Source of the DNA: Candidatus Niyogibacteria bacterium CG10_big_fil_rev_8_21_14_0_10_46_36
GTDB taxonomy: Bacteria > Patescibacteriota > Minisyncoccia > 1-14-0-10-42-19
Assembly (NCBI GenBank): GCA_002772995.1
Contig: PFCO01000005.1
Span: 17,001-81,000 of the forward strand
DNA: 64,000 nt
Direction of reading: 5' to 3'
In this document: piece after piece, positions 1 to 64,000 of the stretch
How the letters are laid out: each line of letters opens with the position of its first letter
Position numbering within the stretch: the first letter of the stretch is position 1
Made by a program: the position numbers and the translations under genes
The notes under the pieces: generated by a model
Seen by the model: only the letters and a program-made list of their open reading frames with translations
The model's database searches: none
Told to the model about the DNA's origin: nothing

Positions 1-333
1 CGTTAAATAATCTATCTGACCTCCGGCGATAGCGCGCTTCAGAGTATCCAACGGCGCAATGCTCAAAATACCCAGTGCTGATTTCGGACCGATGCCCGAA
101 ATAGAATTTAATACTTCAAAAAATTCCATCTCTGCAATGGTAGAAAACCCATAAAGTTCAATATCATTTTCCCGCTGGTATAGCGACGTGTATATTTTCG
201 TTTTTTGCCCCAAAGCAGGGGTGTGTTTAAGCGTTTCCGAGCCCACACGCACCCGATATCCGACACCGCCCGCCTCTACCACCACATAGGAAAGAGTTTT
301 TAGCTGAAGAATGCCTTCAATAGAAAAAATCAT
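1..333 (-). CDS. ruvA: Holliday junction DNA helicase RuvA, N-terminal part (gene continues beyond window start)
   Basis: Minus-strand translation from ATG (plus cat 331-333): MIFSIEGILQLKTLSYVVVEAGGVGYRVRVGSE...LYGF...ISGIGPKSALGILS. This is the RuvA domain I/II pattern (GVGY, LYGF, GIGPK). The C-terminus runs off the window. Confidence 0.75.
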   Translation of the reverse strand, partial: MIFSIEGILQLKTLSYVVVEAGGVGYRVRVGSETLKHTPALGQKTKIYTSLYQRENDIELYGFSTIAEMEFFEVLNSISGIGPKSALGILSIAPLDTLKRAIAGGQIDYLT

Positions 334-390
334 GTTTTTATTATAGCACCTCCACATGCGCACGCTTCAAGATACGCAAAAGAAGAACTC

Positions 391-419
391 TTGACTTATC
401 TCTAATAAACGATTATAAT
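391..419 (+). promoter_or_regulatory. Sigma70-like promoter TTGACT-17nt-TATAAT
   Basis: TTGACT at 391-396 and TATAAT at 414-419 with an exact 17-nt spacer. It lies in the intergenic region between divergent ruvA and the Lon-like gene. Confidence 0.4.
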
Positions 420-486
420 AAAGCAAAATTTACATAGCTCCAGAGATCCCCAATAAGGCGATTTTTAGGATACTGTAAGAAAGGAA

Positions 487-598
487 AGGGCAAGTTAGGC
501 TGTCTAACCCATTCTATCCCTACGCAGATATGGCATTGTAAGCGACTTCCGCTTTTTTGCCGTATCGGGATACCGGTTGGAATCTAACTTGCCCTTTT
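487..598 (+). promoter_or_regulatory. Structured leader / terminator-like element: 11-bp long-range stem (GGGCAAGTTAG 487-497 with CTAACTTGCCC 583-593) followed by TTTTT; inner small hairpin AAGCG-ACTTC-CGCTT + T6 (540-556)
   Basis: Perfect reverse-complement 11-mers enclose about 85 nt, followed by a U-tract. The element is about 60 nt downstream of the predicted TSS and about 50 nt upstream of the Lon-like ATG. Confidence 0.3.
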
Positions 599-648
599 TG
601 CTAGGGCGTTGAACTTTGAAAAAAAAATATATACATGGAGGAATTATA

Positions 649-3255
649 ATGAAAAACCGAGGCACGACATCTACTATGGCGGAACAGAAGCGAACGCGGT
701 ACAAAGACCTTCTGTCCAGAAATAAGAAGATAATTATCACGCCCGAAGAAATGAATCGGATAAAATCCGAGGAATGGTTGGGGCAAAAAAGCGCTCTGGG
801 GCAGCTGGAAAGATATCTTTCCATAGAAAGTCCACGCCACAACATCGCAGCAATAGGAGGCCACGGCACCGGACGCATGAAAACAATCCGCGAAGCGCTG
901 AAGAAATACACTCAAACGGAAGCAGCCCTTGAAGATCTCATAGCCCTGCATAACCCCAATGAACCGGAGTGCCCCATCTGTATATGGGTTCCCGCTGGGT
1001 TTGGGAAAAAGCTCAGAGAAGCTCTTGGAGAGGTAACGAAAAATCTAAAGGATGCCTTAGCACTCGTAGACATCAATCTTCACAAACACCCAGAAAAGAA
1101 GAAGGCAGAAGCGGAATCGCGAATGAAGATGGACAGCTTTGAAAAAAGCTACGAGGAAAGAGTGTACGGCTCCGGCCTTTGCCTGATTATGCGAATGCAG
1201 TCGGGCAGGGACGAAAAACGCTATACACCGGAAGCCGACGGAAAAAACGAATACAAAACCGTGCGGGCAACTGCAGGTCCGACTATAAATATCTTCGGGT
1301 TTAGTATAGCTAAGCTTGTTACCGCAACAGACCAGAAACAGTACTACATCTTCACCGACCAGCTCGACCAGTACAAGGGAGAGAAGCTGATTGATGCGGA
1401 AACTGCGGAAAACATTTACGCGGAGATTATGAACATTGCGGAATGGAGAGATGCTGAATCCGAAAACGAACACAAAGCAGTAGAGTCAAGGAAGGAGGAC
1501 ATACGGAAATCTCTCGAAAACGAGGCGATTAATACATCGTTTGCTCCTCTTGATGCGTTGATATCGGATGAAAAAAACATCTCCCCAGAAACAAAAGCCA
1601 TTCTTGCTTCATACGAAACAGGCATAAAAAAAATGGCAGGGGAATATGCATCCCTCTTTAGTATACCGATAGCAAAGATAGACCCCATTTCGGGACAAAG
1701 CTTTGCTCCAACGATATCACAGCAAGACCCTGAGAAAAAAGAAGAGGTCATGCGGCGCATGCAGGTTAACACACTTGTTGATAACGGCGGAGTAAACACG
1801 CGGCCGGTCATCGTAGAAAAGGACATTGACCGGGGAAATATGTTCGGACGCATCCACAGAAAAGCAATGCGGGGCGTATACACATCCGACCATATGTCTC
1901 TAAAGGCAGGCTCAATCTTGCGGGCGCATAACGGATTTTTGATTCTCGACTTTGATGATATTATGTCTAACTTCATAAAGTCATATGACGGTGCGGCCAC
2001 ATTCATGCAGCTCTTAGAGTCTCTCAGCGAACAGAAGCTCGAAATAAAAAACTTTGACCCGTACGGACTCGGACCGACACAGGTTCAGACGCCGAAAATC
2101 AAGTTCAAGGTGAAGGTAATCCTGCTCCTCGGGTATTACACATACACGGGCCTTGCAGAGAGCGAAACATTCCGTAATGCGTTTAAGGCGCGCGTAGAGT
2201 TTGATGTTTCAGCAGAAAATACCAAAGAAACGATAGAACAGTTCATCGCTTTTACGCACAAAATTACGGAGGACGAGGGCCTGCGCCCCGTCTCAGAAGA
2301 CGGGATGACGGAACTCCTCGGTTTCTCGAAAAGGCTGTGTCATGTCGGCGGGAAGTTTTCTCTCAACTATGGGACACTCGCTGATGTCATACGGGAAGCA
2401 CATTATGTAAGCGACTCGGATGCAATCACCGGCACTCATATAGAGGAAGCCATTGCGCACAAGAAGAAAAGCTTGATTGCCGAAAAAGAACTTGAGGCAA
2501 GAAAGCGCTTGGACATCATCATTCGCACCGACGGAGAGCCGCGCATCGGAGAAATGACTGGGCTTGGGGTGATAAATTTCGGAGGCGTGCGCTTCGGTAT
2601 TACGAGCCGCGCAACCGCAAATGTATCTCCGGGAACAGGGTCATTCAAGGTGAGCGACGTAGATACTGAAGTAAAACTAGCCGGTCAGATATATCAAAAA
2701 GCTATCGGCATAATTTCTTCATATCTAAAATCAAAATTCGGGGAAGGTGCAGAAAAAGTGGATGCGCAGTTCGTTATGGAGCAGTCGTATTCCGGAGTTG
2801 ACGGCGACAGCGCATCAGCTCTTACCTTCTGCACGCTTATATCCGAACTCGGCCAGATCCCGATACCGCAATGCTTTGCCATCACTGGTTCAATGTCTAT
2901 GAAAGGAGACATGGAACCTATAGGCGGGGTGAATGAGAAGGTGGAAGGATACTTTGACATCTGCAGAGAACACGGATATCCATGTTCGCATGGCATAATT
3001 ATCCCCGAGCAGAATGTAAAAGATCTCAGCTTGCGCAAAGATGTTCTGAAAGCGATACAGGAAGATACATTCCACATATATCCAGTCACTAAAATCGAAG
3101 AAGCCGTAGAGATATTAATGGGCATTCCGGCAGGAGAAAAGAAAATCCAGAAAAAAATCGGCATTGACGGACCGAAGGTCATCGAATACTACGAAGACCA
3201 CACCGCATACGGAAAAGTCCAGGAACGGCTCAAAAGCTGGAAAACAAAAAAATAA
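649..3255 (+). CDS. Lon-like (S16, LonB/LonC-type) protease with AAA-like module carrying a non-canonical P-loop
   Basis: ATG 649 is preceded by GGAGGA (636-641); the ORF-track start at 616 is TTG. The C-terminal domain has DGDSASA (Lon Ser motif) and ITGSMSMKGDMEPIGGVNEK (LonB-type GGVxxK Lys). The N-terminal region reads IGGHGTGRMKT in place of GxxGxGKS/T. Confidence 0.65.
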   Translation: MKNRGTTSTMAEQKRTRYKDLLSRNKKIIITPEEMNRIKSEEWLGQKSALGQLERYLSIESPRHNIAAIGGHGTGRMKTIREALKKYTQTEAALEDLIALHNPNEPECPICIWVPAGFGKKLREALGEVTKNLKDALALVDINLHKHPEKKKAEAESRMKMDSFEKSYEERVYGSGLCLIMRMQSGRDEKRYTPEADGKNEYKTVRATAGPTINIFGFSIAKLVTATDQKQYYIFTDQLDQYKGEKLIDAETAENIYAEIMNIAEWRDAESENEHKAVESRKEDIRKSLENEAINTSFAPLDALISDEKNISPETKAILASYETGIKKMAGEYASLFSIPIAKIDPISGQSFAPTISQQDPEKKEEVMRRMQVNTLVDNGGVNTRPVIVEKDIDRGNMFGRIHRKAMRGVYTSDHMSLKAGSILRAHNGFLILDFDDIMSNFIKSYDGAATFMQLLESLSEQKLEIKNFDPYGLGPTQVQTPKIKFKVKVILLLGYYTYTGLAESETFRNAFKARVEFDVSAENTKETIEQFIAFTHKITEDEGLRPVSEDGMTELLGFSKRLCHVGGKFSLNYGTLADVIREAHYVSDSDAITGTHIEEAIAHKKKSLIAEKELEARKRLDIIIRTDGEPRIGEMTGLGVINFGGVRFGITSRATANVSPGTGSFKVSDVDTEVKLAGQIYQKAIGIISSYLKSKFGEGAEKVDAQFVMEQSYSGVDGDSASALTFCTLISELGQIPIPQCFAITGSMSMKGDMEPIGGVNEKVEGYFDICREHGYPCSHGIIIPEQNVKDLSLRKDVLKAIQEDTFHIYPVTKIEEAVEILMGIPAGEKKIQKKIGIDGPKVIEYYEDHTAYGKVQERLKSWKTKK

Positions 3256-3302
3256 ACATATTCTCATATAGTTTAAAAGGCTCACCTTACCGTGAGCCTT
3301 TT

Positions 3303-4550
3303 TTATTTTCCCCGTACGAACTTTTTGAATGCTTCTCCGCGCTCGCGCGCGTTTTGAAACTGATCAAAGCTTGCACATGCCGGCGAGAAAAGAACAATAT
3401 CTCCCTCCTTTGCAAAAGTTATTGCTCTCTTAAACGCATCCTCCAGCGTTTTTGTTTTTATAATATTGTTTTTCTTTTTGAATGCACGTGCTATTTCATT
3501 TCTGCTCTTGCCAAAAAGGATAATGTTGTTTGTGCGCTTCCCCGCTTCGCGAGCAAATGCTGCAAAGGATGATTTCTTGCTCATGCCTCCTGCGATCAAT
3601 ATGATCTTTTGGTCAAAGCTTTTCAGTGCCGCAATCGTTGAATCGGGCGTTGTTGAATATGAATCGTCATAGAATGCAACTTCCTTTTTTCTTCCAACAT
3701 ATTCCAGACGATGCGGGAGCCCCCGGAAACCGTATATTGCTTTTTGTACATGCACGCGCTGTATGTGTATTTTTTTTGAAATAGCAAGCGCAAGCGCGAT
3801 GTTCTTCTTGTTGTGTTCGCCGCGAATATGTATGCGCCCTTCATCTACCCAGCGCGGCAATACGCTTCGCATGTTCCTTCCATCAATTTTTGCATGCGCC
3901 CGATACCCGAAAAGAGAGAGCTTTGATTTCTTATACCGCAAAAAAGAATCATACCGGTCAAGATGGTCAGGATATATATTAGTGAGCGCAGAAACAAAGA
4001 ATTGCGGCCTCATCTTTCCCAAACGAAGAAGGTCTAACTGAAAACTCGAAACCTCAAGCACAACAAATGTGCTTTTTTTGATGTGCGGGAGCTGATCCAA
4101 AAGTGACACACCAATATTTCCCCCCAAGAACACGTCCTTTTTTGCTTGTTTGAGCATTCGGTAGACAAGCGTCGCCGTAGTCCCCTTTCCTTTTGTGCCG
4201 GTGATTGCGATAATCTTCCCCTCACAATGCTTGAGAAAAAGCCCTATCTCACTTTCAACCGGAATGCGTGCCGTCGCTATCTTTTTTATCATGCGAGAAC
4301 GCAAATCAATTGCAGGGTTTATAATTGCCATATCAAATTCCTGAAAACGAGAAGGATACCCCCCAAATATATAAGAAATGCGGGGGTATCTGTGGAGCTT
4401 ACGGATTGATTGCTTAAGCTCTTTTTTTGTTTTCGCGTCGCTGATGGTTACTTCCGCGCCGCGGCTCGCAAGAAACCGCGCAGCTCCTATCCCCCCGCCC
4501 GATACGCCAAGCCCCAATACAAGAATGCGCTTCCCCTTGTATGTATTCAT
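3303..4550 (-). CDS. murD: UDP-N-acetylmuramoylalanine--D-glutamate ligase
   Basis: MNTYKGKRILVLGLGVSGGGIGAARFLASRGAEVTISD..., IAITGTKGKGTT and DDSYSTTPDST. This is the Mur ligase architecture. Start is trimmed to ATG at 4550 because the upstream extension in the ORF track overlaps a tRNA. Confidence 0.85.
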   Translation of the reverse strand: MNTYKGKRILVLGLGVSGGGIGAARFLASRGAEVTISDAKTKKELKQSIRKLHRYPRISYIFGGYPSRFQEFDMAIINPAIDLRSRMIKKIATARIPVESEIGLFLKHCEGKIIAITGTKGKGTTATLVYRMLKQAKKDVFLGGNIGVSLLDQLPHIKKSTFVVLEVSSFQLDLLRLGKMRPQFFVSALTNIYPDHLDRYDSFLRYKKSKLSLFGYRAHAKIDGRNMRSVLPRWVDEGRIHIRGEHNKKNIALALAISKKIHIQRVHVQKAIYGFRGLPHRLEYVGRKKEVAFYDDSYSTTPDSTIAALKSFDQKIILIAGGMSKKSSFAAFAREAGKRTNNIILFGKSRNEIARAFKKKNNIIKTKTLEDAFKRAITFAKEGDIVLFSPACASFDQFQNARERGEAFKKFVRGK

Positions 4551-4630
4551 TACTATTACAGTACTCTCTTTCCAGGCATTGAAAAAGTACGAAAAAAATT
4601 GTACTTTATAAAGTATTGCCGCAAAGGAGA

Positions 4631-4717
4631 GGAAGCGTGCCGGAGTGGTTGAACGGGCCGCTCTCGAAAAGCGGTATGTCCGCAAGGGCATCGGAGGTTC
4701 GAATCCTCCCGCTTCCG
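4631..4717 (+). tRNA. tRNA-Ser (anticodon CGA), type II with long variable arm
   Basis: Acceptor GGAAGCG/CGCTTCC, 3-bp D stem, anticodon stem CCGCT/AGCGG with loop CTCGAAA, long variable arm, T arm GGAGG-TTCGAAT-CCTCC, discriminator G. Confidence 0.85.
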
Positions 4718-4867
4718 TTTAATCACAATCATTAAAGAGGATTCGAAAGCCGGAAAAAATTGTCCGTTGGACAATGTTTGAGGCGGGGTCGCGACTTTCG
4801 CGAAGCGAAAAGTTGTGACCGCATCCTCCCGCTGCCGCAACCGTATACTCGTGCGCCCATTCTCAAT

Positions 4868-5329
4868 ATGCAAATTGACCAGACAACAATATTTATCGCA
4901 ATAGCAGGTATCACCGTACTTGTTGCCATATGGATTATTTGGATAGAGGTCCGGCTCAAACGGATTTTCCGCGGGCGCAGGACGAAGGATCTAGAGTCTC
5001 TCCTTACTGACATAGCAGAAGACATCTCCGCTATCCAAAAACAGCTCCGGGAAGACGGCACCCATATAGCAACGCTTGAGAAAGAACTGGAACAAAGCGC
5101 ACGCCACGTAGGCATGGTTCGTTTTAACGCATTCAATGAAGCGGGGGGCGACCAAAGCTTTGCAGTTACATTATTAAACGACAAAAAAGACGGTATTGTC
5201 ATCTCAAGCCTGCACAACAGAGAAACAAACCGGGTGTACGCAAAACCAATAGAGCAAGCGGCATCAGCCTACCATCTTTCCGAAGAAGAGAAAGAAGCAA
5301 TTAGACGCGCGGTAACGCGCGGATCATGA
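4868..5329 (+). CDS. DUF4446-like small membrane/coiled-coil protein
   Basis: MQIDQTTIFIAIAGITVLVAIWIIW is an N-terminal TM segment, followed by a charged coiled-coil region. The track ORF starts at 4760, but ATG 4868 fits the TM N-terminus. Confidence 0.45.
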   Translation: MQIDQTTIFIAIAGITVLVAIWIIWIEVRLKRIFRGRRTKDLESLLTDIAEDISAIQKQLREDGTHIATLEKELEQSARHVGMVRFNAFNEAGGDQSFAVTLLNDKKDGIVISSLHNRETNRVYAKPIEQAASAYHLSEEEKEAIRRAVTRGS

Positions 5330-5331
5330 TA

Positions 5332-5405
5332 CAGGAACCAAGAATTATGACCGTATACCGCAGGTAATACGCCGACGCAATATAGTGTGTAATTCTTGGT
5401 TCCTG
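5332..5405 (+). promoter_or_regulatory. 16-bp perfect inverted repeat (CAGGAACCAAGAATTA ... TAATTCTTGGTTCCTG) with 42-nt loop, immediately upstream of infB
   Basis: Arms are 5332-5347 and 5390-5405, followed by a T-rich stretch 5420-5430. This may be a terminator for the upstream gene and/or an infB leader structure. Confidence 0.3.
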
Positions 5406-5431
5406 AAACATGATTCAGGATTTTTATTTAT

Positions 5432-6973
5432 ATGGAGAACAATACCAACAAACAACATACACGACCCCCCATTATAGTAGTCATGGGGCATATTGATCAT
5501 GGGAAAACAAAGCTGCTTGATACTATACGCAAGGAAAATGTGATTGATAAAGAATCAGGCGGCATCACCCAGCACATCGGTGCATATGAAGCGGAGGTAG
5601 AAACTGCCGCAGGAGAGAAAAAGCATATTACCTTTTTAGACACTCCAGGCCATGGCGCTTTTTCAAACATGCGCCGGCGGGGAGCGCATGTCGCGGACAT
5701 AGCAATACTCGTTGTTGCAGCAGATGACGGAGTAAAACCGCAAACCCTTGAGGCTCTCGAAGCAATTAAAACAGCCGGCATCCCGTTTGTCGTCGCGATA
5801 AACAAAATAGACAAAGCAGGAGCTGACCCAGACCGCGTAAAAAAAGAACTCTCCGAAAAAGAAGTCTTTGTAGAAGACTGGGGAGGGAAAGTACCGGCCA
5901 TTCCCATATCAGCAAAAGAAGGGACCGGCATCCAGGATCTTCTTGAAATGTTGCTGCTTGTAGCAGAGATTGAAAACCTCACAGCAGATGCAAACGCGCC
6001 CGCGGAGGGGGTTATCATAGAATCTCATCTTGAACCGAAGCGTGGAAATACTGCAACGCTTCTCGTAACGAAAGGGATTCTGAAGCACGGGGACTTTGTG
6101 ATTGCGGGCAACGCATACTCCCCGGTACGCATATTCGAGAATTTTCGGGGGCAACCCATACAGAAAGCGCCTCCCTCAACGCCCGTACGCATTACCGGAT
6201 TCAATACAATCCCGGAAGTAGGAGTTGAGTTTAAAACCGCCCATACAAAAAAAGAGGCGGAATCAATAATATCAAAACAACCGGAGCAAAAACGATCATC
6301 TTCCCCTGCTGTGGCGCCCACCACAGAAACAACCGAGGAGGCGGGACCTCATACTGCCTACCTTGTTGTTAAGGCTGATGCTACCGGCTCACTTGAAGCA
6401 ATAGAAGGAGAACTAAAAAAATTAGAAAATGAGAATCTCATTATAAAAATAATGAAAAAAGGCGTAGGATCCATCAATGAAGATGATGCAAAAGTTGCCG
6501 GGGCAACCATGGGGAGCGCGATCGTCGGGTTTCATGTGCGAGTGGAAAAAGAAGCCATTCCGACTGCAGAACGCTTTGGGGTTGCTATCAAAACATTCAC
6601 GATTATCTACGAACTGCTTGAGTGGGTGCAAGCGCACATAGAAGAAGCCGCGCCCCAAGAAACAAAAGAAGAGGTGGTGGGAGAAGCGCAAATCCTGAAA
6701 ATCTTCTCCAACAAAGGCTCAAAGCAGATTGTCGGAGGGAAGGTCATTTCGGGAGTTATCAAAAATAAAAGCAAAATACATATTGTGCGGCGAGATAATG
6801 TTATTGCGCAGGGGCGCATAGTTGAATTGCAACATGGAAAGACAGAGGCACAGGAGGTGTCCGAAGGAAATGAATTTGGTATACGCATAGACAGCCCTAC
6901 CGAAATTGTCCCGAGAGATGTCATTCAATCGCTTGAGGAGCGTACGGGGAAGCGTTCCGTATCCGCATCATAA
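5432..6973 (+). CDS. infB: Translation initiation factor IF-2 (short form starting at the G domain)
   Basis: IIVVMGHIDHGKTKLLD (G1), DTPGH (G3), NKID (G4) and the C-terminal beta-barrel domains. Confidence 0.85.
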   Translation: MENNTNKQHTRPPIIVVMGHIDHGKTKLLDTIRKENVIDKESGGITQHIGAYEAEVETAAGEKKHITFLDTPGHGAFSNMRRRGAHVADIAILVVAADDGVKPQTLEALEAIKTAGIPFVVAINKIDKAGADPDRVKKELSEKEVFVEDWGGKVPAIPISAKEGTGIQDLLEMLLLVAEIENLTADANAPAEGVIIESHLEPKRGNTATLLVTKGILKHGDFVIAGNAYSPVRIFENFRGQPIQKAPPSTPVRITGFNTIPEVGVEFKTAHTKKEAESIISKQPEQKRSSSPAVAPTTETTEEAGPHTAYLVVKADATGSLEAIEGELKKLENENLIIKIMKKGVGSINEDDAKVAGATMGSAIVGFHVRVEKEAIPTAERFGVAIKTFTIIYELLEWVQAHIEEAAPQETKEEVVGEAQILKIFSNKGSKQIVGGKVISGVIKNKSKIHIVRRDNVIAQGRIVELQHGKTEAQEVSEGNEFGIRIDSPTEIVPRDVIQSLEERTGKRSVSAS

Positions 6974-6976
6974 TCC

Positions 6977-7315
6977 ATGAGCTTTCGAAAAGAAAAGCTG
7001 GCATCCCTTCTTTCCCGCATCATACCGGAATTTATATTTTCGCATCTTCGTTATGAAGACGCGCGAGTTACTGTCACCCGGATAGACCTTTCTTCGAACT
7101 TCCAAAAGGCGGTGATTTTTGTTACGATTGACCCAAAAGACAAATCGGAAGAAGCGCTCAATGAGCTCAAAAAAATCCTCTCTTCATTAAGAAAAGAGGT
7201 TGGCAAGAATCTCTCTATGAAGTTTTTGCCGATGTTTGAATTTGAGATTGACGCGGAAGAAGAACACAGGATGCATATTGAAGCGCTTATTGAAAAAATA
7301 AAAAAAGAAAAATAA
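6977..7315 (+). CDS. rbfA: Ribosome-binding factor A
   Basis: 112 aa, LASLLSRIIPEFIFSHLRYEDARVTVTRIDLSSNFQKAVIFV. Sits directly after infB, which is the classic operon arrangement. Confidence 0.8.
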   Translation: MSFRKEKLASLLSRIIPEFIFSHLRYEDARVTVTRIDLSSNFQKAVIFVTIDPKDKSEEALNELKKILSSLRKEVGKNLSMKFLPMFEFEIDAEEEHRMHIEALIEKIKKEK

Positions 7316-7417
7316 CGGCGCAGTGGCGAAGTGGAAACGCTGGAGTCTGTCCCGACGCACTATTATAAATATATAATAATAATGAAGCCGGGGTTCTCAA
7401 TAATCAAAATTTGTAGT

Positions 7418-7489
7418 GGCCCGATAGCCAAGTGGTAAGGCATGGGTCTGCAAAACCCTTATACGCGGGTTCGATTCCCGCTCGGGCCT
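7418..7489 (+). tRNA. tRNA-Cys (GCA)
   Basis: Acceptor GGCCCGA/TCGGGCC, anticodon loop CTGCAAA, variable loop TATAC, T arm GCGGG-TTCGATT-CCCGC. Confidence 0.85.
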
Positions 7490-7579
7490 TCAAAAATTTT
7501 GATTACCGGAACAAAACTCCCATGCGGGGGTTCGATTCCCCCCTGCGCCCCAGCCGGGCATTATAACGACACGACACAT

Positions 7580-7661
7580 GCCCAGGTGGCGGAACCGGTA
7601 TACGCAGCGGACTTAAAATCCGTGGCCGAAAGGCCTGTGGGTTCGACTCCCACCCTGGGCA
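7580..7661 (+). tRNA. tRNA-Leu (TAA)
   Basis: Acceptor GCCCAGG/CCTGGGC, anticodon loop CTTAAAA, long variable arm GGCCGAAAGGCC, T arm GTGGG-TTCGACT-CCCAC. Confidence 0.85.
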
Positions 7662-7706
7662 TAATTGCTGGTGCGTACATTTTTTGATAAGGTAATATAA
7701 CTGCCT

Positions 7707-7793
7707 GGGCAGGTGGCGGAATTGGCAGACGCGCTAGCCTTAGGAGCTGGTGGGAGAAATCCCGTGGGAGTTCAACTCTCCCCCTGCCCACCA
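7707..7793 (+). tRNA. tRNA-Leu (TAG), CCA encoded
   Basis: Acceptor GGGCAGG/CCTGCCC, anticodon loop CTTAGGA, long variable arm, T arm GGGAG-TTCAACT-CTCCC, then A-CCA. Confidence 0.8.
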
Positions 7794-7810
7794 AAAATAT
7801 GCGTTGTTTT

Positions 7811-7881
7811 GCGGATATCGTTTAGTGGCAGGACACCTCGTTGCCAACGAGGAAGTGCGAGTTCGATTCTCGCTATCCGCA
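7811..7881 (+). tRNA. tRNA-Gly (GCC)
   Basis: Acceptor GCGGATA/TATCCGC, anticodon loop TTGCCAA, T arm GCGAG-TTCGATT-CTCGC. Confidence 0.85.
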
Positions 7882-7925
7882 CATATTCTATTAATTTTTC
7901 TCATCTATTGATACAATAAAAAGAT

Positions 7926-8357
7926 ATGAGCGACGAACAAAACGCCGTACCAGTGCCCTCTCCCGAGCAAAACCAGAACATAAAACTAGTTTTGGTGGTG
8001 GAAGACGACAAGTTTATGCGGAATCTCCTCGTGAATAAACTGCAAAAAGAGGGCTTTCAAACAGAAGGAGTATCTTCAGGAGAAGAAGCTCTTGAATTCA
8101 CAAAAACAAAAGCGCCAAGCCTTTTGCTCCTTGATCTTATCCTTCCGAACATAGACGGCTTTGAAGTTGTACAACAATTAAAACAGGACCCCCGTCTTGT
8201 AAATATCCCCGTGCTCATCCTTTCGAACCTTGGAGAAAAAAAGGACATTGAAAAAGCGCAAGAATTAGGCGTGTCCGGTTTTCTTATCAAAGCAAACTTT
8301 ACGCCTTCGGAAATAGTAAAAAAAGTGCAAGAACTCCTCAGCAAAAAATACATATGA
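7926..8357 (+). CDS. Single-domain response regulator (CheY-like receiver)
   Basis: IKLVLVVEDDKFMRNLL...LLLLDLILPNIDGFEV...FLIK. These are the acidic pocket, the phospho-acceptor Asp and the conserved Lys of a receiver domain. No adjacent histidine kinase. Confidence 0.7.
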   Translation: MSDEQNAVPVPSPEQNQNIKLVLVVEDDKFMRNLLVNKLQKEGFQTEGVSSGEEALEFTKTKAPSLLLLDLILPNIDGFEVVQQLKQDPRLVNIPVLILSNLGEKKDIEKAQELGVSGFLIKANFTPSEIVKKVQELLSKKYI

Positions 8358-9283
8358 TACATCTCATATGCGGGCAGAATGCGTTCACCGCGCAGGAGCG
8401 CGTCCGTGAACTACAAAAACAATACGCGGCATCCCGCCCCAACTCCTCTATCTCTTCTTTCACAGAAGAGAATTTTTCTGCCGACGCGTTTGAGCACGCA
8501 CTGAGAAGCACCGGTCTTTTCGGAGAACAGCGTATCGTAATCGCAAAAAACATTCTCTCTTCAGCTGAGGGAAGGCGGGTTTTTTGGGCACTTGCCCCCC
8601 TACTGCAAAAAAGTGATGCTGTACTTATTGTGCAAGAGTCCTCGCTCACCACTGATGTAAAAAAGAAGGCAGAAAAACTCCTCACAAAAACCGAGCTGGA
8701 AGAATATCCGGATTTCACAAAACAGAAGCTCGTGTCATGGACGCAAACGCAAGCGAAAGAACGGCGCCTCACCCTTACGAAGGAGGAGGCGGGCGCACTC
8801 ATACGCGCCTGCGGAGAGAATCCCTGGGCTATTATCCATGCGCTCGAGCTCCGCACGCTCGGCATGCAACACGCGTCCACTCTTAAAAAAAATGAAAAAA
8901 GTATATTTAAGCTCCTTGATGCCGTAACCGAGAAAAGGCCGCACGAAGCATTTATGCTCTACCACGAAATCCTTGCGGAAGGTGCTTCGATAGGAGACAT
9001 ATTCTGGAAATTATATTGGCAATATAAAAATATCCTTGTTGTATCAGCTTACAAGCATCTTTCTCCGTCAGCTATCGCAGAAAAAACAAAACTGCATCCC
9101 TTCGTTATAAAAAAAGCGGGCTGGGCGCTCGAGCGATTCACAAAACAGGAAATCGAATCAACATTTGAGTGGCTCATCACACTCTGGCAAGATGACAAAA
9201 TAAAAACCCGGGACCTCCCGGGCGAGCTCGAGCTTTTTATGCTGACACTCCGTCCGCATATCTTACGCTCTCGTTTTCTGTAA
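8354..9283 (+). CDS. holA: DNA polymerase III delta subunit
   Basis: 309 aa, MIHLICGQNAFTAQERVRELQKQY. Clamp-loader delta-like helical protein. Overlaps the stop of the upstream gene. Confidence 0.6.
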   Translation: MIHLICGQNAFTAQERVRELQKQYAASRPNSSISSFTEENFSADAFEHALRSTGLFGEQRIVIAKNILSSAEGRRVFWALAPLLQKSDAVLIVQESSLTTDVKKKAEKLLTKTELEEYPDFTKQKLVSWTQTQAKERRLTLTKEEAGALIRACGENPWAIIHALELRTLGMQHASTLKKNEKSIFKLLDAVTEKRPHEAFMLYHEILAEGASIGDIFWKLYWQYKNILVVSAYKHLSPSAIAEKTKLHPFVIKKAGWALERFTKQEIESTFEWLITLWQDDKIKTRDLPGELELFMLTLRPHILRSRFL

Positions 9284-9529
9284 ACGCTTCGTAATACGGG
9301 ATTTTTTGCGCGATGCAGTGTTTTTTGTAATGATACCCCGCTTTGCCGCTTTATCAAGCGCTTTATATGCTTCCGGCAGAAGCTTGACCGCATCGTCTAT
9401 CTTTCCCCCGTCAGCTAACACGCGCATTTTTTTGAACACATCCTGAACAACCCGTTTGCGTTTCAGGTTGCGCACATACCGCTTTTTTGACTGTTTTAGG
9501 TCTTTTTTTGCTGCTTTTAGTATTGGCAT
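9263..9529 (-). CDS. rpsT: 30S ribosomal protein S20
   Basis: MPILKAAKKDLKQSKKRYVRNLKRKR...AAKRGIITKNTASRKKSRITKRL. Confidence 0.85.
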   Translation of the reverse strand: MPILKAAKKDLKQSKKRYVRNLKRKRVVQDVFKKMRVLADGGKIDDAVKLLPEAYKALDKAAKRGIITKNTASRKKSRITKRLQKTRA

Positions 9530-9558
9530 ATAGCCTCTAGCCTATATAATTTTACTAT

Positions 9559-10146
9559 ATGAGTCAACAGAGAAGCGTTCGCAGACGATTCGGACGGCAA
9601 TTTTTTACCAAGGACGCAGTAACCGTATCGCAAAGCATACTTGGAGCGTATTTGGTACGGCGCCTTCCGAGCGGTGTCCTGAAAAAAGGCAAAATTGTGG
9701 AAGTGGAGGCCTATATCGGTCCCGAAGACCTCGCGTCCCACGCAAAACGAAACAAAAAAACAGAACGCAATAAAGCTGAATTTTATGCAGGGGGACATGT
9801 CTATATTTATCTTGTTTATGGCATATATTGGCAGTTTAATATCAGTACAGGGCCAAAAGACCACCCGCAGTGCTTCCTGATACGCGCCATTGAACCGGAA
9901 AATAGCGATGACTATAAACACACAAACGGACCGGGAAAGTTATGCGGATATTTTCATCTTGATAAATCACTCTACGGAGAAGATGTAACAACATCAAAAC
10001 GCATTTGGATTGAAGCAGGAAAAAAAACACCGGCAAAAAATATCGTCGCGTCTGCCCGCATCGGCATTGATTATGCGGGCTCATATTGGGCGAAAAGAAA
10101 ATTACGATTTTATATAAAGGGAAATAAGGCGATTTCTAAATTATGA
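9559..10146 (+). CDS. mpg: DNA-3-methyladenine glycosylase (Mpg/AAG family)
   Basis: FFTKDAVTVSQSILGAYLVRR...GKIVEVEAYIGPEDLASHA...YAGGHVYIYLVYGIYWQFNIS. Confidence 0.75.
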   Translation: MSQQRSVRRRFGRQFFTKDAVTVSQSILGAYLVRRLPSGVLKKGKIVEVEAYIGPEDLASHAKRNKKTERNKAEFYAGGHVYIYLVYGIYWQFNISTGPKDHPQCFLIRAIEPENSDDYKHTNGPGKLCGYFHLDKSLYGEDVTTSKRIWIEAGKKTPAKNIVASARIGIDYAGSYWAKRKLRFYIKGNKAISKL

Positions 10147-10159
10147 TATACTATTCCAT

Positions 10160-10720
10160 ATGTATACGCTTGTAGGCCTTGGTAATCCGGGCGAACAATA
10201 CGAGTGCACGCGCCACAACGCAGGGCGCATGGCGGTTATTGCTTTTGCAAAGAAAATGGAACTGGAAGATTGGAAGATAGATAAAAAACGCCAATCGCTT
10301 AAAACAGAGGGGGCTCTCAAAAAGGAAAAATTTACCTGTCTCCTGCCCGAAACATTCATGAATAAATCAGGCATTGCGGTAAAAGGAATGTCGGTCAAAA
10401 TGGCCCGCACCCTTGTCGTGCTCTATGACGACATAGATATTGAACTTGGGCGTTTTAAGATATCGTTCGACAGAGGTTCGGGCGGACACAAGGGGCTTGA
10501 ATCCATTATGCGGATGATAAAAACGAAAGACTTTGTGCGCGTCCGCATCGGCATTGCTCCGCGCAGAAAACCGGGGCAAAAGCAGATGCCTGCCTTTCTT
10601 CTGAAAAAATTCAACGCAAAAGAGCTCGGTAAACTCAAGACAGTGTTTAAAAAAACGAACGAAGCGCTCACAACCATTATTACAGAGGGTCACCAAAAAG
10701 CGATGAATACGCATAATTAA
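10160..10720 (+). CDS. pth: Peptidyl-tRNA hydrolase
   Basis: LVGLGNPGEQYECTRHNAG...SGGHKGLESI. Confidence 0.85.
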   Translation: MYTLVGLGNPGEQYECTRHNAGRMAVIAFAKKMELEDWKIDKKRQSLKTEGALKKEKFTCLLPETFMNKSGIAVKGMSVKMARTLVVLYDDIDIELGRFKISFDRGSGGHKGLESIMRMIKTKDFVRVRIGIAPRRKPGQKQMPAFLLKKFNAKELGKLKTVFKKTNEALTTIITEGHQKAMNTHN

Positions 10721-10721
10721 T

Positions 10722-11567
10722 ATGCGCACTAAAGAATTCCAATATATAATCTGGGAGCATCACAAGAACAACAAGCGCAAAAATAATTTTCCCTGGAGAA
10801 AAACGCGGAACCCGTATCACATTCTCATCTCGGAGATAATGCTCCAGCAAACACAAATCCCGCGCGTAATCCCCAAATACAATGAATGGCTCAAAGCATT
10901 TCCTACTCTCAAAGCGCTCTCTCGAGCGCCTTTTTCAAAGGTGCTTAGCACTTGGCAAGGACTAGGATACAATCGCCGTGCACGGTTCTTGAAAGATACC
11001 GCAACGATTATCCACAAAAAATACAATGAACGCGTTCCTCGCTCTCCCGAAGAACTTGAAACGCTCCCTGGCATCGGTCACTACACAGCGCGTGCAGTCG
11101 CCTGTTTTTCATATGGTATATGCGAGCCGTTTTTAGATACAAACATACGACGTGTGTATATTCATTTTTTCGGGGGGAAAAAGAGAAATATCCCGGATGC
11201 GTGGGTTATGCGCTATGTACAAAAAACGCAACCAAGCCAACATAAACGCGAATGGTACGGCGCCCTTATGGATTACGGACGCGATGTGCTCGGCGGCACA
11301 AAAAATAATCCAAACACAAAGAGTGCGTCATACACAAAACAATCCCCGTTCCGTGGCTCTACGCGCTACATCCGTGCAAAAATAATAGACCATGCGCTTT
11401 TACGAAAGAATGGCACAACGCCTGCCTCCATACGAAACGCTCTCTTGAAAGACCCGTATATTAAAAAAGGGGATGTGCTCACACACGCCTCCGCTCTTAT
11501 CGCATCGCTCAAAAAAGAACGGCTACTCCGTGAAAAAAATAGCCGCTTATACATATACGCTCGTTAG
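10722..11567 (+). CDS. HhH-GPD base-excision DNA glycosylase (MutY/Nth-like)
   Basis: ILISEIMLQQTQIPRV...LKALSRAPFSKVLSTWQGLGYNRRARFL...LETLPGIGHYTARAVACFSYG. Confidence 0.65.
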   Translation: MRTKEFQYIIWEHHKNNKRKNNFPWRKTRNPYHILISEIMLQQTQIPRVIPKYNEWLKAFPTLKALSRAPFSKVLSTWQGLGYNRRARFLKDTATIIHKKYNERVPRSPEELETLPGIGHYTARAVACFSYGICEPFLDTNIRRVYIHFFGGKKRNIPDAWVMRYVQKTQPSQHKREWYGALMDYGRDVLGGTKNNPNTKSASYTKQSPFRGSTRYIRAKIIDHALLRKNGTTPASIRNALLKDPYIKKGDVLTHASALIASLKKERLLREKNSRLYIYAR

Positions 11568-11694
11568 TATCAGACACGCACGGTTCTTGTAGAAAGCTTA
11601 TTCGCAAACGCAAATAATAATGGAAGCGCGCCTGCCGCAAAAAAGCTTGCGGCAAAAAACACATCCAAAGAAAAGAGATACGCAACAAGCACGC

Positions 11695-12093
11695 TTATAA
11701 ATTATTGAGTTCGTTATCAATGTCCTGGAATTCCGAATCAATATCTCCCAAGTCGGTTGCATTGATGTCTGCTTCAATGCTTGTTGTGGTGTCATCTGTG
11801 ATATCTATAACATCCCCCGCTTCATTTTCTTCTACCATCAATTCGTCCTCCATCATATTATCACCTCCGGGATATGTCAGACCGCCCCTGAAATAAAACC
11901 AGGCACCTGCTGCAATCAGGACAAGAGCGAGAATAATGACAATACTAAGAAAGGGTGAAGACTTTTTCTCGCTGCCTCCGCCGGTTCCGCCTGCCATGGG
12001 AGGTGTTGGCATGTGTTGCTGTGGTTGCTGTGGTTGCTGTGCTGGCATCTGGTTACCCTGCGGCTGCATATTTGACTGTTGTGATGTATCCAT
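11695..12093 (-). CDS. Hypothetical single-pass membrane protein (Q/P-rich N-term, acidic C-term)
   Basis: Q/P-rich N-terminus, TM FLSIVIILALVLIAAGAWFYF, D/E-rich C-terminus. Confidence 0.4.
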   Translation of the reverse strand: MDTSQQSNMQPQGNQMPAQQPQQPQQHMPTPPMAGGTGGGSEKKSSPFLSIVIILALVLIAAGAWFYFRGGLTYPGGDNMMEDELMVEENEAGDVIDITDDTTTSIEADINATDLGDIDSEFQDIDNELNNL

Positions 12094-12118
12094 ATGTTAT
12101 CAAATTAATGAATAAATA

Positions 12119-13057
12119 TTACTCTCCATCGTCATTATCATCCGAAGAAGAATCATCGTTGCCGACATTATCAACATTCGGAATAGATGTAAGCGCCTCC
12201 CAGGCCTTGCGCACTGCCTCGTGCGCCTCTCTGATGACTTCCTTAAGCGCCTCAAGATCATCCCGAAGCTCCTGCTTTGCGGCCTCTACCGCTTCGCGTA
12301 ATGTTTCCTCATCGGTAATGTCTACTTCGTATGTCTGAGATGCTTGTTCAAGCACTGCCTCACGGGCGATACGAATTGATTCTTGAGCTGCTGCTATTGC
12401 ATTATCTACCGCGCCAACATCGTGCCCTGCTTCTTCTGCCCTGTCCGCACGCGAACCTATCTTAACAAGAATATTTTCGAGCCGTTCGAGCACTTTGAGC
12501 ATGTGATTAGTAATCCGCTCATTAATGGCATTCAAATGCTCATTGATTCGTTCAAGCGACTGTTTCTTGCGCTCATCTTTTATCTCTTCAAGCCGCTCTT
12601 TCATCTCTTCACGCTTTTCCTCCATGCGCTGTTTTGCTTCCTCCCGCGCATGCTCAAGCCGATCTTTAAATTCTTCGCGAATCATCTCATTCTTTTCAAG
12701 AAACTCCGCCCGTTTTTGAGCAATCGTGTCGCGCGCGTTCATGTTTGCTTCGCGCATTGCGTCTCCCATTTCTTTGCGGTTTTCTTCTGTCTCCTTGCGT
12801 ATATCTTCCCGCGTTTGCTGAGCGTTTGTTCTTACTTCCTCCTTTCCTTCGTTAAAATCATCCCGAGCATCCTCCCGTTTTTGCTGGAGTTCCTGGAGCA
12901 CATCAGTGGGCAGCGGCTTTGGCTTTGTCCCATCAACCTGCGTAGGAGATGAGGTGTTGCCGTCAGTGGTTCCCGTCTGCGCAAACGCCCCCCATGAAAA
13001 AACAAGAGAGAGAGCGACTACGCCCATAAACGGACCGAGTATTTTTTTTAGTGTCAT
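12119..13057 (-). CDS. Secreted coiled-coil protein (signal peptide + long E/K/R-rich helical region)
   Basis: MTLKKILGPFMGVVALSLVFSWGAFAQ is a signal peptide. It is followed by about 200 aa of charged heptad-like sequence. Confidence 0.5.
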   Translation of the reverse strand: MTLKKILGPFMGVVALSLVFSWGAFAQTGTTDGNTSSPTQVDGTKPKPLPTDVLQELQQKREDARDDFNEGKEEVRTNAQQTREDIRKETEENRKEMGDAMREANMNARDTIAQKRAEFLEKNEMIREEFKDRLEHAREEAKQRMEEKREEMKERLEEIKDERKKQSLERINEHLNAINERITNHMLKVLERLENILVKIGSRADRAEEAGHDVGAVDNAIAAAQESIRIAREAVLEQASQTYEVDITDEETLREAVEAAKQELRDDLEALKEVIREAHEAVRKAWEALTSIPNVDNVGNDDSSSDDNDDGE

Positions 13058-13155
13058 AAAAATAAGAATTTTGATTATCTTATAATACTTATAGGATACC
13101 TGATTTTTCTCTCCTGGAAAAGTGGGGGTGTGAGTTTCTTGAACAGTACGCGGGA

Positions 13156-15141
13156 TTGAGTTACGCTATATCTACCTTGGACAGTCAAGGCAACACAAAA
13201 AAACAACGCGTTATTATTGCAGGACTTACCCCCGAATTTTTGGGAAAGCCCGTTTTGTGGTGGAAAAAATCAGAAGAAAAAATCATCCGCAAAAGAAGCG
13301 TTAATCCCTACTTCTCGAGAAACACTATTCTTATTGAAAAATATACCGCATGTAAGCAAAGCGAATTGCTACGCGAGCTTGCCGATAGAGGATACCACAA
13401 AACAGTAAACACGCTTGCGAAAGGAACATTTCTGCATAAGGGCGCGTCTATCGTTATCTACCCCATTAATCACGAAAAGCCAATCGCAATAGAGTTCGAC
13501 GGAAATAGAATAGAAGATATCCGAATATATGATGCTATTGATACTGATGAAGAGATCGTATCTCCTACCGCGCAGCATAAAGAATATGATTTTCGGCCTG
13601 GAGATTATGTCGTCCACATTGACCACGGAATCGGCACATACAAAAAAACAGAGGATGGATTTTTTGTTGTTGAATATGCGCCCGCACGCAAAGGCGGTGA
13701 GCCTGACCGCTTATTTGTTCCACAAGAAGAATCAAAACGGATTTCGCTTTATTTAGGACTCCGCACACCCGCCATCCACCGGCTTGGAACGCCGCTCTGG
13801 CGCACCACGAAGAAAAAAGCGAAGGAAGACATTATCGCGTTTGCGCGCTCGCTTGCCGCCCTCTATAAAAAACGCTCCGAAGTGACGCGCGCACCCTATG
13901 TACCCGACCCCGCAGAAAAAGAAATATGGGACGCGTTCCCATTTGAAGAGACCCGGGACCAGATAATTGCATTTGAAGAAATTTTTGAAGATCTTGCGCG
14001 CGCCCAGCCTATGGAGCGCCTATTAACAGGTGATGTGGGGTTCGGAAAAACAGAAGTCGCTCTTCGTGCGCTCTTGCGCGTACTTGTAAATGGAAAGCAG
14101 GCAGCAATCATTGCGCCCACCACCGTTCTTGCCGACCAGCATACCGAACTATTCAAAGAACGGCTTGCCCCTCTCCCTTTCCGCATAGAACGCTTCACAC
14201 GGCTTGAGCCGGCAAAAAAAATAAAAGAAATTCAAGAAGGAATGAAAAGCGGAACAATAGACCTCGTCATAGGAACGCACAAGCTCTTACAAAAAAATGT
14301 ATCATTTAAAAACTTGGGGATGCTTTTTATAGATGAGGAGCAGCGCTTTGGCGTACGCCATAAAGAATTTTTAAAAGAAACATACCCCGCAGTAGACACA
14401 CTAACGCTTTCGGCAACACCCATACCGCGCACGCTCGCCTTTTCGCTTGCGGGCATCCGTCCTTTGTCCCAATTAAAAGAGGCGCCGCGCGGTCGCATGG
14501 CACCTCTTAGCCATGTTTTACCGTATTCAAAAGAAATCATCAAGGCGGCGCTCATACAAGAACACAAACGCGGTGGGCAGGTCTATTATCTTGCGAACCG
14601 CATCCACCAGATACCAAAAATATTGGAGGTCCTTAAAACACTTGCCCCGCACATGCGACTGGGCGTTATCCATGGGCGCCTCAAAGAATCAGAAATCATA
14701 CGCGTCATGCGGGACTTTCGCGATAAAAAAACGGACGTGCTCGTATCAACCACCATTATTGAGAACGGTATTGATATAAGCACAGTAAACACGCTTATTG
14801 TAGAAGACGCGTCTCTTTTGGGACTTTCCCAAGCCCACCAGCTCCGCGGACGCATCGGCCGGAGCGATATTCAAAGCTATGCGTACTTTTTTTATCCCAT
14901 CAGAGCTTTGGCGCGCGCTCCGCGTGCTACCTCTACTGGGATAAAACAAGCAGAACGGCGTCTTGCTATATTAGAAGAGCTTTCCTACTTAGGCGCAGGA
15001 ATGGAAATAGCAAAGCGCGACTTAGAAATGCGCGGCTCGGGCAATATCTTGGGCAAGGAACAATCGGGTGTCGCAAATAAAATAGGATGGAATTTATATT
15101 TTGAAATGCTTGGACAAGCCCTTGAGGAAATAAAAAAATAA
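13156..15141 (+). CDS. mfd: Transcription-repair coupling factor, short form (CarD/RNAP-interaction domain + SF2 translocase, lacks UvrB-homology N-terminal domains)
   Basis: FRPGDYVVHIDHGIGTY (CarD_TRCF), LLTGDVGFGKTEVA (motif I), FIDEEQRFGV (motif II), helicase C motifs. The start is TTG at 13156, with no in-frame ATG nearby. Confidence 0.75.
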   Translation: MSYAISTLDSQGNTKKQRVIIAGLTPEFLGKPVLWWKKSEEKIIRKRSVNPYFSRNTILIEKYTACKQSELLRELADRGYHKTVNTLAKGTFLHKGASIVIYPINHEKPIAIEFDGNRIEDIRIYDAIDTDEEIVSPTAQHKEYDFRPGDYVVHIDHGIGTYKKTEDGFFVVEYAPARKGGEPDRLFVPQEESKRISLYLGLRTPAIHRLGTPLWRTTKKKAKEDIIAFARSLAALYKKRSEVTRAPYVPDPAEKEIWDAFPFEETRDQIIAFEEIFEDLARAQPMERLLTGDVGFGKTEVALRALLRVLVNGKQAAIIAPTTVLADQHTELFKERLAPLPFRIERFTRLEPAKKIKEIQEGMKSGTIDLVIGTHKLLQKNVSFKNLGMLFIDEEQRFGVRHKEFLKETYPAVDTLTLSATPIPRTLAFSLAGIRPLSQLKEAPRGRMAPLSHVLPYSKEIIKAALIQEHKRGGQVYYLANRIHQIPKILEVLKTLAPHMRLGVIHGRLKESEIIRVMRDFRDKKTDVLVSTTIIENGIDISTVNTLIVEDASLLGLSQAHQLRGRIGRSDIQSYAYFFYPIRALARAPRATSTGIKQAERRLAILEELSYLGAGMEIAKRDLEMRGSGNILGKEQSGVANKIGWNLYFEMLGQALEEIKK

Positions 15142-15157
15142 CCCCGCATACACGGGA

Positions 15158-16288
15158 TTATTTTTCTTCTTCTTTTGTGTCTTGTTTCTTGTCTTCCGTT
15201 TTCGGTTGGTCGGTTGCTTCATCTCGTGGCTTCGCTCCCTCCCCCAGATACACAAGCGTCATTTTACGCTCATCGGGTTCAAATAATGTTATCTGGAAGG
15301 GATAGGTTTTTCCAAGCTCTATTTTTTCTTTCATCGCTTTTTCGTTTTCAAATTCAGAAATATGCACAAGCCCCGAAACGCCTTCTTCTACCGATATGAG
15401 CGCCCCGTACTTGTTAAAGCGTATCACAACGCCTTCTACAATATCTCCCTTCTTATATTTATCTTTTACCTCTTGCCACGGATCGGGCAACAGCGCTTTT
15501 ACAGAAAGTGAGAATTTGCCATCCTTAATACTGATTATTTTCGCTTTTGCCTTGTCTCCTACATGGAACAGCGTATTAGGGTCGTCAACCAATCCCCAAT
15601 CAAGCTCCGAAATGTGAGCAAGGCCCTCAAGGCCCTCTTCTATCTTTATGAATACGCCGAAGTCAACGATACCGGTCACCTCTCCCTCAACAACATCTCC
15701 TATAGTATATTTAGAGATCATTTCTTTTATTTCTTCGGACTCTACCCCCTTTTCAGAAAATATCAGCTTTCCTTCTTTCGGATTTGCGGAAATGACGGTT
15801 ACCGAAAGGGTTTGACCGATAAGTTTTTTTAATTCATCAAGAATCTTGTCTTTATCTCCCCCCTCAACACGCGGATAGTGCCCCACGCGAAGCTGGGAAG
15901 CCGGAAGGAATCCCTGCATGCCCTTCCACTCAAGCACAAGTCCGCCGCTGTTCGCGTCTACCACCTTGAGTGCTAATTGTTTTTTCTCACGCATCAATAC
16001 CTCCGCATCGCGCCAGACAATTTCCTGTCCGGCTGCCGCAAGAGATAATTCTACAAAGCCTTCATCATTTTCAAGCGCAATAACCTTCGTTGTCACCTTG
16101 TCGCCCGGACGGAGATTGCGCACCGTGTCGCGCATATCTACGAATTCACTATAATATACAACCCCTGAGCCAAAGGGACCCAGATCAATAAATAAACGCG
16201 CTCCCTCCTTGCCGATAACCGTGCCCTCAACAAGGTCGCCCACTCGAGGCGCCGGGATGGTCACCGTTTTAAAAAGATATTCCATTGG
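15158..16288 (-). CDS. rpsA: 30S ribosomal protein S1 (four S1 repeats)
   Basis: Repeated S1 motifs: GDLVEGTVIG, GDKVTTKVIALE, GDVVEGEVTGIVDFGVFIKI, GDIVEGVVIRFNKYGALISV. Start chosen at MEYLFK (ATG 16288) with GGGAG 7 nt upstream; the track ORF extends to 16384. Confidence 0.8.
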   Translation of the reverse strand, partial: PMEYLFKTVTIPAPRVGDLVEGTVIGKEGARLFIDLGPFGSGVVYYSEFVDMRDTVRNLRPGDKVTTKVIALENDEGFVELSLAAAGQEIVWRDAEVLMREKKQLALKVVDANSGGLVLEWKGMQGFLPASQLRVGHYPRVEGGDKDKILDELKKLIGQTLSVTVISANPKEGKLIFSEKGVESEEIKEMISKYTIGDVVEGEVTGIVDFGVFIKIEEGLEGLAHISELDWGLVDDPNTLFHVGDKAKAKIISIKDGKFSLSVKALLPDPWQEVKDKYKKGDIVEGVVIRFNKYGALISVEEGVSGLVHISEFENEKAMKEKIELGKTYPFQITLFEPDERKMTLVYLGEGAKPRDEATDQPKTEDKKQDTKEEEK

Positions 16289-16435
16289 ATGCTCCCGTTT
16301 GGGGCGTTTCTCGGTTGTCGGTGTATTTGATTGCATGAAAAATATTGTAATGGATATGCCCCGCAATTGCAAGGCGCGCCACACAAAAAGCCGGCGTTAT
16401 GCCTGCCATTATCCTTCTATTATATATAAGCAATA

Positions 16436-18961
16436 CTAAAGGTTTTCTATATCCTGTTCGCTAAATCGAACGACATCTCCCCGTTTAAGCTCGCCGGCAA
16501 GCATTTTCTTTGCAACATATGCCTCAATCCTGTCCGCGATTGCGCGGCGCATGGGACGCGCACCGAATGCCGGATTGTATCCTATTTCAACAACTTTTTT
16601 TACCAGAGCATCAGAAATCTCAAGTGAAATGTCTTTTTCCTTTAGCCGCGCCTTAAACTCGCCAAGTAACAAGCGGGCAACTTGCCCTAATTGTTCTCCG
16701 CTCAATGGATGGAAAACAACAATGCCGTCAAAGCGGTTTAAGAGCTCCGGGGAAATGATACCTTCACGCTGTATCGTATCCACTACTTCCTTTTTTACTT
16801 CCGCAGGGTCTTTGCCTTTCTTGACCAGATCCCAAATGCTTGATGCCCCCGCATTTGATGTAAGTATCATTATTGTTTCACGCATAGAAATGCGGTCGCC
16901 TCGCGAATCAGTGAAAAAGCCTTCTTCAAGAATCTGCAAAAAAAGATTCAGCACTTCATGCGATGCTTTTTCTATCTCATCGAATAAATATAATGCAAAT
17001 GGATTGTCGCGGGCTTCGCGTGAAAGCATGCCTTGCCCGGATGTCTCAAATGATCCAATGAGCTTTTTTATTCCTTCTTCTCCCTGGAATTCCGACATAT
17101 CAAACCGGATCATCCGGTCTTCGCCCCGGAAATAGACCGATGCGAGGGCTTTCGCGCTTTCTGTTTTTCCCACTCCGGTTGGACCCAAAAAGAGAAATGA
17201 CCCTATCGGGCGTTTTTGATTCCGGATACCTGCCCGCGCACGGCGCATAGTGTCGGCAATTGTGCGGATCGCTTCTTGTTGGTTGATAATGCGCTCATGC
17301 AGCAGGTCTTCAAGATGCAGCAAGATGTCTTTTTCTTTATCTTCGGCGTCTCCAAGAGGAATTTTGAGTTTACGCGAAGCAAACGTGTCTACATCGGCAG
17401 ACAAAATAATTCCGCTGCCCCTTGTTGCATATGCAGTAAATACCTCATCGGCAAGATTGATTGCTTTTTCGGGCATTGCCCCTGTTTGAATATACCGCCC
17501 GGCAATCTTGCTGATACGCGCAAGCGCCTGATACGAAAAAATAATATGCGAATTCCGCTCAATAGCAGGGACTACTTCTTGTAAAATGATTTGGGTTTCT
17601 AATTCGTTCGGTTCTTCTATGTCTATTTTGCTGAAGAGCGCCTGCACCTTCCCGTGCGGCTCAAGCACGGCGTGGTACCCGCGAGGATCTGCGAGCGCAA
17701 TCACCTGAAGCGCTTTTCCGGAAAATGCATGTTCAGTGATACTTACAAGGTCAGAACCGATACGCTCCGCGCTTTCTATCGCGTGCGGAAAATCCTCAAG
17801 CACGAGAATGATATTTCCGGCACCTACTGCTTCAGATAATATCCGTATCATACGCTCCTCAAAAGCGCCTTTTGTTTTTGTTCCGGCAATAATGCTGTCT
17901 ATATCCAAACGGACAATACGCTTATACTCCAGAAACGGCGATACAATTCCCCGGAATATCCGCGTAGCAAGCCCCTCAAGAACTGTTTCCTTCCCGACAC
18001 CATCTTTACCCACCAGAAGCACATTCGCCTCTCCGCTCTTTGAAAGAATATTCTCAACCGCATCAATAATATGTACGCGCCCCGCACGAACAAGCATATT
18101 GCCGTCCGCAGGTATGTCGCGGGAATGCGCATCAAGCGTATAGGTGTACCCGAACCCAAAATCCTTTGCAACGCCCGGAGTGCGCCCGAGCTCTGCTTTC
18201 TCCCAAAACGCACGCTTTTGGACACGCATTTTATGGAGCTCTTCAATCCAGGCAAGGGCGCCTGCAAACTCCTCGCGCCCGATTCTCCGTTCAAAAAGAA
18301 ACGAGCGGAGCCGTTCATCAATATCATAGAGCCCAAGCGCGCAAGACAAGACCCCGAATTGCACCACCTCTCCATCCCCCGTATCTAAGCCCGCCATGCG
18401 CCTTACAAATTCGCGCCGCGGGATATACACCTGCCTGAGACTCTCTTTTTGTGAATGGAAAAATGAAGAAAAATCCACAGGCGATACGCCGAGCCTCGCA
18501 CACGAAGCACCATACACAGCATTCCGATGGAGCATCGTATACGCATCAAACAACGAAAAATCTCCTTTTTCTTTTAATATGCCGAGTTCCGCATAGAGCG
18601 CCGCCCCCGAAAGAAGAAGAGCGATGTCGCTATCCTCCTTTTTGCCCACAATGACTGCCCGCGATGATGCAATATAAAAAAACTCAATAAATAAAAAGAA
18701 GTAAAAGAACGCCGCTGCAATAAAAAAGAAACCCCACAAGAAGAAGGGATCAAATGAAGAAAAAAACGAGAACAACCCGCCAAGAAATGTATGAGAAAGC
18801 GCGCGCAATAAAAACGCTATGCACAAAACAGTTATGGAGCATACATGCAGAAAGAGCCCGAGCCGCAACAAAAACAAGCGGATTGGCGCGCGGACAAATG
18901 CATCAACGCGGAGTGTCCGGTATAGCGCTGGAGAATGTGTTTTTATCGTGACCGAATCCAT
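16436..18961 (-). CDS. ClpC/ClpB-family AAA+ ATPase with degenerate first nucleotide-binding domain and hydrophobic N-terminal extension (start uncertain)
   Basis: D1: LLVGKDGVGKETVLEGLATRI and ILVLEDFP versus canonical GEPGVGKT / FIDELH. D2: FLFLGPTGVGKTESAKALA is canonical, followed by the ClpB_D2-small region. A Clp_N-like segment (IALLLSGAALYAELGI) is preceded by an F-rich hydrophobic region of roughly 100 aa. Confidence 0.75.
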   Translation of the reverse strand: MDSVTIKTHSPALYRTLRVDAFVRAPIRLFLLRLGLFLHVCSITVLCIAFLLRALSHTFLGGLFSFFSSFDPFFLWGFFFIAAAFFYFFLFIEFFYIASSRAVIVGKKEDSDIALLLSGAALYAELGILKEKGDFSLFDAYTMLHRNAVYGASCARLGVSPVDFSSFFHSQKESLRQVYIPRREFVRRMAGLDTGDGEVVQFGVLSCALGLYDIDERLRSFLFERRIGREEFAGALAWIEELHKMRVQKRAFWEKAELGRTPGVAKDFGFGYTYTLDAHSRDIPADGNMLVRAGRVHIIDAVENILSKSGEANVLLVGKDGVGKETVLEGLATRIFRGIVSPFLEYKRIVRLDIDSIIAGTKTKGAFEERMIRILSEAVGAGNIILVLEDFPHAIESAERIGSDLVSITEHAFSGKALQVIALADPRGYHAVLEPHGKVQALFSKIDIEEPNELETQIILQEVVPAIERNSHIIFSYQALARISKIAGRYIQTGAMPEKAINLADEVFTAYATRGSGIILSADVDTFASRKLKIPLGDAEDKEKDILLHLEDLLHERIINQQEAIRTIADTMRRARAGIRNQKRPIGSFLFLGPTGVGKTESAKALASVYFRGEDRMIRFDMSEFQGEEGIKKLIGSFETSGQGMLSREARDNPFALYLFDEIEKASHEVLNLFLQILEEGFFTDSRGDRISMRETIMILTSNAGASSIWDLVKKGKDPAEVKKEVVDTIQREGIISPELLNRFDGIVVFHPLSGEQLGQVARLLLGEFKARLKEKDISLEISDALVKKVVEIGYNPAFGARPMRRAIADRIEAYVAKKMLAGELKRGDVVRFSEQDIENL

Positions 18962-18967
18962 AAAGCG

Positions 18968-19354
18968 TTACAACAAAAGCAATACGCCGGTAATGAATGT
19001 CGCCGGGACCGAAACAGGCGATGTTATAAAATACAAAAATAAAATACACCCGACCACAAAAAGCGCGCACTCGCTCGCTATCGCGGTAAGTAAAAAAACA
19101 AACCGGATAACAAATCCCGTAATACGCAAAACGCTGTTAATAATGATGCGCTCGGCAATTTTTTCAGGATCAAACCCGCGCGCACCTGCTTCCTGCATCC
19201 TGCGCCATGGCGCAAACATGGTACGGGCAAGTACCGGAACGGAAAAAAAGTGATATACAAACCAGTGATAATTCATCCACGCACGAAAAAACGCTCCCAC
19301 CCCCTCCCGATACAGCCAATACACATAGGAAAATGTTGCCGGAAGAATATGCAT
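18968..19354 (-). CDS. Hypothetical polytopic small membrane protein
   Basis: 128 aa with 3-4 hydrophobic segments. Directly upstream of the Clp-like gene in a different frame. Confidence 0.35.
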   Translation of the reverse strand: MHILPATFSYVYWLYREGVGAFFRAWMNYHWFVYHFFSVPVLARTMFAPWRRMQEAGARGFDPEKIAERIIINSVLRITGFVIRFVFLLTAIASECALFVVGCILFLYFITSPVSVPATFITGVLLLL

Positions 19355-19574
19355 ATATATAAATCATATCATTTTAGTGAAATGTTTGGGAAAAGCACGC
19401 TTCCACCCCGCCAGAAATCTCATATAGAAAAATTTGAATTAAATTTTTCTATATCTTGCGGAGAGGTTTTTTGCCAATTTTTAAAAGCTAATATCGTTCT
19501 CATTGCCAACTTCCAGACTTCTAACGGGGTTCACAAACGCCCCAAAATCGCGTACTATAGATAAATAAAAACAT

Positions 19575-20234
19575 ATGATTATTACCTCATACGGCTTATC
19601 GTGCTTCAAAATAACCTCGGGCGAGCGCGCTGTCGCGTTTGACCCGCCATCTAAGAAATCGAGCCTCAAAAGCCCTTATTTCCAGACGGATATGGTACTG
19701 GTAAGCCACGACCACGATGACCATAACGGCAAAGAGGTGCTCCACGGAAAAAATGACGAAGCGCCTTTTGTTATAGACGGCCCGGGAGAATATGAATATA
19801 AAGACATCTCAGTACTCGGCGTTTCCTCTTTCCACGATGACGCTGAAGGAAAAAAGGAAGGAAAAAACACCATGTACCGCATGCGGTTTGAGGACGTCAT
19901 CTTATTGCACATGGGAGATTTCGGAGAAAAAACACTTCGGAACCAAACAAAAGAAAAACTTGGTGAAATAGATGTCTTATTTCTCCCCATCGGAGGGAAA
20001 ACGGTTCTAGATGCAGAGAGTGCCGCAAAAATAGCAAACGCAATTGAGCCGCGCATCATTATCCCGATGCATTATGACAATGAGGGACCAAAAAAGAAAA
20101 AAGATGCACTCAAAGCGTTCTTTGATGAGATGGGCATAAAAGAAGTCAAACCGGAAACAAAGTTCACATTCAAGAAAAAAGATCTGCCGGTAGACGAGAC
20201 GAAAATAATAGTATTGGAGCCTGCCTCATCATAA
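19575..20234 (+). CDS. MBL-fold metal-dependent hydrolase
   Basis: VLVSHDHDDHNG is the HxHxDH motif, followed by later His/Asp ligands. Confidence 0.7.
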   Translation: MIITSYGLSCFKITSGERAVAFDPPSKKSSLKSPYFQTDMVLVSHDHDDHNGKEVLHGKNDEAPFVIDGPGEYEYKDISVLGVSSFHDDAEGKKEGKNTMYRMRFEDVILLHMGDFGEKTLRNQTKEKLGEIDVLFLPIGGKTVLDAESAAKIANAIEPRIIIPMHYDNEGPKKKKDALKAFFDEMGIKEVKPETKFTFKKKDLPVDETKIIVLEPASS

Positions 20235-20235
20235 T

Positions 20236-20463
20236 ATGCCTTCACGCTCCTTTTTCAGCGCTTTAGAGGCATTGCAGAAAAAGTCTGACAAGGAAAAAGA
20301 TAAGATAATTTTTATAACGGTATGCGTTGTCATGATTGGAGTGATCGCTATATGGATATCACTCCCCCAAAAAGAAGCCACAGAACAGCAAATGCAAGAG
20401 CAACAGGCAGGGCCGTTTCGCGTTCTCTGGCAGGAGATAAAAAACAATACGCCTGAGTTTTAA
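20236..20463 (+). CDS. Small single-TM protein
   Basis: 75 aa with TM IIFITVCVVMIGVIAIWI. Tightly packed between the MBL gene and gyrA. Confidence 0.3.
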   Translation: MPSRSFFSALEALQKKSDKEKDKIIFITVCVVMIGVIAIWISLPQKEATEQQMQEQQAGPFRVLWQEIKNNTPEF

Positions 20464-20466
20464 TAT

Positions 20467-22920
20467 ATGAAAGAAGAACAAAAACAACCGCAACAAGAAC
20501 GAGGTATTGCTGACCGCAATATCGTTCAAGAAATGAAGGAATCGTACCTCGACTATGCAATGAGTGTTATTGTCGCGCGCGCGCTTCCTGATGTGCGCGA
20601 TGGACTCAAGCCCGTTCATCGCCGGATTCTTTACACTATGCACGAGATGGGCTTGTCTGCTTCTTCAAAACACCGTAAATCCGCGGCAATCGTCGGAGAT
20701 GCGCTCGGAAAATACCACCCACATGGAGACAGCGCGGTGTATGATAGCTTGGCACGCATGGCACAAGACTTTTCTTTGCGGTATCCCCTTGTCGACGGCC
20801 AGGGGAACTTTGGTTCTATCGACGGCGATGCGCCGGCAGCCATGCGTTACACCGAAGCGCGCATGACAAAAATAACCGCGGAAATGCTCCGGGATATTGA
20901 AAAAGATACGGTTGATTTTACCGACAACTATGACGGAACCCGCAAAGAACCAAAGGTGCTCCCGGCATCAATCCCCCAGCTATTATTGAATGGCTCGCTC
21001 GGTATTGCAGTGGGTATGGCGACAAACATCCCTCCTCATAACCTGAGGGAAGTCATCGACGCAACCATTCATCTTATCGAAAAGCCCAAAGCAACCATTG
21101 AAGACCTGGGTAATCTGGTCAAAGGCCCTGACTTTCCTACAGGAGGACTTATATTCAATGAACAGGATATTCTCCAGGCGTACGCGACAGGACGCGGCGG
21201 CATTGTTACCCGCGGAGAAGCAGAAATTGTAGAAAAAAAGCAGGGACAATTCCAGATTATCGTCACATCAATTCCCTACCAAGTATCAAAAGCTGACCTT
21301 ATTACAAAGATTGCTGACTTGGTTCGTGACAAAAAAATAGACGGCATCAAAGATGTCCGGGATGAGTCGGACAAAGACGGACTCACGATAGCGATAGACC
21401 TCGGACGCGACGCATTCCCGCAAAAAGTATTGAACGCGCTCTATAAGCACACTGATCTCGAAAAAGCATTCCACTTTAATATGGTAGGGCTTGTCGATGG
21501 TATTCAGCCCCAGCTCTTATCCCTGAAGTCACTCTTAGAATACTTTATCGCGCACCGGAAAGATGTCGTTGAACGGCGCACGAAATTCGAACTTGCACGC
21601 GCGGAAGAACGCGCGCATATCCTTGAAGGGCTCAAAAAAGCGCTTGATCATATTGATGCGATTATACAAACCATCAAAAAATCCCCCGATAAGGATGTGG
21701 CGCACGAGCGGCTGATGAAAAAATTCAAACTATCCGACCGCCAAGCAACGGCAATTCTTGAGATGCGCCTCCAAACGCTTGCGGGACTTGAACGCCAGAA
21801 AATAGAAGATGAACTCAAAGAAAAACAAAAACTCATCAAGCACTTGCGCGCGCTTTTGAAAGATCCGCAAAAAATGCTCAGCGTCATCAAGGAAGAACTC
21901 ATCGCTATCAAGGAAAAATATGGCGACGAACGAAAAACAAAGATAGTTACGCACGCGGTAAAGTCATTCTCTGCCGAAGATCTTATTCCAAACAAGGCAT
22001 CATTCACCATCCTTACCAAGGGCGGCTATATCAAGCGCGTAGACCCGCAAGAGTACCGCGGGCAGAAACGGGGCGGCAAAGGCATATCGGCGATGTCCAT
22101 GAAAGAAGAGGATATTATTGATACCGTGCTCTCCGGAAATACGCATGATGACCTCTTTTTCTTCACAAACACAGGAAAGGTATATAAGACAAAAGCGTAT
22201 GAGATTCCGGAAGGAAAGCGTACCACAAAAGGAAAATCTGCGGTGAATTTCCTCGCGCTCACTCCCACTGAATATATAACCTCAATGATCTCCGTTGCCA
22301 AAGATGAGAAGCATAAGAACTTTTCCTTACTTATGGTTACGGAAAACGGTATAATAAAGAAAGTAGAGTCTGCGCACTTTGACGATGTACGCCGTTCAGG
22401 GATTATCGCTCTTAAACTCCAAAAGAACGACACGCTCCGGTGGGTACGGCTTGCCCAGAAAAATGACCATATCATTCTTGCAACAAGAAAGGGCATCTCG
22501 GTCCGCTTCAAAGAGAGCGACGTCCGCCCGATGGGGCGCACCGCAGCAGGAGTGCGCGCAATCCGATTGCACCAGTCCGATGCTTTAGTAGGCGCCGATA
22601 TTCTGAGTTCGGGAGAAAAAAGCGCATCTCTCTTTGTCATCAGCGAAAAGGGGTACGGCAAAAAAACTCCCGTGCAGGACTACCGGATCCAAAAACGAGG
22701 CGGCAGCGGCATCAAAACAATGAACATCACCCCCAAAACAGGTCCCCTCATGGATGCAAAAATTATCACTGAACAAACAGAGCTTGTGGCCATTTCAAAA
22801 AAGGGCCAGATCATCCGCACAGAAGTAAAACAAGTTCCTGAACTTGGTCGCTCAACGCAGGGCGTGCGCCTTATGAAACTCGACGCAAACGACTCTATCG
22901 CGTCTATAACGTTGTTATAA
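20467..22920 (+). CDS. gyrA: DNA gyrase subunit A
   Basis: [27 protein letters not shown] with active-site Tyr region, and C-terminal beta-pinwheel repeats. Confidence 0.9.
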
Positions 22921-22933
22921 AAACGCAAAAAGC

Positions 22934-23512
22934 ATGTCCGGGAACGGACTGCCGATATTACCATTCATTCGCATCAGCATTGTGGCCTTTCTTGACCCGA
23001 AAGACATTACCAAGCAAGCGAATATCAAAGAAGGAATGATTGTTGCTGACTTCGGAAGCGGCAGCGGATTTCGCACTATCCCGATTGCGCACGCCGTAGG
23101 GCGCTCGGGACGGGTATATGCTCTCGACATACAAAAAGAGATGCTTGAAGTCGTGCGAGGGAAGGCAAAAGCGGATCATCTCCTCAATGTATATACGATA
23201 TGGGCTGATCTTGAGTCCCCCAATGGAAGCACGCTCAAAGATGACTACACGGACCATGTTGTCGTTGCAAATATTCTTTTCCAGGCGGACGATAAGGACG
23301 CGGTCGCAAAAGAAGCGTTCCGCATACTCAAATCAAAAGGAACCGCTTCGGTTGTCGAGTGGGACATCAGCGCAGGCGTTCTCGGTCCTCCAAAAGAACA
23401 ACTGATAGACAAAGCAAAAACAAAGGAGGTATTTACCGCTGCAGGCTTTATCTGGGACAAGGAGTTTTATACAGGAGAGCATCATTACGGGCTTTTATTT
23501 AAAAAATCATAG
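22934..23512 (+). CDS. Class I SAM-dependent methyltransferase
   Basis: MIVADFGSGSGF (motif I) and VYALDI (motif II). Confidence 0.55.
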   Translation: MSGNGLPILPFIRISIVAFLDPKDITKQANIKEGMIVADFGSGSGFRTIPIAHAVGRSGRVYALDIQKEMLEVVRGKAKADHLLNVYTIWADLESPNGSTLKDDYTDHVVVANILFQADDKDAVAKEAFRILKSKGTASVVEWDISAGVLGPPKEQLIDKAKTKEVFTAAGFIWDKEFYTGEHHYGLLFKKS

Positions 23513-23515
23513 CGC

Positions 23516-24871
23516 ATGAAAAACATTTCCTTTCTGCAACTTGCCGTATTTTTTGTATTCATCACAGCAATTATTATTGCGTTTCTTATTTTTGCAGGCG
23601 CCCTTCCTGGCCTGCGCGATACGCGGTTCAAAGACCTCAACTCCCCCATTGAGTTTTGGGGCACACTCCCCCGGCAAGTGATTCTCCCCCTAATCGAAGA
23701 ATTTAATGACAAGGAAGAAAAAAATGTCGCTATCACCTACACGCAATTCAGCGAAGAAGAATACCTCCCGAAAGTTGTGGGCGCGCTTGCGGCAGGCACG
23801 GGGCCCGATATCTGGATACTCCCACAACAAAACTTTATTGAAAATCTTCCGAAAGCGCTCCAGCTAGGGCCGAAGTCATACCCGGAACGGGATTTTCGCG
23901 AAACATTTTTTGACGGAGCAGATATATTGCTATGGCCTCCGGGACGGGTTGCCGCCATCCCCTTTGTGTCCGACCAGCTCGTATTGTTCTGGAACAGGGA
24001 ACTTTTCCGTTCGGCAGGTGTTGCAGATGCACCCAAAAATTGGGCGGGATTTCTAGCCGCATCAGAAACGCTCACGCAAAAAAATTCTTCGGGAACAATT
24101 ACGCAGGCGGGTGCTGCTCTCGGTCTTTTTGAAAATATCACACACGCAAAAGACATTCTTTCCCTCTTTTTCCTCCAGGTAAAAAACCCTATTACTTTCC
24201 TCGCAACGCATGGCTCACAAGACAACTTGCAAGTGGACCTAAAAAGCGCAATAAACGATTCATCTTTTGATACACTCCCGGCAGTTGCAGAGAGCATCCG
24301 ATTTTTTAACCAATTTGCAGACCCCCGCAAACAGTCATACAGCTGGACGCGCAACATGCCCGAAGCCCAAGACGCATTCGCACAAGGACGCTTGGCAATG
24401 TATATTGGGTACGGCTCCGAAATAGAAAAGATACGGAACAAAAATCCGCACTTGGATTTTGACATAGCGGAGATTCCCCAAATATCAACCGGGAGCGCGC
24501 ATGTCACCTACGGGAAGCTTCAAACGCTCGTTCTTTCCCGGCAAGCCGAATCGCTCCGCCAATCCGCAGGCCTCCTCTTTATCAATTTCCTTGCCCGTCC
24601 AGAAAACCAATCTTCTATTGCGGAACGGTTCATGCTTGCACCAACCTCACGCGCAGCACTTTTGGCAGGCAACGATAACCCGCTCCTTGCGACAATCTAC
24701 CGCTCTGCCGTCAAGAACACATTCTGGCTTGACCCTGACCCCGAAGGAACCTACACGATTATCCGCGACATGGCGGAACAGGCAAAACTCGAAATAAAAA
24801 GCATTGAAGACATTATCAATGAAGCACACCTCAAAATGCAGCGGCTTTTAGAAGCCATTGTGTTACCGTAA
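23516..24871 (+). CDS. Extracellular solute-binding protein (SBP family 1-like), N-terminally anchored
   Basis: N-terminal TM, then MalE-like features (PKNWAGF, periplasmic-binding fold length). No permease or ATPase partner nearby. Confidence 0.5.
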   Translation: MKNISFLQLAVFFVFITAIIIAFLIFAGALPGLRDTRFKDLNSPIEFWGTLPRQVILPLIEEFNDKEEKNVAITYTQFSEEEYLPKVVGALAAGTGPDIWILPQQNFIENLPKALQLGPKSYPERDFRETFFDGADILLWPPGRVAAIPFVSDQLVLFWNRELFRSAGVADAPKNWAGFLAASETLTQKNSSGTITQAGAALGLFENITHAKDILSLFFLQVKNPITFLATHGSQDNLQVDLKSAINDSSFDTLPAVAESIRFFNQFADPRKQSYSWTRNMPEAQDAFAQGRLAMYIGYGSEIEKIRNKNPHLDFDIAEIPQISTGSAHVTYGKLQTLVLSRQAESLRQSAGLLFINFLARPENQSSIAERFMLAPTSRAALLAGNDNPLLATIYRSAVKNTFWLDPDPEGTYTIIRDMAEQAKLEIKSIEDIINEAHLKMQRLLEAIVLP

Positions 24872-24880
24872 TATAAAAAG

Positions 24881-26221
24881 ATGAAGCGTTTTTTTGTAAT
24901 TTTTCTTTTCGTTCTCGTCTGCGCCGCCGCATACGGCATTATATTTACAGAACACGCTTTTGCAAAAAGCGTGTATCTTTGCCAAGCCCTTGCTTCCGGC
25001 GAATCAAATGTTGCATACACAAATCCACAGACATGCGACGCAAGCTGTTCAATAAGTGCCTGCATTACACACACTGTCTCAGACAGCACGCAATCTGTGT
25101 ATGTCTGCGATAGCAATCGTTCTATCATTGCCGAAGACGCAGGCGCCTGCGCTCTTCTTTGTAGCGGAAGTGTCACGAACCAATCAAGCTGCACGCGGGC
25201 GAATATTTCAACCGCTTCACCTCCGCCATCCTTACCGGAGGGACAACAACCCGGTGATGGAGGGACAGGAGGATCAGCTCCTCAGCCGGGCGGAGCCCCT
25301 CCAGCTCCGGTAACTACTGACGGCGGCGGATTTGCCCCGTTTGTGCAATGTGCACTAGGGGATGCGGATCCGACCCAATGCAACCTATGCGAGGCGTTTC
25401 GTACAGGATGGCGCGTCGTCCAGTTCCTTTTCTACGCAATCATGCTTCCCCTTGTTGCGATTGCGTTTATTATCGGTGGCATTATTCTCTTGACCGCCGC
25501 AGGAAACGAGACGCGCATTACCCGTGGAAAGTCCATTGTATCAAATACATTTATCGGATTTATTATTGCGTTTGCCGCATGGCTCATCATAAGTACTGTT
25601 ATTGTTAATCTTGCACTAGGTGTAGGCGACATCCAATATTCAGATACGGGAACTACAATTAAATGGTACCAATTCCCTGATTGCACCTCCGGAACTGAAG
25701 TCCCGCTGGATCTTTCTTCTTCGGGCGGTGGAGGAAGCACCTCTAATCCTCCCGACAATGATAACGGAAACGGACAGCAGCCACCACCAGGGGGATCAAC
25801 ATGTTCTCCGGTCTCACAAGGTGTTTGCTCAGTAAACAGCCTCCAAAATACCTGCTTTGGAAATAACGCTCAAAATGCTTCTATTATCTGCCAGGCTGAG
25901 AGCGCTGGCGTGGCCGCAAAACCGAGCGGGAGTGATGTATGCGAAGGAGACGGAAGCGTTGTATCTTGGGGCTTATTTCAAATTAATATTTCCGCTAATA
26001 CGATTGGGGGGCTGGATTGCCCCTCTGCATTTGATAGTGCGTACACTGGAAGTAATCACAACTGCAGAGTTGTGAATCGAGATCTCTACAACCAATGTGT
26101 GGCGGCGGCTCAAAATGCTTCAAGCAATATTAATAAGGCATGTGAAATTTCAAGAGGCGGCACGAGCTTCAATAGATCCGATGCCTGGCAAAACACGGCG
26201 ACCGCCTGTAATATCCCGTAA
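24881..26221 (+). CDS. Tripartite protein: Cys-rich secreted N-domain + VirB2/TrbC-like hydrophobic hairpin + C-terminal lytic transglycosylase (SLT)-like domain
   Basis: Signal peptide, then a Cys-rich region. The hairpin WRVVQFLFYAIMLPLVAIAFIIGGIILLTAAGNETRITRGKSIVSNTFIGFIIAFAAWLIISTVIV matches the four downstream pilin-like ORFs. The C-terminus has CQAESAGVAAKPSGSD...VSWGLFQINIS, the SLT catalytic E-S ... GLxQ pattern. Confidence 0.5.
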   Translation: MKRFFVIFLFVLVCAAAYGIIFTEHAFAKSVYLCQALASGESNVAYTNPQTCDASCSISACITHTVSDSTQSVYVCDSNRSIIAEDAGACALLCSGSVTNQSSCTRANISTASPPPSLPEGQQPGDGGTGGSAPQPGGAPPAPVTTDGGGFAPFVQCALGDADPTQCNLCEAFRTGWRVVQFLFYAIMLPLVAIAFIIGGIILLTAAGNETRITRGKSIVSNTFIGFIIAFAAWLIISTVIVNLALGVGDIQYSDTGTTIKWYQFPDCTSGTEVPLDLSSSGGGGSTSNPPDNDNGNGQQPPPGGSTCSPVSQGVCSVNSLQNTCFGNNAQNASIICQAESAGVAAKPSGSDVCEGDGSVVSWGLFQINISANTIGGLDCPSAFDSAYTGSNHNCRVVNRDLYNQCVAAAQNASSNINKACEISRGGTSFNRSDAWQNTATACNIP

Positions 26222-26271
26222 TATAATACTATTTATAAAAAGAAGGTCTTAGCGTACAATACGAATACTAC

Positions 26272-26784
26272 ATGAAAAAACTCATCATCGCTTTTATTAT
26301 CATACTCTTGCTCATACTCGGATTTTTTGCGTACCGCACCCTTTTCTCAACACCTCCGGTAGACATTCCGAACCCGCCGGACGGAGACATAGATACTCTA
26401 TTCCCTATTTCACCTGCAACCCCCACCCCCCCGCTCCCGACCGGAGACAAAATTACAATCACCACACACAAGGGAACCGTAACGACAAATAATTTTTTCA
26501 AAATAGCAAGAGACATCGGGTCTGATGTATACTCACTGGCCGAAACGACTTCATACTACATTACATATTACCGTCCGGACAACAGCTTCCAAATAGCTAT
26601 AGGCTCGCGTCCGGCACAAGCAAGCCGCGCACAGGCAGAAAGCGCATTGGTGAACCTCCTTGGCATAACCGAACAAGAGGCCTGTGGACTGCTTATAAAT
26701 CTCGCTGTCCCCTTTGATGTGGACCCCGCACTAGCAGGCCACAATTACAATCTCAGCTTCTGTCCGGACGGTATTTCATTTTGA
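26272..26784 (+). CDS. Hypothetical N-terminally anchored protein
   Basis: TM KLIIAFIIILLLILGFFAY followed by a P/T-rich linker. Confidence 0.4.
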   Translation: MKKLIIAFIIILLLILGFFAYRTLFSTPPVDIPNPPDGDIDTLFPISPATPTPPLPTGDKITITTHKGTVTTNNFFKIARDIGSDVYSLAETTSYYITYYRPDNSFQIAIGSRPAQASRAQAESALVNLLGITEQEACGLLINLAVPFDVDPALAGHNYNLSFCPDGISF

Positions 26785-27137
26785 CCATGAAAAAAGCCTT
26801 CATAACAATAGCAGTTATCAGTATAGTGTGTTTAAGCGCATATTCACTTGCGCATGCGCAAGAAAGCTTCCAGCTCAATCTATATAATCCGCTCGGAAGC
26901 ATTGATTCGTTCGCCGCCTTGGCGGCATCAATCTTCCGGGCGATTGTTATTATAGCCATCCCGCTTACCGTTATTTTTCTCATCTGGGCAGGCATTCTCT
27001 TCGTTACCGCACGCGGGAACGAAACCCAGCTCGCAAAAGCAAAAAAGGTGTTTGTCTGGTCGGTTATCGGCGCTATGGTAATTGTTGCCGCTTGGGTTAT
27101 CGCAGTCGCCCTTAATAATTCCGTTCAAAATCTATAG
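26781..27137 (+). CDS. VirB2/TrbC-like pilin candidate (paralog 1)
   Basis: Signal peptide ...SLAHA, helix 1, loop TARGNETQLAKAKK, helix 2. 118 aa. Confidence 0.5.
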   Translation: MTMKKAFITIAVISIVCLSAYSLAHAQESFQLNLYNPLGSIDSFAALAASIFRAIVIIAIPLTVIFLIWAGILFVTARGNETQLAKAKKVFVWSVIGAMVIVAAWVIAVALNNSVQNL

Positions 27138-27139
27138 AT

Positions 27140-27508
27140 ATGCGCATCTCGCTTTTCCACAATAAAAAATCCCTCTCATTGCTCAAATATGCTGCATTTT
27201 TTATACTGAATATAGCGCTATTTCACAGAGCATCCGCCCAAAGCGAGATAGATAACCCCGTAGATTCGGGCACTTTTGGAGAGCTCATAACCAAAATTGC
27301 TGCCATTATTACCCAGGTGACTCTTCCCTTGGTTATCCTTTTTTTGATACTGGCGGGCGCCATGTTTGTATTCGGACGAGGCAACCCCCAGCAGCTCGCA
27401 CGGGCAAAAACGATATTTTGGTGGACTGTCATTGGTGCTGCAATTATTGTCGGCGCATGGTTTATAGCAATCGCAATAGATAACTTTGGAAGAGCGCTTT
27501 CGGAATAA
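27140..27508 (+). CDS. VirB2/TrbC-like pilin candidate (paralog 2)
   Basis: Signal peptide ...HRASA, helix 1, loop GRGNPQQLARAKT, helix 2. 122 aa. Confidence 0.5.
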   Translation: MRISLFHNKKSLSLLKYAAFFILNIALFHRASAQSEIDNPVDSGTFGELITKIAAIITQVTLPLVILFLILAGAMFVFGRGNPQQLARAKTIFWWTVIGAAIIVGAWFIAIAIDNFGRALSE

Positions 27509-27568
27509 TACACTGCCTTCAGTTCCGCTCATAACGGAATTGAAATCATTGTATTAACAATAAACCGC

Positions 27569-27592
27569 GGAAGGCGCGTCCCGCCTTCTTTA
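27569..27592 (+). terminator. Rho-independent terminator
   Basis: GGAAGGCG-CGTCC-CGCCTTC followed by TTTAT. Confidence 0.45.
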
Positions 27593-27633
27593 TGAAAAGG
27601 TCATTTACATCCATTTAATTTATTTATTACACC

Positions 27634-27990
27634 ATGATACAGACACTCAAAGACACACGCCCGCTTCTTTGGTTTGCGGCACTCGCGGTGCTCATGCTTC
27701 CATTCTTAGCGGAAGCACAAACCATTAACACATTGCTTCAGGATATAAGCGACATCTTGAACACGGTTATTCCGATCTTGATGATTTTGGCAACTCTCAT
27801 CTTCTTGTGGGGTATTATCACCTACATCACTGCAGCAGGAGACGAAGAGAAGCTGAAGAGCGCACGCACATACATCATTTGGGGACTCATCGGACTCTTT
27901 GTAATGGTTGCGGTATGGGGACTCGTACAAGTATTGCTGAACACGTTCGGCGTAGGAACACCGGGAACGCCTCTTGGACCTCAACAATAA
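27634..27990 (+). CDS. VirB2/TrbC-like pilin candidate (paralog 3)
   Basis: Signal peptide ...FLAEA, helix 1, loop AAGDEEKLKSART, helix 2. 118 aa. Confidence 0.5.
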   Translation: MIQTLKDTRPLLWFAALAVLMLPFLAEAQTINTLLQDISDILNTVIPILMILATLIFLWGIITYITAAGDEEKLKSARTYIIWGLIGLFVMVAVWGLVQVLLNTFGVGTPGTPLGPQQ

Positions 27991-28001
27991 TTCCAACTTT
28001 T

Positions 28002-28047
28002 AAAAACAAAAACCGTCCTCGGGAACGCCGGGGCGGTTTTTGTTTTT
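28002..28047 (+). terminator. Rho-independent terminator (14-bp stem AAAAACAAAAACCG / CGGTTTTTGTTTTT)
   Basis: Perfect 14-bp inverted repeat with a GC-rich interior and a T-rich 3' arm/tail. Confidence 0.5.
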
Positions 28048-28098
28048 GTCCTCTTAAGACAATAGACAACTAATTTTCTAACAGGGTATACTAGAGAT

Positions 28099-28434
28099 AT
28101 GAAACATCTGGTAAAAATATATACGATTACTTATGCATTTTTCGGTGCTCACACCGCGCTTGCCCAGCAAGGCGACTACACCATAGAAGGACTAGTGAAT
28201 AAGATAATACAGCTGGTTATCAACCCCCTCATCACCCTTCTCATGGTGGTGGGAACGGTGGTGTTTTTGTGGGGACTCGTCGAATTTCTTATGAGCCCTG
28301 ATAACGAAGAAAAGCGAAGCACCGGAAAGCGCCACATGATGTGGGGTATCATCGGGCTGTTTTTAATGGCAAGTGCATGGGGCATCGTTTATGTCCTCTG
28401 CGACTTTTTTGAGACTTGCAGCCTGATACTTTAA
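28099..28434 (+). CDS. VirB2/TrbC-like pilin candidate (paralog 4)
   Basis: Signal peptide ...HTALA, helix 1, loop SPDNEEKRSTGKR, helix 2. 111 aa. Confidence 0.5.
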   Translation: MKHLVKIYTITYAFFGAHTALAQQGDYTIEGLVNKIIQLVINPLITLLMVVGTVVFLWGLVEFLMSPDNEEKRSTGKRHMMWGIIGLFLMASAWGIVYVLCDFFETCSLIL

Positions 28435-31049
28435 CTTTTTTTAGTGTTTTTTACCGTCTGCAGATCGGCCCATGTAAGGCCGATTTTTGTTTCTACGGGA
28501 AAATCTATGTCTGTATGTGGATGTATGTTCTCAAGAACGGCGGGAATGAACGCGCTTGCTTCTTCGCTCACCCGCTCGTCAACCTCAAAAAGAAGTTCGT
28601 CATGTATCTGCAAAATAAGCTTCGCTTTTCCTTTAAGCGTTTTGTTTTTTTCTATCTCTCGAGACGCTTCGCTCATTGCTTTTTTAATCATGTCAGCCTC
28701 GCTCCCCTGTATGGGCGCGTTTATTGCCATACGCTCCGCCTCCCGCTGGATATGAATGACCCGCGAACGGATATCGGGCAAAAAGCGCTTTCGTCCGAAC
28801 ATTGTCTCAACATATCCGTTTTTTCGCGCCTGCTCCTTTACCGTCTCAAAATAGGCAAATAATTTCGGATATTGGCGGAAATAATTATCCAAGAATAACC
28901 CCGCTTCGTTCCGCGACACCTCCAGGTTTTGGGAAAGCGCCTGCACCCCCATGCCATACAATATCCCGAAGTTTATCACTTTTGCGCGCCTCCGCATTTC
29001 TGCAGTGATGTCTTTTTCGGGAACGGAAAACATTTGTGCGGCTGTTGCGCTATGGATATCCTCGCCCCTGCGAAATACCGCGAGCATTTTTTCTTCTCCC
29101 GATAACAATGCAGCTATACGCAGCTGGATCTGGGAATAATCACACGCGAGAAGAACTTTTTGAGGCCCTGCAACAAATGCCCGCCGTATGTGGTCTCCCA
29201 AAAGTGAACGCGTAGGAATATTTTGCATATTCGGATCGGATGACGAAAGCCTGCCGGTTACCGTTCCTGTCTGATGAAATACAGAGTGAATCCTCCCGTC
29301 GCTTCCGGCAAGCTTCGGCAGAACACTTATGTATGTTGAATGAATCTTTCCTATTTCGCGATACGCCATTATCTTTTCAATAATGGGATGCGCTCCCTTT
29401 AATTTTGTGAGTTCAGAAAACCGTGTGGAACGCTGTCCCGTTCCTGTTTTTTTTACGCCCTTTGCCGATATCCCCAGCACATCAAAAAGTATGCGCCCCA
29501 GCTCTTTCGGGGAATTGATTAAAAATTTTTCTCCCGCATACGCATGGATTTCCTTTTCTAAAGCAACGAGCTCTGCGCCCGTCTTTTTTTCAAGCTGCTC
29601 AAGCGCTGTTTTGTTAATGCATATACCCTCTTTCTCCATGGAAAAGAGCACCGGAACTACGGGCATTTCTATCTCGCGGTATACGCGCAGTAAATCTTTT
29701 TCTTCTAATTCAGACACAAGCTCCTCATACAACTCGGGGAGAAGGCCGAGATAGCCTTCTGTGGTCTTTTTTTTGCCCGGACGGAGCGTCTGCGCCACAT
29801 CTTCTAAAGACGGGTCGGTTTTACGCGGATCTTTCAGCCAAAACAATATCTGGATATCATCGGTAAATGAAAGTGATACGCCACAGCGGTCAAAAACATG
29901 CATGAGCGACTTTGCGTCAAACGCTTTTTGGCCTTTTTTCTCTTGCAGCGCAATATATTGTTTTTTGTATTTTGGTATATCTTGCTCCGGCAAGGCAAAT
30001 ATGCGCTTTGCATCAGTAACAACAAACGCCGTTCCGTCATAAAATGCCCAGAAGAGAGACTCCGCGCGCAAAATCTCCTTCCATGATTGAGCGGTGAGGC
30101 TGCTTGCCGCAGAAGAGTCTTTGTCTGCTTTTTCCTGAGCGCCGCTCCTCTGAACACGTTCAATGATGCTTGTAAAACCAAGCTTCGAAAGAAACAAAAC
30201 CCCCTCTTCTGAAATGCCATCCCTGTGTGCGGCTTCTTCCAAAGAAAAAGATACGGGAACATCGCGCTTAATGGTCGCGAGCTCTTTTGAGAATGCAGCA
30301 CCTTCTGCTTGATCGCACAACAGCCCAATGATGCGGTCTTTAATGCCCGCGGACTTGAGTTTTTCAGGGTTTTTCTTCGCAAGTGACAGTATGTTTTCAA
30401 GCGTTCCAAAATGAGAAATCAGAGTTGATGCTGTTTTTTCTCCTATGCCTTTCACACCCGGAATATTGTCTGACGGATCGCCGCGAAGACCCTTAAAATC
30501 AACGAGCAATTCGGGAGAAAACCCAAATCGCTCCTCCACCGCTTTTTCGTCATACAGCACGGTATCTTGTATACCCTTTCGCAGCGTGTATACCTGCACG
30601 CGCGCGCCATCAACAAGCTGAAGCGCATCAAGATCCCCCGAGGCAATAATAATAGAAAGGTTTTTTGTTTTTTTAACTTTTTGTACGATTGTCCCGATAA
30701 CATCATCGGCCTCAAATCCGTCTTTGGAGTACGCGGGTATGTGGAACGCGCGCAAAAGATCGCGCGAAATATCAAATTGCGAAACAAGCTCATCGTCTGT
30801 TTCCGCGCGGGTCCCCTTGTACGCCTCATACGCTGCGTGCCGGAATGTCGGCGCCTTTACATCATACGCTGCGGCAATATAATCAGGTTTTAATTCCCTG
30901 ATTATTTTTAATATCATGGTCGCAAAGCCATACAAAGCGCCCGTCGGCTGGCCGTCGGGGGATGTAAACGAAGGAAGCGCATGATACGCCCGGTGCAGTA
31001 TTGCGTGCGCATCAAGCAAAACGAGTGTTTTTGTTTTATGCATAGTCAT
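28431..31049 (-). CDS. polA: DNA polymerase I
   Basis: The 5'-3' exonuclease N-domain (LVLLDAHAILHRAYHA) and Pol A palm motifs (DYSQIQLRIAAL, ...RRRAKVINFGILYG, ...QIHDELLFEV). Confidence 0.9.
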   Translation of the reverse strand: MTMHKTKTLVLLDAHAILHRAYHALPSFTSPDGQPTGALYGFATMILKIIRELKPDYIAAAYDVKAPTFRHAAYEAYKGTRAETDDELVSQFDISRDLLRAFHIPAYSKDGFEADDVIGTIVQKVKKTKNLSIIIASGDLDALQLVDGARVQVYTLRKGIQDTVLYDEKAVEERFGFSPELLVDFKGLRGDPSDNIPGVKGIGEKTASTLISHFGTLENILSLAKKNPEKLKSAGIKDRIIGLLCDQAEGAAFSKELATIKRDVPVSFSLEEAAHRDGISEEGVLFLSKLGFTSIIERVQRSGAQEKADKDSSAASSLTAQSWKEILRAESLFWAFYDGTAFVVTDAKRIFALPEQDIPKYKKQYIALQEKKGQKAFDAKSLMHVFDRCGVSLSFTDDIQILFWLKDPRKTDPSLEDVAQTLRPGKKKTTEGYLGLLPELYEELVSELEEKDLLRVYREIEMPVVPVLFSMEKEGICINKTALEQLEKKTGAELVALEKEIHAYAGEKFLINSPKELGRILFDVLGISAKGVKKTGTGQRSTRFSELTKLKGAHPIIEKIMAYREIGKIHSTYISVLPKLAGSDGRIHSVFHQTGTVTGRLSSSDPNMQNIPTRSLLGDHIRRAFVAGPQKVLLACDYSQIQLRIAALLSGEEKMLAVFRRGEDIHSATAAQMFSVPEKDITAEMRRRAKVINFGILYGMGVQALSQNLEVSRNEAGLFLDNYFRQYPKLFAYFETVKEQARKNGYVETMFGRKRFLPDIRSRVIHIQREAERMAINAPIQGSEADMIKKAMSEASREIEKNKTLKGKAKLILQIHDELLFEVDERVSEEASAFIPAVLENIHPHTDIDFPVETKIGLTWADLQTVKNTKKS

Positions 31050-31504
31050 GATACTAATGAGACGGAGATGCCGCGCATAGTGCCTTTTTTATGGCGGAAC
31101 CGTATTTCAAATCTTTGTTTCGGCAAGAATGAGACTATCCGTTCTGGCCACTCAATAAAAATGATGTTTTTGGGATCCGAAAAAATGTTGCCCCACCCCA
31201 GAGAAGTGATATCCTTTGCTGACCGCAACCGGTATGCGTCAATATGATGGAGCTGCGTGTGTTTTCTACTCTTCTTTATTGTATACGATTTCAATAAAAC
31301 AAATGTCGGGCTTTGGATGCCCACACGTATACCAAACCCCAATGCTACTCCCTTCATACATGTAGTTTTTCCGCTTCCCAGATCGCCGGACAAGCCAACT
31401 ACAAGAGCGCCCTTTGAGGAAAGCGCCTGTATCGCGCGGGCAAATGCTGCTCCAAACCGCTTTGTTTCTTTTTCGCTCTCTGATGTGTAATGAAATAATT
31501 GCAT
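31046..31504 (-). CDS. tsaE: tRNA threonylcarbamoyladenosine biosynthesis ATPase TsaE
   Basis: GDLGSGKTT P-loop, QSPTF, HIDAYRL. Confidence 0.8.
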   Translation of the reverse strand: MQLFHYTSESEKETKRFGAAFARAIQALSSKGALVVGLSGDLGSGKTTCMKGVALGFGIRVGIQSPTFVLLKSYTIKKSRKHTQLHHIDAYRLRSAKDITSLGWGNIFSDPKNIIFIEWPERIVSFLPKQRFEIRFRHKKGTMRGISVSLVS

Positions 31505-31532
31505 AGCGTCTCTTGATACTATACTAGGATGA

Positions 31533-31562
31533 ATAAAAAAAGCTAACGCGGAAAGCGTTAGC
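31533..31562 (-). terminator. Rho-independent terminator for the downstream His-rich ORF
   Basis: On the minus strand: GCTAACGC-TTTCC-GCGTTAGC followed by TTTTTTTATT. Confidence 0.5.
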
Positions 31563-31572
31563 GGAATATATC

Positions 31573-31806
31573 TTAACGATGACGGTTATGGTGGTTGTTC
31601 TGGTGGCGATTATTATAATTGCGGTCGTTGTGGCGACGGTCGTGATGACGGTTATGGTGGCGGTTGTGCGAATGAGGCCTTTGAATCTGATAGATGTAGC
31701 CAGGCGGATATCCGTGGTGGTAATAACCGCGATAATAGCCGCCGGTCACCACACATGAAGAAAGAAAAAGAGCTATTGCAATCAGAAAAAATACTGTCTT
31801 ATACAT
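31573..31806 (-). CDS. Small secreted His/Arg/Asn-rich protein
   Basis: Signal/lipobox-like N-terminus (LFLSSC), then GYYRGYYHHGYPPGY and HSHNRHHNRHHDRRHNDRNYNNRHQNNHHNRHR. Confidence 0.35.
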   Translation of the reverse strand: MYKTVFFLIAIALFLSSCVVTGGYYRGYYHHGYPPGYIYQIQRPHSHNRHHNRHHDRRHNDRNYNNRHQNNHHNRHR

Positions 31807-31860
31807 GCCACACCTCCTTTGGTTTTGATTTTGCTTTTCTTACCGTATCACGCCAGAACA

Positions 31861-31903
31861 AAAAAAGAAAGGCTGGAAGTTTTATAAAAAACTCCAGCCT
31901 TTG
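31861..31903 (-). terminator. Rho-independent terminator
   Basis: GGCTGGA(A)GTTTT / AAAACTCCAGCC stem. On the minus strand it is followed by TTTCTTTTTTTG. Confidence 0.45.
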
Positions 31904-31905
31904 AT

Positions 31906-32274
31906 TTATCGCCAAATATCGTATATTTCCTGAGCAGTTGCCGCTCCGCCGGAGATCATCTGTCCGCCAACGAATATGGTTTCTAAAATTTTATCCGTTT
32001 TAGATCTTCCGTAATTTCCGCCGTAACTTCCATATCCGTTTCTGTATATGTTCCCACTATATGTATTGCGCGTATGGGGATAGATGGCTCGCTCATAGCA
32101 ATGGCCTCTTATTTCTCCGTACATGCCCTCTATCGGCTGGCAACCCGCAGAAACAACTACCTTTTCCTTCGGTCTGTATGCGATAACGCCAAAGTCATCA
32201 CCTGCCTGTCCCACTACCGGGAACACGGCAACGGCAATAAATAAAACCATGAGTAACGCTATCAATCTTTTCAT
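31906..32274 (-). CDS. Small secreted Gly/Tyr-rich protein
   Basis: Start at MKRLIALL (ATG 32274) with GGAGG upstream. Signal peptide, then YGGNYG repeats. Confidence 0.4.
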   Translation of the reverse strand: MKRLIALLMVLFIAVAVFPVVGQAGDDFGVIAYRPKEKVVVSAGCQPIEGMYGEIRGHCYERAIYPHTRNTYSGNIYRNGYGSYGGNYGRSKTDKILETIFVGGQMISGGAATAQEIYDIWR

Positions 32275-32409
32275 TTTTGCCTCCTTGCCCAAACATCCCA
32301 GCATACAAAAGGATAGGGCTTTTTGATTTTTTAAAAGAGTTCTCCTAGTTTCAATTTGGATTATATCAAATTTTTATAAAAAAGTCAATAACTAAAACAC
32401 CTTATTTTA

Positions 32410-32444
32410 AGCCAAAATAAACGGCTCACACGCCGTGTGAGCCG
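32410..32444 (-). terminator. Rho-independent terminator
   Basis: CGGCTCACAC / GTGTGAGCCG stem. On the minus strand it is followed by TTTATTTTGG. Confidence 0.45.
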
Positions 32445-32459
32445 TTTAACTCCCTATCG

Positions 32460-33407
32460 CTAGAGAGATGGCGGGGTTACTAAAAACCGGTCTATCACCC
32501 GCTCCATTGCAGCAAGCGAAGTGGTAATAATGAGAATCTTCCGGTTAAAAAATCCATATACAAGTATCGTCTGCCCTTGGTCGTTTTGAAGGAACCGGAC
32601 GTCTTGGTTTTTAATTATCGTATCTTGAAACCGTTCAAATTTGCGCTCAGGCGACCCTTGCGGAAGGAGATTCCGAATCGCTAACGGCTGCTCTTGCTCC
32701 CACGCAAGCATGCCTGCAAACGCTTGCTCAAACGATGTCACCGGAATAATAAATACTGGCTTTGCGCCTTCCGGTGTTCCAAATATACCAAGCGTCCACG
32801 GCGCGGTCATGCTCACACGGAGCGAAGGAGGCAGCTGAATCCCCAAAAAATCAAACCATTCCCCCGGAGAAAGATACCGTTGCCGGAGCTCATTGAATAC
32901 GAATACGCCAAGCATCTGCTGTTCGGGTATGCTTCGCAATAATAAATTTTGCCACTCTGGAACAAAGTCAGAAGGCGAATTCCGCACGGTTATCGTCCGT
33001 TCATCAAATAACGGATAGACTGGCGCCGGCTTCTCGATGCGCGGCGCTATCTGCATGCCGCCGTTCTGTAAAAAAAGAAATCCGGCAACGCCAATGCCGC
33101 CGAGCATCACAATAATGACTAAAATAAAAATAATTTTTTTGTAGTTTGTGCGGGCCTCCGGCGCTTGAACTATCTTTTTCTTGCTCTGCTGTGCTGCCAA
33201 CGATGTCATAGACACCCCTTTTTCTTTCACAAACCGTTCGGCGTCCGCGCGGAATGTCCGAAGACGCGAAAGCCCTCCCTGATCTTTTTCGGGTTGCTGG
33301 GGCAGAGCAGTTTGCTGCTCCGGAGCGGCCCCTTGTTGCCGCGCCCGCCCTTTTAATTGTTGGTTGTCTTGCGAAGAGTCGCGTGGTTCTTGTGGTGAGC
33401 CGTTCAT
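32460..33407 (-). CDS. Hypothetical membrane-anchored protein (Q/P-rich N-term, single TM, C-terminal globular domain)
   Basis: 315 aa with TM IIFILVIIVMLGGIGVAGFLFL. Confidence 0.45.
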   Translation of the reverse strand: MNGSPQEPRDSSQDNQQLKGRARQQGAAPEQQTALPQQPEKDQGGLSRLRTFRADAERFVKEKGVSMTSLAAQQSKKKIVQAPEARTNYKKIIFILVIIVMLGGIGVAGFLFLQNGGMQIAPRIEKPAPVYPLFDERTITVRNSPSDFVPEWQNLLLRSIPEQQMLGVFVFNELRQRYLSPGEWFDFLGIQLPPSLRVSMTAPWTLGIFGTPEGAKPVFIIPVTSFEQAFAGMLAWEQEQPLAIRNLLPQGSPERKFERFQDTIIKNQDVRFLQNDQGQTILVYGFFNRKILIITTSLAAMERVIDRFLVTPPSL

Positions 33408-33421
33408 GTCATAAAGACAAC

Positions 33422-35584
33422 TTAGCGACGGCGCTTTCTTTGCTCATAGTGCTTGTGATCGTCGGGGTCGTTATTCTCAGGAAAATCAGATTGTTTCATG
33501 TCCGGGCGTGCCGCCTTGTGCGACAAGTTAATGCGCCCCTGGTCATCAATATCCTTTACCTTGACCGGGATCATATCCCCAGGCTTTACGATATCGGTTA
33601 CTTTGCGCACATGCCATGGAGCAAGTTCTGAAATATGCACAAGCCCTTCTTGGCCGGGCGCAATTTCAACCATCGCCCCAAACTCAAAAATGCGCGTCAC
33701 TTTTCCAACAACTTCCTCGCCGGACTGAAATTCCTTTGTGAGCAGTAAAATCATTTCTTCCGCCTTCTTCCCTCCTTCTTGCGTTGTAGAAGTGATGAAT
33801 ATGCTCCCGTCTTGTTCAATATCAATAGCGGCTCCGGTCTGGTCAATTATCTTATTGATAACCTTCCCCCCCGGACCGATAACATCCTTTATTTTTTCGG
33901 GATTAATGGAAAGAATAATGATGCGCGGAGCGTGTTTAGACAGTTCCGCGCGCGGTTCTTTAATCGCGCCCGCAATAACACCAAGGATTTGTGTACGCGC
34001 TTTTTTAGCAGCAGCCATCGCGTCTTTTAATATGTCAACCGTTACTCCTTCTACTTTAACATCCATCTGAATGGCCGTTAAGCCGTCTGCGGTTCCCGCG
34101 GCTTTAAAATCCATATCACCATGATGATCCTCGGGTCCCTGGATATCGGTAAGCACCTTGTATTCTTTTTCATTTTTCATCATGAGGCCCATGGCAATGC
34201 CGGCGACCGGTTTTTTAATAGGGATGCCCGCATCCATCATGGCCAAGGTAGATGCACACACAGACGCCATCGAAGTAGAGCCGTTTGAAGACATAGCCTC
34301 CGAAACTATTCGTATCGTATAAGGAAACTCGTTTTGCGGAGGAATAACCGGAATGAGCGCGCGTTCTGCAAGAGCGCCGTGCCCTATTTCGCGCCTCCCG
34401 GGAGAGCCCATGCGGCCCACCTCTCCGGTTGAGAACGGCGGAAAGTTATAGTGGTGCATAAACCGCTTTTTTGTTTTTATCTCCATCCCCTCGATGAGCT
34501 GCACATCGCTTGGCGCACCAAGCGTTACAAGGGATAAAATATGCGTCTCGCCCCGGTAAAAAATACCCGAACCATGCGTGCGCGGCAACACTCCCACCAT
34601 TGCTTTCAATTCTCGCACCTCATCAAGCGCACGCTTATCAGGACGCTTGTCTTCCTTGAAAATGTTTTCGTGCACTATTTCGTCAATAAATTCTTCGAAT
34701 ATATCGTCCGCCGCATTCAGCGCATCAGGGTTGTGCTCTTCAACAAAACTCATCCATTCTTTTTTCAGCTCTCCGATCCGGAAATTGCGTGTCGGCTTAT
34801 CAAAAATATAAACAATGTCGTTTAAGCGTTCCATGAAGTGCTTACGAAACATATCGGATACTTCAGGAACATCGCCGAATAGCGGCACCTCCTTCTTCTC
34901 TTTGCCGGTTTTTTCTATAATGTCCCGCTGGAATGCTTCAATCTTTTTCATCTCTGCAAGCGCGTGCGTAAAGGCTTCGGCCATCCGGTCTTCGCTTACT
35001 TCATTCGTGCCCGCCTCAATCATGTTTATTTTGCCATCCTTGCCGGACACAATGACATCCATGCTGCCCGCCTCACGTTCCTTGTATGTCGGGTTGGTAA
35101 TGAATGAGGACACGTTTCCTCCTATGCGCACTGCGGAGACGGGACCCGCCCAAGGAATATCGGATGTTGCGAGCGCGAGAGAAGCTGCGATAACCGCCGG
35201 AATATCCGGGTCATTTTCACCGTCAACGGAAAGCGTAGTAACTACAACCTGAATCGCATTTCGTATTTTTTTATTAAAAAGGGGCCGCAGTGTGCGATCT
35301 ATCAAACGGCCGACAAGTACCGCTTCTTCCGACGGTCTGCCTTCCCGGCGCATAAAGCGCGAGCCCAAAATTGCGCCTGCCGCGTAGAATTTTTCTTCGT
35401 AATCAACGGTGAGCGGAAAATACCCGACTGATTCGCGGGGTTCTTCAGACATGGTTGCCGTCGCAAAAACGACCGTTTCGCCGAAGTGGACGGTAACCGA
35501 CCCGTTAGCGTGCATCGCTAGGTCTGAAAATTCAACAATAAGCTTTCGACCGCCTATTTCGGTCTCAAAAGTTTGTGTAGACAT
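33422..35584 (-). CDS. pnp: Polyribonucleotide nucleotidyltransferase (PNPase)
   Basis: Two RNase PH domains, a KH domain and an S1 domain (GEEVVGKVTRIFEFGAMVEI). Confidence 0.9.
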   Translation of the reverse strand: MSTQTFETEIGGRKLIVEFSDLAMHANGSVTVHFGETVVFATATMSEEPRESVGYFPLTVDYEEKFYAAGAILGSRFMRREGRPSEEAVLVGRLIDRTLRPLFNKKIRNAIQVVVTTLSVDGENDPDIPAVIAASLALATSDIPWAGPVSAVRIGGNVSSFITNPTYKEREAGSMDVIVSGKDGKINMIEAGTNEVSEDRMAEAFTHALAEMKKIEAFQRDIIEKTGKEKKEVPLFGDVPEVSDMFRKHFMERLNDIVYIFDKPTRNFRIGELKKEWMSFVEEHNPDALNAADDIFEEFIDEIVHENIFKEDKRPDKRALDEVRELKAMVGVLPRTHGSGIFYRGETHILSLVTLGAPSDVQLIEGMEIKTKKRFMHHYNFPPFSTGEVGRMGSPGRREIGHGALAERALIPVIPPQNEFPYTIRIVSEAMSSNGSTSMASVCASTLAMMDAGIPIKKPVAGIAMGLMMKNEKEYKVLTDIQGPEDHHGDMDFKAAGTADGLTAIQMDVKVEGVTVDILKDAMAAAKKARTQILGVIAGAIKEPRAELSKHAPRIIILSINPEKIKDVIGPGGKVINKIIDQTGAAIDIEQDGSIFITSTTQEGGKKAEEMILLLTKEFQSGEEVVGKVTRIFEFGAMVEIAPGQEGLVHISELAPWHVRKVTDIVKPGDMIPVKVKDIDDQGRINLSHKAARPDMKQSDFPENNDPDDHKHYEQRKRRR

Positions 35585-35704
35585 AGAGCAGAAACACCGC
35601 TCTCCAGATTTTAGATTAGCTAGACGCCTAGATAATCTACCTATCCAAAGACCGATGCTTTGTTTTATAAATAATAATTATGTGCGCACTTTATAGGCAC
35701 ACTA

Positions 35705-36229
35705 TCATCTTTTTCCTGAGGGCGCAAGAAGAAACTTCTTTGACGAATCAAGATCTATAAAATCGTCAGCAACCTCAATCAGCTGCGCAGAAGTAGAACG
35801 CCCGAACGCGATAACTTCGACTTGCCGTCCTTTGTTCTTTAGATACTCAACAAGCGAAACAAAATCTCCGTCACCCGAAACGATGATGATTACATCAACC
35901 ACCTCAGAAAATCGTATGGCATCCACCACGATACCGACATCCCAGTTTCCCTTTTTCGCGCCACCATAAAACTCCTGCAACTGCCGCTCGCGCATCTCAA
36001 TACCCATCTTCTCAAGCGCCCCCAAGAATGCCTTTTCCGTTCCCATCTTCGTGGTCACAACATAGGCAACCGCACGCACGAGCTGACGGCCAGCACGCGC
36101 GGCTTTTACTACCTCATTAAAATTGACGCGCTTATTATAAAGAGAGCGCGCAGAATGATACAAGTTCTGAACATCAATAAGGATCGCTACCCGCTGATCC
36201 TTATGCTTAAATATTTTTTTCCCTGGCAT
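35705..36229 (-). CDS. NYN-domain (LabA/DUF88-like) protein
   Basis: VAILIDVQNLYHSARSL...VDVIIIVSGDGDF. Confidence 0.65.
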   Translation of the reverse strand: MPGKKIFKHKDQRVAILIDVQNLYHSARSLYNKRVNFNEVVKAARAGRQLVRAVAYVVTTKMGTEKAFLGALEKMGIEMRERQLQEFYGGAKKGNWDVGIVVDAIRFSEVVDVIIIVSGDGDFVSLVEYLKNKGRQVEVIAFGRSTSAQLIEVADDFIDLDSSKKFLLAPSGKR

Positions 36230-36495
36230 TATTTTTTGAGTCCTACTTTCTTAATAATACTATTATATCGCTTTTGGTCGGTGCGCGATAAATAGTCAAT
36301 GAGAGCCTTGCGTTTCGCGACCATTTTTAAAAGGCCGCGCCGCGAATGGTTGTCTTTTGCGTGGTTTTTGAGATGGGAAGTAAGCCGCTTAATTTCTTCC
36401 GAAAGAATGGCTATCTGCACCTCCGATGAGCCGGTATCCGATTCATGGAGCCTATATTTATCGATTATTCGCTGTTTTTGCTTTACATTAAGCAT
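36229..36495 (-). CDS. rpsO: 30S ribosomal protein S15
   Basis: [39 protein letters not shown]. Confidence 0.9.
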
Positions 36496-36581
36496 TATTC
36501 GCCCATAATAGCATATTTATCCCCAAAAGGCAATATTTCAGGGGCCTGTTACGGAAAGGGTAAATATTGTGCGACATAAAT

Positions 36582-37526
36582 ATGTCGTATAATACAAGCA
36601 TGGCAAACAATCACTCGTTGCAGGAATTACACAAGCGATTCCTTGAATACATAGAAATAGAACGAGGCCGGTCTCTCAAAACGGTAAGGAATTATGACGC
36701 GTACCTCGCGCAATTTTTTCTATTTTCAAAAGCAAAGTTGCCGTCCGACATAACTGATGACCTTGTGCGCCAGTACCGCCTGTTCTTGAACCGCAAAACT
36801 GATGCGCGCGGAGGCACGCTCAAGAAAAAAACTCAAAACTATTATCTCATAGCGCTTCGCGGATTTTTAAAGTACCTTGCCCGTCAAAATATAAAATCTC
36901 TTCCCGCAGAACGGATAGAACTTGCCAAAACCGGCGACCGGGAGCTCGACCTTATATCAGAAAACGAATTAGGACGCCTGCTTGATGCCATCCCCAAAGA
37001 CACGGCATTCAAATCCCTCCGTGACCGAGCACTCTTGGAGCTTTTGTTCTCAAGCGGGCTCCGGGTATCCGAGCTCTGCTCTCTCAATCGCGACTCCATT
37101 AACACCCAGCGAAATGAATTTTCTATACGGGGGAAAGGAGAACGAGTACGGCTCGCGTTCGTATCCGATGAAGCAAAAACATATCTGGAACGCTACCTCG
37201 AATCCCGCAACGATATGAGCGATGCGCTCTTCGTAGGCGGACGGCCAAAAAAAGCGGGGTCGCTTATGGAGGCAACGCGTCTCACTTCCCGCTCTGTAGA
37301 ACGCATCGTAAAACACTACGCCATTAAGGCGGGCATTTCTAAAAAAGTAACCCCGCATGTACTCCGCCACATGTTTGCAACAAATCTCCTGCAAAACGGA
37401 GCGGATCTCCGGTCGGTTCAGCAGATGCTGGGGCACGCGAATGTAACCACAACGCAAATCTACACGCACATCACCAACAAACAACTCCGCGAAGTATATA
37501 AAAACTTCCACAAAAGAAAAAAATAA
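36582..37526 (+). CDS. Tyrosine recombinase XerC/XerD family
   Basis: RDRALLELLFSSGLRVSEL, HVLRHMFAT, LGHANVTTTQIYTHI (R...HxxR...Y). Start is uncertain; in-frame candidates are TTG 36567, ATG 36582 and ATG 36600. Confidence 0.75.
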   Translation: MSYNTSMANNHSLQELHKRFLEYIEIERGRSLKTVRNYDAYLAQFFLFSKAKLPSDITDDLVRQYRLFLNRKTDARGGTLKKKTQNYYLIALRGFLKYLARQNIKSLPAERIELAKTGDRELDLISENELGRLLDAIPKDTAFKSLRDRALLELLFSSGLRVSELCSLNRDSINTQRNEFSIRGKGERVRLAFVSDEAKTYLERYLESRNDMSDALFVGGRPKKAGSLMEATRLTSRSVERIVKHYAIKAGISKKVTPHVLRHMFATNLLQNGADLRSVQQMLGHANVTTTQIYTHITNKQLREVYKNFHKRKK

Positions 37527-37557
37527 CACCTTGGGGCAATGCCCCAAGGTGTTTTTA
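37526..37557. terminator. Bidirectional terminator between convergent genes
   Basis: ACACCTTGGGGC-AAT-GCCCCAAGGTGT followed by TTTTTATTTTT. Confidence 0.6.
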
Positions 37558-38205
37558 TTTTTGTGTGAACGCTTTTCTTCTTAAAAGCTCGTGTCGCATT
37601 TCGCGCTCATCCGGCCACCGCTTTCTAAATTCCGGATCCCAGGAAAAAGACCAGGGACTGTTTAAAAAATAGCTCCCGGAATGCTCAATGATAATCACCC
37701 GAAATGTAACGCTCTTTATCAGTATGTCCTCGCCGTTCTTTTCTGTAACAATAAACGCATCCTCAATCCGTTCAAATTCGGCATGAATAAAAACAAGATA
37801 TGCGTTTTCTTCTGCCGGCACATTGAATATCGGCTTTGCGTCTTCCGCCATATGCTTAGACTCTACTAATGATAGCTTTGCGCTACGCAAAAGATTATAA
37901 ACACCCACATACCCCTTTGCCTCTTTCGTTGCTGTTATGAAAGCATCGCGATATTGTTTCTTGAATTTTTTAAATTCTGCCTTGGGGTATATGATTTCTT
38001 TTTTGTGAAGCTCCCGACGAACCCGCTCGCTATGGTCAAAAAGAAAATCAAAATCATTCTTTTTGATAGCAAAACAAACACGTAAAGCGGCGTCCCCAGC
38101 CTCAAGCGATTGAGACATTGGGGGCGATTGTGCATTTTCAGCACCACTGGAACACGAAACAAAAAAGAGAGTGGAAAGCATTATCGCCATTCCAAGAAGT
38201 TTCAT
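37555..38205 (-). CDS. Hypothetical lipoprotein
   Basis: Signal peptide with lipobox LFFVSC. Confidence 0.4.
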   Translation of the reverse strand: MKLLGMAIMLSTLFFVSCSSGAENAQSPPMSQSLEAGDAALRVCFAIKKNDFDFLFDHSERVRRELHKKEIIYPKAEFKKFKKQYRDAFITATKEAKGYVGVYNLLRSAKLSLVESKHMAEDAKPIFNVPAEENAYLVFIHAEFERIEDAFIVTEKNGEDILIKSVTFRVIIIEHSGSYFLNSPWSFSWDPEFRKRWPDEREMRHELLRRKAFTQK

Positions 38206-38333
38206 TGATTTCCTCCTTTTTCTGTGTTTTTAAAAAACTATTTTTTATTATTATTTAGTAGCCATTATACACCAAAAATAATAAAAAATCAACCCCTCTC
38301 AGAGTTTAGCGCAAATCCCGAAAAGTCCTTTAT

Positions 38334-39341
38334 TTAGAAGGGGTTTGCAGCCCCCCGCACTTCAAAGTGTACATGACACCCGGTCGAAAGCCCAGTAGAG
38401 CCGACATATCCAATAACCTGCCCCTGAACGACGCGCCACCCCGCTCCTACAATAATAGAGCTCAAATGGGAATAAAGCGTCTGCGTTCCATTATTGTGGG
38501 CAATGACAATATATTCTCCATACCCCCCATTCCAGCCATACGAGCGCGCAACCATAACATTGCCTGAAGCAGACGCAACAACGGGCTCTCCGCACGATGT
38601 CGCAAGGTCAACTGCGTTGTACCCATGAAGACCCTGTGACTTTCTTCCGCCCGAGACAGGGCGCAAATAATACCCCACATATGTCGGGCCCCCTCCCCGC
38701 ACAATTGATCCTGACGAAGACACCGTCGGGGCATCAATTTCACCATTCGGAATAATAAGCGTCCCGCCCACCTTAAGGTCTACGCCGGAAGCTAAGTCGT
38801 TATATGCAAGAATTTCATCAGCGTCTCCTTTGTATTGCTTTGCAATAGAGCTGATAGTGTCTCCCTTCTTAATAGTATATTGCACGCCGGATACCGGAAG
38901 GATTAAAAGCGTCTGGCCCCGCTGGATGCTGGTAGCTCTCTTTATGTCATTTGCCCAAATGATAGTATTCACGCTTACATCAAACATTTTTGCAATCTGA
39001 GAAAGCGTGTCCCCGTCTCTTACAACATAAATGGATATCGTTGTAGATCTATTCAATTCGTTTGCTATGTCCGCCAAGCTCCCTAAGGGGCCAGAAACAG
39101 ACAAAAGCGCATTACCGCCTACAACGGCGATTTCCCCTCCCCCTTGTCCCGCTTTCAAATCGGCAACATAGTTATTTGCGAGAAGCGGAATGTTTTGTGC
39201 ACCGAATTCCGGAGCAATATCAAGCCTCTCATCTGCGACAAAGAGCTTTCCAATAAAAGAGAAAAGGCCCGCATGCACCAACAAAGGAGCAGAAATGAAC
39301 AGCACGACAAACAGCCCCCCAAAAAATCTTTTGCGCAGCAA
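38334..39341 (-). CDS. LysM-domain peptidoglycan hydrolase, M23 (LytM) peptidase family
   Basis: Two LysM repeats (YVVRDGDTLSQIAKMF..., YTIKKGDTISSIAKQY...). The C-terminus has HGYNAVDL...GSTGLSTGCHVHFEV, the M23 HxxxD ... HxH pattern. Confidence 0.75.
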   Translation of the reverse strand: MLRKRFFGGLFVVLFISAPLLVHAGLFSFIGKLFVADERLDIAPEFGAQNIPLLANNYVADLKAGQGGGEIAVVGGNALLSVSGPLGSLADIANELNRSTTISIYVVRDGDTLSQIAKMFDVSVNTIIWANDIKRATSIQRGQTLLILPVSGVQYTIKKGDTISSIAKQYKGDADEILAYNDLASGVDLKVGGTLIIPNGEIDAPTVSSSGSIVRGGGPTYVGYYLRPVSGGRKSQGLHGYNAVDLATSCGEPVVASASGNVMVARSYGWNGGYGEYIVIAHNNGTQTLYSHLSSIIVGAGWRVVQGQVIGYVGSTGLSTGCHVHFEVRGAANPF

Positions 39342-39883
39342 AAAAGAAACAATGGTCCGTATAGAGCCTCGACCCGAATGAGTACTTGGAGGGTCTTGGT
39401 GTTCTGAGATGGTAGAAATAAGCCAGTTCCTTTTTTATAGCCCCAGCGCATCTCCGTCCTTCATCTTTCGTGTTCCAAACCTGCCTTCCCTAAGATGCCT
39501 GTTGCCCCTTATACGGCAAGAAAACCATGAAACCAACTCGCCTGTATAAGAAATTTAAAAGTGACAGAATTATATGTTGTAGAGACACAAAACTACAGAA
39601 TTATGCCCAAAAACAAAGAAAAAGTAACCATTCGGCCACTCCCAGACAGTATATCATTTCTTCCTCAAAATTCAATTTTGTTATGCACAGCTTTTCCACC
39701 CCGCTAGAAGCTCAATGGGAGCATTCCTTTTCACGGCCGAAGCGCTTTAAGCATGACAAACACAGACCCCCTTTTTACACAAAAGAAAAATAGGCATGAT
39801 TTTTGCTTTACAAAACCTCTCACAGGACACGCCCTCCTTAATACGCATACACTATGACAAAAAATGGTCTATAATAGCCTACA

Positions 39884-41806
39884 ATGAACAACACGCACCA
39901 CGCAGAGCCGGCTTCTTTCAACCCCGCTCAAAAAGAAGCGGTTCAGCACACAAAAGGGCCTCTATTAATATTGGCGGGAGCCGGTTCGGGTAAAACGCGC
40001 GTTCTCACTCATCGGATAGCCCACATCATTCAAAAAGGAACGCCGCCGCACCATGTTCTCGCGGTTACATTTACAAACAAAGCTGCGCAGGAAATGAAAA
40101 AGCGGATTCATGCGCTGCTCGGGGCGCCTCCCTCTCCCGCGGGGACGCCATGGATAGGGACATTCCATTCGCTTGGCGGATATATTCTCCGTAACGAATT
40201 TCAAAGAACGCGGCTTCCAAAACATTTTTCCATTTTTGACGAAGAAGACTCCCTTTCGCTTATAAAAGAATCCATCAAAGAACTGGCGCTTGACCCGAAA
40301 CAATTTCAGCCCACGCGCATCCGCGGATTTATTTCCCAAAAAAAGGGGGAGCTGGTAACACATGACATTTTTCGTGAAGAGAGCGGAGAGCATTACTACA
40401 CGCGGATTATAAGCACCGTCTGGGATCTTTACGAAGAAAAACTTCGGGCACAGAAAGGAGCAGATTTTGACGATCTCCTGCTGCTTCCTGTGGTGCTGTT
40501 CCGGGAACACCCGGACATACGAGATGCATACCAAAAAAAATGGTCCTACATCCATATTGACGAGTACCAGGACACGAACCACGCACAATATATTCTTGCC
40601 GGCATCCTCGCAAAAAAGCATGGCAATATCTGCGTTGTCGGAGACATAGACCAATGCATTTATTCTTGGCGGGGCGCAGACTTTAGAAACATCCTCGCAT
40701 TTGAGAATGACTGGCCGGATGGGCGCGTCATTACTTTGGAAGAAAATTACCGCTCCACCCAGATTATTCTGGATGCGGCAAACACGGTGATTGAAAAAAA
40801 TAAGCACCGAAGACCGAAAAATCTTTTCACCCAAAAACAAGGAGGAGAAAAAATAGTACTTATACCCACGCCATCCGAAAAGGACGAAGCGCGCTACGTC
40901 GTTGAATCCATACGCGCCGTACGCGAAAAAGGCCTTCAATTAAGGGAAATTGCGGTTCTCATGCGTACGAATTTCCAATCGCGCATCCTTGAAGAAGCCT
41001 TTCTGGAGTCGCGCATCCCCTACCGCCTTACCGGAGTTAAATTCTTTAACCGGAAAGAAATAAAAGACATCCTTGCATATGTCAAAGCATCGCTTAACCG
41101 GGATGACCTCGTAAGCGTAAAAAGAATAATAAACGCGCCAACACGGGGTATTGGACCAACTCTCACGCTCAAAATCCTCGGAGGAGTGCCGCTAAAACCG
41201 CGCGAAGAAGAAAAAAGAAACGCCTTCGTTGCGCTTCTTGATGAAGTCAAGAAAACAACAACAACGCTCCCCCCGTCAAAGGCATTCAAAACAATATTGA
41301 AAAAGACCGGATATATGAATATGTGGGACGAAGAAACTGAAGAGGGCGCCATGCGCATAGCAAACCTCAAAGAACTCGTGAGCCTTGCTACACGATACGA
41401 TACGCACAACCCAGAAACAGGCATGCATGCGCTCCTTGAGGATGCGGCACTCATGTCAGAACAAGACGCCATACAAGAAGATGAGGACGCGGTACATATT
41501 ATGACTGTGCATGCCGCAAAGGGCCTCGAATTTGACCAGGTGTTTTTGGTTGGACTTGAAGATGGCTTATTCCCTCACATAGCGCTCGCCGGCGAGAACG
41601 AAGAGGAGCGCGGAGAAGAAGAGCGCCGTTTATTTTATGTAGCGCTTACCCGCGCGCGCAAAAAAATTGTTATTTCGTTTTCTCTTGTCCGCACCATATT
41701 CGGGGAAAAGCGAGTCAATGCGCCGTCAAGATTTTTATCTGACATTCCGGGGCATCTCGTAGAAAACATTATGGATACGGAGGGCATTATTCATTACGAC
41801 CTATAA
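39884..41806 (+). CDS. ATP-dependent DNA helicase PcrA/UvrD family
   Basis: LAGAGSGKTRVLTHR (motif I), IHIDEYQDTN (motif II), VGDIDQCIYSWRGA, C-terminal VALTRAR. Confidence 0.85.
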   Translation: MNNTHHAEPASFNPAQKEAVQHTKGPLLILAGAGSGKTRVLTHRIAHIIQKGTPPHHVLAVTFTNKAAQEMKKRIHALLGAPPSPAGTPWIGTFHSLGGYILRNEFQRTRLPKHFSIFDEEDSLSLIKESIKELALDPKQFQPTRIRGFISQKKGELVTHDIFREESGEHYYTRIISTVWDLYEEKLRAQKGADFDDLLLLPVVLFREHPDIRDAYQKKWSYIHIDEYQDTNHAQYILAGILAKKHGNICVVGDIDQCIYSWRGADFRNILAFENDWPDGRVITLEENYRSTQIILDAANTVIEKNKHRRPKNLFTQKQGGEKIVLIPTPSEKDEARYVVESIRAVREKGLQLREIAVLMRTNFQSRILEEAFLESRIPYRLTGVKFFNRKEIKDILAYVKASLNRDDLVSVKRIINAPTRGIGPTLTLKILGGVPLKPREEEKRNAFVALLDEVKKTTTTLPPSKAFKTILKKTGYMNMWDEETEEGAMRIANLKELVSLATRYDTHNPETGMHALLEDAALMSEQDAIQEDEDAVHIMTVHAAKGLEFDQVFLVGLEDGLFPHIALAGENEEERGEEERRLFYVALTRARKKIVISFSLVRTIFGEKRVNAPSRFLSDIPGHLVENIMDTEGIIHYDL

Positions 41807-41812
41807 TCACAC

Positions 41813-42595
41813 ATGAAAAAACTTGGCCAACATTTTCTTACATCAAAAAATATTGCGGAACGCATTGCAGGCGCCGCGGATATATCTTCGCGCGACACCA
41901 TCCTCGAAATAGGGCCGGGGAAGGGCGCGTTAACGCGCGCGCTCCTGGAAAAAAATCCGAAAAAAATCATTGCTGTAGAAAAAGACACGAGACTTATTCC
42001 TGTGCTACAGGCCTTGTTCGGTGACAAAAAAAAATTTTCTGTAATCGAGGGCGATATCCGCGAACTAGTGCAAAAAAATCAGCTCAAAAAACAGCTCGGG
42101 ACTTCCTATAAAGTGGTGGCGAATATCCCCTACTACCTAACCTCATACCTTATCCGCATATTGCTGGAAAACGGCTTAACAAAGCCAAAATCAATTGTTT
42201 TCATGGTACAAAAAGAAGTCGCGTTTCGTATCGCGCAAAAACCCCCTCATATGAATCTTTTGGCGCTTTCCGCGCAAAGCGCAGGAGATGTCCGTGTTGC
42301 GTTCACTGTTCCAAAAAAATATTTTTCTCCAAAGCCAAAAGTGGATTCCGCGGTGATAGTGATAGACAACATATCACAAAAGTTTTTTACGCGCGTCGAC
42401 AAAAAAAAATTTTTTGCCCTTTTGCATGTAGGCTTTTCAAGCAAACGAAAAATGCTTGCGAGCAATCTCATAAAAAAATATTCCATCCCGCGATCCGAGA
42501 TAGAACATGTGTTCCGCGCATGCGCCATTGACACAAAAGCTCGCGCCGAAAATCTTTCACTCAAAGATTGGAAGTGCATATGTGCAGAGATATAA
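41813..42595 (+). CDS. rsmA: 16S rRNA A1518/A1519 dimethyltransferase
   Basis: LGQHFLTSKNIAERI, ILEIGPGKGALT, NIPYY. Confidence 0.85.
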   Translation: MKKLGQHFLTSKNIAERIAGAADISSRDTILEIGPGKGALTRALLEKNPKKIIAVEKDTRLIPVLQALFGDKKKFSVIEGDIRELVQKNQLKKQLGTSYKVVANIPYYLTSYLIRILLENGLTKPKSIVFMVQKEVAFRIAQKPPHMNLLALSAQSAGDVRVAFTVPKKYFSPKPKVDSAVIVIDNISQKFFTRVDKKKFFALLHVGFSSKRKMLASNLIKKYSIPRSEIEHVFRACAIDTKARAENLSLKDWKCICAEI

Positions 42596-42604
42596 CAATA
42601 CTGT

Positions 42605-43612
42605 TTACCCGCACCCGCAAATGCCAGTGTCTTCGTCCCAAATGGCATTCGGCCAAGCAGCACACACTCCATTCAAACACCCGATAGGAACTCCGCCGGC
42701 ACTGCAATTACAGCATGGTGCGAATGTATTAAAACCGCACACAAGATTGAACGGTGCAAAATCTTTATAACACCCTCCCGTAATTTCCCCAACGCCAAGC
42801 CCTCCCGCAATTCCAGCAACAGTCGCTGCCCCTCCGGTAAGATCAAAAATGAGTCCGCACCCCTGAAATATATCACCGCCTGGAGTTTGCGCATGCGCCT
42901 CTTGCGCTGAGCTCATAAAACGGAGGTACTCTATAAAACGCATAAGAGAAGCATATGTCTCTTTCTTTTCAAAAAGAGCGCTGCCGTTTTCCAAAGCTTC
43001 ATATTCAAGAAACGCACGCTCAAGAATGCTTCGTTCCTGCCCAATAAGAAGCGGGAGCTCTCCCTGCAGCGTAGAACGAAACTGTTCCGCTTGAAATAAA
43101 GAAATGTGCTGCTTTGATTCCATGTAATCCACCATATGAAGCAACAAAGAAAATATCTCTTGGTCGGTAGAGAAATTTGATCTTTCCGACTCAGACAAAA
43201 ACCCCTCGCGGATCAGAATATCTTGGAGGGTTGCCAGATATTCTTTGTATTCTGTAGGCCATACAAACGAAAATACCTCCTCATCAGTAAGCGGCCGGAG
43301 GTTCTTTTTTTTGCCCTCTTTCTCTAAAACCGGATCTTTTGAAGATTCAGGCTCCTGAAATATGCCCCCCGCATAAGAAGAAAAGCGCACCAACGGGTCA
43401 ACAAAAGTGGCTCTGAAATCATTGCTATATAAGGAAAATCCGCCCCCTTCCATTCTTTTCTCGGTATCGGACAAGAATCTTTGTGCTTGTTCTCCATCTT
43501 GGGGAGTGGGTGTGTTTGGATGCCACAAAAAAAGCAGTGAAAAGGAAATAATAAGAAATAATGCGCCTGTAACAATGCTTTTGATGAATTTTTTATCCAT
43601 TATGTTCATCAT
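42605..43612 (-). CDS. Hypothetical N-anchored protein with Gly/Cys-rich C-terminus
   Basis: TM IVTGALFLIISFSLLFLW. C-terminal GCGLIFDLTGG...GGCYKDFAPFNLVCGFNTFAPCCNCSAGGVPIGCLNGVCAAW...GICGCG. Confidence 0.4.
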   Translation of the reverse strand: MMNIMDKKFIKSIVTGALFLIISFSLLFLWHPNTPTPQDGEQAQRFLSDTEKRMEGGGFSLYSNDFRATFVDPLVRFSSYAGGIFQEPESSKDPVLEKEGKKKNLRPLTDEEVFSFVWPTEYKEYLATLQDILIREGFLSESERSNFSTDQEIFSLLLHMVDYMESKQHISLFQAEQFRSTLQGELPLLIGQERSILERAFLEYEALENGSALFEKKETYASLMRFIEYLRFMSSAQEAHAQTPGGDIFQGCGLIFDLTGGAATVAGIAGGLGVGEITGGCYKDFAPFNLVCGFNTFAPCCNCSAGGVPIGCLNGVCAAWPNAIWDEDTGICGCG

Positions 43613-43753
43613 ATCTTTCTTTTAAGCCGCCGCCAATCCGCATTCCTGCCGTACACAAGTGGAGGTTTTCCACATAAACCCATTTCCTAAGGGAAATAAG
43701 CGTTTTTCGGGTGCTATAATAAAGTAAAGAATAACATAATACATTAAACGGTT

Positions 43754-44740
43754 TTGGAACCACAATCACATAAAAACGCAATCATTATATTTCTTGCGCT
43801 CCTGCTCATTGTGGGAGGGTGGTTTTCTATATTTGAATTAAAAAATACCCAGGAAAAAGTTGCGTACTCTTCTCCGAAAGAAAAAACCGCTGAGAATGAT
43901 TCCTACATTGGGCAGGATAAGGACGGCGACGGACTTTTAGACTGGGCAGAAGAACTTTTAGGGACGGATCCGGCAAATCCGGATACTGATAATGATGGCA
44001 CACCGGACGGAGAAGAAATAACGCTCAAGAGAAACCCTCTAAAAGCAGATAACGATGCGCTCTCTCTCCCTGAGAATGATGGAAAAAGTCTTTCCGGCCT
44101 AAGTGCTCAAATCGCAGGCGGGATTGCGGGTGAATATTTGCTGCTCAAAGAAAAGGGGGGCGCAAACCAAGAAGAAATTATTAATACGCTCACCGCGCAG
44201 ATCGTATCGCGCATCAACGCAGCGGGCGCCATTGCCGATGCGTACACAGTAAAAGATATCCGGACTATTGCTTCCAGCCCCGCTGTAACGCACGCATATA
44301 TAAACGAGGTGGGCAGCATATTGAATGCGCGCTTTGCAAACATAAACACCGGTGAAATTGAATTATTAAATGCCATTATCGAGACTCAGTCATTTGATCG
44401 CTTGCAGGAATTTGATACATATGTCCGAGCTTACGAAAATGCAATGCGTGATCTCTTGGCGCTTTCCGCACCCGACTCATTTTCTTCAATGCATATCGCA
44501 CTTATAAATAATTTTTCCAATCTTTCGCGCATCAACACATCATTTGTGCAGTTTGAAACGGACCCCGCGTCCGCCCTTGTTAATCTCCGTTATTATCAAA
44601 GTGAAACAGAACGCTTCAAAATAGTTATAAAAAATATCAATGTTGTACTTGAGCAAGCCGGCGTCTTTTTTGCCGACACAGAAAACGGTTCTGTGGTGGT
44701 GGAATATTATAACGAACTTAAAAACAACGGGGCAATTTAA
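43754..44740 (+). CDS. N-anchored protein with thrombospondin-type-3-like Ca-binding repeats
   Basis: TM, then DKDGDGLLDWAEE and DTDNDGTPDGEE (DxDxDG motifs). Confidence 0.45.
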   Translation: MEPQSHKNAIIIFLALLLIVGGWFSIFELKNTQEKVAYSSPKEKTAENDSYIGQDKDGDGLLDWAEELLGTDPANPDTDNDGTPDGEEITLKRNPLKADNDALSLPENDGKSLSGLSAQIAGGIAGEYLLLKEKGGANQEEIINTLTAQIVSRINAAGAIADAYTVKDIRTIASSPAVTHAYINEVGSILNARFANINTGEIELLNAIIETQSFDRLQEFDTYVRAYENAMRDLLALSAPDSFSSMHIALINNFSNLSRINTSFVQFETDPASALVNLRYYQSETERFKIVIKNINVVLEQAGVFFADTENGSVVVEYYNELKNNGAI

Positions 44741-44744
44741 TACT

Positions 44745-46001
44745 ATGTCTGCATCTGTTAAAAAAATTATATTAAGCGCACTCATTCTCGGCATAGCCGC
44801 TCCTTTGTTCTTTTTTGCGTTACCGCAAAAGACAGAAGCAAGTGTTCCGGTACATGAAACAGCGCTCCTGAAAGAGGGACCATATGACATTGCAGCATAC
44901 ACCATAGCAAAACAGCTTTGGCGTCAGCTTATCCGTGATATTGTCGGATGGATACAAACAGGAAATATTTATGGAGGACCTCTTTTTGTCCAAAACTTTG
45001 ATGTTTTTTTTCACCAGCTTACACGTGATGGCGTCGCTATATTTATCGATAGCCTTCTTGATCCTATAACCCAAAAAAACATACCGAGCCCCTTTCGTGA
45101 CATAATCACCGAATCCGCAGTAATTACTCTCAATACATCTTCGGCAAACCTTAAATCAAGTCTAACGGGCATAGTCCCCGATGAAACTGTTTTTTATAAA
45201 GACCTTTCCGAGGGAGGAATGATTGGTTTGCGAGAAATTCTCACAACCCCGCAAAGCAGCCTTACAGGCCGCCTTCTTGTAGCGCTTGATGATGCTGACA
45301 GGCAAGCAGCCCTGGAAACACAATCAGGCAGCACCGAAATATCTTCATCCGAAGGATTTTGGGGATATGCTGACTGCATAGGATGGATAGAAGACTTCGG
45401 CAGCGGAAGGAATGTCTGTCTCGGCCGCAGTGTTAAAACGCCGGGCTCAAACGCTCAGGATCTTTTAGCGTCAGCTCTTGAGTCAGACATAGACACGCTT
45501 GAAGTAGCAGACGAACTCCAAGAAATAATTGCGGCAATCCTTGACCGGCTCATGTTCAGCATACTTGACTTCGACCTGTCAGACGCAAGCCTTGATCCGT
45601 TTAGCGGCATAGACAGAACGCCTCCAAGTGGAGGTGGAGGAAGTGGCGGAGGCAGCGGGGGCATTACTCCCCCAGCAGGAGGACAGGTGGTTGCAAATCC
45701 CGTTTGTCTCACCAACGGAACTCCTGCAATAAACATCACTTGGAGCATAGACACCGCAAATGTGGTAAACACGATTGCTGTTGTTCGTTACTGCACCGGG
45801 CAAGCATGCGTCCCCACAACATCAAGCCCTGTTGCGTGTATAAGCCCGACCTCTGCATCTTCATGCGTCCAAGACGGAATTACCTCCGGAGGCACATATA
45901 CATACAAGGTATTTGTTTATCAAACCCTGCAAGACACAAATAGCCCTCCCCTTACAACAAGTTCAAATGTATTTGCTGCTACAGCATTAACCTGTAATTA
46001 A
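44745..46001 (+). CDS. Secreted hypothetical protein (signal peptide, Gly-rich linker, Cys-containing Ser/Thr-rich C-terminal domain)
   Basis: Start trimmed to ATG 44745 (MSASVKKIILSALILGIAAPLFFFALPQKTEA). GGGGSGGGSGG linker. Confidence 0.4.
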   Translation: MSASVKKIILSALILGIAAPLFFFALPQKTEASVPVHETALLKEGPYDIAAYTIAKQLWRQLIRDIVGWIQTGNIYGGPLFVQNFDVFFHQLTRDGVAIFIDSLLDPITQKNIPSPFRDIITESAVITLNTSSANLKSSLTGIVPDETVFYKDLSEGGMIGLREILTTPQSSLTGRLLVALDDADRQAALETQSGSTEISSSEGFWGYADCIGWIEDFGSGRNVCLGRSVKTPGSNAQDLLASALESDIDTLEVADELQEIIAAILDRLMFSILDFDLSDASLDPFSGIDRTPPSGGGGSGGGSGGITPPAGGQVVANPVCLTNGTPAINITWSIDTANVVNTIAVVRYCTGQACVPTTSSPVACISPTSASSCVQDGITSGGTYTYKVFVYQTLQDTNSPPLTTSSNVFAATALTCN

Positions 46002-46003
46002 TT

Positions 46004-48259
46004 ATGCAATTCCGTCTCTCCAACATTCATTTTTTAAAATCAGCGCTGTTCGCCCTCGTGCTCTGCGGAGTCGCAATCACAGGACTTTTCTTGAGTTACT
46101 CGTATGCACACGCACAAGGTCCCATAGGGGGGACTGATCCCGGCCTTGGGATAGAACAAAAGGAATCTACCGATAAAGTAAACGATCTGGGGAAGACGCC
46201 TGATTGCGGGATAAGTAATTTTTATAAAGGGAAGTGTATCGCCCGCGGCCTTGCATGGGTAGCTCAAATATTTCTTAATGTTGTAGGATATGTTCTCATT
46301 TTTTCCGCGTTCATTTTTGACAAAGTAAAAGACATAGCGCTCAATCCGGATACATATAAAAACATAGATGTTGTTAAAAGAGGCTGGACAATGGTTCGGG
46401 ATGTTACGAACATATTTTTTATTTTTATACTTCTTGTCATTGCTATCGCCACGATTCTCCGGCGCGAATCGTATGGAGCAAAACAACTCCTCCCCCGCCT
46501 CATTCTTGTTGCCCTTTTCATCAACTTTTCTTTTACCATAACGCTATACGCCATTCTTCCCGCAAACTCCCTTGCTAATTATTTCACCACAATTATCAGA
46601 ACAAACAATAAAGGAAACTCCATAGACTACTATGCCGATTCTACTGAAGAAGTAGCCCAACACTTCATTGATGGCCTTAAGCCCGGCGAACTCGCTACAC
46701 GATTTGCGAATAGCGACCAAAAAGAAAGATATGAGCTCTTAAATTCGTCCCAAAACCAAATATTGGAAAACAGCGAAAAAGACGACCAGGCAGAACTCAA
46801 TACAGCGATTTATCTTATCATTACAATAGTTTTTGGTATTGCATTAATTCTTATGGCGGCCTTTGTGCTTTTGGTAGCAGCGCTCCTTTTCCTCATACGC
46901 ATAGCGATTCTATGGGTCTTAATGATATTTGCTCCATTGGCATTTCTGTTTATGATACTCCCCCGAACACAAAGCATTGCCCGGGAATGGTGGAGCAGAC
47001 TTATTGACCAAGCACTCTTTCCTGCAGTATTTCTCTTTTTCTTCTTCATTGTTGTATCACTTGGCGCAAGCACATATGTCAAGGACTCTATATTTAAGAT
47101 TAGCGACGGAGATCAGACCAATTTTGTTGCGTTTGTGGCGTATTATCTTATTCAGGTTATCCTTCTGTACATAAGCTTAATCGTAGCGAGGCGTATGGGC
47201 GGGTACGCGGGCAGCACCGCTATCTCTTGGGCGGGATCAGTGCGCAAATTCGCTACGGGTGCAGCTGGAGGTATTGTTGGAGGCGCGGCGGGGTATGCTG
47301 CAAGCAGAGTTGCTGAGCGTGAGGTGGCCAGACGTGGAGATGAAGGCATGGCAGAGCTTAAGACGGGCGGTGCATTCTCGCGTCTCCAAGCGCGCACCAT
47401 AGAAAAATTAGCAGCGCCTCGCGCAAAAGATACCGGGGAGTACGCAAAAAGCATGATGTCTCTTGCCCCGCGTGAATTTATGTCACGCTTCAAGGGCAGT
47501 TCTCTCGCACAGCAAAATGAAATGCTGAAGAACGAAGAAGCAATCAAACGCCTTGCAAAAGCGCGCGACGCAGACAGCACAAGCGCCCAAGACAAGGCTC
47601 ATATAGACTCAATACTTAAACGGCAAAGCTACCAAACGCAAACGAAGTTCTTTAAAGAAGCACCGAAGGCATTTGCTGAAAAACTTGTAAATAACGAGAT
47701 ACGGAAAGATACAAGAGAAGAGGTTCTTAAGACCGCAGACAAGGAAACAATGCAAAAGATAGGAAAAGCAATGGTTGGCATTGATGCCGAAGAAACAAGC
47801 GCTTTGTTTGAATCAATGCAAAAAGAAGGGCTGAAGAAACAATCAAAGGACATGGCAAGCGTCTTACCACAATTCTATCAGGAGGCCGGGATGGAAATTG
47901 GACAAGCGATACGAAATATTGATTTTGAAAAGGTGGATAAAAAAGTTCTTGAAAGTCTTCACGACACACAAACAAAGAATGGCCCCGTGCTCAACAACCC
48001 CTTGGCTCGTTACACAACCCCCGCCCAACGCCAAAAGCTATTAAGCGAATTTACAGAAGCAGGAGAAATCTACTCCAAGGAAATGAAAAGTCTTGGGGAC
48101 ACGAGTAAACAAGTCGCGGCACAAATCAGAAGTGCCGGCGATGCCGCATCCGCAAACAAATTTGAAAATGATAAAGTGTTTGCTGGAGCGCATGGATTAC
48201 ATTCGGAAGACAAAACGCCCTCATATAAATCAACGGACGTAAGCGGAGAAGCAAAATAA
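46004..48259 (+). CDS. VirB6/TrbL-like polytopic membrane protein with long hydrophilic C-terminal tail
   Basis: Signal-like N-terminus, at least 6 TM segments (e.g. LIITIVFGIALILMAAFVLLVAALLFLIRIAILWVLMIFAPLAFLFMIL), then a charged tail of roughly 300 aa. Confidence 0.5.
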   Translation: MQFRLSNIHFLKSALFALVLCGVAITGLFLSYSYAHAQGPIGGTDPGLGIEQKESTDKVNDLGKTPDCGISNFYKGKCIARGLAWVAQIFLNVVGYVLIFSAFIFDKVKDIALNPDTYKNIDVVKRGWTMVRDVTNIFFIFILLVIAIATILRRESYGAKQLLPRLILVALFINFSFTITLYAILPANSLANYFTTIIRTNNKGNSIDYYADSTEEVAQHFIDGLKPGELATRFANSDQKERYELLNSSQNQILENSEKDDQAELNTAIYLIITIVFGIALILMAAFVLLVAALLFLIRIAILWVLMIFAPLAFLFMILPRTQSIAREWWSRLIDQALFPAVFLFFFFIVVSLGASTYVKDSIFKISDGDQTNFVAFVAYYLIQVILLYISLIVARRMGGYAGSTAISWAGSVRKFATGAAGGIVGGAAGYAASRVAEREVARRGDEGMAELKTGGAFSRLQARTIEKLAAPRAKDTGEYAKSMMSLAPREFMSRFKGSSLAQQNEMLKNEEAIKRLAKARDADSTSAQDKAHIDSILKRQSYQTQTKFFKEAPKAFAEKLVNNEIRKDTREEVLKTADKETMQKIGKAMVGIDAEETSALFESMQKEGLKKQSKDMASVLPQFYQEAGMEIGQAIRNIDFEKVDKKVLESLHDTQTKNGPVLNNPLARYTTPAQRQKLLSEFTEAGEIYSKEMKSLGDTSKQVAAQIRSAGDAASANKFENDKVFAGAHGLHSEDKTPSYKSTDVSGEAK

Positions 48260-48272
48260 AAAATACACACAT

Positions 48273-49169
48273 ATGAACATAACGCCTGAAGAAATCCAAA
48301 AACGATTCAAAGCGCTCCCCGAAGCGTTGCGGGAAGCGATATTTTCTGCAGAAATTTCAGAAACGCTTCTTGCAATTGGGAAAAAATACAACCTCCCCCT
48401 CGACAAGGTGGGCGAGCTTTCAACGGAGACGAGTCTTGTCATGCTCGGCGTCACTCACCCGAATCAGTACATATCAAACTTACAAAAAGTGCTCGGCGTA
48501 GAGCGCGATATCGCGCGCAATATCGCCCAAGAAGTAAACGCGCAAATATTTGCAAAAATACGGAGCGAATTAAAAACACTCCACAAGATCACAGAAAACG
48601 AAGACGCTCCCGAAAAAGCCGCCGCTTCTAAGCCCCCTGCAATGGAACCAGCCAGAGCTCCGGAGCCGGAAAAAACATCTCCGCCATCCTCCATAAAGCC
48701 ATTTGGTCACTGGGATCTTCCCCCTGTTCCGCCACCTGCAAAAAAAACATACACCTTCTCTGAACTCCAGAAAAAACAGGAAGAACAAAAACAAACACCG
48801 CCGCCCTCAACAACACTTTCAGAGAAACAACCGGCAGTCCCTTCTGTCTTGAAAAAACCATCAGAACAAAGCCTATCTAAGCCTCCTATGCCCTCGCAGA
48901 TGCCAAAAACGCATATAGAAGAGCCCCGAGACGAGCCGGCTATTCTTCAAAAGCCGGAAGAACACACACCCAAAGCGCCTTCTCCGTTTGAGGCAAAGAT
49001 ACAAGATCCGGTGTTTCATCAACAACCGTCCGAAGTAACAAAAGACGGAAAGAAAGACGCTTCTCCAAATACGACAACGAAGCCATCCGCTCATGATCCA
49101 TATCGAGAGCCCATACTTCCTGAGGAAGCGTCGTTTAATATCAATCCTCATATCAAGAAAGATGAGTAA
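48273..49169 (+). CDS. Hypothetical protein with helical N-domain and Pro-rich disordered tail
   Basis: N-terminal about 110 aa structured; the rest is P/E/K/S-rich. Confidence 0.4.
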   Translation: MNITPEEIQKRFKALPEALREAIFSAEISETLLAIGKKYNLPLDKVGELSTETSLVMLGVTHPNQYISNLQKVLGVERDIARNIAQEVNAQIFAKIRSELKTLHKITENEDAPEKAAASKPPAMEPARAPEPEKTSPPSSIKPFGHWDLPPVPPPAKKTYTFSELQKKQEEQKQTPPPSTTLSEKQPAVPSVLKKPSEQSLSKPPMPSQMPKTHIEEPRDEPAILQKPEEHTPKAPSPFEAKIQDPVFHQQPSEVTKDGKKDASPNTTTKPSAHDPYREPILPEEASFNINPHIKKDE

Positions 49170-49186
49170 TGTAACCTTTCATATGT

Positions 49187-49648
49187 ATGCGACGATTCCA
49201 AGTGCCACAATTTATTGAGGTAGAAGACAAGCTTTTCGGACCTCTCACGCTAAAACAATTTATCTATATCCTTGGAGGGGTGGCGATTACTTTTATTCTT
49301 TGGGTGTCTCTTCCGCTGTTTGTAACAATAATTCTCGGGGTGCCCATTATGGCATTCTCTCTCGGTCTTGCGTTCTATAAAGTGAATGGCGAATCGCTTA
49401 TTACCATTCTCTCACACGGCATCCAGTATCTTTCCCGCTCCCGCCTGTACATCTGGCGTAAAGAGGAAAAAAAGAGGAAAAAACCAAAAGAAGAAATCCT
49501 CCGCAAATCAAAACAAGGACTGGTAACGGTTCCGCGCGGACAAAAAGAAAGCGGACTCTCTAATCTTTCGTGGAGTCTCGATGTGCAAAAGAACTTAAAA
49601 GCAGAGCGCAATATCCCGCAGCCGTTTGAGCTGCGCAATAAAAAATAA
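49187..49648 (+). CDS. PrgI/VirB3-like small membrane protein
   Basis: QVPQFIEVEDKLFGPLTLKQFIYILGGVAITFILW followed by two TM segments. Its position immediately upstream of VirB4 is as seen for PrgI-family proteins. Confidence 0.5.
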   Translation: MRRFQVPQFIEVEDKLFGPLTLKQFIYILGGVAITFILWVSLPLFVTIILGVPIMAFSLGLAFYKVNGESLITILSHGIQYLSRSRLYIWRKEEKKRKKPKEEILRKSKQGLVTVPRGQKESGLSNLSWSLDVQKNLKAERNIPQPFELRNKK

Positions 49649-49649
49649 C

Positions 49650-50342
49650 ATGGAAACACCAGCAGTAAAAAAAAGCAGAGCGGCGCAAAACTTTGTCCCA
49701 CTTCAGGAAATACGGGACGGTATTGCGATTACCAAAGACAAGTCCATGCATGTGGTGCTGATGGCTTCTTCGCTTAACTTTGCGCTCAAGTCCGTGGACG
49801 AACAAGATGCGATTATCTCTCAATATCAAAACCTTTTAAATTCGCTTGATTTTTCTATCCAATTTTTTATTCAGTCCCGAAAACTGGATATTGAGCCGTA
49901 CTTGGACACGCTTCGCGAAGCACTACAGGGCCAATCAAACGAGCTTATAAAAATACAAACCCGGGAATATATTGAATTCGTAAAAAACTTTGTGCAAGCG
50001 GCAAACATCGTTTCAAAGACATTCTATGTTGTCGCTTCATATGTCCCCCCTCTCATTAAGACGAAACGGGGCGGAATGTTGGGGCAGTTTGCTGATATAT
50101 TCAAAAGAAACAAAGAAGACAAAGAGCACTACATTCCGGACGAAGAGTTTGAAGAATACAAAATCCAGCTCTGGCAACGGGTCAATTCTGTAGCAACGGG
50201 ACTCGGGCGCACTGGTGTGCGCGTCGTCCCGCTAAACACCGAGGAGCTCATTGAGCTTTATTATAGCTTGTTTAATCCGGGAGAGATTGAGCGCGGAGGA
50301 ACGCCTCACATAGAAACATCATTAGGAGACGGAGAAGTATAG
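49650..50342 (+). CDS. VirB4 N-terminal-domain-like protein (possible split VirB4 part 1)
   Basis: IAITKDKSMHVVLMASSLNFALKSVDEQDAIISQYQNLLNSLDFSIQFFIQ resembles the extreme N-terminus of Gram-positive VirB4/TraE proteins. ATG at 49650 lies just after the PrgI-like stop. Confidence 0.4.
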   Translation: METPAVKKSRAAQNFVPLQEIRDGIAITKDKSMHVVLMASSLNFALKSVDEQDAIISQYQNLLNSLDFSIQFFIQSRKLDIEPYLDTLREALQGQSNELIKIQTREYIEFVKNFVQAANIVSKTFYVVASYVPPLIKTKRGGMLGQFADIFKRNKEDKEHYIPDEEFEEYKIQLWQRVNSVATGLGRTGVRVVPLNTEELIELYYSLFNPGEIERGGTPHIETSLGDGEV

Positions 50343-50449
50343 CCTGTCCCGCTAGAAATCTCTCGCAAAGAGCCCCACGAGGACAAAACAAATTACAATA
50401 TTATTTTATGAGACATTATTATTTTCAAAGAATAAATTTCTAACGGGAT

Positions 50450-52276
50450 ATGGTGTTCGGATTTGGAAAAAAGAAAAAAGAAGAAAAGGATGATATCCTT
50501 GCAATATTCCCGGAACAAATCTACGAAACGGGCCTTTTGGAATTACGCGACGTTATCGCTCCCTCCGCTCTTGAGATAAGTTCAAATTTCGTTAAATTGG
50601 GGGAGAAATTTACACGCACAATCTACGTGTTTTCATACCCGCGCTTTTTATCGGTGAATTGGTTCTCCCCTGTTATCAACCTTGACCGTGTTTTTGATGT
50701 AGCGCTTTTCGTTCACCCCATAGATACCGCGGAGGTTTTACGCCAGCTCCAAAAGAAAGTTGCCGAGGTTCAGTCTCAGATTCATATCAGAGAAGAAAAA
50801 GGATTTGTGCGCGACCCTGTACTTGATACCGCATACGGCGACCTTGAAACGCTCCGGGATAAATTACAACAAGCGCAAGAACACTTATTCTCTTTCGGTT
50901 TATATATAACGCTTTACGCAGATTCCATTGAAGAGCTGAATAAAACGGAATCAGAAGTCCGTTCTCTTTTAGAATCAAAGCTTGTGTATACAAAACCTGC
51001 GCTCTTCCGCCAGGAACAGGGGCTTGTTGCGGTTTTCCCATTCGGCTCCGACCAGCTCGAAGTAAACTCGCGCCTGAACTCCTCTCCCCTTTCAAGCATC
51101 TTCCCATTCGTGTCTTTTGATCTTACCTCAAATCGCGGCGTACTATATGGTGTAAACCGGCACAACAACAGCTTGGTGCTATTCGACCGATACAGCCTTG
51201 AAAACTACAATTCCGTTATCTTTGGAAAGGCTGGCGGAGGAAAAAGTTATGCAACCAAGCTTGAGGTGCTCCGAGCGCTCATGTTTGAGGGGGAGGTTAT
51301 TGTAATCGACCCTGAACGCGAGTATGAATACCTTGCCGAAACAACCGACGGAAGATATTTTAATATTTCTCTCTCCTCAAACCACCACATTAACCCGTTT
51401 GACCTTCCTGTCCCGCAGGAAGACGAATCTACCGCTGAGATATTGCGAGAGCACATCATTAATCTTATCGGGCTTTTTCGTATTATGATGGGGGGATTAA
51501 GTCCGCAAGAAGACGCTATTTTAGACCAGGCAATCACCGAAACATACGCCTCGCGCGACATCACCGCAGAATCAGATCTTGCGGGCGTCATTCCTCCGAC
51601 ACTCTCCGACCTTGAGCTCATTCTGGCAAACATGGAAGGAGGCGAATCCCTTGCGATGCGCCTGCGCAAATATACTCAAGGAACATGGGCGGACTTCATC
51701 AACAAACCGACAAATGTGGATATCAACAAAAAAATGGTGGTATTTTCCGTCCGAGACATGTCTGACGAACTCCGGCCGGTTGCCATCTATCTTATCGTGC
51801 ACCATATATGGAATGTCATCCGAAGAAACCTCAAAAAACGCCTTCTCGTAGTGGATGAGGCGTGGTGGATTATGAAAGAAGAAGATGGCGCATCATTCTT
51901 ATTCGGTATCGCAAAACGGGCGCGTAAGTATTACCTGGGAGTAGCAACTGTAACCCAAGATGTGGGCGATTTTTTGCGCTCTCCTTATGGCATACCCATC
52001 ATCACCAACTCTTCCATGCAGCTTTTATTGAAACAGTCTCCCGCAACAATAGACCTTGTGCAGGAAACCTTTAACCTTACCGAGGAAGAGAAGTTCCTCC
52101 TCTTAGAAGCGGAGGTGGGAGAGGGTATCTTTTTTGCGGGTCTCAAGCATGTCGCAATCAAAATTATTGCGTCTTACACCGAAGACCAAATCATTACATC
52201 AGACCCCGCTCAGCTCCTCGCAATCAAAAAAGCGAAGCAAGAATTTAAAAGCACCCAAGGGGAAAGTAACTCATAA
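50450..52276 (+). CDS. VirB4/TraE-type conjugative-transfer-like ATPase
   Basis: IAPSALEISSNFVKLGEKFTRTIYVFSYP, Walker A GKAGGGKSYATK, VIVIDPEREY, Walker B LLVVDEAWWI (DEAW). Confidence 0.75.
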   Translation: MVFGFGKKKKEEKDDILAIFPEQIYETGLLELRDVIAPSALEISSNFVKLGEKFTRTIYVFSYPRFLSVNWFSPVINLDRVFDVALFVHPIDTAEVLRQLQKKVAEVQSQIHIREEKGFVRDPVLDTAYGDLETLRDKLQQAQEHLFSFGLYITLYADSIEELNKTESEVRSLLESKLVYTKPALFRQEQGLVAVFPFGSDQLEVNSRLNSSPLSSIFPFVSFDLTSNRGVLYGVNRHNNSLVLFDRYSLENYNSVIFGKAGGGKSYATKLEVLRALMFEGEVIVIDPEREYEYLAETTDGRYFNISLSSNHHINPFDLPVPQEDESTAEILREHIINLIGLFRIMMGGLSPQEDAILDQAITETYASRDITAESDLAGVIPPTLSDLELILANMEGGESLAMRLRKYTQGTWADFINKPTNVDINKKMVVFSVRDMSDELRPVAIYLIVHHIWNVIRRNLKKRLLVVDEAWWIMKEEDGASFLFGIAKRARKYYLGVATVTQDVGDFLRSPYGIPIITNSSMQLLLKQSPATIDLVQETFNLTEEEKFLLLEAEVGEGIFFAGLKHVAIKIIASYTEDQIITSDPAQLLAIKKAKQEFKSTQGESNS

Positions 52277-52281
52277 TCCCT

Positions 52282-52770
52282 ATGGCAGAAGAGAACACCA
52301 TTGAACAGGCGCGGTCACTTGCTCTTCAAGAAAGGCGCGCAGAACAAAAAAAGGAACAAGAAAAAAAAAGAGAGGTTCAAAAGATAATGCGCCAAATCAA
52401 CGCTATTAAAGATTCTTTGCCTCCGAAAATAAACCTCACAGAATCAATATCAATGGTCGGATTTGCCTTAATTTCCGATATTGTTGATTGGCTAGTCATT
52501 GGCTCAATACCTATCCTGGGTGATATACTAGACATAGTGACATGGATGATCGTAGGTTTCTGGATGTGGTGGCGTAAACTAAAGCGTGCACCTGGAAGCA
52601 TTGAGGCGGGCATTATAGAATTGATACCGGTTGCTGATATTCTGCCGACATGGACCGCAATAGTTGTTCTTTCTATACTATATAACAATCACAAGCGCGC
52701 CCAGGCAGCAGGCGAGATTAAAAAACTGCACGCTCTCCAAAAACAAGCACAAGCCATAGCCGCGTCTTGA
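52282..52770 (+). CDS. Small membrane protein (charged N-term coiled region + 3 TM)
   Basis: 162 aa with hydrophobic segments ISMVGFALISDIVDWLVIGSIPILG, IVTWMIVGFWMWW, ILPTWTAIVVLSILY. Confidence 0.4.
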   Translation: MAEENTIEQARSLALQERRAEQKKEQEKKREVQKIMRQINAIKDSLPPKINLTESISMVGFALISDIVDWLVIGSIPILGDILDIVTWMIVGFWMWWRKLKRAPGSIEAGIIELIPVADILPTWTAIVVLSILYNNHKRAQAAGEIKKLHALQKQAQAIAAS

Positions 52771-52782
52771 TACATCTTATCA

Positions 52783-53757
52783 ATGAGCATAAAAAAAACA
52801 TTTCCTATACTATGTGCGGCACTTTTTCTTTTGTACACAGCCGCAGCCGCCCAGACCACAAAAGAAGGTACCGCCACAATAATACTGAACCCGCTTTCCC
52901 CCGGTCCAGATGAAGAGGTCACCGCAGAACTCCGCGGTTTTAGTTTTGATATCAATGCGTCCTTTATTACATGGACAAGAAACGGCAGCATATCGCTTTC
53001 AGGGACAGGCTCAAAATCATTCAAGTTCCGCACTGGAGCAATAGGAAAAAAAGAGGTTATAAGTGCAACCGCCCGCACCATTGACGGGAAAGAGATAACC
53101 GCAACCACAGAATTTCTTTTGGGTGATGTTGACCTCTTATGGAAAGCAGACACGACAATCCCCCCGGAATATAAAGGGAAAGCGCTTCCAAGCCCATTTT
53201 CTTCAATAGCCGTTGTCGCTATTCCTCATTTTTCTTCGGGAGGATTTACGAGCTCCGTGAGCGACCTGGAATTTGAGTGGCTCCTTGACGGAAAACGGGA
53301 CGAATCCGCGTCTGGCACCGGAAAAAACACTTATCGCTTTACCGCAGGCGCGTCCCCCACAAATCAGGAAATAACGGCCAAAGTAAAAAATAACGAAAAG
53401 GATATCTCATTTGAAAAAAGCGTATTCATTCCCGTGCACCAACCAGAAGTATTTTTATACGAGGAGCGCCCCTTAGAAGGACCGTTTATGAATGTCGCCC
53501 TATCCCAAAAAACGCTCCACTCAAGTGAAATAAAGGCGTTTCGGGCGGTTCCCTATTTTTTTCCTGAAGAAGATACGCAGTCTCTCTCCTATACGTGGTC
53601 CCAAAATGGAGAAGAAAAAAAGACTTCACCTGTTCATATATTCCAATTTTCATCTGAAAAATCGGGACGCCAAACAATAACGCTCGAGGTGCTTATCCAA
53701 AATACAAAGCACACCATTCAAAAAGCATTAGCAAAAATTGCCATCAATGTTCAATAA
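52783..53757 (+). CDS. Secreted protein with repeated beta-rich modules
   Basis: Signal peptide ...AAAQT. Internal repeat of roughly 100 aa (…RTGAIGKKEVISATARTIDGKEITAT… / …RFTAGASPTNQEITAKVKNNEKDISF…). Confidence 0.4.
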   Translation: MSIKKTFPILCAALFLLYTAAAAQTTKEGTATIILNPLSPGPDEEVTAELRGFSFDINASFITWTRNGSISLSGTGSKSFKFRTGAIGKKEVISATARTIDGKEITATTEFLLGDVDLLWKADTTIPPEYKGKALPSPFSSIAVVAIPHFSSGGFTSSVSDLEFEWLLDGKRDESASGTGKNTYRFTAGASPTNQEITAKVKNNEKDISFEKSVFIPVHQPEVFLYEERPLEGPFMNVALSQKTLHSSEIKAFRAVPYFFPEEDTQSLSYTWSQNGEEKKTSPVHIFQFSSEKSGRQTITLEVLIQNTKHTIQKALAKIAINVQ

Positions 53758-54814
53758 GTGTTTTTATATATTTTTCATAGTGACGTTAATTGTTTTTGCT
53801 CAGCCAGCATTTGCTAGAGAGGTGTGGGTTTGCACGACTCCAATTGGGGGAACAACCGTATTTCTTCAACAAGACTTATGCGCAACGCAATGTAACGGTT
53901 CATGTGCGCAGTCGACTGTTCCCGACAACAATACAACCATTGAAATTTGTCCTATAGACGGGTCGGCATACCCACCCAACCCTACGAACCCGCTCGAGAG
54001 CTGTGCGGCGGCCTGTGGGGCATCGTGCACACAGGCGTCTGTCCCGGGGAGCGCTGGGGGAGCGGACACGCCTACTATTGGGGGGTCTTCTTCATCAAAC
54101 GATGGCGGCGCGCTTTTTATACAATTTTTAAACTGGCTTTTCCCCGCACTTCTTTCTATCGCAGCGCTCCTCGCGTTTGTGATGATCGTGTTTGCGGGAT
54201 TTAAGTGGATTGCCGCTGCAGGAAACCCCGCAGCAATAGAGGATGCGAAAGACATGATAATCAAAGCTGTTTTGGGACTTATCCTCGCCTTCATGTCCTG
54301 GCTTGTTTTAAACACCATCAATCCTAATCTCGTCGGGGGAGGGCTCCCTGGAGGCGGAGGCTTAAACCCCCCGGAGAACGAACAGCCAAACCCTCCCGGC
54401 AACAACCAAGACAACCCCCCTACACCAGGGACGCTTACTGACGAAGAGGCACGAAGCCAGCTTAACGCTGCCGGGATACAGGTAACATCAAGCGGAGGCT
54501 GCAGTGACCAACAAAACCCATCCTGCACATCACTTGAAGGCATACCGGCCTCTACCGTACAAAGCCTTATTTCAATTAAACAGCAATGCGGATGCTCCAT
54601 TACGATAACCGGAGGCACGGAGGTGGGACACCAAACACACGGACCGGGAAAGCCCATAGTTGACCTTTCTTTTAACGAGCCGCTTGCAAGCTATCTGCAC
54701 GATAATGCGTCATCCCTCGGCATAAGCACCATATGTACTGCGCCACAAGATGCCCAATATCGGCATAATTGCAATTTTAACGAGAGCTCACGCCATCTTC
54801 ATGTTTCATTTTAA
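53738..54814 (+). CDS. Tripartite protein: Cys-rich secreted N-domain + VirB2/TrbC-like hairpin + C-terminal putative Zn-peptidase (M15/hedgehog-DD-peptidase-like) domain
   Basis: Signal peptide and a Cys-rich region paralogous to the 24881 protein. Hairpin FIQFLNWLFPALLSIAALLAFVMIVFAGFKWIAAAGNPAAIEDAKDMIIKAVLGLILAFMSWLVL. The C-terminus has SITITGG...GHQTHGPGKPIVDLSF ... HLHVSF, which is H..G...D-like; this assignment is tentative. Confidence 0.45.
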   Translation: MPSMFNKCFYIFFIVTLIVFAQPAFAREVWVCTTPIGGTTVFLQQDLCATQCNGSCAQSTVPDNNTTIEICPIDGSAYPPNPTNPLESCAAACGASCTQASVPGSAGGADTPTIGGSSSSNDGGALFIQFLNWLFPALLSIAALLAFVMIVFAGFKWIAAAGNPAAIEDAKDMIIKAVLGLILAFMSWLVLNTINPNLVGGGLPGGGGLNPPENEQPNPPGNNQDNPPTPGTLTDEEARSQLNAAGIQVTSSGGCSDQQNPSCTSLEGIPASTVQSLISIKQQCGCSITITGGTEVGHQTHGPGKPIVDLSFNEPLASYLHDNASSLGISTICTAPQDAQYRHNCNFNESSRHLHVSF

Positions 54815-54816
54815 TT

Positions 54817-55962
54817 ATGTCTAAACCGCTCGCCATCGGACTCATCATACTTTTTATAGGCATTATTGCTATCGGTATTGTTTTGCTAGCGTCCCAAAAC
54901 GGCCCGGGAAATGTGCAGGCTCCAGAACCAAACAATCAAGGCTCATCCTTCCCGCAATCACAAACACAAAACCCTCCCCCAACATCAAGCGGCATTCTGC
55001 CGTCTGAACGAGATCTGATTAAAATAACAAACGGAGCAATAAGCGGATTTACGCCTGCTACTGCGGGGGTGCGTTTCATAGAAAAAACAACCGGCCATGT
55101 ATTTGATTCCTCCGCTGACGGACAAACGCAAATAAAAATATCCAACACAACCATCCCTCAAAGTATTGATGCGCTCTGGTCAGAAAATGAAAATTACGCC
55201 ATTTTGCGCTACCGGGAAAACGAAGAAATAAAAACGGTTTTATCGCAGTTCGGAAACTCAAAAACTGACGGGGTTATTCTTCCCACAGACATCCTTTCTT
55301 TTTCATACGCACCGGAGCGTCTTCGTGTGTTTTACACCGTTCCGGGAGACAATGACATCATCGGCATAGCGGCAAGCACCGACAACACCGCTCAAACTCA
55401 AGTTGTCCGCCTCCCTGACACAAATTTTGTCGTTGAGTGGTACAGCCCCCGGGAAATCTCTTTTCTTACTCCCCCATCCGCATTCGCCGCAGGTTTTTTA
55501 TACCGATACAATATTGATGTCGGCTCATTTGAGAAACTATTAGGCAATATACCGGGACTTGATATTGCGTGGTCCAAGAATAAGCGACGAATATTGTTTT
55601 CGCAATCAAACGCGGGAACAGGAAAATCAAATCTCTTCGTGTTTAATCTGCAAACAGGGACGGTTGAGGATCTGGGGACAGAGGGACTCGCGCAAAAATG
55701 CGTATGGGAAGACGACATCGTTGTGTATTGCGGTATACCAACAACAATGTCCCGCGGCTCATACCCGGATGATTGGTTCTCGGGCTCCGTTACATTGAAC
55801 GATCGTATTTGGTGGATAAATACAAGCTCATTCGAAAAAACGATAGTAAAAACACTTCCCGATATTGATGTGGCAGAAATACGCATAAGCGACGCGGCGG
55901 ATCATCTGTTCCTCACAAACAAAAAAGACGGCACACTGTGGAGCGTGCACCTTAACGAATAA
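54817..55962 (+). CDS. N-anchored hypothetical protein (beta-propeller-like extracellular domain)
   Basis: TM LAIGLIILFIGIIAIGIVLLA, then about 340 aa of beta-rich sequence with W/Y-containing repeats. Confidence 0.4.
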   Translation: MSKPLAIGLIILFIGIIAIGIVLLASQNGPGNVQAPEPNNQGSSFPQSQTQNPPPTSSGILPSERDLIKITNGAISGFTPATAGVRFIEKTTGHVFDSSADGQTQIKISNTTIPQSIDALWSENENYAILRYRENEEIKTVLSQFGNSKTDGVILPTDILSFSYAPERLRVFYTVPGDNDIIGIAASTDNTAQTQVVRLPDTNFVVEWYSPREISFLTPPSAFAAGFLYRYNIDVGSFEKLLGNIPGLDIAWSKNKRRILFSQSNAGTGKSNLFVFNLQTGTVEDLGTEGLAQKCVWEDDIVVYCGIPTTMSRGSYPDDWFSGSVTLNDRIWWINTSSFEKTIVKTLPDIDVAEIRISDAADHLFLTNKKDGTLWSVHLNE

Positions 55963-55974
55963 CTGGCACAATCA

Positions 55975-56004
55975 AAAAACCCGCGCGAGCACGCGCGGGT
56001 TTTT
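55975..56004. terminator. Strong bidirectional rho-independent terminator
   Basis: AAAAA-CCCGCGCG-AGCA-CGCGCGGG-TTTTT. Confidence 0.7.
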
Positions 56005-56012
56005 AATAGTTA

Positions 56013-56486
56013 TCAAATTGGCTTTATAACAACATACCGATATTCTCCTTCCCCCCTGCTTTCCGTTGCGATATCCGGATACTCCATAAGTGCCGTATGA
56101 ATAATACGCCTCTCAAAAGGAGACATGGGCTTCATCTCAAGCTCCTTTTTAAAATAGCGAACTCGTTGCGCAGACATCCGCGCAAGCTCATACAACTGGT
56201 CTGCTTTTTGTTTGTTATAGTCATTTACATCAACAACAAACTGCATCCGTTCTTTTTGTTCTTCCGGACTAAATCCAGTCTCTCTATCAACAATGCGGCG
56301 CATAACATGATTTATAGCACGCAGATGCGCTCCATTTTCCCCGATAAGAATAGCGGCATCAGAACTTTTTACATTAAATTTGAGCCCATCCAAATATTCC
56401 ACGGCATCCAAAGACGCCGTAACGCCCATCTTTTCGATAAGCGTATGTAATAAAAAAGAAATTTTTTCTTGTGCTTCTTTATCCAT
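56013..56486 (-). CDS. jag: Jag/KhpB (R3H-domain RNA-binding protein)
   Basis: Start at MDKEAQ (ATG 56486) with GGAG upstream. C-terminal R3H: FERRIIHTALMEYPDIATESRGEGEYRYVVI. Confidence 0.75.
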   Translation of the reverse strand: MDKEAQEKISFLLHTLIEKMGVTASLDAVEYLDGLKFNVKSSDAAILIGENGAHLRAINHVMRRIVDRETGFSPEEQKERMQFVVDVNDYNKQKADQLYELARMSAQRVRYFKKELEMKPMSPFERRIIHTALMEYPDIATESRGEGEYRYVVIKPI

Positions 56487-56508
56487 TGTGCTCCGGTGCT
56501 GGAGAGGA

Positions 56509-57243
56509 TTATTGGTTCTCGGGAGCCAGAGCAAACGATTTTTTTCTCACAACACCTTCGTGTAGGATAGCAAAAACATTGGACGTTGTCCAATAGAGTG
56601 CGAGCGCTGCAGGAAAACGTAATGATATCAGAATAATAAATATAGGAAAGATATACTTCGCCTGGCTCATGAATCGCTTTGTCATGTCTTCAGGAGAGCT
56701 CGCCCCCGCTTTTTCTGTGTTGGGAGGGATGGCAAGCTTCATTTGTATAAACTGTGAAAGCCCCGCAAGGATAGCAACAATAAGGCTGGCCTCTGTAAGA
56801 TTTACGAGGGAAAGGAATTGAACATTTATCTTTTCGGGGAGAGCAATAAAAGAATATAGTAAATGTGCCGAATCAGAAATAGATTTAATGAATACCTGGT
56901 ACAGAGCAATGAGCACGGGGAACTGAATAATAAGCATGAGACATCCGGAAAACGGCGAAACACCATGCTGTTTGTATAATTCCATTGTTTTCTGAGCAAT
57001 CTCCTGTTGATTATTCTTATGTTTTTCTCGTATTTTTTTAATTTCTGGCTCAATCTCTCTTATTTTTATTTGGGTAACAATAGAACGATGAGTAAAAGGA
57101 AAAATAACAAACCGAACCAACACAGTAAGAACAATTACCGCAAGCCCCAGATCATGAAGAGGCATCAGGCCGGTAAGAAATACAAGCGCATTGAAGAGCG
57201 GCTGAAAAAAGAAATCGTTATAGATAGAAAGAAGAAATCCCAT
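56509..57243 (-). CDS. yidC: Membrane protein insertase YidC (short Oxa1-type)
   Basis: LAVIVLTVLVRFVIFPFTHRSIVTQIK...LYKQHGVSPFSGCLMLIIQFPVLIALY. Confidence 0.85.
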   Translation of the reverse strand: MGFLLSIYNDFFFQPLFNALVFLTGLMPLHDLGLAVIVLTVLVRFVIFPFTHRSIVTQIKIREIEPEIKKIREKHKNNQQEIAQKTMELYKQHGVSPFSGCLMLIIQFPVLIALYQVFIKSISDSAHLLYSFIALPEKINVQFLSLVNLTEASLIVAILAGLSQFIQMKLAIPPNTEKAGASSPEDMTKRFMSQAKYIFPIFIILISLRFPAALALYWTTSNVFAILHEGVVRKKSFALAPENQ

Positions 57244-57251
57244 GGTATGTA

Positions 57252-57479
57252 TTATGGAAGAGGGTCATGCCCTCCTTTTGAAAACGGATGGCAGCGAAAC
57301 ACTCTTCTTGTGGTATAAAAAAAAGCCTTAAAAAAACCGAAACGCTGAAACGCCTCAAGGCCATACTCAGAACAAGACGGAAAAAAGCGGCATGACGGCG
57401 TCCGCTTTATAAATATATTTTTGTCAGGAGAAAGGATTTTTTGATAGAGAGCAATGCTCTGCCGAACAACACTATTCAT
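57252..57479 (-). CDS. yidD: Membrane protein insertion efficiency factor YidD
   Basis: SIALYQKILSPDK...CRFFPSCSEYGLEAFQRFG...HPFSKGGHDPLP. Confidence 0.85.
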   Translation of the reverse strand: MNSVVRQSIALYQKILSPDKNIFIKRTPSCRFFPSCSEYGLEAFQRFGFFKAFFYTTRRVFRCHPFSKGGHDPLP

Positions 57480-57813
57480 ATAACAGGGATTGTTTTTTCA
57501 AAACATATAATACTGCGTCTTCTATATCCTGTCTTTTACGAAACTGCTTTTGAAAAACAATAATAATATCATACCCCTTTTTGATGGAAGAGACAAAACG
57601 AAACAGGATATCTTTTGTTTTTCTGCGCATGGTGTTGCGGGTAACGCTTTTTTTTGCAACCTTAGAAGATATCACCACAGCAAAGCGCGGGCGGGGTTTG
57701 TTATTCTTCTTATAATATAAAGTAATGCCACTTCCTTTTTCTCTTTTCCCGCGCACGAAAACAAGCTTCACCTCATACGAGGAAAGACGATATTCATGAG
57801 GGAGAGCGCTCAT
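57472..57813 (-). CDS. rnpA: Ribonuclease P protein component
   Basis: Start chosen at ATG 57813 (MSALPHEYRLSSYEV...); the track's 57828 start is TTG. K/R-rich RnpA motifs (RLRFAVVISSKVAKKSVTRNTMRR). Confidence 0.8.
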   Translation of the reverse strand: MSALPHEYRLSSYEVKLVFVRGKREKGSGITLYYKKNNKPRPRFAVVISSKVAKKSVTRNTMRRKTKDILFRFVSSIKKGYDIIIVFQKQFRKRQDIEDAVLYVLKKQSLLYE

Positions 57814-57820
57814 ATGTCCT

Positions 57821-57958
57821 TTAGACAACTACTCTTTTCCGCCCTTTCTGCCTTCTTCTGCGAACAACATTCCTTCCTGCCGTCGTGCTTTTTCTCTTTA
57901 AAAATCCGTGAGACCTCTTTCTCTTCCTTTTTTTGGGTTGATAGGTTCGTTTTGGCAT
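57821..57958 (-). CDS. rpmH: 50S ribosomal protein L34
   Basis: Manual minus-strand translation gives [45 protein letters not shown]. The ORF track omits it because it is shorter than 60 aa. Confidence 0.85.
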
Positions 57959-58120
57959 GTGTTTCTTACTTTACCACAGAATTTTATATTTACAATATTA
58001 ACAGCTCATCCACAGATTGTTAACATAAGTAGTAACCTTATCGGGGTTTCTTTATAAAAAACTGCGGGTGCTATAATACCATTATATCTATTCTTTTTTT
58101 TATTCTAAACAGACCTGCTT

Positions 58121-59485
58121 ATGTTTATGACAAACGAGGAGTTGTGGCAAAAGACGCTTGAGGAAATACGGTTCGAAGTTTCAACAGCTAATTTTATTAC
58201 CTGGTTTCAGCATACCATTATTACTGAACAAAAAGACCAAGCAATTACCGTCGGCGTGCCGAATGCTTTTGTAAAAGAATGGATAGAATCAAAATACCAA
58301 AAACCTATTCTTAAAATAATACGAAATTTTGTCCCCGATGTTCGGTCTGTGGAGTTTTCTATACTTCCAAAACTTTCTCAGAAACAACAACCGGCATCTT
58401 TGGTTAAAAAACAACAACCCCAGGAACAACAAGAAATATCCGAGCTCTCTATAGACAAAGAAACAAACCTCAACCCACGCTATTCTTTTGATAACTTTAT
58501 TGTGGGTTCTTTTAATGAGCTCGCATATGCTGCCTCTCAGGCTATTGTAAATAACCTCGGTGCGGTTTATAACCCGTTTTTCATCTACGGTGGTGTTGGG
58601 TTGGGAAAAACACACCTCTTACAAGCTGTAGGAAACGAAATACGCAGAAAAAACCCGCACACAAAGATAAAATACATATCATCGGAAAAGTTTACAAATG
58701 AATTTATAACAGCTGTTCAAAATAAAGAAACAAATTATTTCAAAGAACGGTATCGGATGATAGATTTGCTTATTATTGACGACATTCAATTTATATCAAA
58801 AAAAGTTCAGACCCAAGAAGAAATATTTCACACATTCAACACGCTATACGAGAACAATAAGCAGATTATTTTATCATCAGACAGACCCCCAAAACTAATA
58901 GAAAACCTTGAGGAACGCCTCCGGTCGCGCTTTGAGGGAGGTATGATAGCCGACATATCAGAGCCGGAGTACGAGGCCCGTCTCGCAATACTTCACACAA
59001 AAAGGAAGGAGAAAGACCTCACAATAGCGGATGATGTCTTGGAATATATAGCGGCATCTATAAAATCAAATATTCGCGAACTAGAAGGCGCTCTTAACCT
59101 TATCGCTGTCCGATTAAAACTCCAAAAAAGCCCTCTCTCTATAAACGAGGTGAAAGAAATACTCTCAAAACACATCCAACCAAGAAAGGTGGTTACCGCA
59201 AAACAAATAATCCGCGCTGTAAGTAAATTTTATAATACACAAGAAAAATTCCTTATAGAAAAAACAAGGAGGAAAGATATTGTAAAACCTCGCCAAATAG
59301 CAATGTACCTTCTTCGAGAAGATTTTAATGGATCATACCCCTACATCGGACAAAAACTTGGCGGAAGAGATCACACAACAGCGATACACTCATATGAAAA
59401 AATATCGCGCGATATCAAAAAAGACAAACAACTCCAGGAGGAAATAAAACAAATTCGACTAAATTTTTACTATAATCAAGAATAA
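58121..59485 (+). CDS. dnaA: Chromosomal replication initiator protein DnaA
   Basis: FDNFIVGSFNELAYAASQAI...FFIYGGVGLGKTHLLQAVGNE, LIIDDIQF, sensor and domain IV (PRQIAMYLLRE). Confidence 0.9.
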   Translation: MFMTNEELWQKTLEEIRFEVSTANFITWFQHTIITEQKDQAITVGVPNAFVKEWIESKYQKPILKIIRNFVPDVRSVEFSILPKLSQKQQPASLVKKQQPQEQQEISELSIDKETNLNPRYSFDNFIVGSFNELAYAASQAIVNNLGAVYNPFFIYGGVGLGKTHLLQAVGNEIRRKNPHTKIKYISSEKFTNEFITAVQNKETNYFKERYRMIDLLIIDDIQFISKKVQTQEEIFHTFNTLYENNKQIILSSDRPPKLIENLEERLRSRFEGGMIADISEPEYEARLAILHTKRKEKDLTIADDVLEYIAASIKSNIRELEGALNLIAVRLKLQKSPLSINEVKEILSKHIQPRKVVTAKQIIRAVSKFYNTQEKFLIEKTRRKDIVKPRQIAMYLLREDFNGSYPYIGQKLGGRDHTTAIHSYEKISRDIKKDKQLQEEIKQIRLNFYYNQE

Positions 59486-59713
59486 CTCCGCCCTGAATAA
59501 AGATGTGTACTGTATGTGAATATAAAAAAGAATAAAAAAAATAAACCACAGCAAGAACACACAATACACACACCGCACACAAAAAACTACACACAATATT
59601 AACACCAAGAAGACAAAATAAACCTTACACAATAACAATCATTCACCTTATACACATTATTCACACCCCCTATTGTTACTACTAATTAAGTATAAAGAAT
59701 ATATAGTTATCAT
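59486..59713. promoter_or_regulatory. Candidate oriC (dnaA-dnaN intergenic): AT-rich, ACACA-rich, tandem DnaA-box-like 9-mers
   Basis: TTATACACA (59648-59656) directly abuts TTATTCACA (59657-59665), both one mismatch from TTATCCACA. There are additional CTACACACA / AATACACAC elements. The rpmH-rnpA-yidC-jag | dnaA-dnaN synteny is typical of origins. Confidence 0.45.
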
Positions 59714-60811
59714 ATGAACACATCTTGTGTAAAAGAAGATCTGCAAAAAGCACTCACGGTAGCTGAGCGGCACACAAGCGCAGAGGAGAACCTTCCATTA
59801 CTGAAAGGCGTCCTTTTAGAAAGCAGTGAGAATAAGTTGTATGTGCGATCGACAAATCTTGATACCGGTATTGAGGTGTTTGTGCCCACGAAAACAAAAA
59901 GAAAAGGGTCTGTTGTTGTTCCTGCGAAGACATTCTCATCTTTTTTAACCACCTTACCTGATGAGCGGATAACGCTTGATGTGAAGAATGGAAATCTAGT
60001 TGTAACGACGCCGTCAACTTCAACAACCATTAAGGGGTATTCTGCTGATGACTTTCCTCCATTTCCTAAGTTAAAAAAAACAACATCTATACAGATTTCT
60101 AATGATGATTTATCTAGAGATTTATTAAGTGTTGTTATTGCTGCGTCGTCATCCGAAATAAAGCCAGAGATATCAAGTGTTCTTTTTAGTGTCCAAAAAA
60201 AAGGTATTAAATTTGTAGCAACAGATTCATTTCGGTTAGCAGAAAAGACGATACCTTTTTCTTCAGATCAATATTATTCTCTTCTTTTCCCGTTTCGTCA
60301 TGTGCTTGAGTTGATTAAGGTGGTGGAGATTTTTCCGTCTTCGCTTGAGATATTGTTTGATTCAAATCAAGCAATTCTGCGTGGTAATAATTTTTTATAT
60401 TTCGCTCGTTTGCGTGATGCGTCATTTCCTCAATATGAGCAGATCATACCAACTTCGTTTGCTACAGAGGTTACGCTTAAAAAATCAAACTTTCTAAAAG
60501 CGATACGTGGAGCAAGTATTTTTTCGGGGCGTCTTCGGGAGGTGTGTTTTAATGTGTATCCTGAGGATAATTTATTTGAGGTTGTTACAAAAAATAGTGA
60601 TATTGGGGAGTATGTGAGCCAAATACCCGCCAAGGTAACCGGAGAGCGCTTAAGTGTTAATTTTAATTATGGTTATATTATTGATGGCATTAATCAAATA
60701 TCCTCAGATGATATTATTCTCCGTTTTAATGGCGAGTCAAAGCCGGTATTAATACAGAATCCATATAATGCGAGTTATATTTATCTCGCTATGCCGATGA
60801 AGAATATATAA
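59714..60811 (+). CDS. dnaN: DNA polymerase III beta sliding clamp
   Basis: 365 aa, three-domain clamp. MNTSCVKEDLQKALTVAERHTS...LPLLKGVLLES. Confidence 0.85.
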   Translation: MNTSCVKEDLQKALTVAERHTSAEENLPLLKGVLLESSENKLYVRSTNLDTGIEVFVPTKTKRKGSVVVPAKTFSSFLTTLPDERITLDVKNGNLVVTTPSTSTTIKGYSADDFPPFPKLKKTTSIQISNDDLSRDLLSVVIAASSSEIKPEISSVLFSVQKKGIKFVATDSFRLAEKTIPFSSDQYYSLLFPFRHVLELIKVVEIFPSSLEILFDSNQAILRGNNFLYFARLRDASFPQYEQIIPTSFATEVTLKKSNFLKAIRGASIFSGRLREVCFNVYPEDNLFEVVTKNSDIGEYVSQIPAKVTGERLSVNFNYGYIIDGINQISSDDIILRFNGESKPVLIQNPYNASYIYLAMPMKNI

Positions 60812-60855
60812 AACTTTCATACACAATAAAAAACACCCACAATTATGGGTGTTTT

Positions 60856-63465
60856 TTATTGTGTACACTCACCCGAAGGGTCTCCGGGGTTACATATAGT
60901 GATTGGTTTTTCTGTAAAGTTTGAGTTTCCTACGGAATCATATACACGCACCAGTAGGGTTGTTTTTCCATTTATATCTATAAATGGAATTTCTTTTGTT
61001 ATTGTGTGTGTATTTTTTTGTTGGTTTACTATGACGCTTCCTAAAAAGAAGTTCCCAATAAATACATCAATTTGTTTTATGGGAAAATTTCCATTTGCTT
61101 GTATTGAGAAAGATAGCGTTTCTCCAGGGTGTGTAGTGAGTGGTGTAGGTGATGTAAAAGAAACTGATGGTTTGTGTTCTGGTCTGTGTATAGTGTCGAA
61201 TTCCTTTGGGATGTCATTTGTTGTTTGTTCTTGGATGTGTTGCGATTCTGCCCACCTACGAACCGCATACTCCCATAAAGAAAATTGGGGGTCTTTTGAT
61301 GGGTTTTCAGGTATGTCTCCCTGTGGATTATTTTTATCAACCCAGTACAATATTGAGTGGATTTGTGTTAAGACTTTTTGTTGTTGGAGTTCTGTGGGGG
61401 TATATTCTGTAGCGAGTTTTCCTGATATAGAGTCTATAGTGTATGCGTATGATCCCCTCCACTCACCGCTTAATACCGGCTTTTGTGTTTTTTGGGGTGG
61501 TGGGGGTGTAAAGTTCTCAATGGGAAGCGTGTTAAGCGCTTCGGTGAAAAAAGAGTTCCATAGCGGTGCTGCGATAAAGCCTGCCACCTGTTTCTCCATA
61601 GGTGTGTTGTCGCTGTTCCCAAACCATACACCAAGTGTGAAGTTTGGTGTGTACCCCACAACCCATGCGTCTCGATAATCGTTTGTTGTTCCTGTTTTTG
61701 CTGCGACATCTCGTCCGGGGAAATAAAGATATGAACGCTCCCCAAATGCAGGTGTGCGTGCTGTATTATCGGAAAGCATACTATTTATTTGATGCGCTAT
61801 TTCAGGGTCAAGTACTTGTGTTTGTGGTGGTGTATATTCTTCAAGTGTTTTTCCTTCGTTTGTTTCCACTTTTAATATTGCTGTGGGGGTGTTTTTTGCG
61901 CCATTATTAGCAAACACTGAGTATGCGCCTGCCATCTCTAGTAATTTTACCTCCCCTCCTCCGAGAACGAGTGTGAGACCATATCGATTCGGATCGTTGA
62001 GGGTTGATATACCGAGCGTGCGCGCAGTCGATAAGGAGTTGGTAAGGCCTGCAAGATATAACACCTTTACCGCGGGAATGTTTACTGATTGAGCGAGCGC
62101 TTCCCGGAATGTCATTGGACCCCGGAAAATATTATCGTAATTACCTGGTGCGTAACAGACTGAACCCTCCCCGTATGTGTTTAGTTGGGTGTTTGCGTTA
62201 CAAGAAGGATTGAATTCCGTAGGAAGATCAAAAACGACCGTTTCTGGTGTATATCCTTCTTTGAGTGCTGTGGTGTATACAATAGGCTTAAAGGATGAGC
62301 CTGGCTGGCGCAGACTGATTGTGGTGTTTACCTGGGGATCAAATAAGCAATTTACTCCGGATGTGCATCCGTCAGGTTTCGGTTCTCCCCAAAAGTCCTT
62401 AGAGCCAACCATAACTTGTATACCCCCGGTCTTTGGGTCTATACCAATCATACCCGCATTAAACACGCCGAATTTTTCTTCCTCGTCTGTTACAAATTGA
62501 TTGGTGAGGTCCTCCGCTTTTTGTTGCAACTCCCAGTTTAATGACGTTGTAACCTTGAGACCTCCTGTGTCCACGGTATCTCTCCCGTATTTTTCTCCCA
62601 GCAGATCGAGCACATACATTACAAAATGGGGTGCTTTGAGGCTTTCATCGGCGCGCCCGATGAATTGAACGTCTTTCTGCATCGCCACCTCCGCTTCTTC
62701 TTTTGAAATAAAACCGAGCTCATTCATGCGAGACAATACAATGTTTTTTCGTTTCTCGAGCGCGTCTTTATGTAGGCCATACGGCGAATAATATGTCGGC
62801 GATTGCGGGAGGGATGCGAGATACGCCGATTCCGCGAGGGTGAGTTCTTTTGCGGGTTTCCCAAAGAATGTTTGGCTAGCAGCTTCTATTCCATATGTTT
62901 GTCCTCCATATGGTATTTCATTGAGATAGAGATTAAGGATTTCTTCCTTAGAAAGAATCTGTTCGATTTTTATTGCGAGAATTACTTCTTTTAATTTTCT
63001 TGTGTATTCCTTTTTGCTTGAAAAGAGAGCGTTTTTTATAAGTTGTTGGGTAATCGTGGAGCCTCCCTGCCCGGTGAGGTCTCCTGAGAGGATGTTGGTG
63101 AAAAATGCGCGCACGATACCCTCAATACTGATGCCGTGATGGTTGTAAAAATCAGAATCCTCGATTGCCACGGTTGCGTTTTTAACATTACGGGGAATGT
63201 CTTCAAAAGGAATAATCGTTCGTTTTACAGAGCCGTGCACATCATACAAGAGTACCGTGCCGGTGTTGTCGTATATCTTTGTTGATTGTTCTATTTTTCG
63301 GTCTGTGAATAGAGAAACATCGGGTATATCAAGAGTGATTACCCAAACAGAAAACCCCGCGATGCATAAAAACAACACACCAATACTTATGGACAGGAAT
63401 TGGTGCGAAAACAGCACCTTTTTTATCTTCCTGATAGTTCTCTTTTTTATTATTCTGGGAAGCAT
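60856..63465 (-). CDS. Class A penicillin-binding protein (GT51 transglycosylase + transpeptidase)
   Basis: N-terminal TM. GT51 motifs EDSDFYNHHGI and GGSTITQQL. Transpeptidase motifs SSFKP, SVN and KTGT. Long C-terminal extension. Confidence 0.85.
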   Translation of the reverse strand: MLPRIIKKRTIRKIKKVLFSHQFLSISIGVLFLCIAGFSVWVITLDIPDVSLFTDRKIEQSTKIYDNTGTVLLYDVHGSVKRTIIPFEDIPRNVKNATVAIEDSDFYNHHGISIEGIVRAFFTNILSGDLTGQGGSTITQQLIKNALFSSKKEYTRKLKEVILAIKIEQILSKEEILNLYLNEIPYGGQTYGIEAASQTFFGKPAKELTLAESAYLASLPQSPTYYSPYGLHKDALEKRKNIVLSRMNELGFISKEEAEVAMQKDVQFIGRADESLKAPHFVMYVLDLLGEKYGRDTVDTGGLKVTTSLNWELQQKAEDLTNQFVTDEEEKFGVFNAGMIGIDPKTGGIQVMVGSKDFWGEPKPDGCTSGVNCLFDPQVNTTISLRQPGSSFKPIVYTTALKEGYTPETVVFDLPTEFNPSCNANTQLNTYGEGSVCYAPGNYDNIFRGPMTFREALAQSVNIPAVKVLYLAGLTNSLSTARTLGISTLNDPNRYGLTLVLGGGEVKLLEMAGAYSVFANNGAKNTPTAILKVETNEGKTLEEYTPPQTQVLDPEIAHQINSMLSDNTARTPAFGERSYLYFPGRDVAAKTGTTNDYRDAWVVGYTPNFTLGVWFGNSDNTPMEKQVAGFIAAPLWNSFFTEALNTLPIENFTPPPPQKTQKPVLSGEWRGSYAYTIDSISGKLATEYTPTELQQQKVLTQIHSILYWVDKNNPQGDIPENPSKDPQFSLWEYAVRRWAESQHIQEQTTNDIPKEFDTIHRPEHKPSVSFTSPTPLTTHPGETLSFSIQANGNFPIKQIDVFIGNFFLGSVIVNQQKNTHTITKEIPFIDINGKTTLLVRVYDSVGNSNFTEKPITICNPGDPSGECTQ

Positions 63466-63519
63466 TTTTTTCTGCTATACTTTTAAGTATATATAACTCT
63501 ATAAGGAATGAGTAGTATT

Positions 63520-64000
63520 ATGAAAGAAAAAAAGAAAAAATCAAGAGACGCAATTATCCAGGAAATTATAGGGTCTGCGGTAGAGATAATTGATAGGAAA
63601 AGCTTTGTAAAGAAGATTGAAAGAAAAAAAACAAGGGTGAAGTTCGGTATTGACCCCACCGCACCTGATTTGCATCTCGGCCACATCATTCCGCTCCGCA
63701 TGCTCCGAAAATTCCAAGACATCGGATGTATCATTGTGTTAATTATAGGGGATTTCACGGGTATTATTGGAGATCCGTCTGATAGGAGTGCTGCCCGCCC
63801 CATGATTACAGAGAAAGACGTGCGCCGCAATATGAAAAAATACACTGATCAGGCGTCGCGAATACTTGATATAAAGAAATGCGAAATTCGTTATAATAGC
63901 GAATGGTTTTCTAAGAGGCGCTTTTCTTTTTTTGTGGATATGTTTTCCCGGTTTACCGTCCAGCGCGTATTAGAGCGGGATGATTTTCAAAAACGGATAC
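63520..64000 (+). CDS. tyrS: Tyrosine--tRNA ligase, N-terminal part (runs off window end)
   Basis: Manual translation from ATG 63520 gives MKEKKKKSRDAII...VKFGIDPTAPDLHLGHIIPL (class I HIGH region, TyrRS-like G.DPTA..LHLGH). Confidence 0.7.
   Translation, partial: MKEKKKKSRDAIIQEIIGSAVEIIDRKSFVKKIERKKTRVKFGIDPTAPDLHLGHIIPLRMLRKFQDIGCIIVLIIGDFTGIIGDPSDRSAARPMITEKDVRRNMKKYTDQASRILDIKKCEIRYNSEWFSKRRFSFFVDMFSRFTVQRVLERDDFQKRI

Follow-up and report, generated by a model that had tools for sequence, protein, structure and literature searches.

Group I introns, often with homing-endonuclease genes, occupy the anticodon loops of bacterial tRNA genes, as in cyanobacterial tRNA-Leu (UAA) and Azoarcus tRNA-Ile. 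To our knowledge, integrase-borne islands are the only mobile DNA that targets tRNA genes. In synthetic cleave-and-rescue and home-and-rescue drives, an essential gene is inactivated, a linked rescue is supplied and the element cannot be lost. In the review PMC4390854, self-splicing introns are the only known interruptions of bacterial tRNA genes, while bulge-helix-bulge introns, split and tri-split tRNAs and the transposition of introns in Thermoproteales are described for archaea there and by Fujishima et al. (as cited in PMC10714607). Free-standing homing endonucleases and intronless homing are known from phage T4, namely SegB in the tRNA cluster, SegF and MobE (PMC2790892, PMC13096335). 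A full-text literature search returned no description of nested tRNA-Cys genes or of an element like the insert named E in this study, an absence that is no proof of novelty. Each of the nearest known systems shares features with E and departs from it in at least one defining feature.

The Nested tRNA-Cys Locus

The window, that is, the whole 64-kb stretch of DNA analysed, belongs to an uncultured groundwater bacterium (Parcubacteria, Candidate Phyla Radiation), in which the nest is located in the gene order infB, rbfA, nest, tRNA-Leu(TAA), tRNA-Leu(TAG), tRNA-Gly(GCC) and response regulator. The RbfA encoded beside the nest matches, at 100% identity, a protein of 'Candidatus Niyogibacteria bacterium CG10_big_fil_rev_8_21_14_0_...'. 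The outer tRNA was found in two halves, at 7317-7349 and 7512-7550, with a 162-nt insert (7350-7511) between them, and this insert carries a complete tRNA-Cys(GCA) at 7418-7489, flanked by a perfect 12-bp inverted repeat. A sequence-only reading of the window had already described tRNA halves around an insert with a complete tRNA-Cys inside a perfect 12-bp inverted repeat, which the sequence, ARAGORN and Rfam all confirm, and its term "nested tRNA gene" describes the arrangement correctly. Several of its details were revised: the insert, given as 169 nt, measures 162 nt; the boundaries of the halves, placed at 7317-7346 and 7516-7550, were corrected by means of the intact gene of a related contig (L002); and the supposed encoded CCA after the acceptor strand is really the discriminator C7550 followed by CA-G. 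The features of the locus are as follows.

7317-7349, + strand: 5′ half of the outer (resident) tRNA-Cys, tRNA positions 1-34, comprising the acceptor 5′ strand (7317-7323), the D arm (7326-7340), the 5′ side of the anticodon stem (7342-7346) and C32, U33 and G34 (7347-7349); from ARAGORN in intron mode and a 33/33 match to L002 3136-3168
7350-7393, + strand: hairpin 1 of E, closed by (T)CCCG/CGGG(G), with an AT-rich loop and one A.C mismatch near the base; from the fold of E after GAAA was put in place of the cargo tRNA
7394-7417, + strand: 5′ arm of hairpin 2 of E, which is the leader of the inner tRNA and holds the repeat arm 7401-7412, TAATCAAAATTT; from the inverted repeat and the fold
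7418-7489, + strand: inner (cargo) tRNA-Cys(GCA), complete, with U73; from ARAGORN, Rfam (68.1 bits) and the identical cargo in L010
7490-7511, + strand: 3′ arm of hairpin 2 of E, which is the trailer of the inner tRNA, holds the repeat arm 7494-7505, AAATTTTGATTA, and ends at the 3′ junction with CCGGAA; from the inverted repeat and the fold
7512-7550, + strand: 3′ half of the outer tRNA-Cys, tRNA positions 35-73, comprising C35, A36, A37 and A38 (7512-7515), the 3′ side of the anticodon stem (7516-7520), the variable loop (7521-7525), the T arm (7526-7542), the acceptor 3′ strand (7543-7549) and the discriminator C at 7550 (U in all intact copies); from ARAGORN in intron mode, the L002 match and the comparison of position 73

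At the nest, the inner tRNA-Cys was the sole call of both default ARAGORN and the Rfam tRNA model. When introns and overlaps were allowed, a check that the earlier reading had proposed, ARAGORN called the outer tRNA at 7317-7551 with the 162-nt insert in its anticodon loop, the outer anticodon shifting between GTA and GTC with the placement of the junction. All four outer stems are perfectly paired, i.e., acceptor (7317-7323/7543-7549), D (7326-7328/7338-7340), anticodon (7342-7346/7516-7520) and T (7526-7530/7538-7542), so that the complementarity claimed from the sequence alone is upheld by the intron-mode call and the stem coordinates. The inverted repeat 7401-7412/7494-7505 is perfect and extends with mismatches into the inner acceptor stem, and a fold of the 236-nt region (z = -4.1) retains both the inner cloverleaf and the repeat helix. 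The nest was compared across five independent assemblies of this organism, from different samples, and no differences appeared over 301 bases in four of them and over 162 bases in L030, the contig of which breaks off within the inner tRNA; an assembly artefact is thereby ruled out. The structural calls together with these identical assemblies establish that the nest is real, neither chance nor artefact. A sixth contig (Logan) is chimeric inside the inner tRNA.

Other observations were made in and around the locus. An 81-aa ORF at 7442-7687 (+) that crosses the inner tRNA-Cys, the 3′ half of the outer gene and tRNA-Leu is almost certainly spurious; in one public assembly it was called a gene (L027 1966-2211). 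The word-indexed search detected no RbfA homologues beyond the organism itself. The stretch 56013-60811 resembles a replication origin, with jag-like, yidC-like, dnaA and dnaN ORFs, a G+C content that falls to 0.39-0.41 and the minimum of the cumulative GC skew; some 50 kb separate this stretch from the tRNA cluster.

Identity of the Outer Gene

Relatives were collected as the contigs that carry the nearest IF-2 homologues, L002 having an IF-2 identity of 73%. At the equivalent locus, L002 carries an intact tRNA-Cys(GCA) (3136-3207), to whose first 33 nt the window positions 7317-7349 are identical (33/33), while 7512-7549 match its positions 34-71 at 36/38 (94.7%). In its 3′ part, the window copy departs from L002 at one T-stem pair, changed from C-G to G-C with pairing kept, and at the discriminator, where C stands in place of the U of L002. 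Joining the outer halves of the window in silico yields a tRNA-Cys(GCA). This match to the intact gene identifies the outer gene as a tRNA-Cys cut between G34 and C35 (CTG^CAAA, with ^ marking the junction) by the insert 7350-7511, and by sequence comparison the outer halves are the remnant of the resident tRNA-Cys(GCA) gene downstream of rbfA. The inner and outer 3′ halves of the window are 76% identical, i.e., they are different alleles.

The loop CTGTCCC with anticodon GTC, as first read, is thus replaced by the loop CTG^CAAA with GCA (Cys), and both GTC (Asp; the earlier reading) and GTA (Tyr; ARAGORN) are ruled out as outer anticodons, the orthologue being Cys(GCA). A search for an isoacceptor otherwise missing from the genome had been proposed as well; since the outer gene is orthologous to tRNA-Cys(GCA) and the inner gene has the same anticodon, the isoacceptor is not missing and the inner gene supplies it. 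Two further candidates were rejected, namely a tRNA-His-like G-1/C73 register, which would wreck U8 and the D-stem register, and a tmRNA or permuted tmRNA, for which the Rfam matches are at noise level only.

Architecture and Family of Element E

In the window, E is a 162-nt DNA cassette without a protein, placed exactly between G34 and C35 of the outer anticodon loop. Inserts at the same junction were found in L002, L005 and L010, and the cargo tRNA of L010 is identical to that of the window. The outline of E reads CTG ^ yCCCGACG...AATGAAGyCGG...ATAATyAAAA...TAGT - tRNA-Cys - TyAAAAATTTT...ATTAyCGGrA ^ CAAAAC. Metagenomes were scanned with the 3′ junction GGRACAARACYCYYRTRCRSGGGTTC as the pattern, which gave 11 contigs, all of them tRNA-Cys genes or 3′ halves cut at CTG^...^CAAAAC, with inserts that end ...CGGGA at ^CAAAAC; this sample of nests is biased because the pattern demanded a junction beside a tRNA-Cys 3′ half. 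Besides these 11, further cases of E are present in L002, L005, L010 and L025/L026. Viral contigs scanned with the junction pattern gave 0 matches, and so offer no sign of a phage vector.

With the cargo tRNA swapped for GAAA, every copy of E folds as two tandem hairpins that span the first to the last nucleotide of the insert, with z between -2.6 and -10.9, the window copy being the most degenerate (z -2.6). The hairpin feet are like TCCCGA...TCGGGA and the centre is often the palindrome TCGAGGA-TCCTCGA; the hairpins of L010, L002 and L005 that are homologous to hairpin 1 of the window are closed by CCCCGAC/GTCGGGG. Two types were recognised: type 1, with the cargo in the loop of hairpin 2 (window, L010, L011, L013 and L015), and type 2, with the cargo in the loop of hairpin 1 (L002 3120-3273 and L025). 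The 12-bp inverted repeat of the window is the stem of hairpin 2, and terminal inverted repeats are present in E generally, this stem being 12 bp and perfect in the window, with about 20-23 paired bases in L013 and L010. The hairpin-2 stem of the window is set apart from that of L010 by two compensatory substitutions and one compensatory one-base indel, and L009 holds two 30-nt cargo-less copies of E whose mutual differences are compensatory in both hairpins. E ranges from 30 to 167 nt in size, the independent nests from about 143 to 167 nt.

No second copy of the E motifs was found in the 64-kb window, and in about 211 kb of loci the centre motifs occur almost only in tRNA-Cys nests, plus one short stray hairpin in L011. 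A second occurrence of GTCTGTCCC at window position 54037 lies inside a coding sequence and was set aside as a chance match. Related cargo-less hairpin units were observed in relic tRNA-Cys genes (L002 3358-3441, L017 113-285, L013 1055-1123 and L025 5125-5165), where some interrupt the T loop, following either C56 or the TG of TGCAAAT, and others the D loop, following G19. The T-loop hairpin of L025, inserted after TG of TGCAAAT, occupies the same TG^CAAA as the anticodon-loop target. A consensus scan found no internal sigma-70 promoter for the cargo tRNA on the + strand. The conserved (T/A)ATAATGAAG in the hairpin-1 loop of type-1 E (window 7381-7390, L002 2933-2942, L010 1293-1302) might be a -10 element for the cargo tRNA, though the consensus promoter scan made no call there.

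An Rfam scan of window 6800-8300 at E-values up to 10 and scans of six related loci returned only tRNA matches and noise, with no group I or II intron, ribozyme or other Rfam family even at such permissive thresholds. The region 7317-7552 had been proposed for folding in search of a geometry like the bulge-helix-bulge; none is present in the predicted folds, and inspection of the sequence found no 4-bp helix between offset bulges. In the predicted folds, the two insert junctions share a single loop, which is bordered by the anticodon stem and the E hairpin feet. Folding of the hairpins is as good on the + strand as on the - strand, and G.U pairs make up 15/355 on the + strand and 14/369 on the - strand (about 4%); an RNA-specific structure was set aside for E given the lack of strand asymmetry and of G.U excess. 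Strand symmetry and the few G.U pairs point to plain DNA palindromes rather than wobble-tolerant RNA, and we favour E as a DNA-level element.

Distribution and Target Site of E

The rbfA-tRNA-Cys site is empty, with an uninterrupted tRNA-Cys, in L020, L022, L023 and L024, and in L006 and L007 the tRNA-Cys after rbfA is uninterrupted up to the contig ends. L025/L026 carry the L024 allele with a type-2 E, joined without target duplication or base loss. No target-site duplication was found: the junctions of the window rejoin exactly to CTGCAAA, with which the comparison of L024 (empty) and L025 (filled) agrees. E occurs in at least three genomic contexts, i.e., after rbfA, after a 3D-domain gene (L009 and L011) and downstream of a 16S rRNA gene (L015/L019), and in tRNA-Cys alleles with the differing anticodon stems GGAGT, TGGGT, AGGGT and GCGGT. 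The target GTCTG^CAAAAC is the sole constant and is invariant in all tRNA-Cys alleles seen. E shares with homing elements the empty and occupied alleles, the precise junction and the conserved essential target. In L002, L005 and L010, the cargo tRNAs are themselves invaded, which yields multi-layer nests and fragment mosaics.

A complete 16S rRNA gene is located at L015 999-2502 (-), about 500 nt upstream, in the sense of transcription, of the L015 nest, which may therefore belong to an rRNA operon or directly follow one. At L009 3813-3997, L011 (reverse-complemented) 6456-6745 and L012 1-100, an intact gene is followed by a stack of solo tRNA-Cys 3′ halves from different alleles; those of L009 and L011 are each preceded by the shared AAAAGTCTG and E, with no 5′ half. 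Short-read contigs stop just after rbfA or inside tRNA-Cys in L003, L004, L006, L007 and L008, and L031 switches to a different tRNA after CAAAACCCT, from position 996 onward. Evidently, repeats of the E type interrupt assemblies or turn them chimeric.

Fate of the Outer Copies

In every nest, only the innermost gene is intact. When the outer copies were rejoined, 7 of the 10 were not tRNAs according to ARAGORN, the three accepted being those of the window, L015 and L019. The L019 copy is chimeric, its acceptor 3′ strand having been replaced by that of its own cargo, and in the L015 copy one additional C separates the T stem from the acceptor stem. A D-loop insert, a degenerate 5′ side of the anticodon stem and uncompensated acceptor changes mark the outer copies of L013, L014 and L016, while those of L010, L011 and L025 miss one half. 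Position 73 is T in 13/13 distinct intact or inner 3′ halves and C in the outer copy of the window; U73 is the principal identity element for CysRS. The decay of seven of ten copies, the chimera and the lost T73 indicate that the outer copies are not under the selection expected for spliced exons. From these sequences we infer that the outer gene is no longer used and that the inner gene is the working one; the outer tRNA-Cys of the window is probably a non-functional relic.

Proposed Origin and Mobilisation of E

Very probably, a resident gene was disrupted by E, a mobile disrupt-and-replace cassette, and the outer halves are what remains of that gene. The recurrence of E in related bacteria, sometimes in nested form, suggests a selfish element, not described before, by which an essential gene is broken and its substitute provided. 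Disruption of a tRNA gene by insertion was among the options named by the sequence-only reading, and it is the one that fits the existence of the E family and the decay of the outer copies. E would insert at G34^C35 of the single-copy, essential tRNA-Cys gene, an invasion that would be tolerated because E brings a substitute tRNA-Cys; once the outer copy decays, E could no longer be lost; and since the cargo tRNAs retain the target GTCTG^CAAAAC, they could be invaded in turn, giving rise to multi-level nests. The favoured way of spreading is homing in trans, in which a double-strand break at the target would be followed by gene conversion.

An RNA-level explanation takes the insert for an intron, or the locus for a split tRNA, in which the hairpin-2 stem holds the outer halves together and a single locus gives rise to two tRNA-Cys: RNase P and RNase Z would free the inner tRNA, and the halves would be ligated (e.g., by RtcB) or act as a nicked tRNA. 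It accounts for a precise insertion in a loop, for related hairpins behind G19 of the D loop and C56 of the T loop, both sites typical of archaeal non-canonical introns, for the intact outer stems of the window, including the T-stem pair compensated relative to L002, which make an RNA-level role conceivable for this one copy, and for a whole region that folds at z = -4.1 with the inner cloverleaf and the inverted repeat kept. However, the junctions share one loop with abutting hairpins and form no bulge-helix-bulge, no group I, group II or ribozyme match was obtained, and the anticodon loop would still contain about 90 nt once the inner tRNA was removed. Seven of the ten outer copies cannot be rebuilt, solo 3′ halves occur with E but without a 5′ half, the outer copy of the window has C73 against U73 in all intact copies, and the stems show neither G.U enrichment nor strand bias. 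We regard this explanation as very improbable, and the split tRNA with halves joined by a flanking helix, which had been put forward from the sequence alone, is not supported, given the same lack of bulge-helix-bulge, ribozyme and group I signals, the mostly decayed outer copies of the relatives and the loss of U73.

Two DNA-level alternatives were also weighed. A local rearrangement without mobility, in which a tandem duplication of tRNA-Cys is followed by recombination or slippage that nests one copy and leaves the hairpins as by-products, draws on the fact that tRNA-Cys segments do recombine, as in the chimeric 3′ half of L019 and the 67-nt direct repeat of L002. It is nevertheless very unlikely, given that G34^C35, the hairpin-end motifs and the two-hairpin plan recur across alleles, loci and divergent lineages, that the inner and outer genes are different alleles (76% identical 3′ halves in the window) rather than duplicates, and that empty orthologous sites were found. 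Independent nests also share a size of about 143-167 nt and the hairpin plan, which random deletion of an island would not give; together with the absence of any integrase gene or remnant near a nest and of a direct-repeat att core around the insert, and with an insert that holds a whole tRNA rather than a replacement 3′ part, this makes it very unlikely that E is the footprint of a tRNA-targeting integrative element whose integrase crossed over in the anticodon loop and which was later deleted to about 160 nt. Anticodon loops are classical integrase targets, which counts for such a footprint, as do the tRNA 3′ halves stacked downstream of intact genes in L009, L011 and L012 in the manner of decayed att sites.

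For the mobile cassette, break-induced gene conversion is the favoured transfer route, on account of the frequent homing-endonuclease genes in the tRNA clusters of the relatives and of a repeat in L002 resembling co-conversion. This 67-nt direct repeat, which looks like a co-conversion tract, is made up of an exon flank, an E arm and the beginning of the cargo. LAGLIDADG, HNH and GIY-YIG genes, confirmed against Pfam, lie against the 5′ ends of tRNA-Leu and tRNA-Cys in these clusters; the LAGLIDADG and HNH frames adjoin tRNA-Leu, not tRNA-Cys. No integrase or homing-endonuclease homologue was detected in the 64-kb window or beside the nests examined, and no recombinase or transposase was seen beside nests. 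As the main alternative, E would be moved by a dedicated recombinase or transposase that is specific for structure and acts on its conserved hairpin ends. The conserved TCCCGA...TCGGGA would be unneeded for simple endonuclease-driven homing, so something appears to recognise or maintain the ends of E, and these conserved hairpin ends suggest a dedicated recognising enzyme. Tentatively, E may represent a new class, namely a non-autonomous, site-specific palindromic mobile element of the Candidate Phyla Radiation that is moved by a structure-recognising enzyme instead of ordinary intron homing and acts as a natural disrupt-and-rescue drive, though we hold this to be somewhat less likely than not; the chance that the mobilisation mechanism of E is itself new is of the same size, and substantial.

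The endonuclease frames of the relatives were observed in the following positions. HNH/LAGLIDADG frames are found directly upstream of tRNA-Leu(TAA) and tRNA-Leu(TAG), with 3′ ends that run into the tRNA, at L002 3543-4106 and 4361-4993 and at L005 3692-4414; likewise, they precede tRNA-Leu in L016 (reverse-complemented, 3049-3765), L014 and L018, and they are absent from the window and L013. Only the last 24 nt of an HNH frame are left in L010. The LAGLIDADG proteins of L005 and L016 are 56% identical. A 78-aa GIY-YIG frame at L009 3495-3761 (+) is located at the 5′ end of tRNA-Cys and ends inside the tRNA, the first 13 nt of which (GGCCTGGTAGCCA) are duplicated upstream of the frame.

Comparison with Known Systems

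Beside self-splicing introns and integrase-borne islands, the nest constitutes a third arrangement: an essential tRNA gene present in a single copy is destroyed by a protein-less cassette, about 160 nt long, that brings the substitute along. If mobile, E would explain how selfish DNA can colonise indispensable genes in tiny genomes. In practical terms, standard tRNA finders return the inner gene only, gene callers put spurious frames across the nest and assemblers break or chimerise at it, so that the tRNA complements and the genome contiguity of the Candidate Phyla Radiation are affected.

Group I introns resemble E in their precise insertion into bacterial anticodon loops, in their sporadic presence with empty orthologous sites and in the homing-endonuclease genes alongside them. 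E, in contrast, has no group I fold or Rfam match and consists of plain palindromic hairpins of 30-167 nt; its host tRNA is not preserved, and it carries a replacement tRNA instead of splicing. The archaeal introns and split tRNAs share with E the short, protein-less inserts at anticodon, D-loop and T-loop sites, the evidence of movement between tRNA genes and the helices that join halves, whereas the host of E is bacterial, no bulge-helix-bulge is formed, the exons decay and the insert contains a whole tRNA of the same specificity. Unlike the parts of a split or permuted tRNA, the halves in the window are collinear and enclose a complete tRNA-Cys that has the same anticodon.

Islands and prophages that integrate into tRNA genes are similar to E in targeting tRNA, including the anticodon loop, in keeping its function by means of carried tRNA sequence and in displacing 3′ fragments. 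E differs from them in having no integrase, in measuring about 160 nt and not kilobases, and in carrying a complete tRNA while the resident gene is left broken. As is favoured for E, the T4 homing endonucleases spread selfishly by break-induced gene conversion in tRNA clusters, with co-conversion of flanks, and the GIY-YIG, HNH and LAGLIDADG genes in the relatives of the window abut tRNA genes; but E encodes no protein and has conserved structured ends, and no endonuclease is linked to G34^C35. REP/BIME/REPIN, Correia elements and the IS200/IS605-derived PATEs are, like E, small non-autonomous hairpin DNAs with conserved ends and compensatory stems, and are strand-symmetric. Against such palindromic repeats and MITEs, E is confined to one site in one tRNA species, makes no target-site duplication, holds a tRNA gene in its hairpin loop and has no other copy in 64 kb. 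In PATEs of the IS200/IS605 type, the hairpins are sub-terminal with the cargo between them, whereas the feet of E abut the junctions and its cargo lies inside a hairpin loop.

The synthetic rescue drives follow the same logic as E, which differs from them in being natural and prokaryotic and in using an RNA gene as its rescue copy. The rescue copy of E, unlike theirs, is not resistant to further invasion, which accounts for the nesting. If mobile, E would be the natural counterpart of the engineered cleave-and-rescue drives.

Follow-up and report, generated by a model that had tools for sequence, protein, structure and literature searches.

Candidate cell-wall hydrolases built on a VirB2-type pilin hairpin in a Patescibacteria chromosome

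Two genes of Candidatus Niyogibacteria, an ultra-small bacterium of the CPR/Patescibacteria, encode proteins in which a VirB2-type pilin hairpin precedes a predicted cell-wall hydrolase domain. We think it somewhat more likely than not that these proteins are the wall hydrolases of a Gram-positive-type T4SS bearing a VirB2 pilus, with a pilin chassis replacing the free VirB1-like form. Both genes lie in a 64,000-nt stretch of the chromosome, hereafter the window (contig PFCO01000005.1, positions 17,001-81,000 of the forward strand, assembly GCA_002772995.1). ORF A (24881..26221, +; 446 aa) comprises a signal peptide, two 4-Cys repeats, a VirB2-type pilin hairpin and an SLT_3 lysozyme/lytic-transglycosylase-like domain. 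ORF B (53738..54814, +; 358 aa from a TTG start) has the same signal peptide, paired repeats and hairpin, followed by an LAS-type zinc-peptidase domain. In both proteins, a Gly/Pro-rich linker joins the hairpin to the C-terminal domain. The TTG at position 53738 falls inside the end of the upstream gene, and the NCBI model starts three codons downstream, at an ATG at 53747; the true product is probably this 355-aa form. The three-part layout had been proposed in a sequence-only reading of the window and was recovered in full: the modules are present, and the motifs it quoted correspond to residues 338-369 of ORF A (QAESAG...SWGLFQIN) and 288-309 of ORF B (ITITGG...THGPGKPIVD). A gene-fusion artefact or frameshift was ruled out by the occurrence of the same architecture in hundreds of independent assemblies.

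The N-termini of both proteins are hydrophobic and end in AFA, followed by Lys in ORF A and Arg in ORF B, bearing out the signal peptides that had been proposed. In ORF A, the signal peptide spans residues 1-28 (24881..24964, +; ...HAFA/K), the A-x-A motif being read from the sequence. The cysteine-rich module that follows (ORF A residues 29-109, 24965..25207, +; ORF B residues 27-102, 53816..54043, +) can be aligned between the two proteins. Each module contains eight cysteines, arranged as two copies of [VI]x[VI]C-x13-17-C-x3-C-x3-9-C at residues 34-61 and 76-104 of ORF A and 32-56 and 71-97 of ORF B; ORF A has three further cysteines immediately ahead of the hairpin. These modules matched nothing beyond chance level (TIL, Tt1218) when full proteins and isolated sub-domains were scanned against Pfam and NCBIfam. 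According to BLASTP, ORF A and ORF B are related over the signal peptide, cysteine module and hairpin (E = 4e-9, 23% identity, cysteines aligned). The description of the two as paralogous thus applies to the N-terminal ~240 residues but not to the C-terminal domains, which are unrelated to each other. Of 265 family proteins, 51 carry a variable Cys-rich N-module, and the double 4-Cys module of ORF A is limited to its closest relatives. The 4-Cys module is the lineage-specific part; the majority of homologs are two-part proteins.

The hairpins of ORF A (residues 173-251, 25397..25633, +) and ORF B (residues 121-201, 54098..54340, +) both exceed the 26.6-bit gathering threshold of Pfam T4SS_pilin (PF18895), scoring 33.8 bits (E = 3.5e-8; residues 183-239) and 36.7 bits (E = 4.3e-9; residues 130-194), respectively. 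These scores fall within the range of 31.6-48.1 bits obtained for the four stand-alone VirB2-type pilins of the window: pilin 1 (26781..27137, +; 42.6 bits), pilin 2 (27140..27508, +; 31.6 bits), pilin 3 (27634..27990, +; 45.1 bits) and pilin 4 (28099..28434, +; 48.1 bits). PF04956 (VirB2/TrbC) passed its cutoff in pilin 2 only (30.2 bits), not in ORF A or ORF B, and the NCBIfam pilin-like model ICE_MMCAP2_0565 was sub-threshold for ORF B (25 bits, cutoff 40). When the alignment that the sequence-only reading had called for was run, all six hairpins aligned in register, and an HMM built from them matched exactly those six among all ORFs of the window. The claim that the fusion hairpins are "nearly indistinguishable" from the stand-alone pilins is an overstatement, because their identity is just 18-28%. 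ORF A and ORF B both have the signal peptide, two hydrophobic helices (residues 176-211 and 218-251 in ORF A; 124-163 and 172-196 in ORF B) and short polar loop of VirB2/TrbC pilins. The ORF B loop has an acidic net charge, in contrast to the majority of pilin loops of the window, and the stand-alone pilins stop shortly past helix 2. Type IV pilus (PilA-type) pilins were dropped as candidates since the matches are to the VirB2-type families PF18895 and PF04956. According to reviews, no CPR T4SS pilus has been imaged so far.

Neither C-terminal domain was matched when ORF A and ORF B were searched directly against Pfam, NCBIfam and PDB sequences. By contrast, family- and fold-level evidence supports the proposed assignments. 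The C-terminal domain of ORF A (residues 306-446, 25796..26218, +), which contains 10 cysteines, matched neither SLT_3 nor SLT in Pfam, even in isolation at E ≤ 10. Nevertheless, SLT_3 (PF18896; gathering threshold, 27 bits) was matched by 31 of the 36 members of its family (best E = 2e-12), SLT (PF01464) by seven and T4SS_pilin by 34. In a domain alignment, ORF A was 38-77% identical to each of 35 homologs; one of them, P0015, 58% identical by BLASTP, is itself over the SLT_3 cutoff. Residues E340, S341, G364, L365, F366 and Q367 are invariant across the family, and L402-Y403 is near-invariant. In hhalign, QAES...GLFQIN was placed on AIES(E64)...GLMQL of EmtA and RQES(E505)...GLMQI of Slt70; the family matched a four-sequence E. 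coli SLT profile with P = 0.001, as compared to 0.36 for the control. The HMM-HMM signal of the domain to SLT covered ~40 residues at 7-21% probability. An AF2 model of the domain places E340 at the C-terminal end of helix 27-41, so that ORF A shows the motif of family-1 lytic transglycosylases, a catalytic Glu in E-S at a helix end followed by G-L-x-Q. A Foldseek search of the PDB with this confident model (pLDDT 93) gave no structural match. A homolog search with a cropped SLT_3 profile returned more CPR proteins only, with no bridge to canonical SLT families, and tblastn against plasmids gave no match and thus no BLAST-level link to plasmid VirB1 genes. Overall, transitive homology to Pfam SLT_3 and the catalytic-motif alignment identify an SLT-like domain, and the earlier call was essentially right.

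The C-terminal domain of ORF B (residues 233-358, 54434..54811, +) has the α/β fold of the Hedgehog/DD-peptidase, or LAS, group. Its residues T291-G-G-T-E295, H298, H301, D309, H353 and H355 are near-invariant; in particular, H301, D309, H353 and H355 are near-invariant in 112 sequences and mostly invariant in a 27-sequence domain alignment. This is the LAS zinc-ligand arrangement of H-x(3-7)-D with a C-terminal H-x-H: H301 and D309 line up with H113 and D120 of MepA, and the pattern equals H301/D308/H373-x-H375 of VldE. No curated M15, VanY or Peptidase_M15_x model matched ORF B, its domain, the family profile or actinobacterial homologs in Pfam, NCBIfam or PDB sequences. When PDB sequences were searched with single domains, with profiles of the full families or with a cropped LAS profile, chance matches alone came up (tankyrase, GPCRs, X11); tblastn of the domain against phages gave no match, hence no BLAST-level link to phage tape-measure or endolysin genes. 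These data indicate that the domain is an LAS/M15-like zinc-peptidase fold with a conserved H...D...HxH pattern, as the putative Zn-peptidase-like call had anticipated in essence, and that it constitutes a family of its own, outside the M15 families already in Pfam.

The fusion of pilin and hydrolase is widespread but apparently undescribed: no paper in the literature searched describes it, while Pfam does record the combination of pilin and SLT_3. The statement that it is "not a standard arrangement" accordingly holds relative to classical T4SSs and the literature but not in the sense of rarity, as pilin + SLT_3 is in Pfam and pilin + LAS forms a large CPR family. The ORF B-type LAS domain family comprises about 2,200 representative clusters and includes Actinomycetota, which carry the domain without the pilin and without T4SS context; the LAS enzyme itself is therefore not T4SS-specific. 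Among the 241 LAS-domain proteins collected, 229 (95%) retain the hairpin, always N-terminal to the enzyme. Within the ORF B family, mean pairwise identity is 36.6% for the hairpin and 37.2% for the catalytic domain. The linkers vary in length and sequence (median ~27 aa), and the only conserved motif standing out after helix 2 is NTINPxL.

ORF B lies three genes downstream of VirB4/PrgI and beside the replication origin, with the same order in the related loci L001, L012 and L016. The cluster includes a 751-aa protein without a Pfam match (46004..48259, +), whose homologs occupy the same place, upstream of PrgI/VirB4, in those three loci; a PrgI/VirB3-like protein (49187..49648, +; PF12666); the TraC-like N-terminal part of a split VirB4 (49626..50342, +; PF11130 weak, and PF26593 TraC-like in L001); a VirB4-type ATPase (50450..52276, +; P-loop_TraG, AAA_10, CagE_TrbE_VirB); and, between VirB4 and ORF B, two genes (162 and 324 aa; 52282..53757, +) that are partly conserved in related loci. 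The gene directly after ORF B (54817..55962, +) encodes a membrane-anchored partner of ~380 aa that has no Pfam or PDB match and is directly downstream in 10 of 12 CPR loci. Neither a coupling-protein family nor a relaxase family came up in a Pfam scan of the VirB4 cluster, and both are generally missing from Patescibacteria T4SSs (PMC12102498). This result and the Sec signal peptides led us to reject Xanthomonas-type VirD4-dependent T4SS toxins as a model. VirB4 is adjacent to the pilin-LAS gene in the window, L001, L012 and L016 but not in L003 or L013-L015. It is within 10 kb in four of eight well-flanked loci, whereas all eight are origin-proximal (near dnaA), so VirB4 adjacency could partly reflect origin clustering. 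The low-GC stretch at 56-62 kb, considered as a mobile island, is the replication origin.

ORF A is located ~24 kb from VirB4, between housekeeping genes, and heads the pilin array in both the window and L005. These two loci share the order SBP, pilin-SLT_3, ~165-aa gene, pilin array. In the window, the gene directly after ORF A (26272..26784, +) encodes a membrane-anchored partner of ~170 aa without a Pfam or PDB match; it occupies the same position in L005 and L006. Two adjacent fusions are found in L006, with nearly identical hairpins (~90% by eye) and different cargo domains. A class A PBP is encoded at 60856-63465, indicating that the organism makes peptidoglycan.

These observations suggest how the two proteins might act at the T4SS. 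Each would be exported by Sec and its signal peptide cut after AFA. By analogy to VirB2/TraA, the hairpin would insert in the membrane with its loop inside, leaving the disulfide-rich N-module and the C-terminal enzyme facing outward on flexible Gly/Pro/Ser/Thr linkers. ORF A is predicted to cut glycan strands, using E340 as the single Glu of an SLT/lysozyme-type site. ORF B would cleave stem peptides or cross-links at an LAS zinc site to which H301, D309 and H355 contribute the ligands and H353 and H298 are auxiliary. Together they would provide a glycosidase-plus-peptidase pair of the kind found in the single proteins PrgK, TraG and CwlT. The hairpin, a conserved pilin-like module, may bring the enzymes to the site of pilin extraction and polymerization at a VirB3/VirB4/VirB6-like platform, and such hairpin-guided recruitment would open the peptidoglycan exactly where the pilus or channel passes. 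The fusions could reside either at the base of the T4SS or in the fibre as minor subunits. Delivery or anchoring of the hydrolases by way of the pilus-assembly pathway, as suggested earlier, is plausible and fits topology and synteny. Epibiotic growth of Southlakia requires a Hedgehog/DD-peptidase protein and a lysozyme-like protein, both encoded beside virB4 (PMC10633639 Table S2); this Tn-seq analogy may support a T4SS-linked muralytic function of ORF A and ORF B.

The hairpins are genuine pilin domains and match the enzyme in conservation, which raises the question of whether the fusions are true minor pilins that co-polymerize with the stand-alone pilins, display an adhesin-like Cys-rich N-module and a hydrolase on the outside or tip of the fibre, and digest the host's wall rather than the producer's. 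Both termini of VirB2/TraA-type pilins are on the fibre exterior, so N- and C-terminal add-ons are topologically displayable, and the linkers are flexible. The variable N-modules resemble diversifying surface modules, the L006 pair combines near-identical hairpins with different cargo, and the conserved membrane protein after each fusion could be an immunity or control factor. Moreover, CPR bacteria live as epibionts and, when on the host, cannot do without the T4SS and the hydrolases linked to it. However, a VirB2-type lattice could not accommodate a globular domain of 130-150 aa on every subunit; the fusions could be incorporated only sparsely or at the fibre end. The acidic loop of ORF B also departs from most pilin loops of the window, and no feature separates host from self peptidoglycan as substrate. 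We consider this reading unlikely. In its fullest form, the CPR T4SS pilus would be an enzymatically armed filament: fusions with variable, Cys-rich, adhesin-like heads polymerize into or cap a VirB2-type fibre, bring a lytic transglycosylase and an LAS endopeptidase to the wall of the host and drill the contact site for epibiotic growth, the downstream membrane proteins providing self-protection or control. We offer this only tentatively, with the balance clearly against it. If true, it would represent a new mode of T4SS enzyme delivery, Sec export followed by pilin-pathway display without a coupling protein, and a functional stand-in for the missing VirB1 and VirB5.

The location of ORF A among housekeeping genes, far from VirB4, could instead point to autolysins that serve CPR cell growth or division, the pilin-derived hairpin being a mere two-pass anchor and T4SS proximity an incidental result of origin-proximal clustering. 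An adjacent VirB4 is missing from half of the pilin-LAS loci, all of which are close to dnaA, the stand-alone Actinomycetota homologs have no T4SS link, and VldE, the closest solved relative, is a stress and division-site L,D-endopeptidase (PMC11667670). Yet a generic anchor would not keep pilin-signature residues or match PF18895 as well as real pilins do, and 95% of the LAS proteins collected have kept this particular hairpin. The pilin array directly after ORF A, also present in L005, and the same two enzyme classes within the essential Southlakia T4SS cluster further argue against this role, which we regard as improbable. Finally, RP4 TrbC and Ti VirB2 are established cases of VirB2-family pro-pilins that are processed at the C-terminus, a precedent for removal of the enzyme, and perhaps the N-module, during pilin maturation to release a soluble wall hydrolase and a normal short pilin. 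Exposed flexible linkers could serve as protease sites, and the end of the stand-alone pilins just past helix 2 is consistent with such a product. On the other hand, the linkers are variable in length and sequence, no conserved cleavage motif beyond NTINPxL stands out, and a TraF-like maturation peptidase was absent from Pfam scans of both clusters, in which several genes matched no Pfam. Maturation of this kind is very improbable.

A large part of bacterial diversity belongs to the Patescibacteria. In the only species examined by genetics, an unusual T4SS with VirB2-like pilins is needed for growth on the host (PMC10633639). According to a 2025 survey of 3,035 genomes, a VirB1-type hydrolase is missing from the majority, and pilus biogenesis may not depend on one; the same survey notes no recognisable VirB1 in most Patescibacteria with VirB2 (PMC12102498). 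Our data suggest that the wall hydrolases of the Patescibacteria T4SS are present but hidden, SLT_3 behind a pilin hairpin and the LAS-type domain outside the reach of all Pfam and NCBIfam models. The pilin-hydrolase fusions may thus supply the wall-opening enzymes seemingly missing from CPR T4SSs, and they are testable candidates for the means by which the apparatus gets through the peptidoglycan of the producer or of the host. The analysis also defines a large new domain family, the ORF B-type LAS domain, that extends to Actinomycetota, and presents the VirB2 pilin as a modular carrier of extracellular domains, which is relevant to pilus biology and surface display.

The nearest database counterpart of ORF A is the combination of PF18895 and PF18896 ("Lysozyme like domain") in CPR proteins. 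This is ORF A's own family, although ORF A falls under the SLT_3 threshold and adds the N-terminal double 4-Cys module; databases hold the combination, but no paper in the literature searched discusses it. VirB1-type lytic transglycosylases (Agrobacterium VirB1, R1 P19, pKM101 TraL) presumably share the role of opening peptidoglycan for the T4SS or pilus, and motifs I (E-S) and II (G-L-x-Q) of the E. coli family-1 enzymes Slt70 and EmtA/MltE can be aligned with ORF A. Those enzymes are soluble periplasmic proteins or lipoproteins unfused to a pilin, whereas ORF A is a pilin fusion whose similarity to them spans ~40 residues. In ORF A, motifs I and II are separated by an insert of 9 residues that includes Cys, the domain has 10 cysteines, and Foldseek matched it to no solved lytic transglycosylase. 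Comparators of ORF B among LAS/MEROPS M15-like peptidases include the VldE MT3 domain of S. pneumoniae, MepA, VanX/VanY, LdcB and phage L-Ala-D-Glu peptidases; ORF B differs in its TGGTE-GH signature, its H-x7-D rather than x6 spacing, its richness in disulfides and its lack of a sequence-profile match.

At the system level, PrgK (pCF10), TraG (pIP501) and CwlT (ICEBs1) are membrane-tethered wall hydrolases with glycosidase and peptidase activities from monoderm MPF-FATA-type T4SSs (PMC12102498). The T4SS of the window, with PrgI and TraC-like/VirB4 proteins, is of the same type. PrgK, TraG and CwlT each combine both activities in a single polypeptide that has one N-terminal TM helix and a CHAP, NlpC/P60 or LytM-type peptidase; in the window, the activities are divided between two proteins, with an LAS-type peptidase and a VirB2 pilin hairpin as anchor. 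Southlakia epibionticum SEML1_0007 (C-terminal Hedgehog/DD-peptidase) and SEML1_0006 (lysozyme-like domains) share phylum, T4SS type and enzyme classes with ORF B and ORF A, and are essential and encoded just downstream of virB4 near dnaA. Compared by description only, they are much larger (1113 and 643 aa, respectively) and have no annotated pilin domain, and SEML1_0006 additionally has a cysteine-proteinase domain. As for the hairpin, ORF A and ORF B have in common with VirB2/TrbC/TraA pilins and Patescibacteria VirB2 arrays the signal peptide, two hydrophobic helices, short polar loop and PF18895, and the array of four divergent pilins beside a fusion is as reported for Patescibacteria (PMC12102498). 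Classical pilins are ~70-120 aa without extra domains; ORF A and ORF B add globular modules of ~80 aa at the N-terminus and ~130-150 aa at the C-terminus.

The window is part of the chromosome of a Candidatus Niyogibacteria (CPR/Patescibacteria) bacterium. ORF A (24881..26221, plus strand, 446 aa) and ORF B (53738..54814, plus strand, 358 aa) were both present in the window as the sequence-only reading had described them, and were identical (100%) to COU47_02285 and COU47_02430, respectively. ORF B was assigned a TTG start overlapping the gene upstream; the NCBI model begins three codons later. The two proteins have hydrophobic N-termini closing with AFA, followed by K in ORF A and by R in ORF B, and are probably exported via Sec with cleavage of the signal peptide. 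Each contains 8 Cys residues arranged as two [VI]x[VI]C-x13-17-C-x3-C-x3-9-C repeats. Downstream of these, a Gly/Pro-rich linker leads into two long hydrophobic segments, and another low-complexity linker joins them to a Cys-containing C-terminal domain. In BLASTP, ORF A and ORF B match each other from the signal peptide through the Cys module to the hairpin (E=4e-9, 23% identity), and their cysteines coincide in the alignment; at the C-terminus, the two carry unrelated domains.

The hydrophobic hairpins scored 33.8 bits (ORF A) and 36.7 bits (ORF B) against PF18895 (T4SS_pilin), for which the Pfam cutoff is 26.6. The same model gave 31.6-48.1 bits for the four stand-alone ORFs (26781-28434), one of which also passed PF04956 (TrbC/VirB2). 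All six hairpins aligned in register, and an HMM built from them retrieved exactly these six among all six-frame ORFs of the window, confirming both the count and the assignment made from the sequence. The initial description of the fused hairpins as nearly indistinguishable from the stand-alone pilins stands at the level of profiles and fails at that of sequence, where identity is 18-28%. As judged from these profile matches, the hairpin of ORF A and ORF B is a VirB2-type pilin domain. By analogy with VirB2/TraA, the fusions would adopt an N-out/C-out topology.

In the ORF B family, mean pairwise identity was 36.6% for the hairpin and 37.2% for the catalytic domain; for the window's six hairpins it was 24%. 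Conservation on a par with the catalytic domain speaks against the hairpin being just a generic anchor. The linkers, whose median length is ~27 residues, have a Gly-, Pro-, Thr- and Ser-rich composition. At a related locus, L006, neighbouring genes at 9119-9973 and 10001-11119 encode pilin hairpins that are ~90% identical by eye and C-terminal modules that differ, one being an unknown Cys-rich domain and the other SLT_3. The pair suggests a recent duplication or gene conversion with swapping of the cargo, the pilin hairpin behaving as a modular carrier.

Direct searches of Pfam, NCBIfam and PDB yielded no match to the C-terminal domain of ORF A. Among 36 homologs, however, 34 contained T4SS_pilin, 31 matched PF18896 (SLT_3, 'Lysozyme like domain'; best E=2e-12) and seven touched the canonical SLT model, PF01464. 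The family invariantly possesses E340, S341, G364, L365, F366, Q367 and four cysteines, and L402-Y403 is near-invariant. Using hhalign, the cropped family profile placed 'IICQAES...GLFQIN' on 'IIAIES(E64)...GLMQL' of EmtA (P=0.005) and was also aligned with 'ARQES(E505 in precursor)...GLMQI' of Slt70; unrelated controls gave P values of 0.28 or worse. Comparison of the ORF A profile with one built from four E. coli family-1 lytic transglycosylases yielded P=0.001, versus 0.36 when the ORF B domain served as a control. The SLT_3 branch to which ORF A belongs looks restricted to CPR bacteria.

Neither ORF B as a whole nor its isolated C-terminal domain matched any Pfam, NCBIfam or PDB sequence, and the family profile and actinobacterial homologs likewise gave no match; the domain is a sequence family of its own. 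Near-invariant residues are T291-G-G-T-E295, G297, H298, H301, G302, G304, D309, H353 and H355. In hhalign comparisons, H298, H301 and D309 fall on H110, H113 and D120 of MepA, of which H113 and D120 are reported to be zinc ligands. In VldE, experimental support exists for H301, D308 and H375 as ligands, the last within an H373-x-H375 motif (PMC11667670), a pattern equal to H301, D309 and H353-x-H355 of ORF B. With a residue pattern as in MepA and VldE, the 'Zn-peptidase-like' call made for this domain is upheld at the level of fold and active site, the domain being of the LAS type.

When 1.84 billion representatives were searched exhaustively with a profile of the cropped LAS domain, 2,223 clusters passed E<=1e-3, of which 1,335 also passed E<=1e-10. 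The pilin hairpin occurred in 229 of 241 collected LAS-domain proteins, always N-terminal to the enzyme; those that lacked it were mostly fragments. A locus scan, in which each species was represented by a single genome, confirmed 561 stretches. Among the best 80 of these 561 loci, nine were of the CPR type, each with the pilin fusion. The remaining 71, from Actinomycetota, Chloroflexota and Deinococcus, encode the LAS domain mostly in short proteins, with neither a pilin hairpin nor a nearby VirB4. These pilin-free loci (L018-L076 and L079-L090; for example, L027 9824-10384 and L024 9293-10384) include many from Streptomyces, Amycolatopsis, Kribbella, Kutzneria and other Actinomycetota, as well as Ktedonobacter, Thermosporothrix and Deinococcus. 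In the stand-alone forms, a terminal 'NHWD' replaces HxH. In Ktedonobacter, Pfam-confirmed PG_binding_1 repeats precede the LAS domain, as apparently the same repeats do, by eye, in Thermosporothrix, which supports a peptidoglycan substrate. Some CPR-type loci came from MAGs labelled Bdellovibrionales with CPR-like gene content: L013, L014, L015 and L078 ('uncultured Bdellovibrionales') carry the CPR-type pilin-LAS gene, its ~380-aa partner and CPR-like origin synteny, and their labels may be wrong.

ORF B lies within a Gram-positive-type T4SS cluster encoding, in order, a conserved 751-aa protein, PrgI/VirB3, a TraC-like N-terminal ORF (49626..50342), the VirB4 ATPase (50450..52276), two small genes, ORF B and a ~380-aa membrane protein (54817..55962, plus strand) with an N-terminal TM segment. 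This order is repeated in L001, L012 and L016. VirB4 appears to be divided between the TraC-like ORF and the ATPase ORF, as also in L001 (226 aa + 606 aa). Southlakia may share this split, as SEML1_0009, a 293-aa hypothetical protein, lies in the corresponding position beside SEML1_0008 (VirB4). In 10 of 12 CPR loci, the next gene after pilin-LAS is the ~380-aa gene (it occurs in L001, 10897-12036; L003, 11162-12301; L012-L017; and L078); its product had no Pfam or PDB match and could be a regulator, an immunity factor or a partner of the peptidase. In all eight loci with adequate flanks, the pair is origin-proximal, within ~10 kb of jag, yidC, rnpA and dnaA, and VirB4 is directly upstream in four. 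As the pairing is kept even without an adjoining VirB4, the two genes constitute a conserved module. In the window, the T4SS cluster abuts the origin region (56013..60811), in which jag (KH/R3H), yidC and rnpA are minus-strand genes and are followed by dnaA and dnaN from 58121. Here GC content falls to 0.37-0.40 and cumulative GC skew is lowest at 58-60 kb, in agreement with the origin-proximal T4SS of PMC12102498. Upstream of the cluster are a gene for a bacterial TSP3 (thrombospondin type 3) repeat protein (43754-44740) and an overlapping, unassigned 453-aa ORF (44640-46001); the place ahead of the cluster is taken in L001 by a LysM-LysM-CHAP hydrolase.

ORF A is ~24 kb from the ORF B/T4SS cluster and is flanked on one side by gyrA and genes for a methyltransferase and a solute-binding protein, and on the other by polA. 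After it come a ~170-aa gene (26272..26784, plus strand) and the four-pilin array, an arrangement shared by L005. A membrane-anchored ~145-170-aa protein with a conserved '...LSFCPxG' end is encoded directly 3' of pilin-SLT_3 in all three loci examined (L005, 10909-11403; L006, 11139-11570) and had no family or PDB match. In the window and L005, gyrA is followed within a gene or two by an SBP_bac_1/8 gene (23516..24871, plus strand; L005 8201-9496) and then the pilin-SLT_3/pilin-array locus; in L005 only, a small pilin gene intervenes between the last two. The double 4-Cys N-terminal module is rare, occurring in ORF A, ORF B, P0002 (four copies), P0003 and a few others, and Cys-rich N-extensions of other kinds were found in 51 of 265 pilin-domain proteins. 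Several unrelated kinds precede the hairpin in P0071, P0065, P0004, P0160 and others, with up to 34 Cys in P0160 and a tandem 'SPESCAAKGQVYNPNLKICGDPLP' repeat in P0004.

T4SS-linked wall hydrolases, VirB2 pilins, and SLT and LAS enzymes are already known, as is the pilin+SLT_3 combination in Pfam annotations. A survey of 3,035 Patescibacteria genomes with PF18895 and PF04956 reported VirB2 arrays and found most VirB2-bearing genomes to be without VirB1, such that pilus biogenesis may not need it (PMC12102498). The same study noted the essentiality of two Southlakia genes downstream of virB4, one for a peptidase and one for a lysozyme homolog. SEML1_0007 carries a Hedgehog/DD-peptidase domain at its C-terminus, SEML1_0006 contains lysozyme-like domains and a cysteine-proteinase domain, and both are essential (PMC10633639 Table S2). 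Pilin-hydrolase fusions are mentioned neither in these two papers nor in a 2025 FEMS review or the literature searched on PF18896/SLT_3. New here are the identification of ORF B, the second fusion, as a LAS-type peptidase from a large family without a covering model; the pairing of pilin-LAS with the 380-aa gene, conserved next to VirB4 and the origin; and the functional reading in which pilin-hydrolase fusions take the place of the 'missing VirB1' in Patescibacteria.

The analysis establishes the domain identities, architecture, synteny and family breadth of the fusions; for their role there are several readings. The fusions might be displayed on the pilus fibre and act against a host wall, which we consider unlikely. 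That they are housekeeping autolysins with a borrowed anchor is more doubtful still, and that they are cleavable pro-pilins is very improbable. We lean, with modest confidence, towards ORF A and ORF B being T4SS wall-opening enzymes on a pilin chassis. The hairpin would recruit both proteins to the pilus assembly site, where their C-terminal domains, presumably active, would together supply a glycosidase and a peptidase. The wall-opening reading draws on this pairing, as it is the combination held by the Gram-positive T4SS hydrolases PrgK, TraG and CwlT. In those enzymes, glycosidase and peptidase reside in one polypeptide, whereas here they are divided between two proteins.

Follow-up and report, generated by a model that had tools for sequence, protein, structure and literature searches.

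The window analyzed here, 64,000 nucleotides of the chromosome of an ultrasmall member of the Patescibacteria (Candidatus Niyogibacteria), contains a type IV secretion system (T4SS) of the monoderm type adjoining dnaA and, between gyrA and polA, four consecutive small open reading frames on the + strand that we call pil1 to pil4 (Table 1). All four lie where the first-pass annotation had placed them, and the loop sequences that it quoted for each are present verbatim. We refine only the start of pil1, for which the ATG at 26787 (116 aa) is likelier than the TTG at 26781 (118 aa); gene callers likewise chose this ATG in public copies. pil1 and pil2 are separated by 2 bp and are packed against the genes upstream, and the stop codon of pil4 overlaps that of the convergent polA by 4 bp. 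Pairwise identity is 47% for pil1 and pil2, 38% for pil3 and pil4, and 25-30% between the two pairs; the helices were therefore correctly described as strongly diverged.

Table 1. Features of the pilin array, its upstream neighbors and the T4SS cluster. Positions are those of the window; arrows mark predicted cleavage.
Feature	Position	Strand	Properties
Membrane-anchored solute-binding protein (SBP_bac_8 / SBP_bac_1)	23516-24871	+	Pfam E = 2.5e-24; 9 bp upstream of the fusion
Pilin-domain fusion, 446 aa	24881-26221	+	PF18895 33.8 bits; hairpin at residues 183-239; C-terminal lysozyme-like (SLT_3-type) domain
Conserved 170-aa membrane-anchored protein	26272-26784	+	Between the fusion and pil1
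pil1	26787-27137	+	116 aa, class A pilin; loop TARGNETQLAKAKK; predicted signal peptide to LAHA↓Q, two predicted TM helices
pil2	27140-27508	+	122 aa, class A pilin; loop GRGNPQQLARAKT
Two stem-loops, pil2-pil3 spacer	27506-27556 and 27568-27590	+	Conserved; CTTCTTTAT after the second makes it a weak terminator
pil3	27634-27990	+	118 aa, class B pilin; loop TAAGDEEKLKSART; conserved C-terminal TPxGPxQ tail
Bidirectional intrinsic terminator 3' of pil3	28002-28047	both	AAAAACAAAAACCGTCC ... GGGCGGTTTTTGTTTTT; A and T runs
Promoter-like site	28063-28092	+	TAGACA-18-TATACT; 6 nt before the pil4 ATG; 10/12 consensus positions, consensus match only
pil4	28099-28434	+	111 aa, class C pilin; loop MSPDNEEKRSTGKR; C-terminal CDFF-x-TC motif
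PrgI/VirB3-like	49187-49648	+	PrgI 7e-9
TrsD-like	49626-50342	+	TraC_F_IV 6e-4
VirB4 ATPase	50450-52276	+	P-loop_TraG 4e-24; AAA_10; CagE_TrbE_VirB
Second pilin-domain fusion, 358 aa	53738-54814	+	PF18895 36.7 bits; hairpin at residues 130-194; inside the T4SS cluster

Upstream of the array, we found both the solute-binding protein and the pilin/SLT fusion that had been noted there. In the fusion, a signal peptide and two 4-Cys modules precede the PF18895 hairpin, and the C-terminal domain has a predicted structure with pLDDT > 90. PF18896 (SLT_3) is matched by 29 of 35 homologs of this protein, with E340, S341, G364, L365 and Q367 invariant. The 170-aa gene that follows was omitted from the first-pass annotation; its product has no match in Pfam, NCBIfam or PHROGs, and is found at loci L083-L087 of related genomes with 43-63% identity. 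The second pilin-domain fusion combines a Cys module with an uncharacterised C-terminal domain bearing an invariant H..H..D...HxH motif; it has 186 homologs and no match among PDB sequences.

The T4SS cluster also encodes a VirB6-like protein with a weak TrbL match, and its first gene starts at ~44640. Measured from the end of pil4, the cluster lies 16-22 kb downstream, making the original figure of 18 kb to the ATPase cluster a fair one. The housekeeping genes polA and ksgA and pnp-like and uvrD-like genes fill the interval, and the array is not part of a T4SS operon beside virB3 and virB4. Separate trsD and virB4 genes are the architecture described for Patescibacteria (PMC12102498). An HMM search of all open reading frames in the window detected only six pilin domains. 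The T4SS cluster holds just one of these, in the 358-aa fusion; no free pilins other than the four array proteins are thus on hand in the window.

All four array proteins share the plan proposed for them, with a signal peptide and two hydrophobic helices separated by a short charged loop. Each begins with a hydrophobic segment ending in small-x-small and then Gln (LAHA↓QE, RASA↓QS, LAEA↓QT and ALA↓QQ in pil1 to pil4, respectively), followed by two hydrophobic segments of ~25-35 residues (Kyte-Doolittle windows) with a basic loop between them. Cleavage was assessed by simple rules (an h-region plus a small-x-small site), which predict a signal peptidase site of the A-x-A↓Q type in all four, as anticipated, and both elements in 88 of 93 full-length relatives. 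The AF2 model of pil3 (pLDDT 80) has helices at residues 9-20 (signal), 22-66 and 71-105, the latter two forming a 45+35-residue helical hairpin.

The designation of these proteins as VirB2/TrbC-like pilin paralogs is supported by profile searches. All four exceed the PF18895 (T4SS_pilin) gathering score of 26.6 bits (pil1 42.6, pil2 31.6, pil3 45.1, pil4 48.1; E-values 1.7e-7 to 1.3e-12), so the resemblance is not due to chance. With PF04956 (TrbC/VirB2, gathering score 27.9 bits), pil2 scores 30.2 bits and pil4 just misses at 26.0 bits, while pil1 and pil3 are unreported. PF18895 is matched by 102/102 aligned relatives, TrbC by 10/102 (E <= 0.01), DUF4134 by three and Maff2 by one; we take the last two to be other VirB2-analogue families. 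Among 120 database matches, 75 are nearest to pil3. A fold search was uninformative, returning only generic helical hairpins (best PDB match E = 0.22), and neither a profile search of PDB sequences nor tblastn against plasmids found a solved or plasmid-borne VirB2 relative; the VirB2 link therefore rests on the Pfam profiles. The N-termini are classical Sec-type: the class III signal motif of type IV pilus pilins (G↓F/M-x-x-x-E, for prepilin peptidase) occurs in 0/4 sequences and none matches a T4P pilin family in Pfam, and we rejected type IV pilus pilins on these grounds.

Intrinsic terminators had been placed after both pil2 and pil3. The one after pil3 is strong: it forms an inverted repeat (I3) with 94% complementarity, and an equivalent hairpin of differing sequence is found in the syntenic loci L083, L084, L085=L086 and L087. 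The assignment after pil2 holds only in part. In the pil2-pil3 spacer, aligned columns average 77% identity, and RNAalifold on five loci predicts 28 base pairs, of which 6 show compensatory changes; the T tract of the second hairpin is poor and a terminator scan reports it on the - strand only. Close to the pil4 ATG, -10-like hexamers recur in most syntenic loci, as judged by eye. Because the terminator is conserved and pil3 and pil4 each follow a spacer of their own, individual expression, as suggested in the first-pass annotation, appears plausible from the sequence for these two genes, but not for the tightly packed pil1 and pil2. The latter two would be read together with the upstream block, which encodes the solute-binding protein, the 170-aa protein and the pilin-lysozyme fusion. 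Hairpins and the strong terminator bracket pil3, and pil4 sits behind its own spacer. With this separate layout, subunit amounts could differ.

The block comprising the solute-binding protein gene, the fusion, the 170-aa gene and pil1-2-3-4 is syntenic in L083, L084, L085=L086 and L087, with polA convergent downstream in all. The solute-binding protein is at the equivalent position in L083, L085-L087, L089 and L090; gyrA and a methyltransferase (MTase) gene also lie upstream in L085-L087, and the gyrA-MTase-SBP-pilin block recurs in L089, from Giovannonibacteria, and in L090, from another Niyogibacteria genome. Each paralog has same-order orthologs in five further syntenic loci. Identity among orthologs is 83-88% for the core of pil1, 76-81% for pil2, 76-88% for pil3 and 74-75% for pil4, versus 68-70% for the neighboring PolA, and dN is 0.13-0.21 for the pilins versus 0.245-0.257 for PolA. 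Since dS is saturated in most comparisons, omega is reliable for a single pair of loci, L083 and L084 (pil2 0.087, pil4 0.098, PolA 0.108). A blastn comparison of the window with L087 picks up gyrA and the region running from the pil1 core to pil3, and nothing else. DNA 100% identical to the window occurs in two independent samples.

Phylogenetic grouping of the paralogs is well supported, with bootstrap values out of 200 of 200 for pil1, 200 for pil2, 200 for pil1+2, 198 for the pil3 class and 191 for the pil4 class. By sequence comparison, the pilins fall into three old classes: pil1 and pil2 make up class A, pil3 represents class B and pil4 class C. Throughout Niyogibacteria and Giovannonibacteria, the order of the classes is fixed and purifying selection maintains them. 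Variation is limited to signal peptides, N-terminal extensions of 20-150 aa on pil1 orthologs (none on the pil1 of the window) and G/D/R-rich C-terminal tails on pil4 orthologs; the class-specific loops vary little. Copy number differs by lineage, from 1 to 3 for class B (duplicated in L086 and L089) and from 1 to 2 for class C, and some turnover therefore exists.

These data suggest, with a probability that we put at roughly 0.7, that the four genes encode distinct, non-redundant VirB2-type subunits of one pilus or channel belonging to a chromosomal monoderm-type T4SS. Sec would export each pilin and signal peptidase I would cut after A-x-A to leave an N-terminal Gln, giving a mature helical hairpin embedded in the membrane, its termini outside the cell and its basic loop cytoplasmic. 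The VirB4/TrsD/VirB3/VirB6-like machine, 16-22 kb away near oriC, would then extract and polymerise the pilins, a step that we infer from co-occurrence. Patescibacteria account for a large fraction of bacterial diversity and apparently live on the surface of other microbes, and the product may be a pilus, or a channel extension, reaching the host cell. To our knowledge, a pilus has never been seen for any Patescibacteria T4SS. The paralogs would have fixed structural roles, for example as major plus minor subunits or in a heteropolymer, and would not be interchangeable variants.

Transposon sequencing (Tn-seq) in Southlakia epibionticum is consistent with individual roles: in the published data, every PF18895 gene of the six-gene array (SEML1_0014-0019) scored GD/ES/ES, and the separate pilin gene SEML1_0024 was non-essential (Wang et al. 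2023, PMC10633639). Polar effects could explain why upstream array genes score as essential, and Southlakia belongs to a different class from Niyogibacteria. With the Southlakia data, the T4SS and its pilin array join a small number of systems whose essentiality for the attached lifestyle has been demonstrated.

A more elaborate proposal is that, in a wall-bearing monoderm, classes A, B and C co-assemble into a heteromeric pilus or conduit carrying both pilin fusions, the lysozyme-like one and the putative Zn-hydrolase, at its tip or base, where they would cut the bacterium's own or the host's wall, with the co-transcribed orphan solute-binding protein capturing the returns. Such a device would serve nutrient uptake, not secretion or conjugation. 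We consider this unlikely as a whole. The pilin-anchored wall hydrolases and the linked solute-binding protein are candidate components of one apparatus with the array.

The pilin domain might instead be a mere two-helix anchor, with the four proteins acting as membrane-resident envelope components or regulators, such as partners of the solute-binding protein or of a hydrolase, and forming no filament. Two larger secreted enzymes also span the membrane by means of the same hairpin, its fold is generic, the array sits with the solute-binding protein gene rather than with virB4, and monoderm T4SSs normally lack pili (PMC12857230). We nonetheless find this quite unlikely: the profile matches are specifically to pilin families, including TrbC above its cut-off, the family often occurs within the T4SS cluster in Patescibacteria and is reported near virB4 in 1135 of 1948 assemblies (PMC12102498), and the Southlakia array is described as lying inside an essential T4SS locus (PMC10633639).

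The first-pass annotation read the array as a variable pilin repertoire serving antigenic or functional diversification. Under such a model, which was put forward for the virB2 arrays of Bartonella and Anaplasma and is raised as a possibility for Patescibacteria in PMC12102498, the paralogs would be alternative major pilins; expressing one at a time, or swapping them, would let the cell escape recognition or match different host strains. The high divergence of the paralogs would suit it, as would the separate spacers of pil3 and pil4 with a terminator, the differing exposed ends of pil1 and pil4 orthologs and the class B duplications. We found, however, that each paralog is better conserved between genomes than PolA, with dN below that of PolA, that class and order are constant across candidate phyla, and that the same DNA recurs unchanged in two other samples. 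Nor does the array hold the phase-variation or recombination signatures that had been suggested as a check: we detected no direct or inverted repeats between its genes, no tandem repeats, no simple-sequence tracts and no invertible elements that might act as substrates for switching or gene conversion. The individual requirement for the six Southlakia array genes, polar effects permitting, also speaks against exchangeable pilins (PMC10633639). We therefore judge an antigenic repertoire distinctly improbable; functional diversification would survive only as an ancient, fixed division of labor. Paralogs that are old, ordered and individually conserved favor a multi-subunit structure, and the locus points to a heteromeric filament with fixed stoichiometry as the thing to seek.

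Small size, hydrophobicity and tandem arrangement are typical of many unrelated families whose composition could mimic that of pilins (holin-like, bacteriocin/immunity or type IV pilus proteins), but this reading is effectively refuted by PF18895 E-values down to 1e-12, by the lack of any match to holin, bacteriocin or phage families in Pfam and PHROGs, the different-family outcome raised at the outset, by the missing class III motif, and by a gyrA-polA setting of even GC content without phage or mobile-element context.

Compared with the VirB2/TrbC pilins of diderm systems, such as the Agrobacterium T-pilin and RP4 TrbC, the array proteins have the same length of ~110-120 aa, signal peptide, two helices and basic loop, and pil2 exceeds the TrbC (PF04956) gathering score. 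The Agrobacterium T-pilin is likewise cleaved before Gln. Diderm systems usually have one such gene, in a virB/trb operon beside virB3 and virB4, whereas here there are four, remote from the cluster and in a monoderm system, and plasmid genes show no BLAST-level similarity to them. The trwL copies of the Bartonella Trw system and the virB2 genes of Anaplasma phagocytophilum are also diverged tandem genes, of T4SSs used for host interaction and not conjugation (as described in PMC12102498). Those arrays are read as surface-variation devices that differ from strain to strain, whereas the cores here are conserved and no variation mechanism is visible. The Mbov_0395 family of Mycoplasma ICEs (NCBIfam NF045849), pilin-like conjugal transfer proteins, likewise comprises small proteins with two helices that belong to a monoderm system of the MPF-FATA type. 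Over nearly the whole of its 80-position profile, pil4 (39.9 bits) and pil3 (37.4 bits) fall just below the cut-off of 40, and pil1 and pil2 match poorly; in Mycoplasma the gene occurs singly and on a mobile element, in contrast to the chromosomal array here.

The closest counterparts are the pilin arrays of other Patescibacteria, of which 441 with 2-11 genes have been published (Quinonero-Coronel et al. 2025, PMC12102498), and the essential six-gene array of Southlakia (Wang et al. 2023, PMC10633639). As defined in PMC12102498, an array consists of at least two PF18895/PF04956 genes of low identity, in tandem or one non-pilin gene apart; our locus has four adjacent genes with 25-47% identity and a fifth pilin-domain gene one gene upstream. 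The published arrays, as described, have a mean within-array identity of ~25% and a maximum of 54%, and share with ours tandem PF18895 genes, sometimes with PF04956, in this identity range, and a monoderm-type T4SS with PrgI, TrsD and VirB4 near dnaA and no recognised relaxase (PMC12102498). They are reported to be commonest in Microgenomatia and Saccharimonadia, whereas ours is from Niyogibacteria of the Parcubacteria group and belongs to a conserved gyrA-MTase-SBP-pilin block, with virB4 16-22 kb away. In the sections considered here, PMC12102498 and PMC10633639 stress variability within arrays; that individual paralogs are conserved from genome to genome, and that the A-B-C order is fixed, is shown here and not in those sections. 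The Niyogibacteria array thus adds a further member to a published kind, and its conserved, ordered paralogs make it a clean comparative case.

The four-gene array described by the first-pass annotation was recovered in full, with its open reading frames, its plan of two hydrophobic segments and its four quoted loop sequences verbatim in the proteins. In a Candidatus Niyogibacteria MAG the same four protein sequences occur as COU47_02295-02310 on a 459-kb contig, all annotated as 'hypothetical protein'. Each has an N-terminal hydrophobic stretch ending in a small-x-small motif and then Gln (LAHA/QE in pil1, RASA/QS in pil2, LAEA/QT in pil3 and ALA/QQ in pil4), and two long hydrophobic segments joined by a short basic loop. 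Translation of pil1 more probably begins at the ATG at 26787, which lies 2 bp past the upstream gene's stop and is used by public gene calls.

Features of the array, its neighbours and the T4SS cluster
Feature	Position	Strand	Length	Description
SBP	23516-24871			membrane-anchored solute-binding protein, SBP_bac_8
Fusion	24881-26221		446 aa	pilin-lysozyme protein
Small protein	26272-26784		170 aa	N-terminal membrane anchor
pil1	26781/26787-27137	+	118/116 aa	pilin, two possible starts
pil2	27140-27508	+	122 aa	pilin
Stem-loops	27506-27590			pil2-pil3 spacer
pil3	27634-27990	+	118 aa	pilin
Terminator	28002-28047			bidirectional, 3' of pil3
pil4	28099-28434	+	111 aa	pilin
T4SS cluster	about 44.6-56 kb
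Polytopic protein			751 aa	T4SS cluster, weak TrbL match
PrgI/VirB3	49187-49648			T4SS cluster
TrsD-like gene	49626-50342		238 aa	T4SS cluster
VirB4	50450-52276		608 aa	T4SS cluster
Second fusion	53738-54814		358 aa	PF18895-domain protein, T4SS cluster

All four proteins exceeded the Pfam gathering score of T4SS_pilin (PF18895; 26.6 bits), at 42.6, 31.6, 45.1 and 48.1 bits for pil1 to pil4, and PF18895 matched 102/102 aligned relatives (TrbC matched 10, and DUF4134 or Maff2 a few). Against TrbC/VirB2 (PF04956; 27.9 bits), pil2 passed at 30.2 bits and pil4 fell just short at 26.0. Searches of Pfam and PHROGs gave no match to holin, bacteriocin or phage families, the kind of assignment that would have contradicted the pilin proposal. 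The Pfam scores, the matches of the relatives and the lack of competing families place the proteins securely in the Patescibacteria pilin family, and the identity of the four genes is very probable; the link to classical VirB2 is seen at the profile level only. In an AlphaFold2 model of pil3 built from a 102-sequence alignment (pLDDT 80), a signal helix is followed by a long hairpin of helices. This fold is too simple for structural search, and Foldseek was uninformative (generic hairpins only, best E = 0.22). We found no detectable relatives among PDB sequences or plasmids. Both pil3 (37.4 bits) and pil4 (39.9) scored just under the cut-off of 40 for NCBIfam NF045849, which describes a pilin-like protein for conjugal transfer encoded by Mycoplasma ICEs. 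On these scores, Patescibacteria pilins may have kin among the proteins of monoderm MPF-FATA systems and need not be borrowings from a diderm T4SS.

Look-ups of exact protein sequences led to five loci in synteny with the window (L083, L084, L085 with the identical L086, and L087) that share one block: the solute-binding protein, the pilin-lysozyme fusion, the small protein and pil1 to pil4, then a convergent polA. Upstream, gyrA and a methyltransferase gene are present in L085-L087, while the L083 and L084 contigs end before them; tsaE follows polA wherever the contig extends that far (L084 does not). Identity to the window is 83-88% for the pil1 core, 76-81% for pil2, 76-88% for pil3 and 74-75% for pil4, compared with 68-70% for PolA, 85% for GyrA, 75-79% for the solute-binding protein, 48-68% for the fusion and 50-63% for the 170-aa protein. 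At non-synonymous sites the pilins have diverged less (0.13-0.21) than PolA (0.245-0.257) and more than GyrA (0.094), and in the one locus pair with unsaturated dS, omega is 0.087 for pil2, 0.098 for pil4 and 0.108 for PolA. Alignments show that the loop and helix sequences of each paralog are nearly constant between loci; the differences lie in the signal peptides, the pil1 N-terminal extension (0 to about 150 aa) and the pil4 C-terminal tails. At the DNA level, blastn against L087 found similarity only in gyrA and from the pil1 core to pil3, and DNA matching the window at 100% identity is present in two further samples.

In a neighbour-joining tree computed from 74 columns of the core alignment (200 bootstraps), pil1 and pil2 each formed a clade (200/200 each; 198 for pil2 with more distant members) and grouped together (200/200) as class A. 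Class B (pil3; 198/200) and class C (pil4; 191/200) formed a second clade (200/200), and the fusion-type pilin domains a further group (191/200). Within the window, pairwise identity is 47% for pil1/pil2, 38% for pil3/pil4 and 25-30% for the other pairs. Arrays run from class A (1-2 genes) through class B (1-3) to class C (1-2), except in L090, a second Niyogibacteria genome, where a basal class-B-like gene follows the two class C genes. Together with L089 (Giovannonibacteria), L090 also keeps the upstream section of the block, in the order Lactamase_B, gyrA, methyltransferase, solute-binding protein and pilins, with five or six pilin-domain genes each. An extra, fifth pilin gene of class B (L086 7136-7510; L085 10544-10918) is annotated on one of the two identical contigs, which come from different runs, a case showing how easily gene callers overlook small pilin genes. 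Contig CAZXUK010000001.1 has six tandem PF18895-like pilin genes (4640-7287) and, a few kb away, a polA that resembles those of Patescibacteria; the 'uncultured Gammaproteobacteria' label of this MAG is probably wrong.

The setting is chromosomal, with gyrA upstream of the array and polA convergent downstream, dnaA, dnaN, yidC and jag at 56-61 kb and uniform GC content. An HMM of the window's own pilin domains, run on all window ORFs, found only six such domains, in the four small genes and two fusions; the array therefore holds the sole free pilins for this T4SS within 64 kb. The VirB4 ATPase is seemingly split (49626-52276) by a 107-bp AT-rich spacer. We rejected a frameshift, since the two ORFs match the known TrsD plus VirB4 arrangement of Patescibacteria, in which the two are separate genes near dnaA (PMC12102498).

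The genome has four PF18895 pilins in three old, conserved and ordered classes, and one T4SS without free pilins of its own. By analogy with VirB2-type pilins, Sec would export the proteins and signal peptidase I would cut them, leaving a membrane pool of hairpins, basic loop inside, from which a VirB4-driven machine would extract and polymerise them. The conservation pattern and Southlakia data suggest that a single pilus or channel uses all the classes, each in a structural role that the others do not cover (probability about 0.6). It is unlikely that they instead stay in the membrane as anchor proteins and never polymerise. The variable repertoire proposed from the sequence is also improbable: exposed termini do vary and the copy number of classes B and C changes, but the paralogs are conserved between genomes, and a search of the array found no direct or inverted repeats joining pil1-pil4, no tandem or simple-sequence repeats and no inverted repeats resembling an invertible segment. 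Paralog DNA is too diverged for homologous recombination, which together with the missing repeats and ortholog conservation argues against antigenic or phase variation. Unrelated hydrophobic peptides are effectively excluded by the family matches.

Successive genes from gyrA to pil2 are separated by 2-50 bp, while the pil2-pil3 and pil3-pil4 spacers measure 125 and 108 bp. The terminator annotated after pil3 is strong, and an equivalent hairpin of different sequence occurs in every syntenic locus; the one annotated after pil2 is doubtful because its T tract is weak. The two stem-loops there are kept across the five loci (compensatory changes in 6/28 predicted pairs; mean column identity of the aligned spacer 77%, comparable to flanking genes) and may act in processing or stabilisation instead of being a plain terminator; an Rfam search of the whole window returned only tRNAs. 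A promoter-like site ends 6 nt before the pil4 ATG, and -10-like hexamers, identified by eye in several loci near the start codons of pil3 and pil4, hint at leaderless transcripts.

In the 446-aa fusion, two 4-Cys modules are joined to a PF18895 hairpin, and the C-terminus forms a lysozyme-like domain. Pfam SLT_3 (PF18896) matches 29/35 of its homologs, in which E340-S341 and G364-L365-x-Q367 are invariant; the window's own copy has no Pfam SLT match. The fusion could be a VirB1-like wall-cutting protein, a function that the 2025 survey describes as absent from most pilin-bearing Patescibacteria (PMC12102498); the literature searched yielded no mention of PF18896. The second fusion has a C-terminal domain with no match in Pfam or PDB. 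Across 56 homologs T291, G293, T294, E295, H298, H301, D309 and H355 are invariant and H353 nearly so (consensus TGGTExGHxxHGxGxPIVD ... HxH), a motif that looks like a Zn-hydrolase site of LAS/M15 type. The 4-Cys module, [WY]xC-x(9-17)-C-x3-C-x(3-9)-C, is found repeatedly on the N-terminal side of pilin domains, with at least one copy in this fusion, three in the pil1 ortholog of L083 (3045-3833), one in that of L084 (1506-2018) and none in the window's pil1. The solute-binding protein has no adjacent ABC permease or ATPase gene; it immediately precedes the pilin block in all related loci with long enough contigs, including L090 and also L089, in which it has a 4-bp overlap with the next gene. 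The conserved 170-aa protein, without matches in Pfam, NCBIfam or PHROGs, evolves fast (43-63% identity versus 58-70% for PolA).

Tandem pilin arrays of this sort are already in the literature, and the present analysis makes a modest addition: how the paralogs fall into orthogroups, their fixed order, the association with a solute-binding protein and the pilin-anchored hydrolases. A 2025 review reads the Patescibacteria pilin array as hinting that a monoderm may have a pilus (PMC12857230). Wang et al (2023) described an essential series of pilins in Southlakia, and in their data all six PF18895 array genes (SEML1_0014-0019) were each scored growth-defective and then essential by Tn-seq, while the stand-alone pilin SEML1_0024, outside the array, was non-essential (PMC10633639). 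This pattern would be expected of non-redundant subunits, with polar effects as a possible alternative cause. The survey of Quinonero-Coronel et al (2025) counted 441 VirB2 arrays, each with 2-11 genes, across 383 Patescibacteria assemblies, with a mean within-array identity of 25% (maximum 54%) and pilins close to virB4 in only 1135/1948 assemblies, and with the arrays described there the window array agrees in every respect (PMC12102498).
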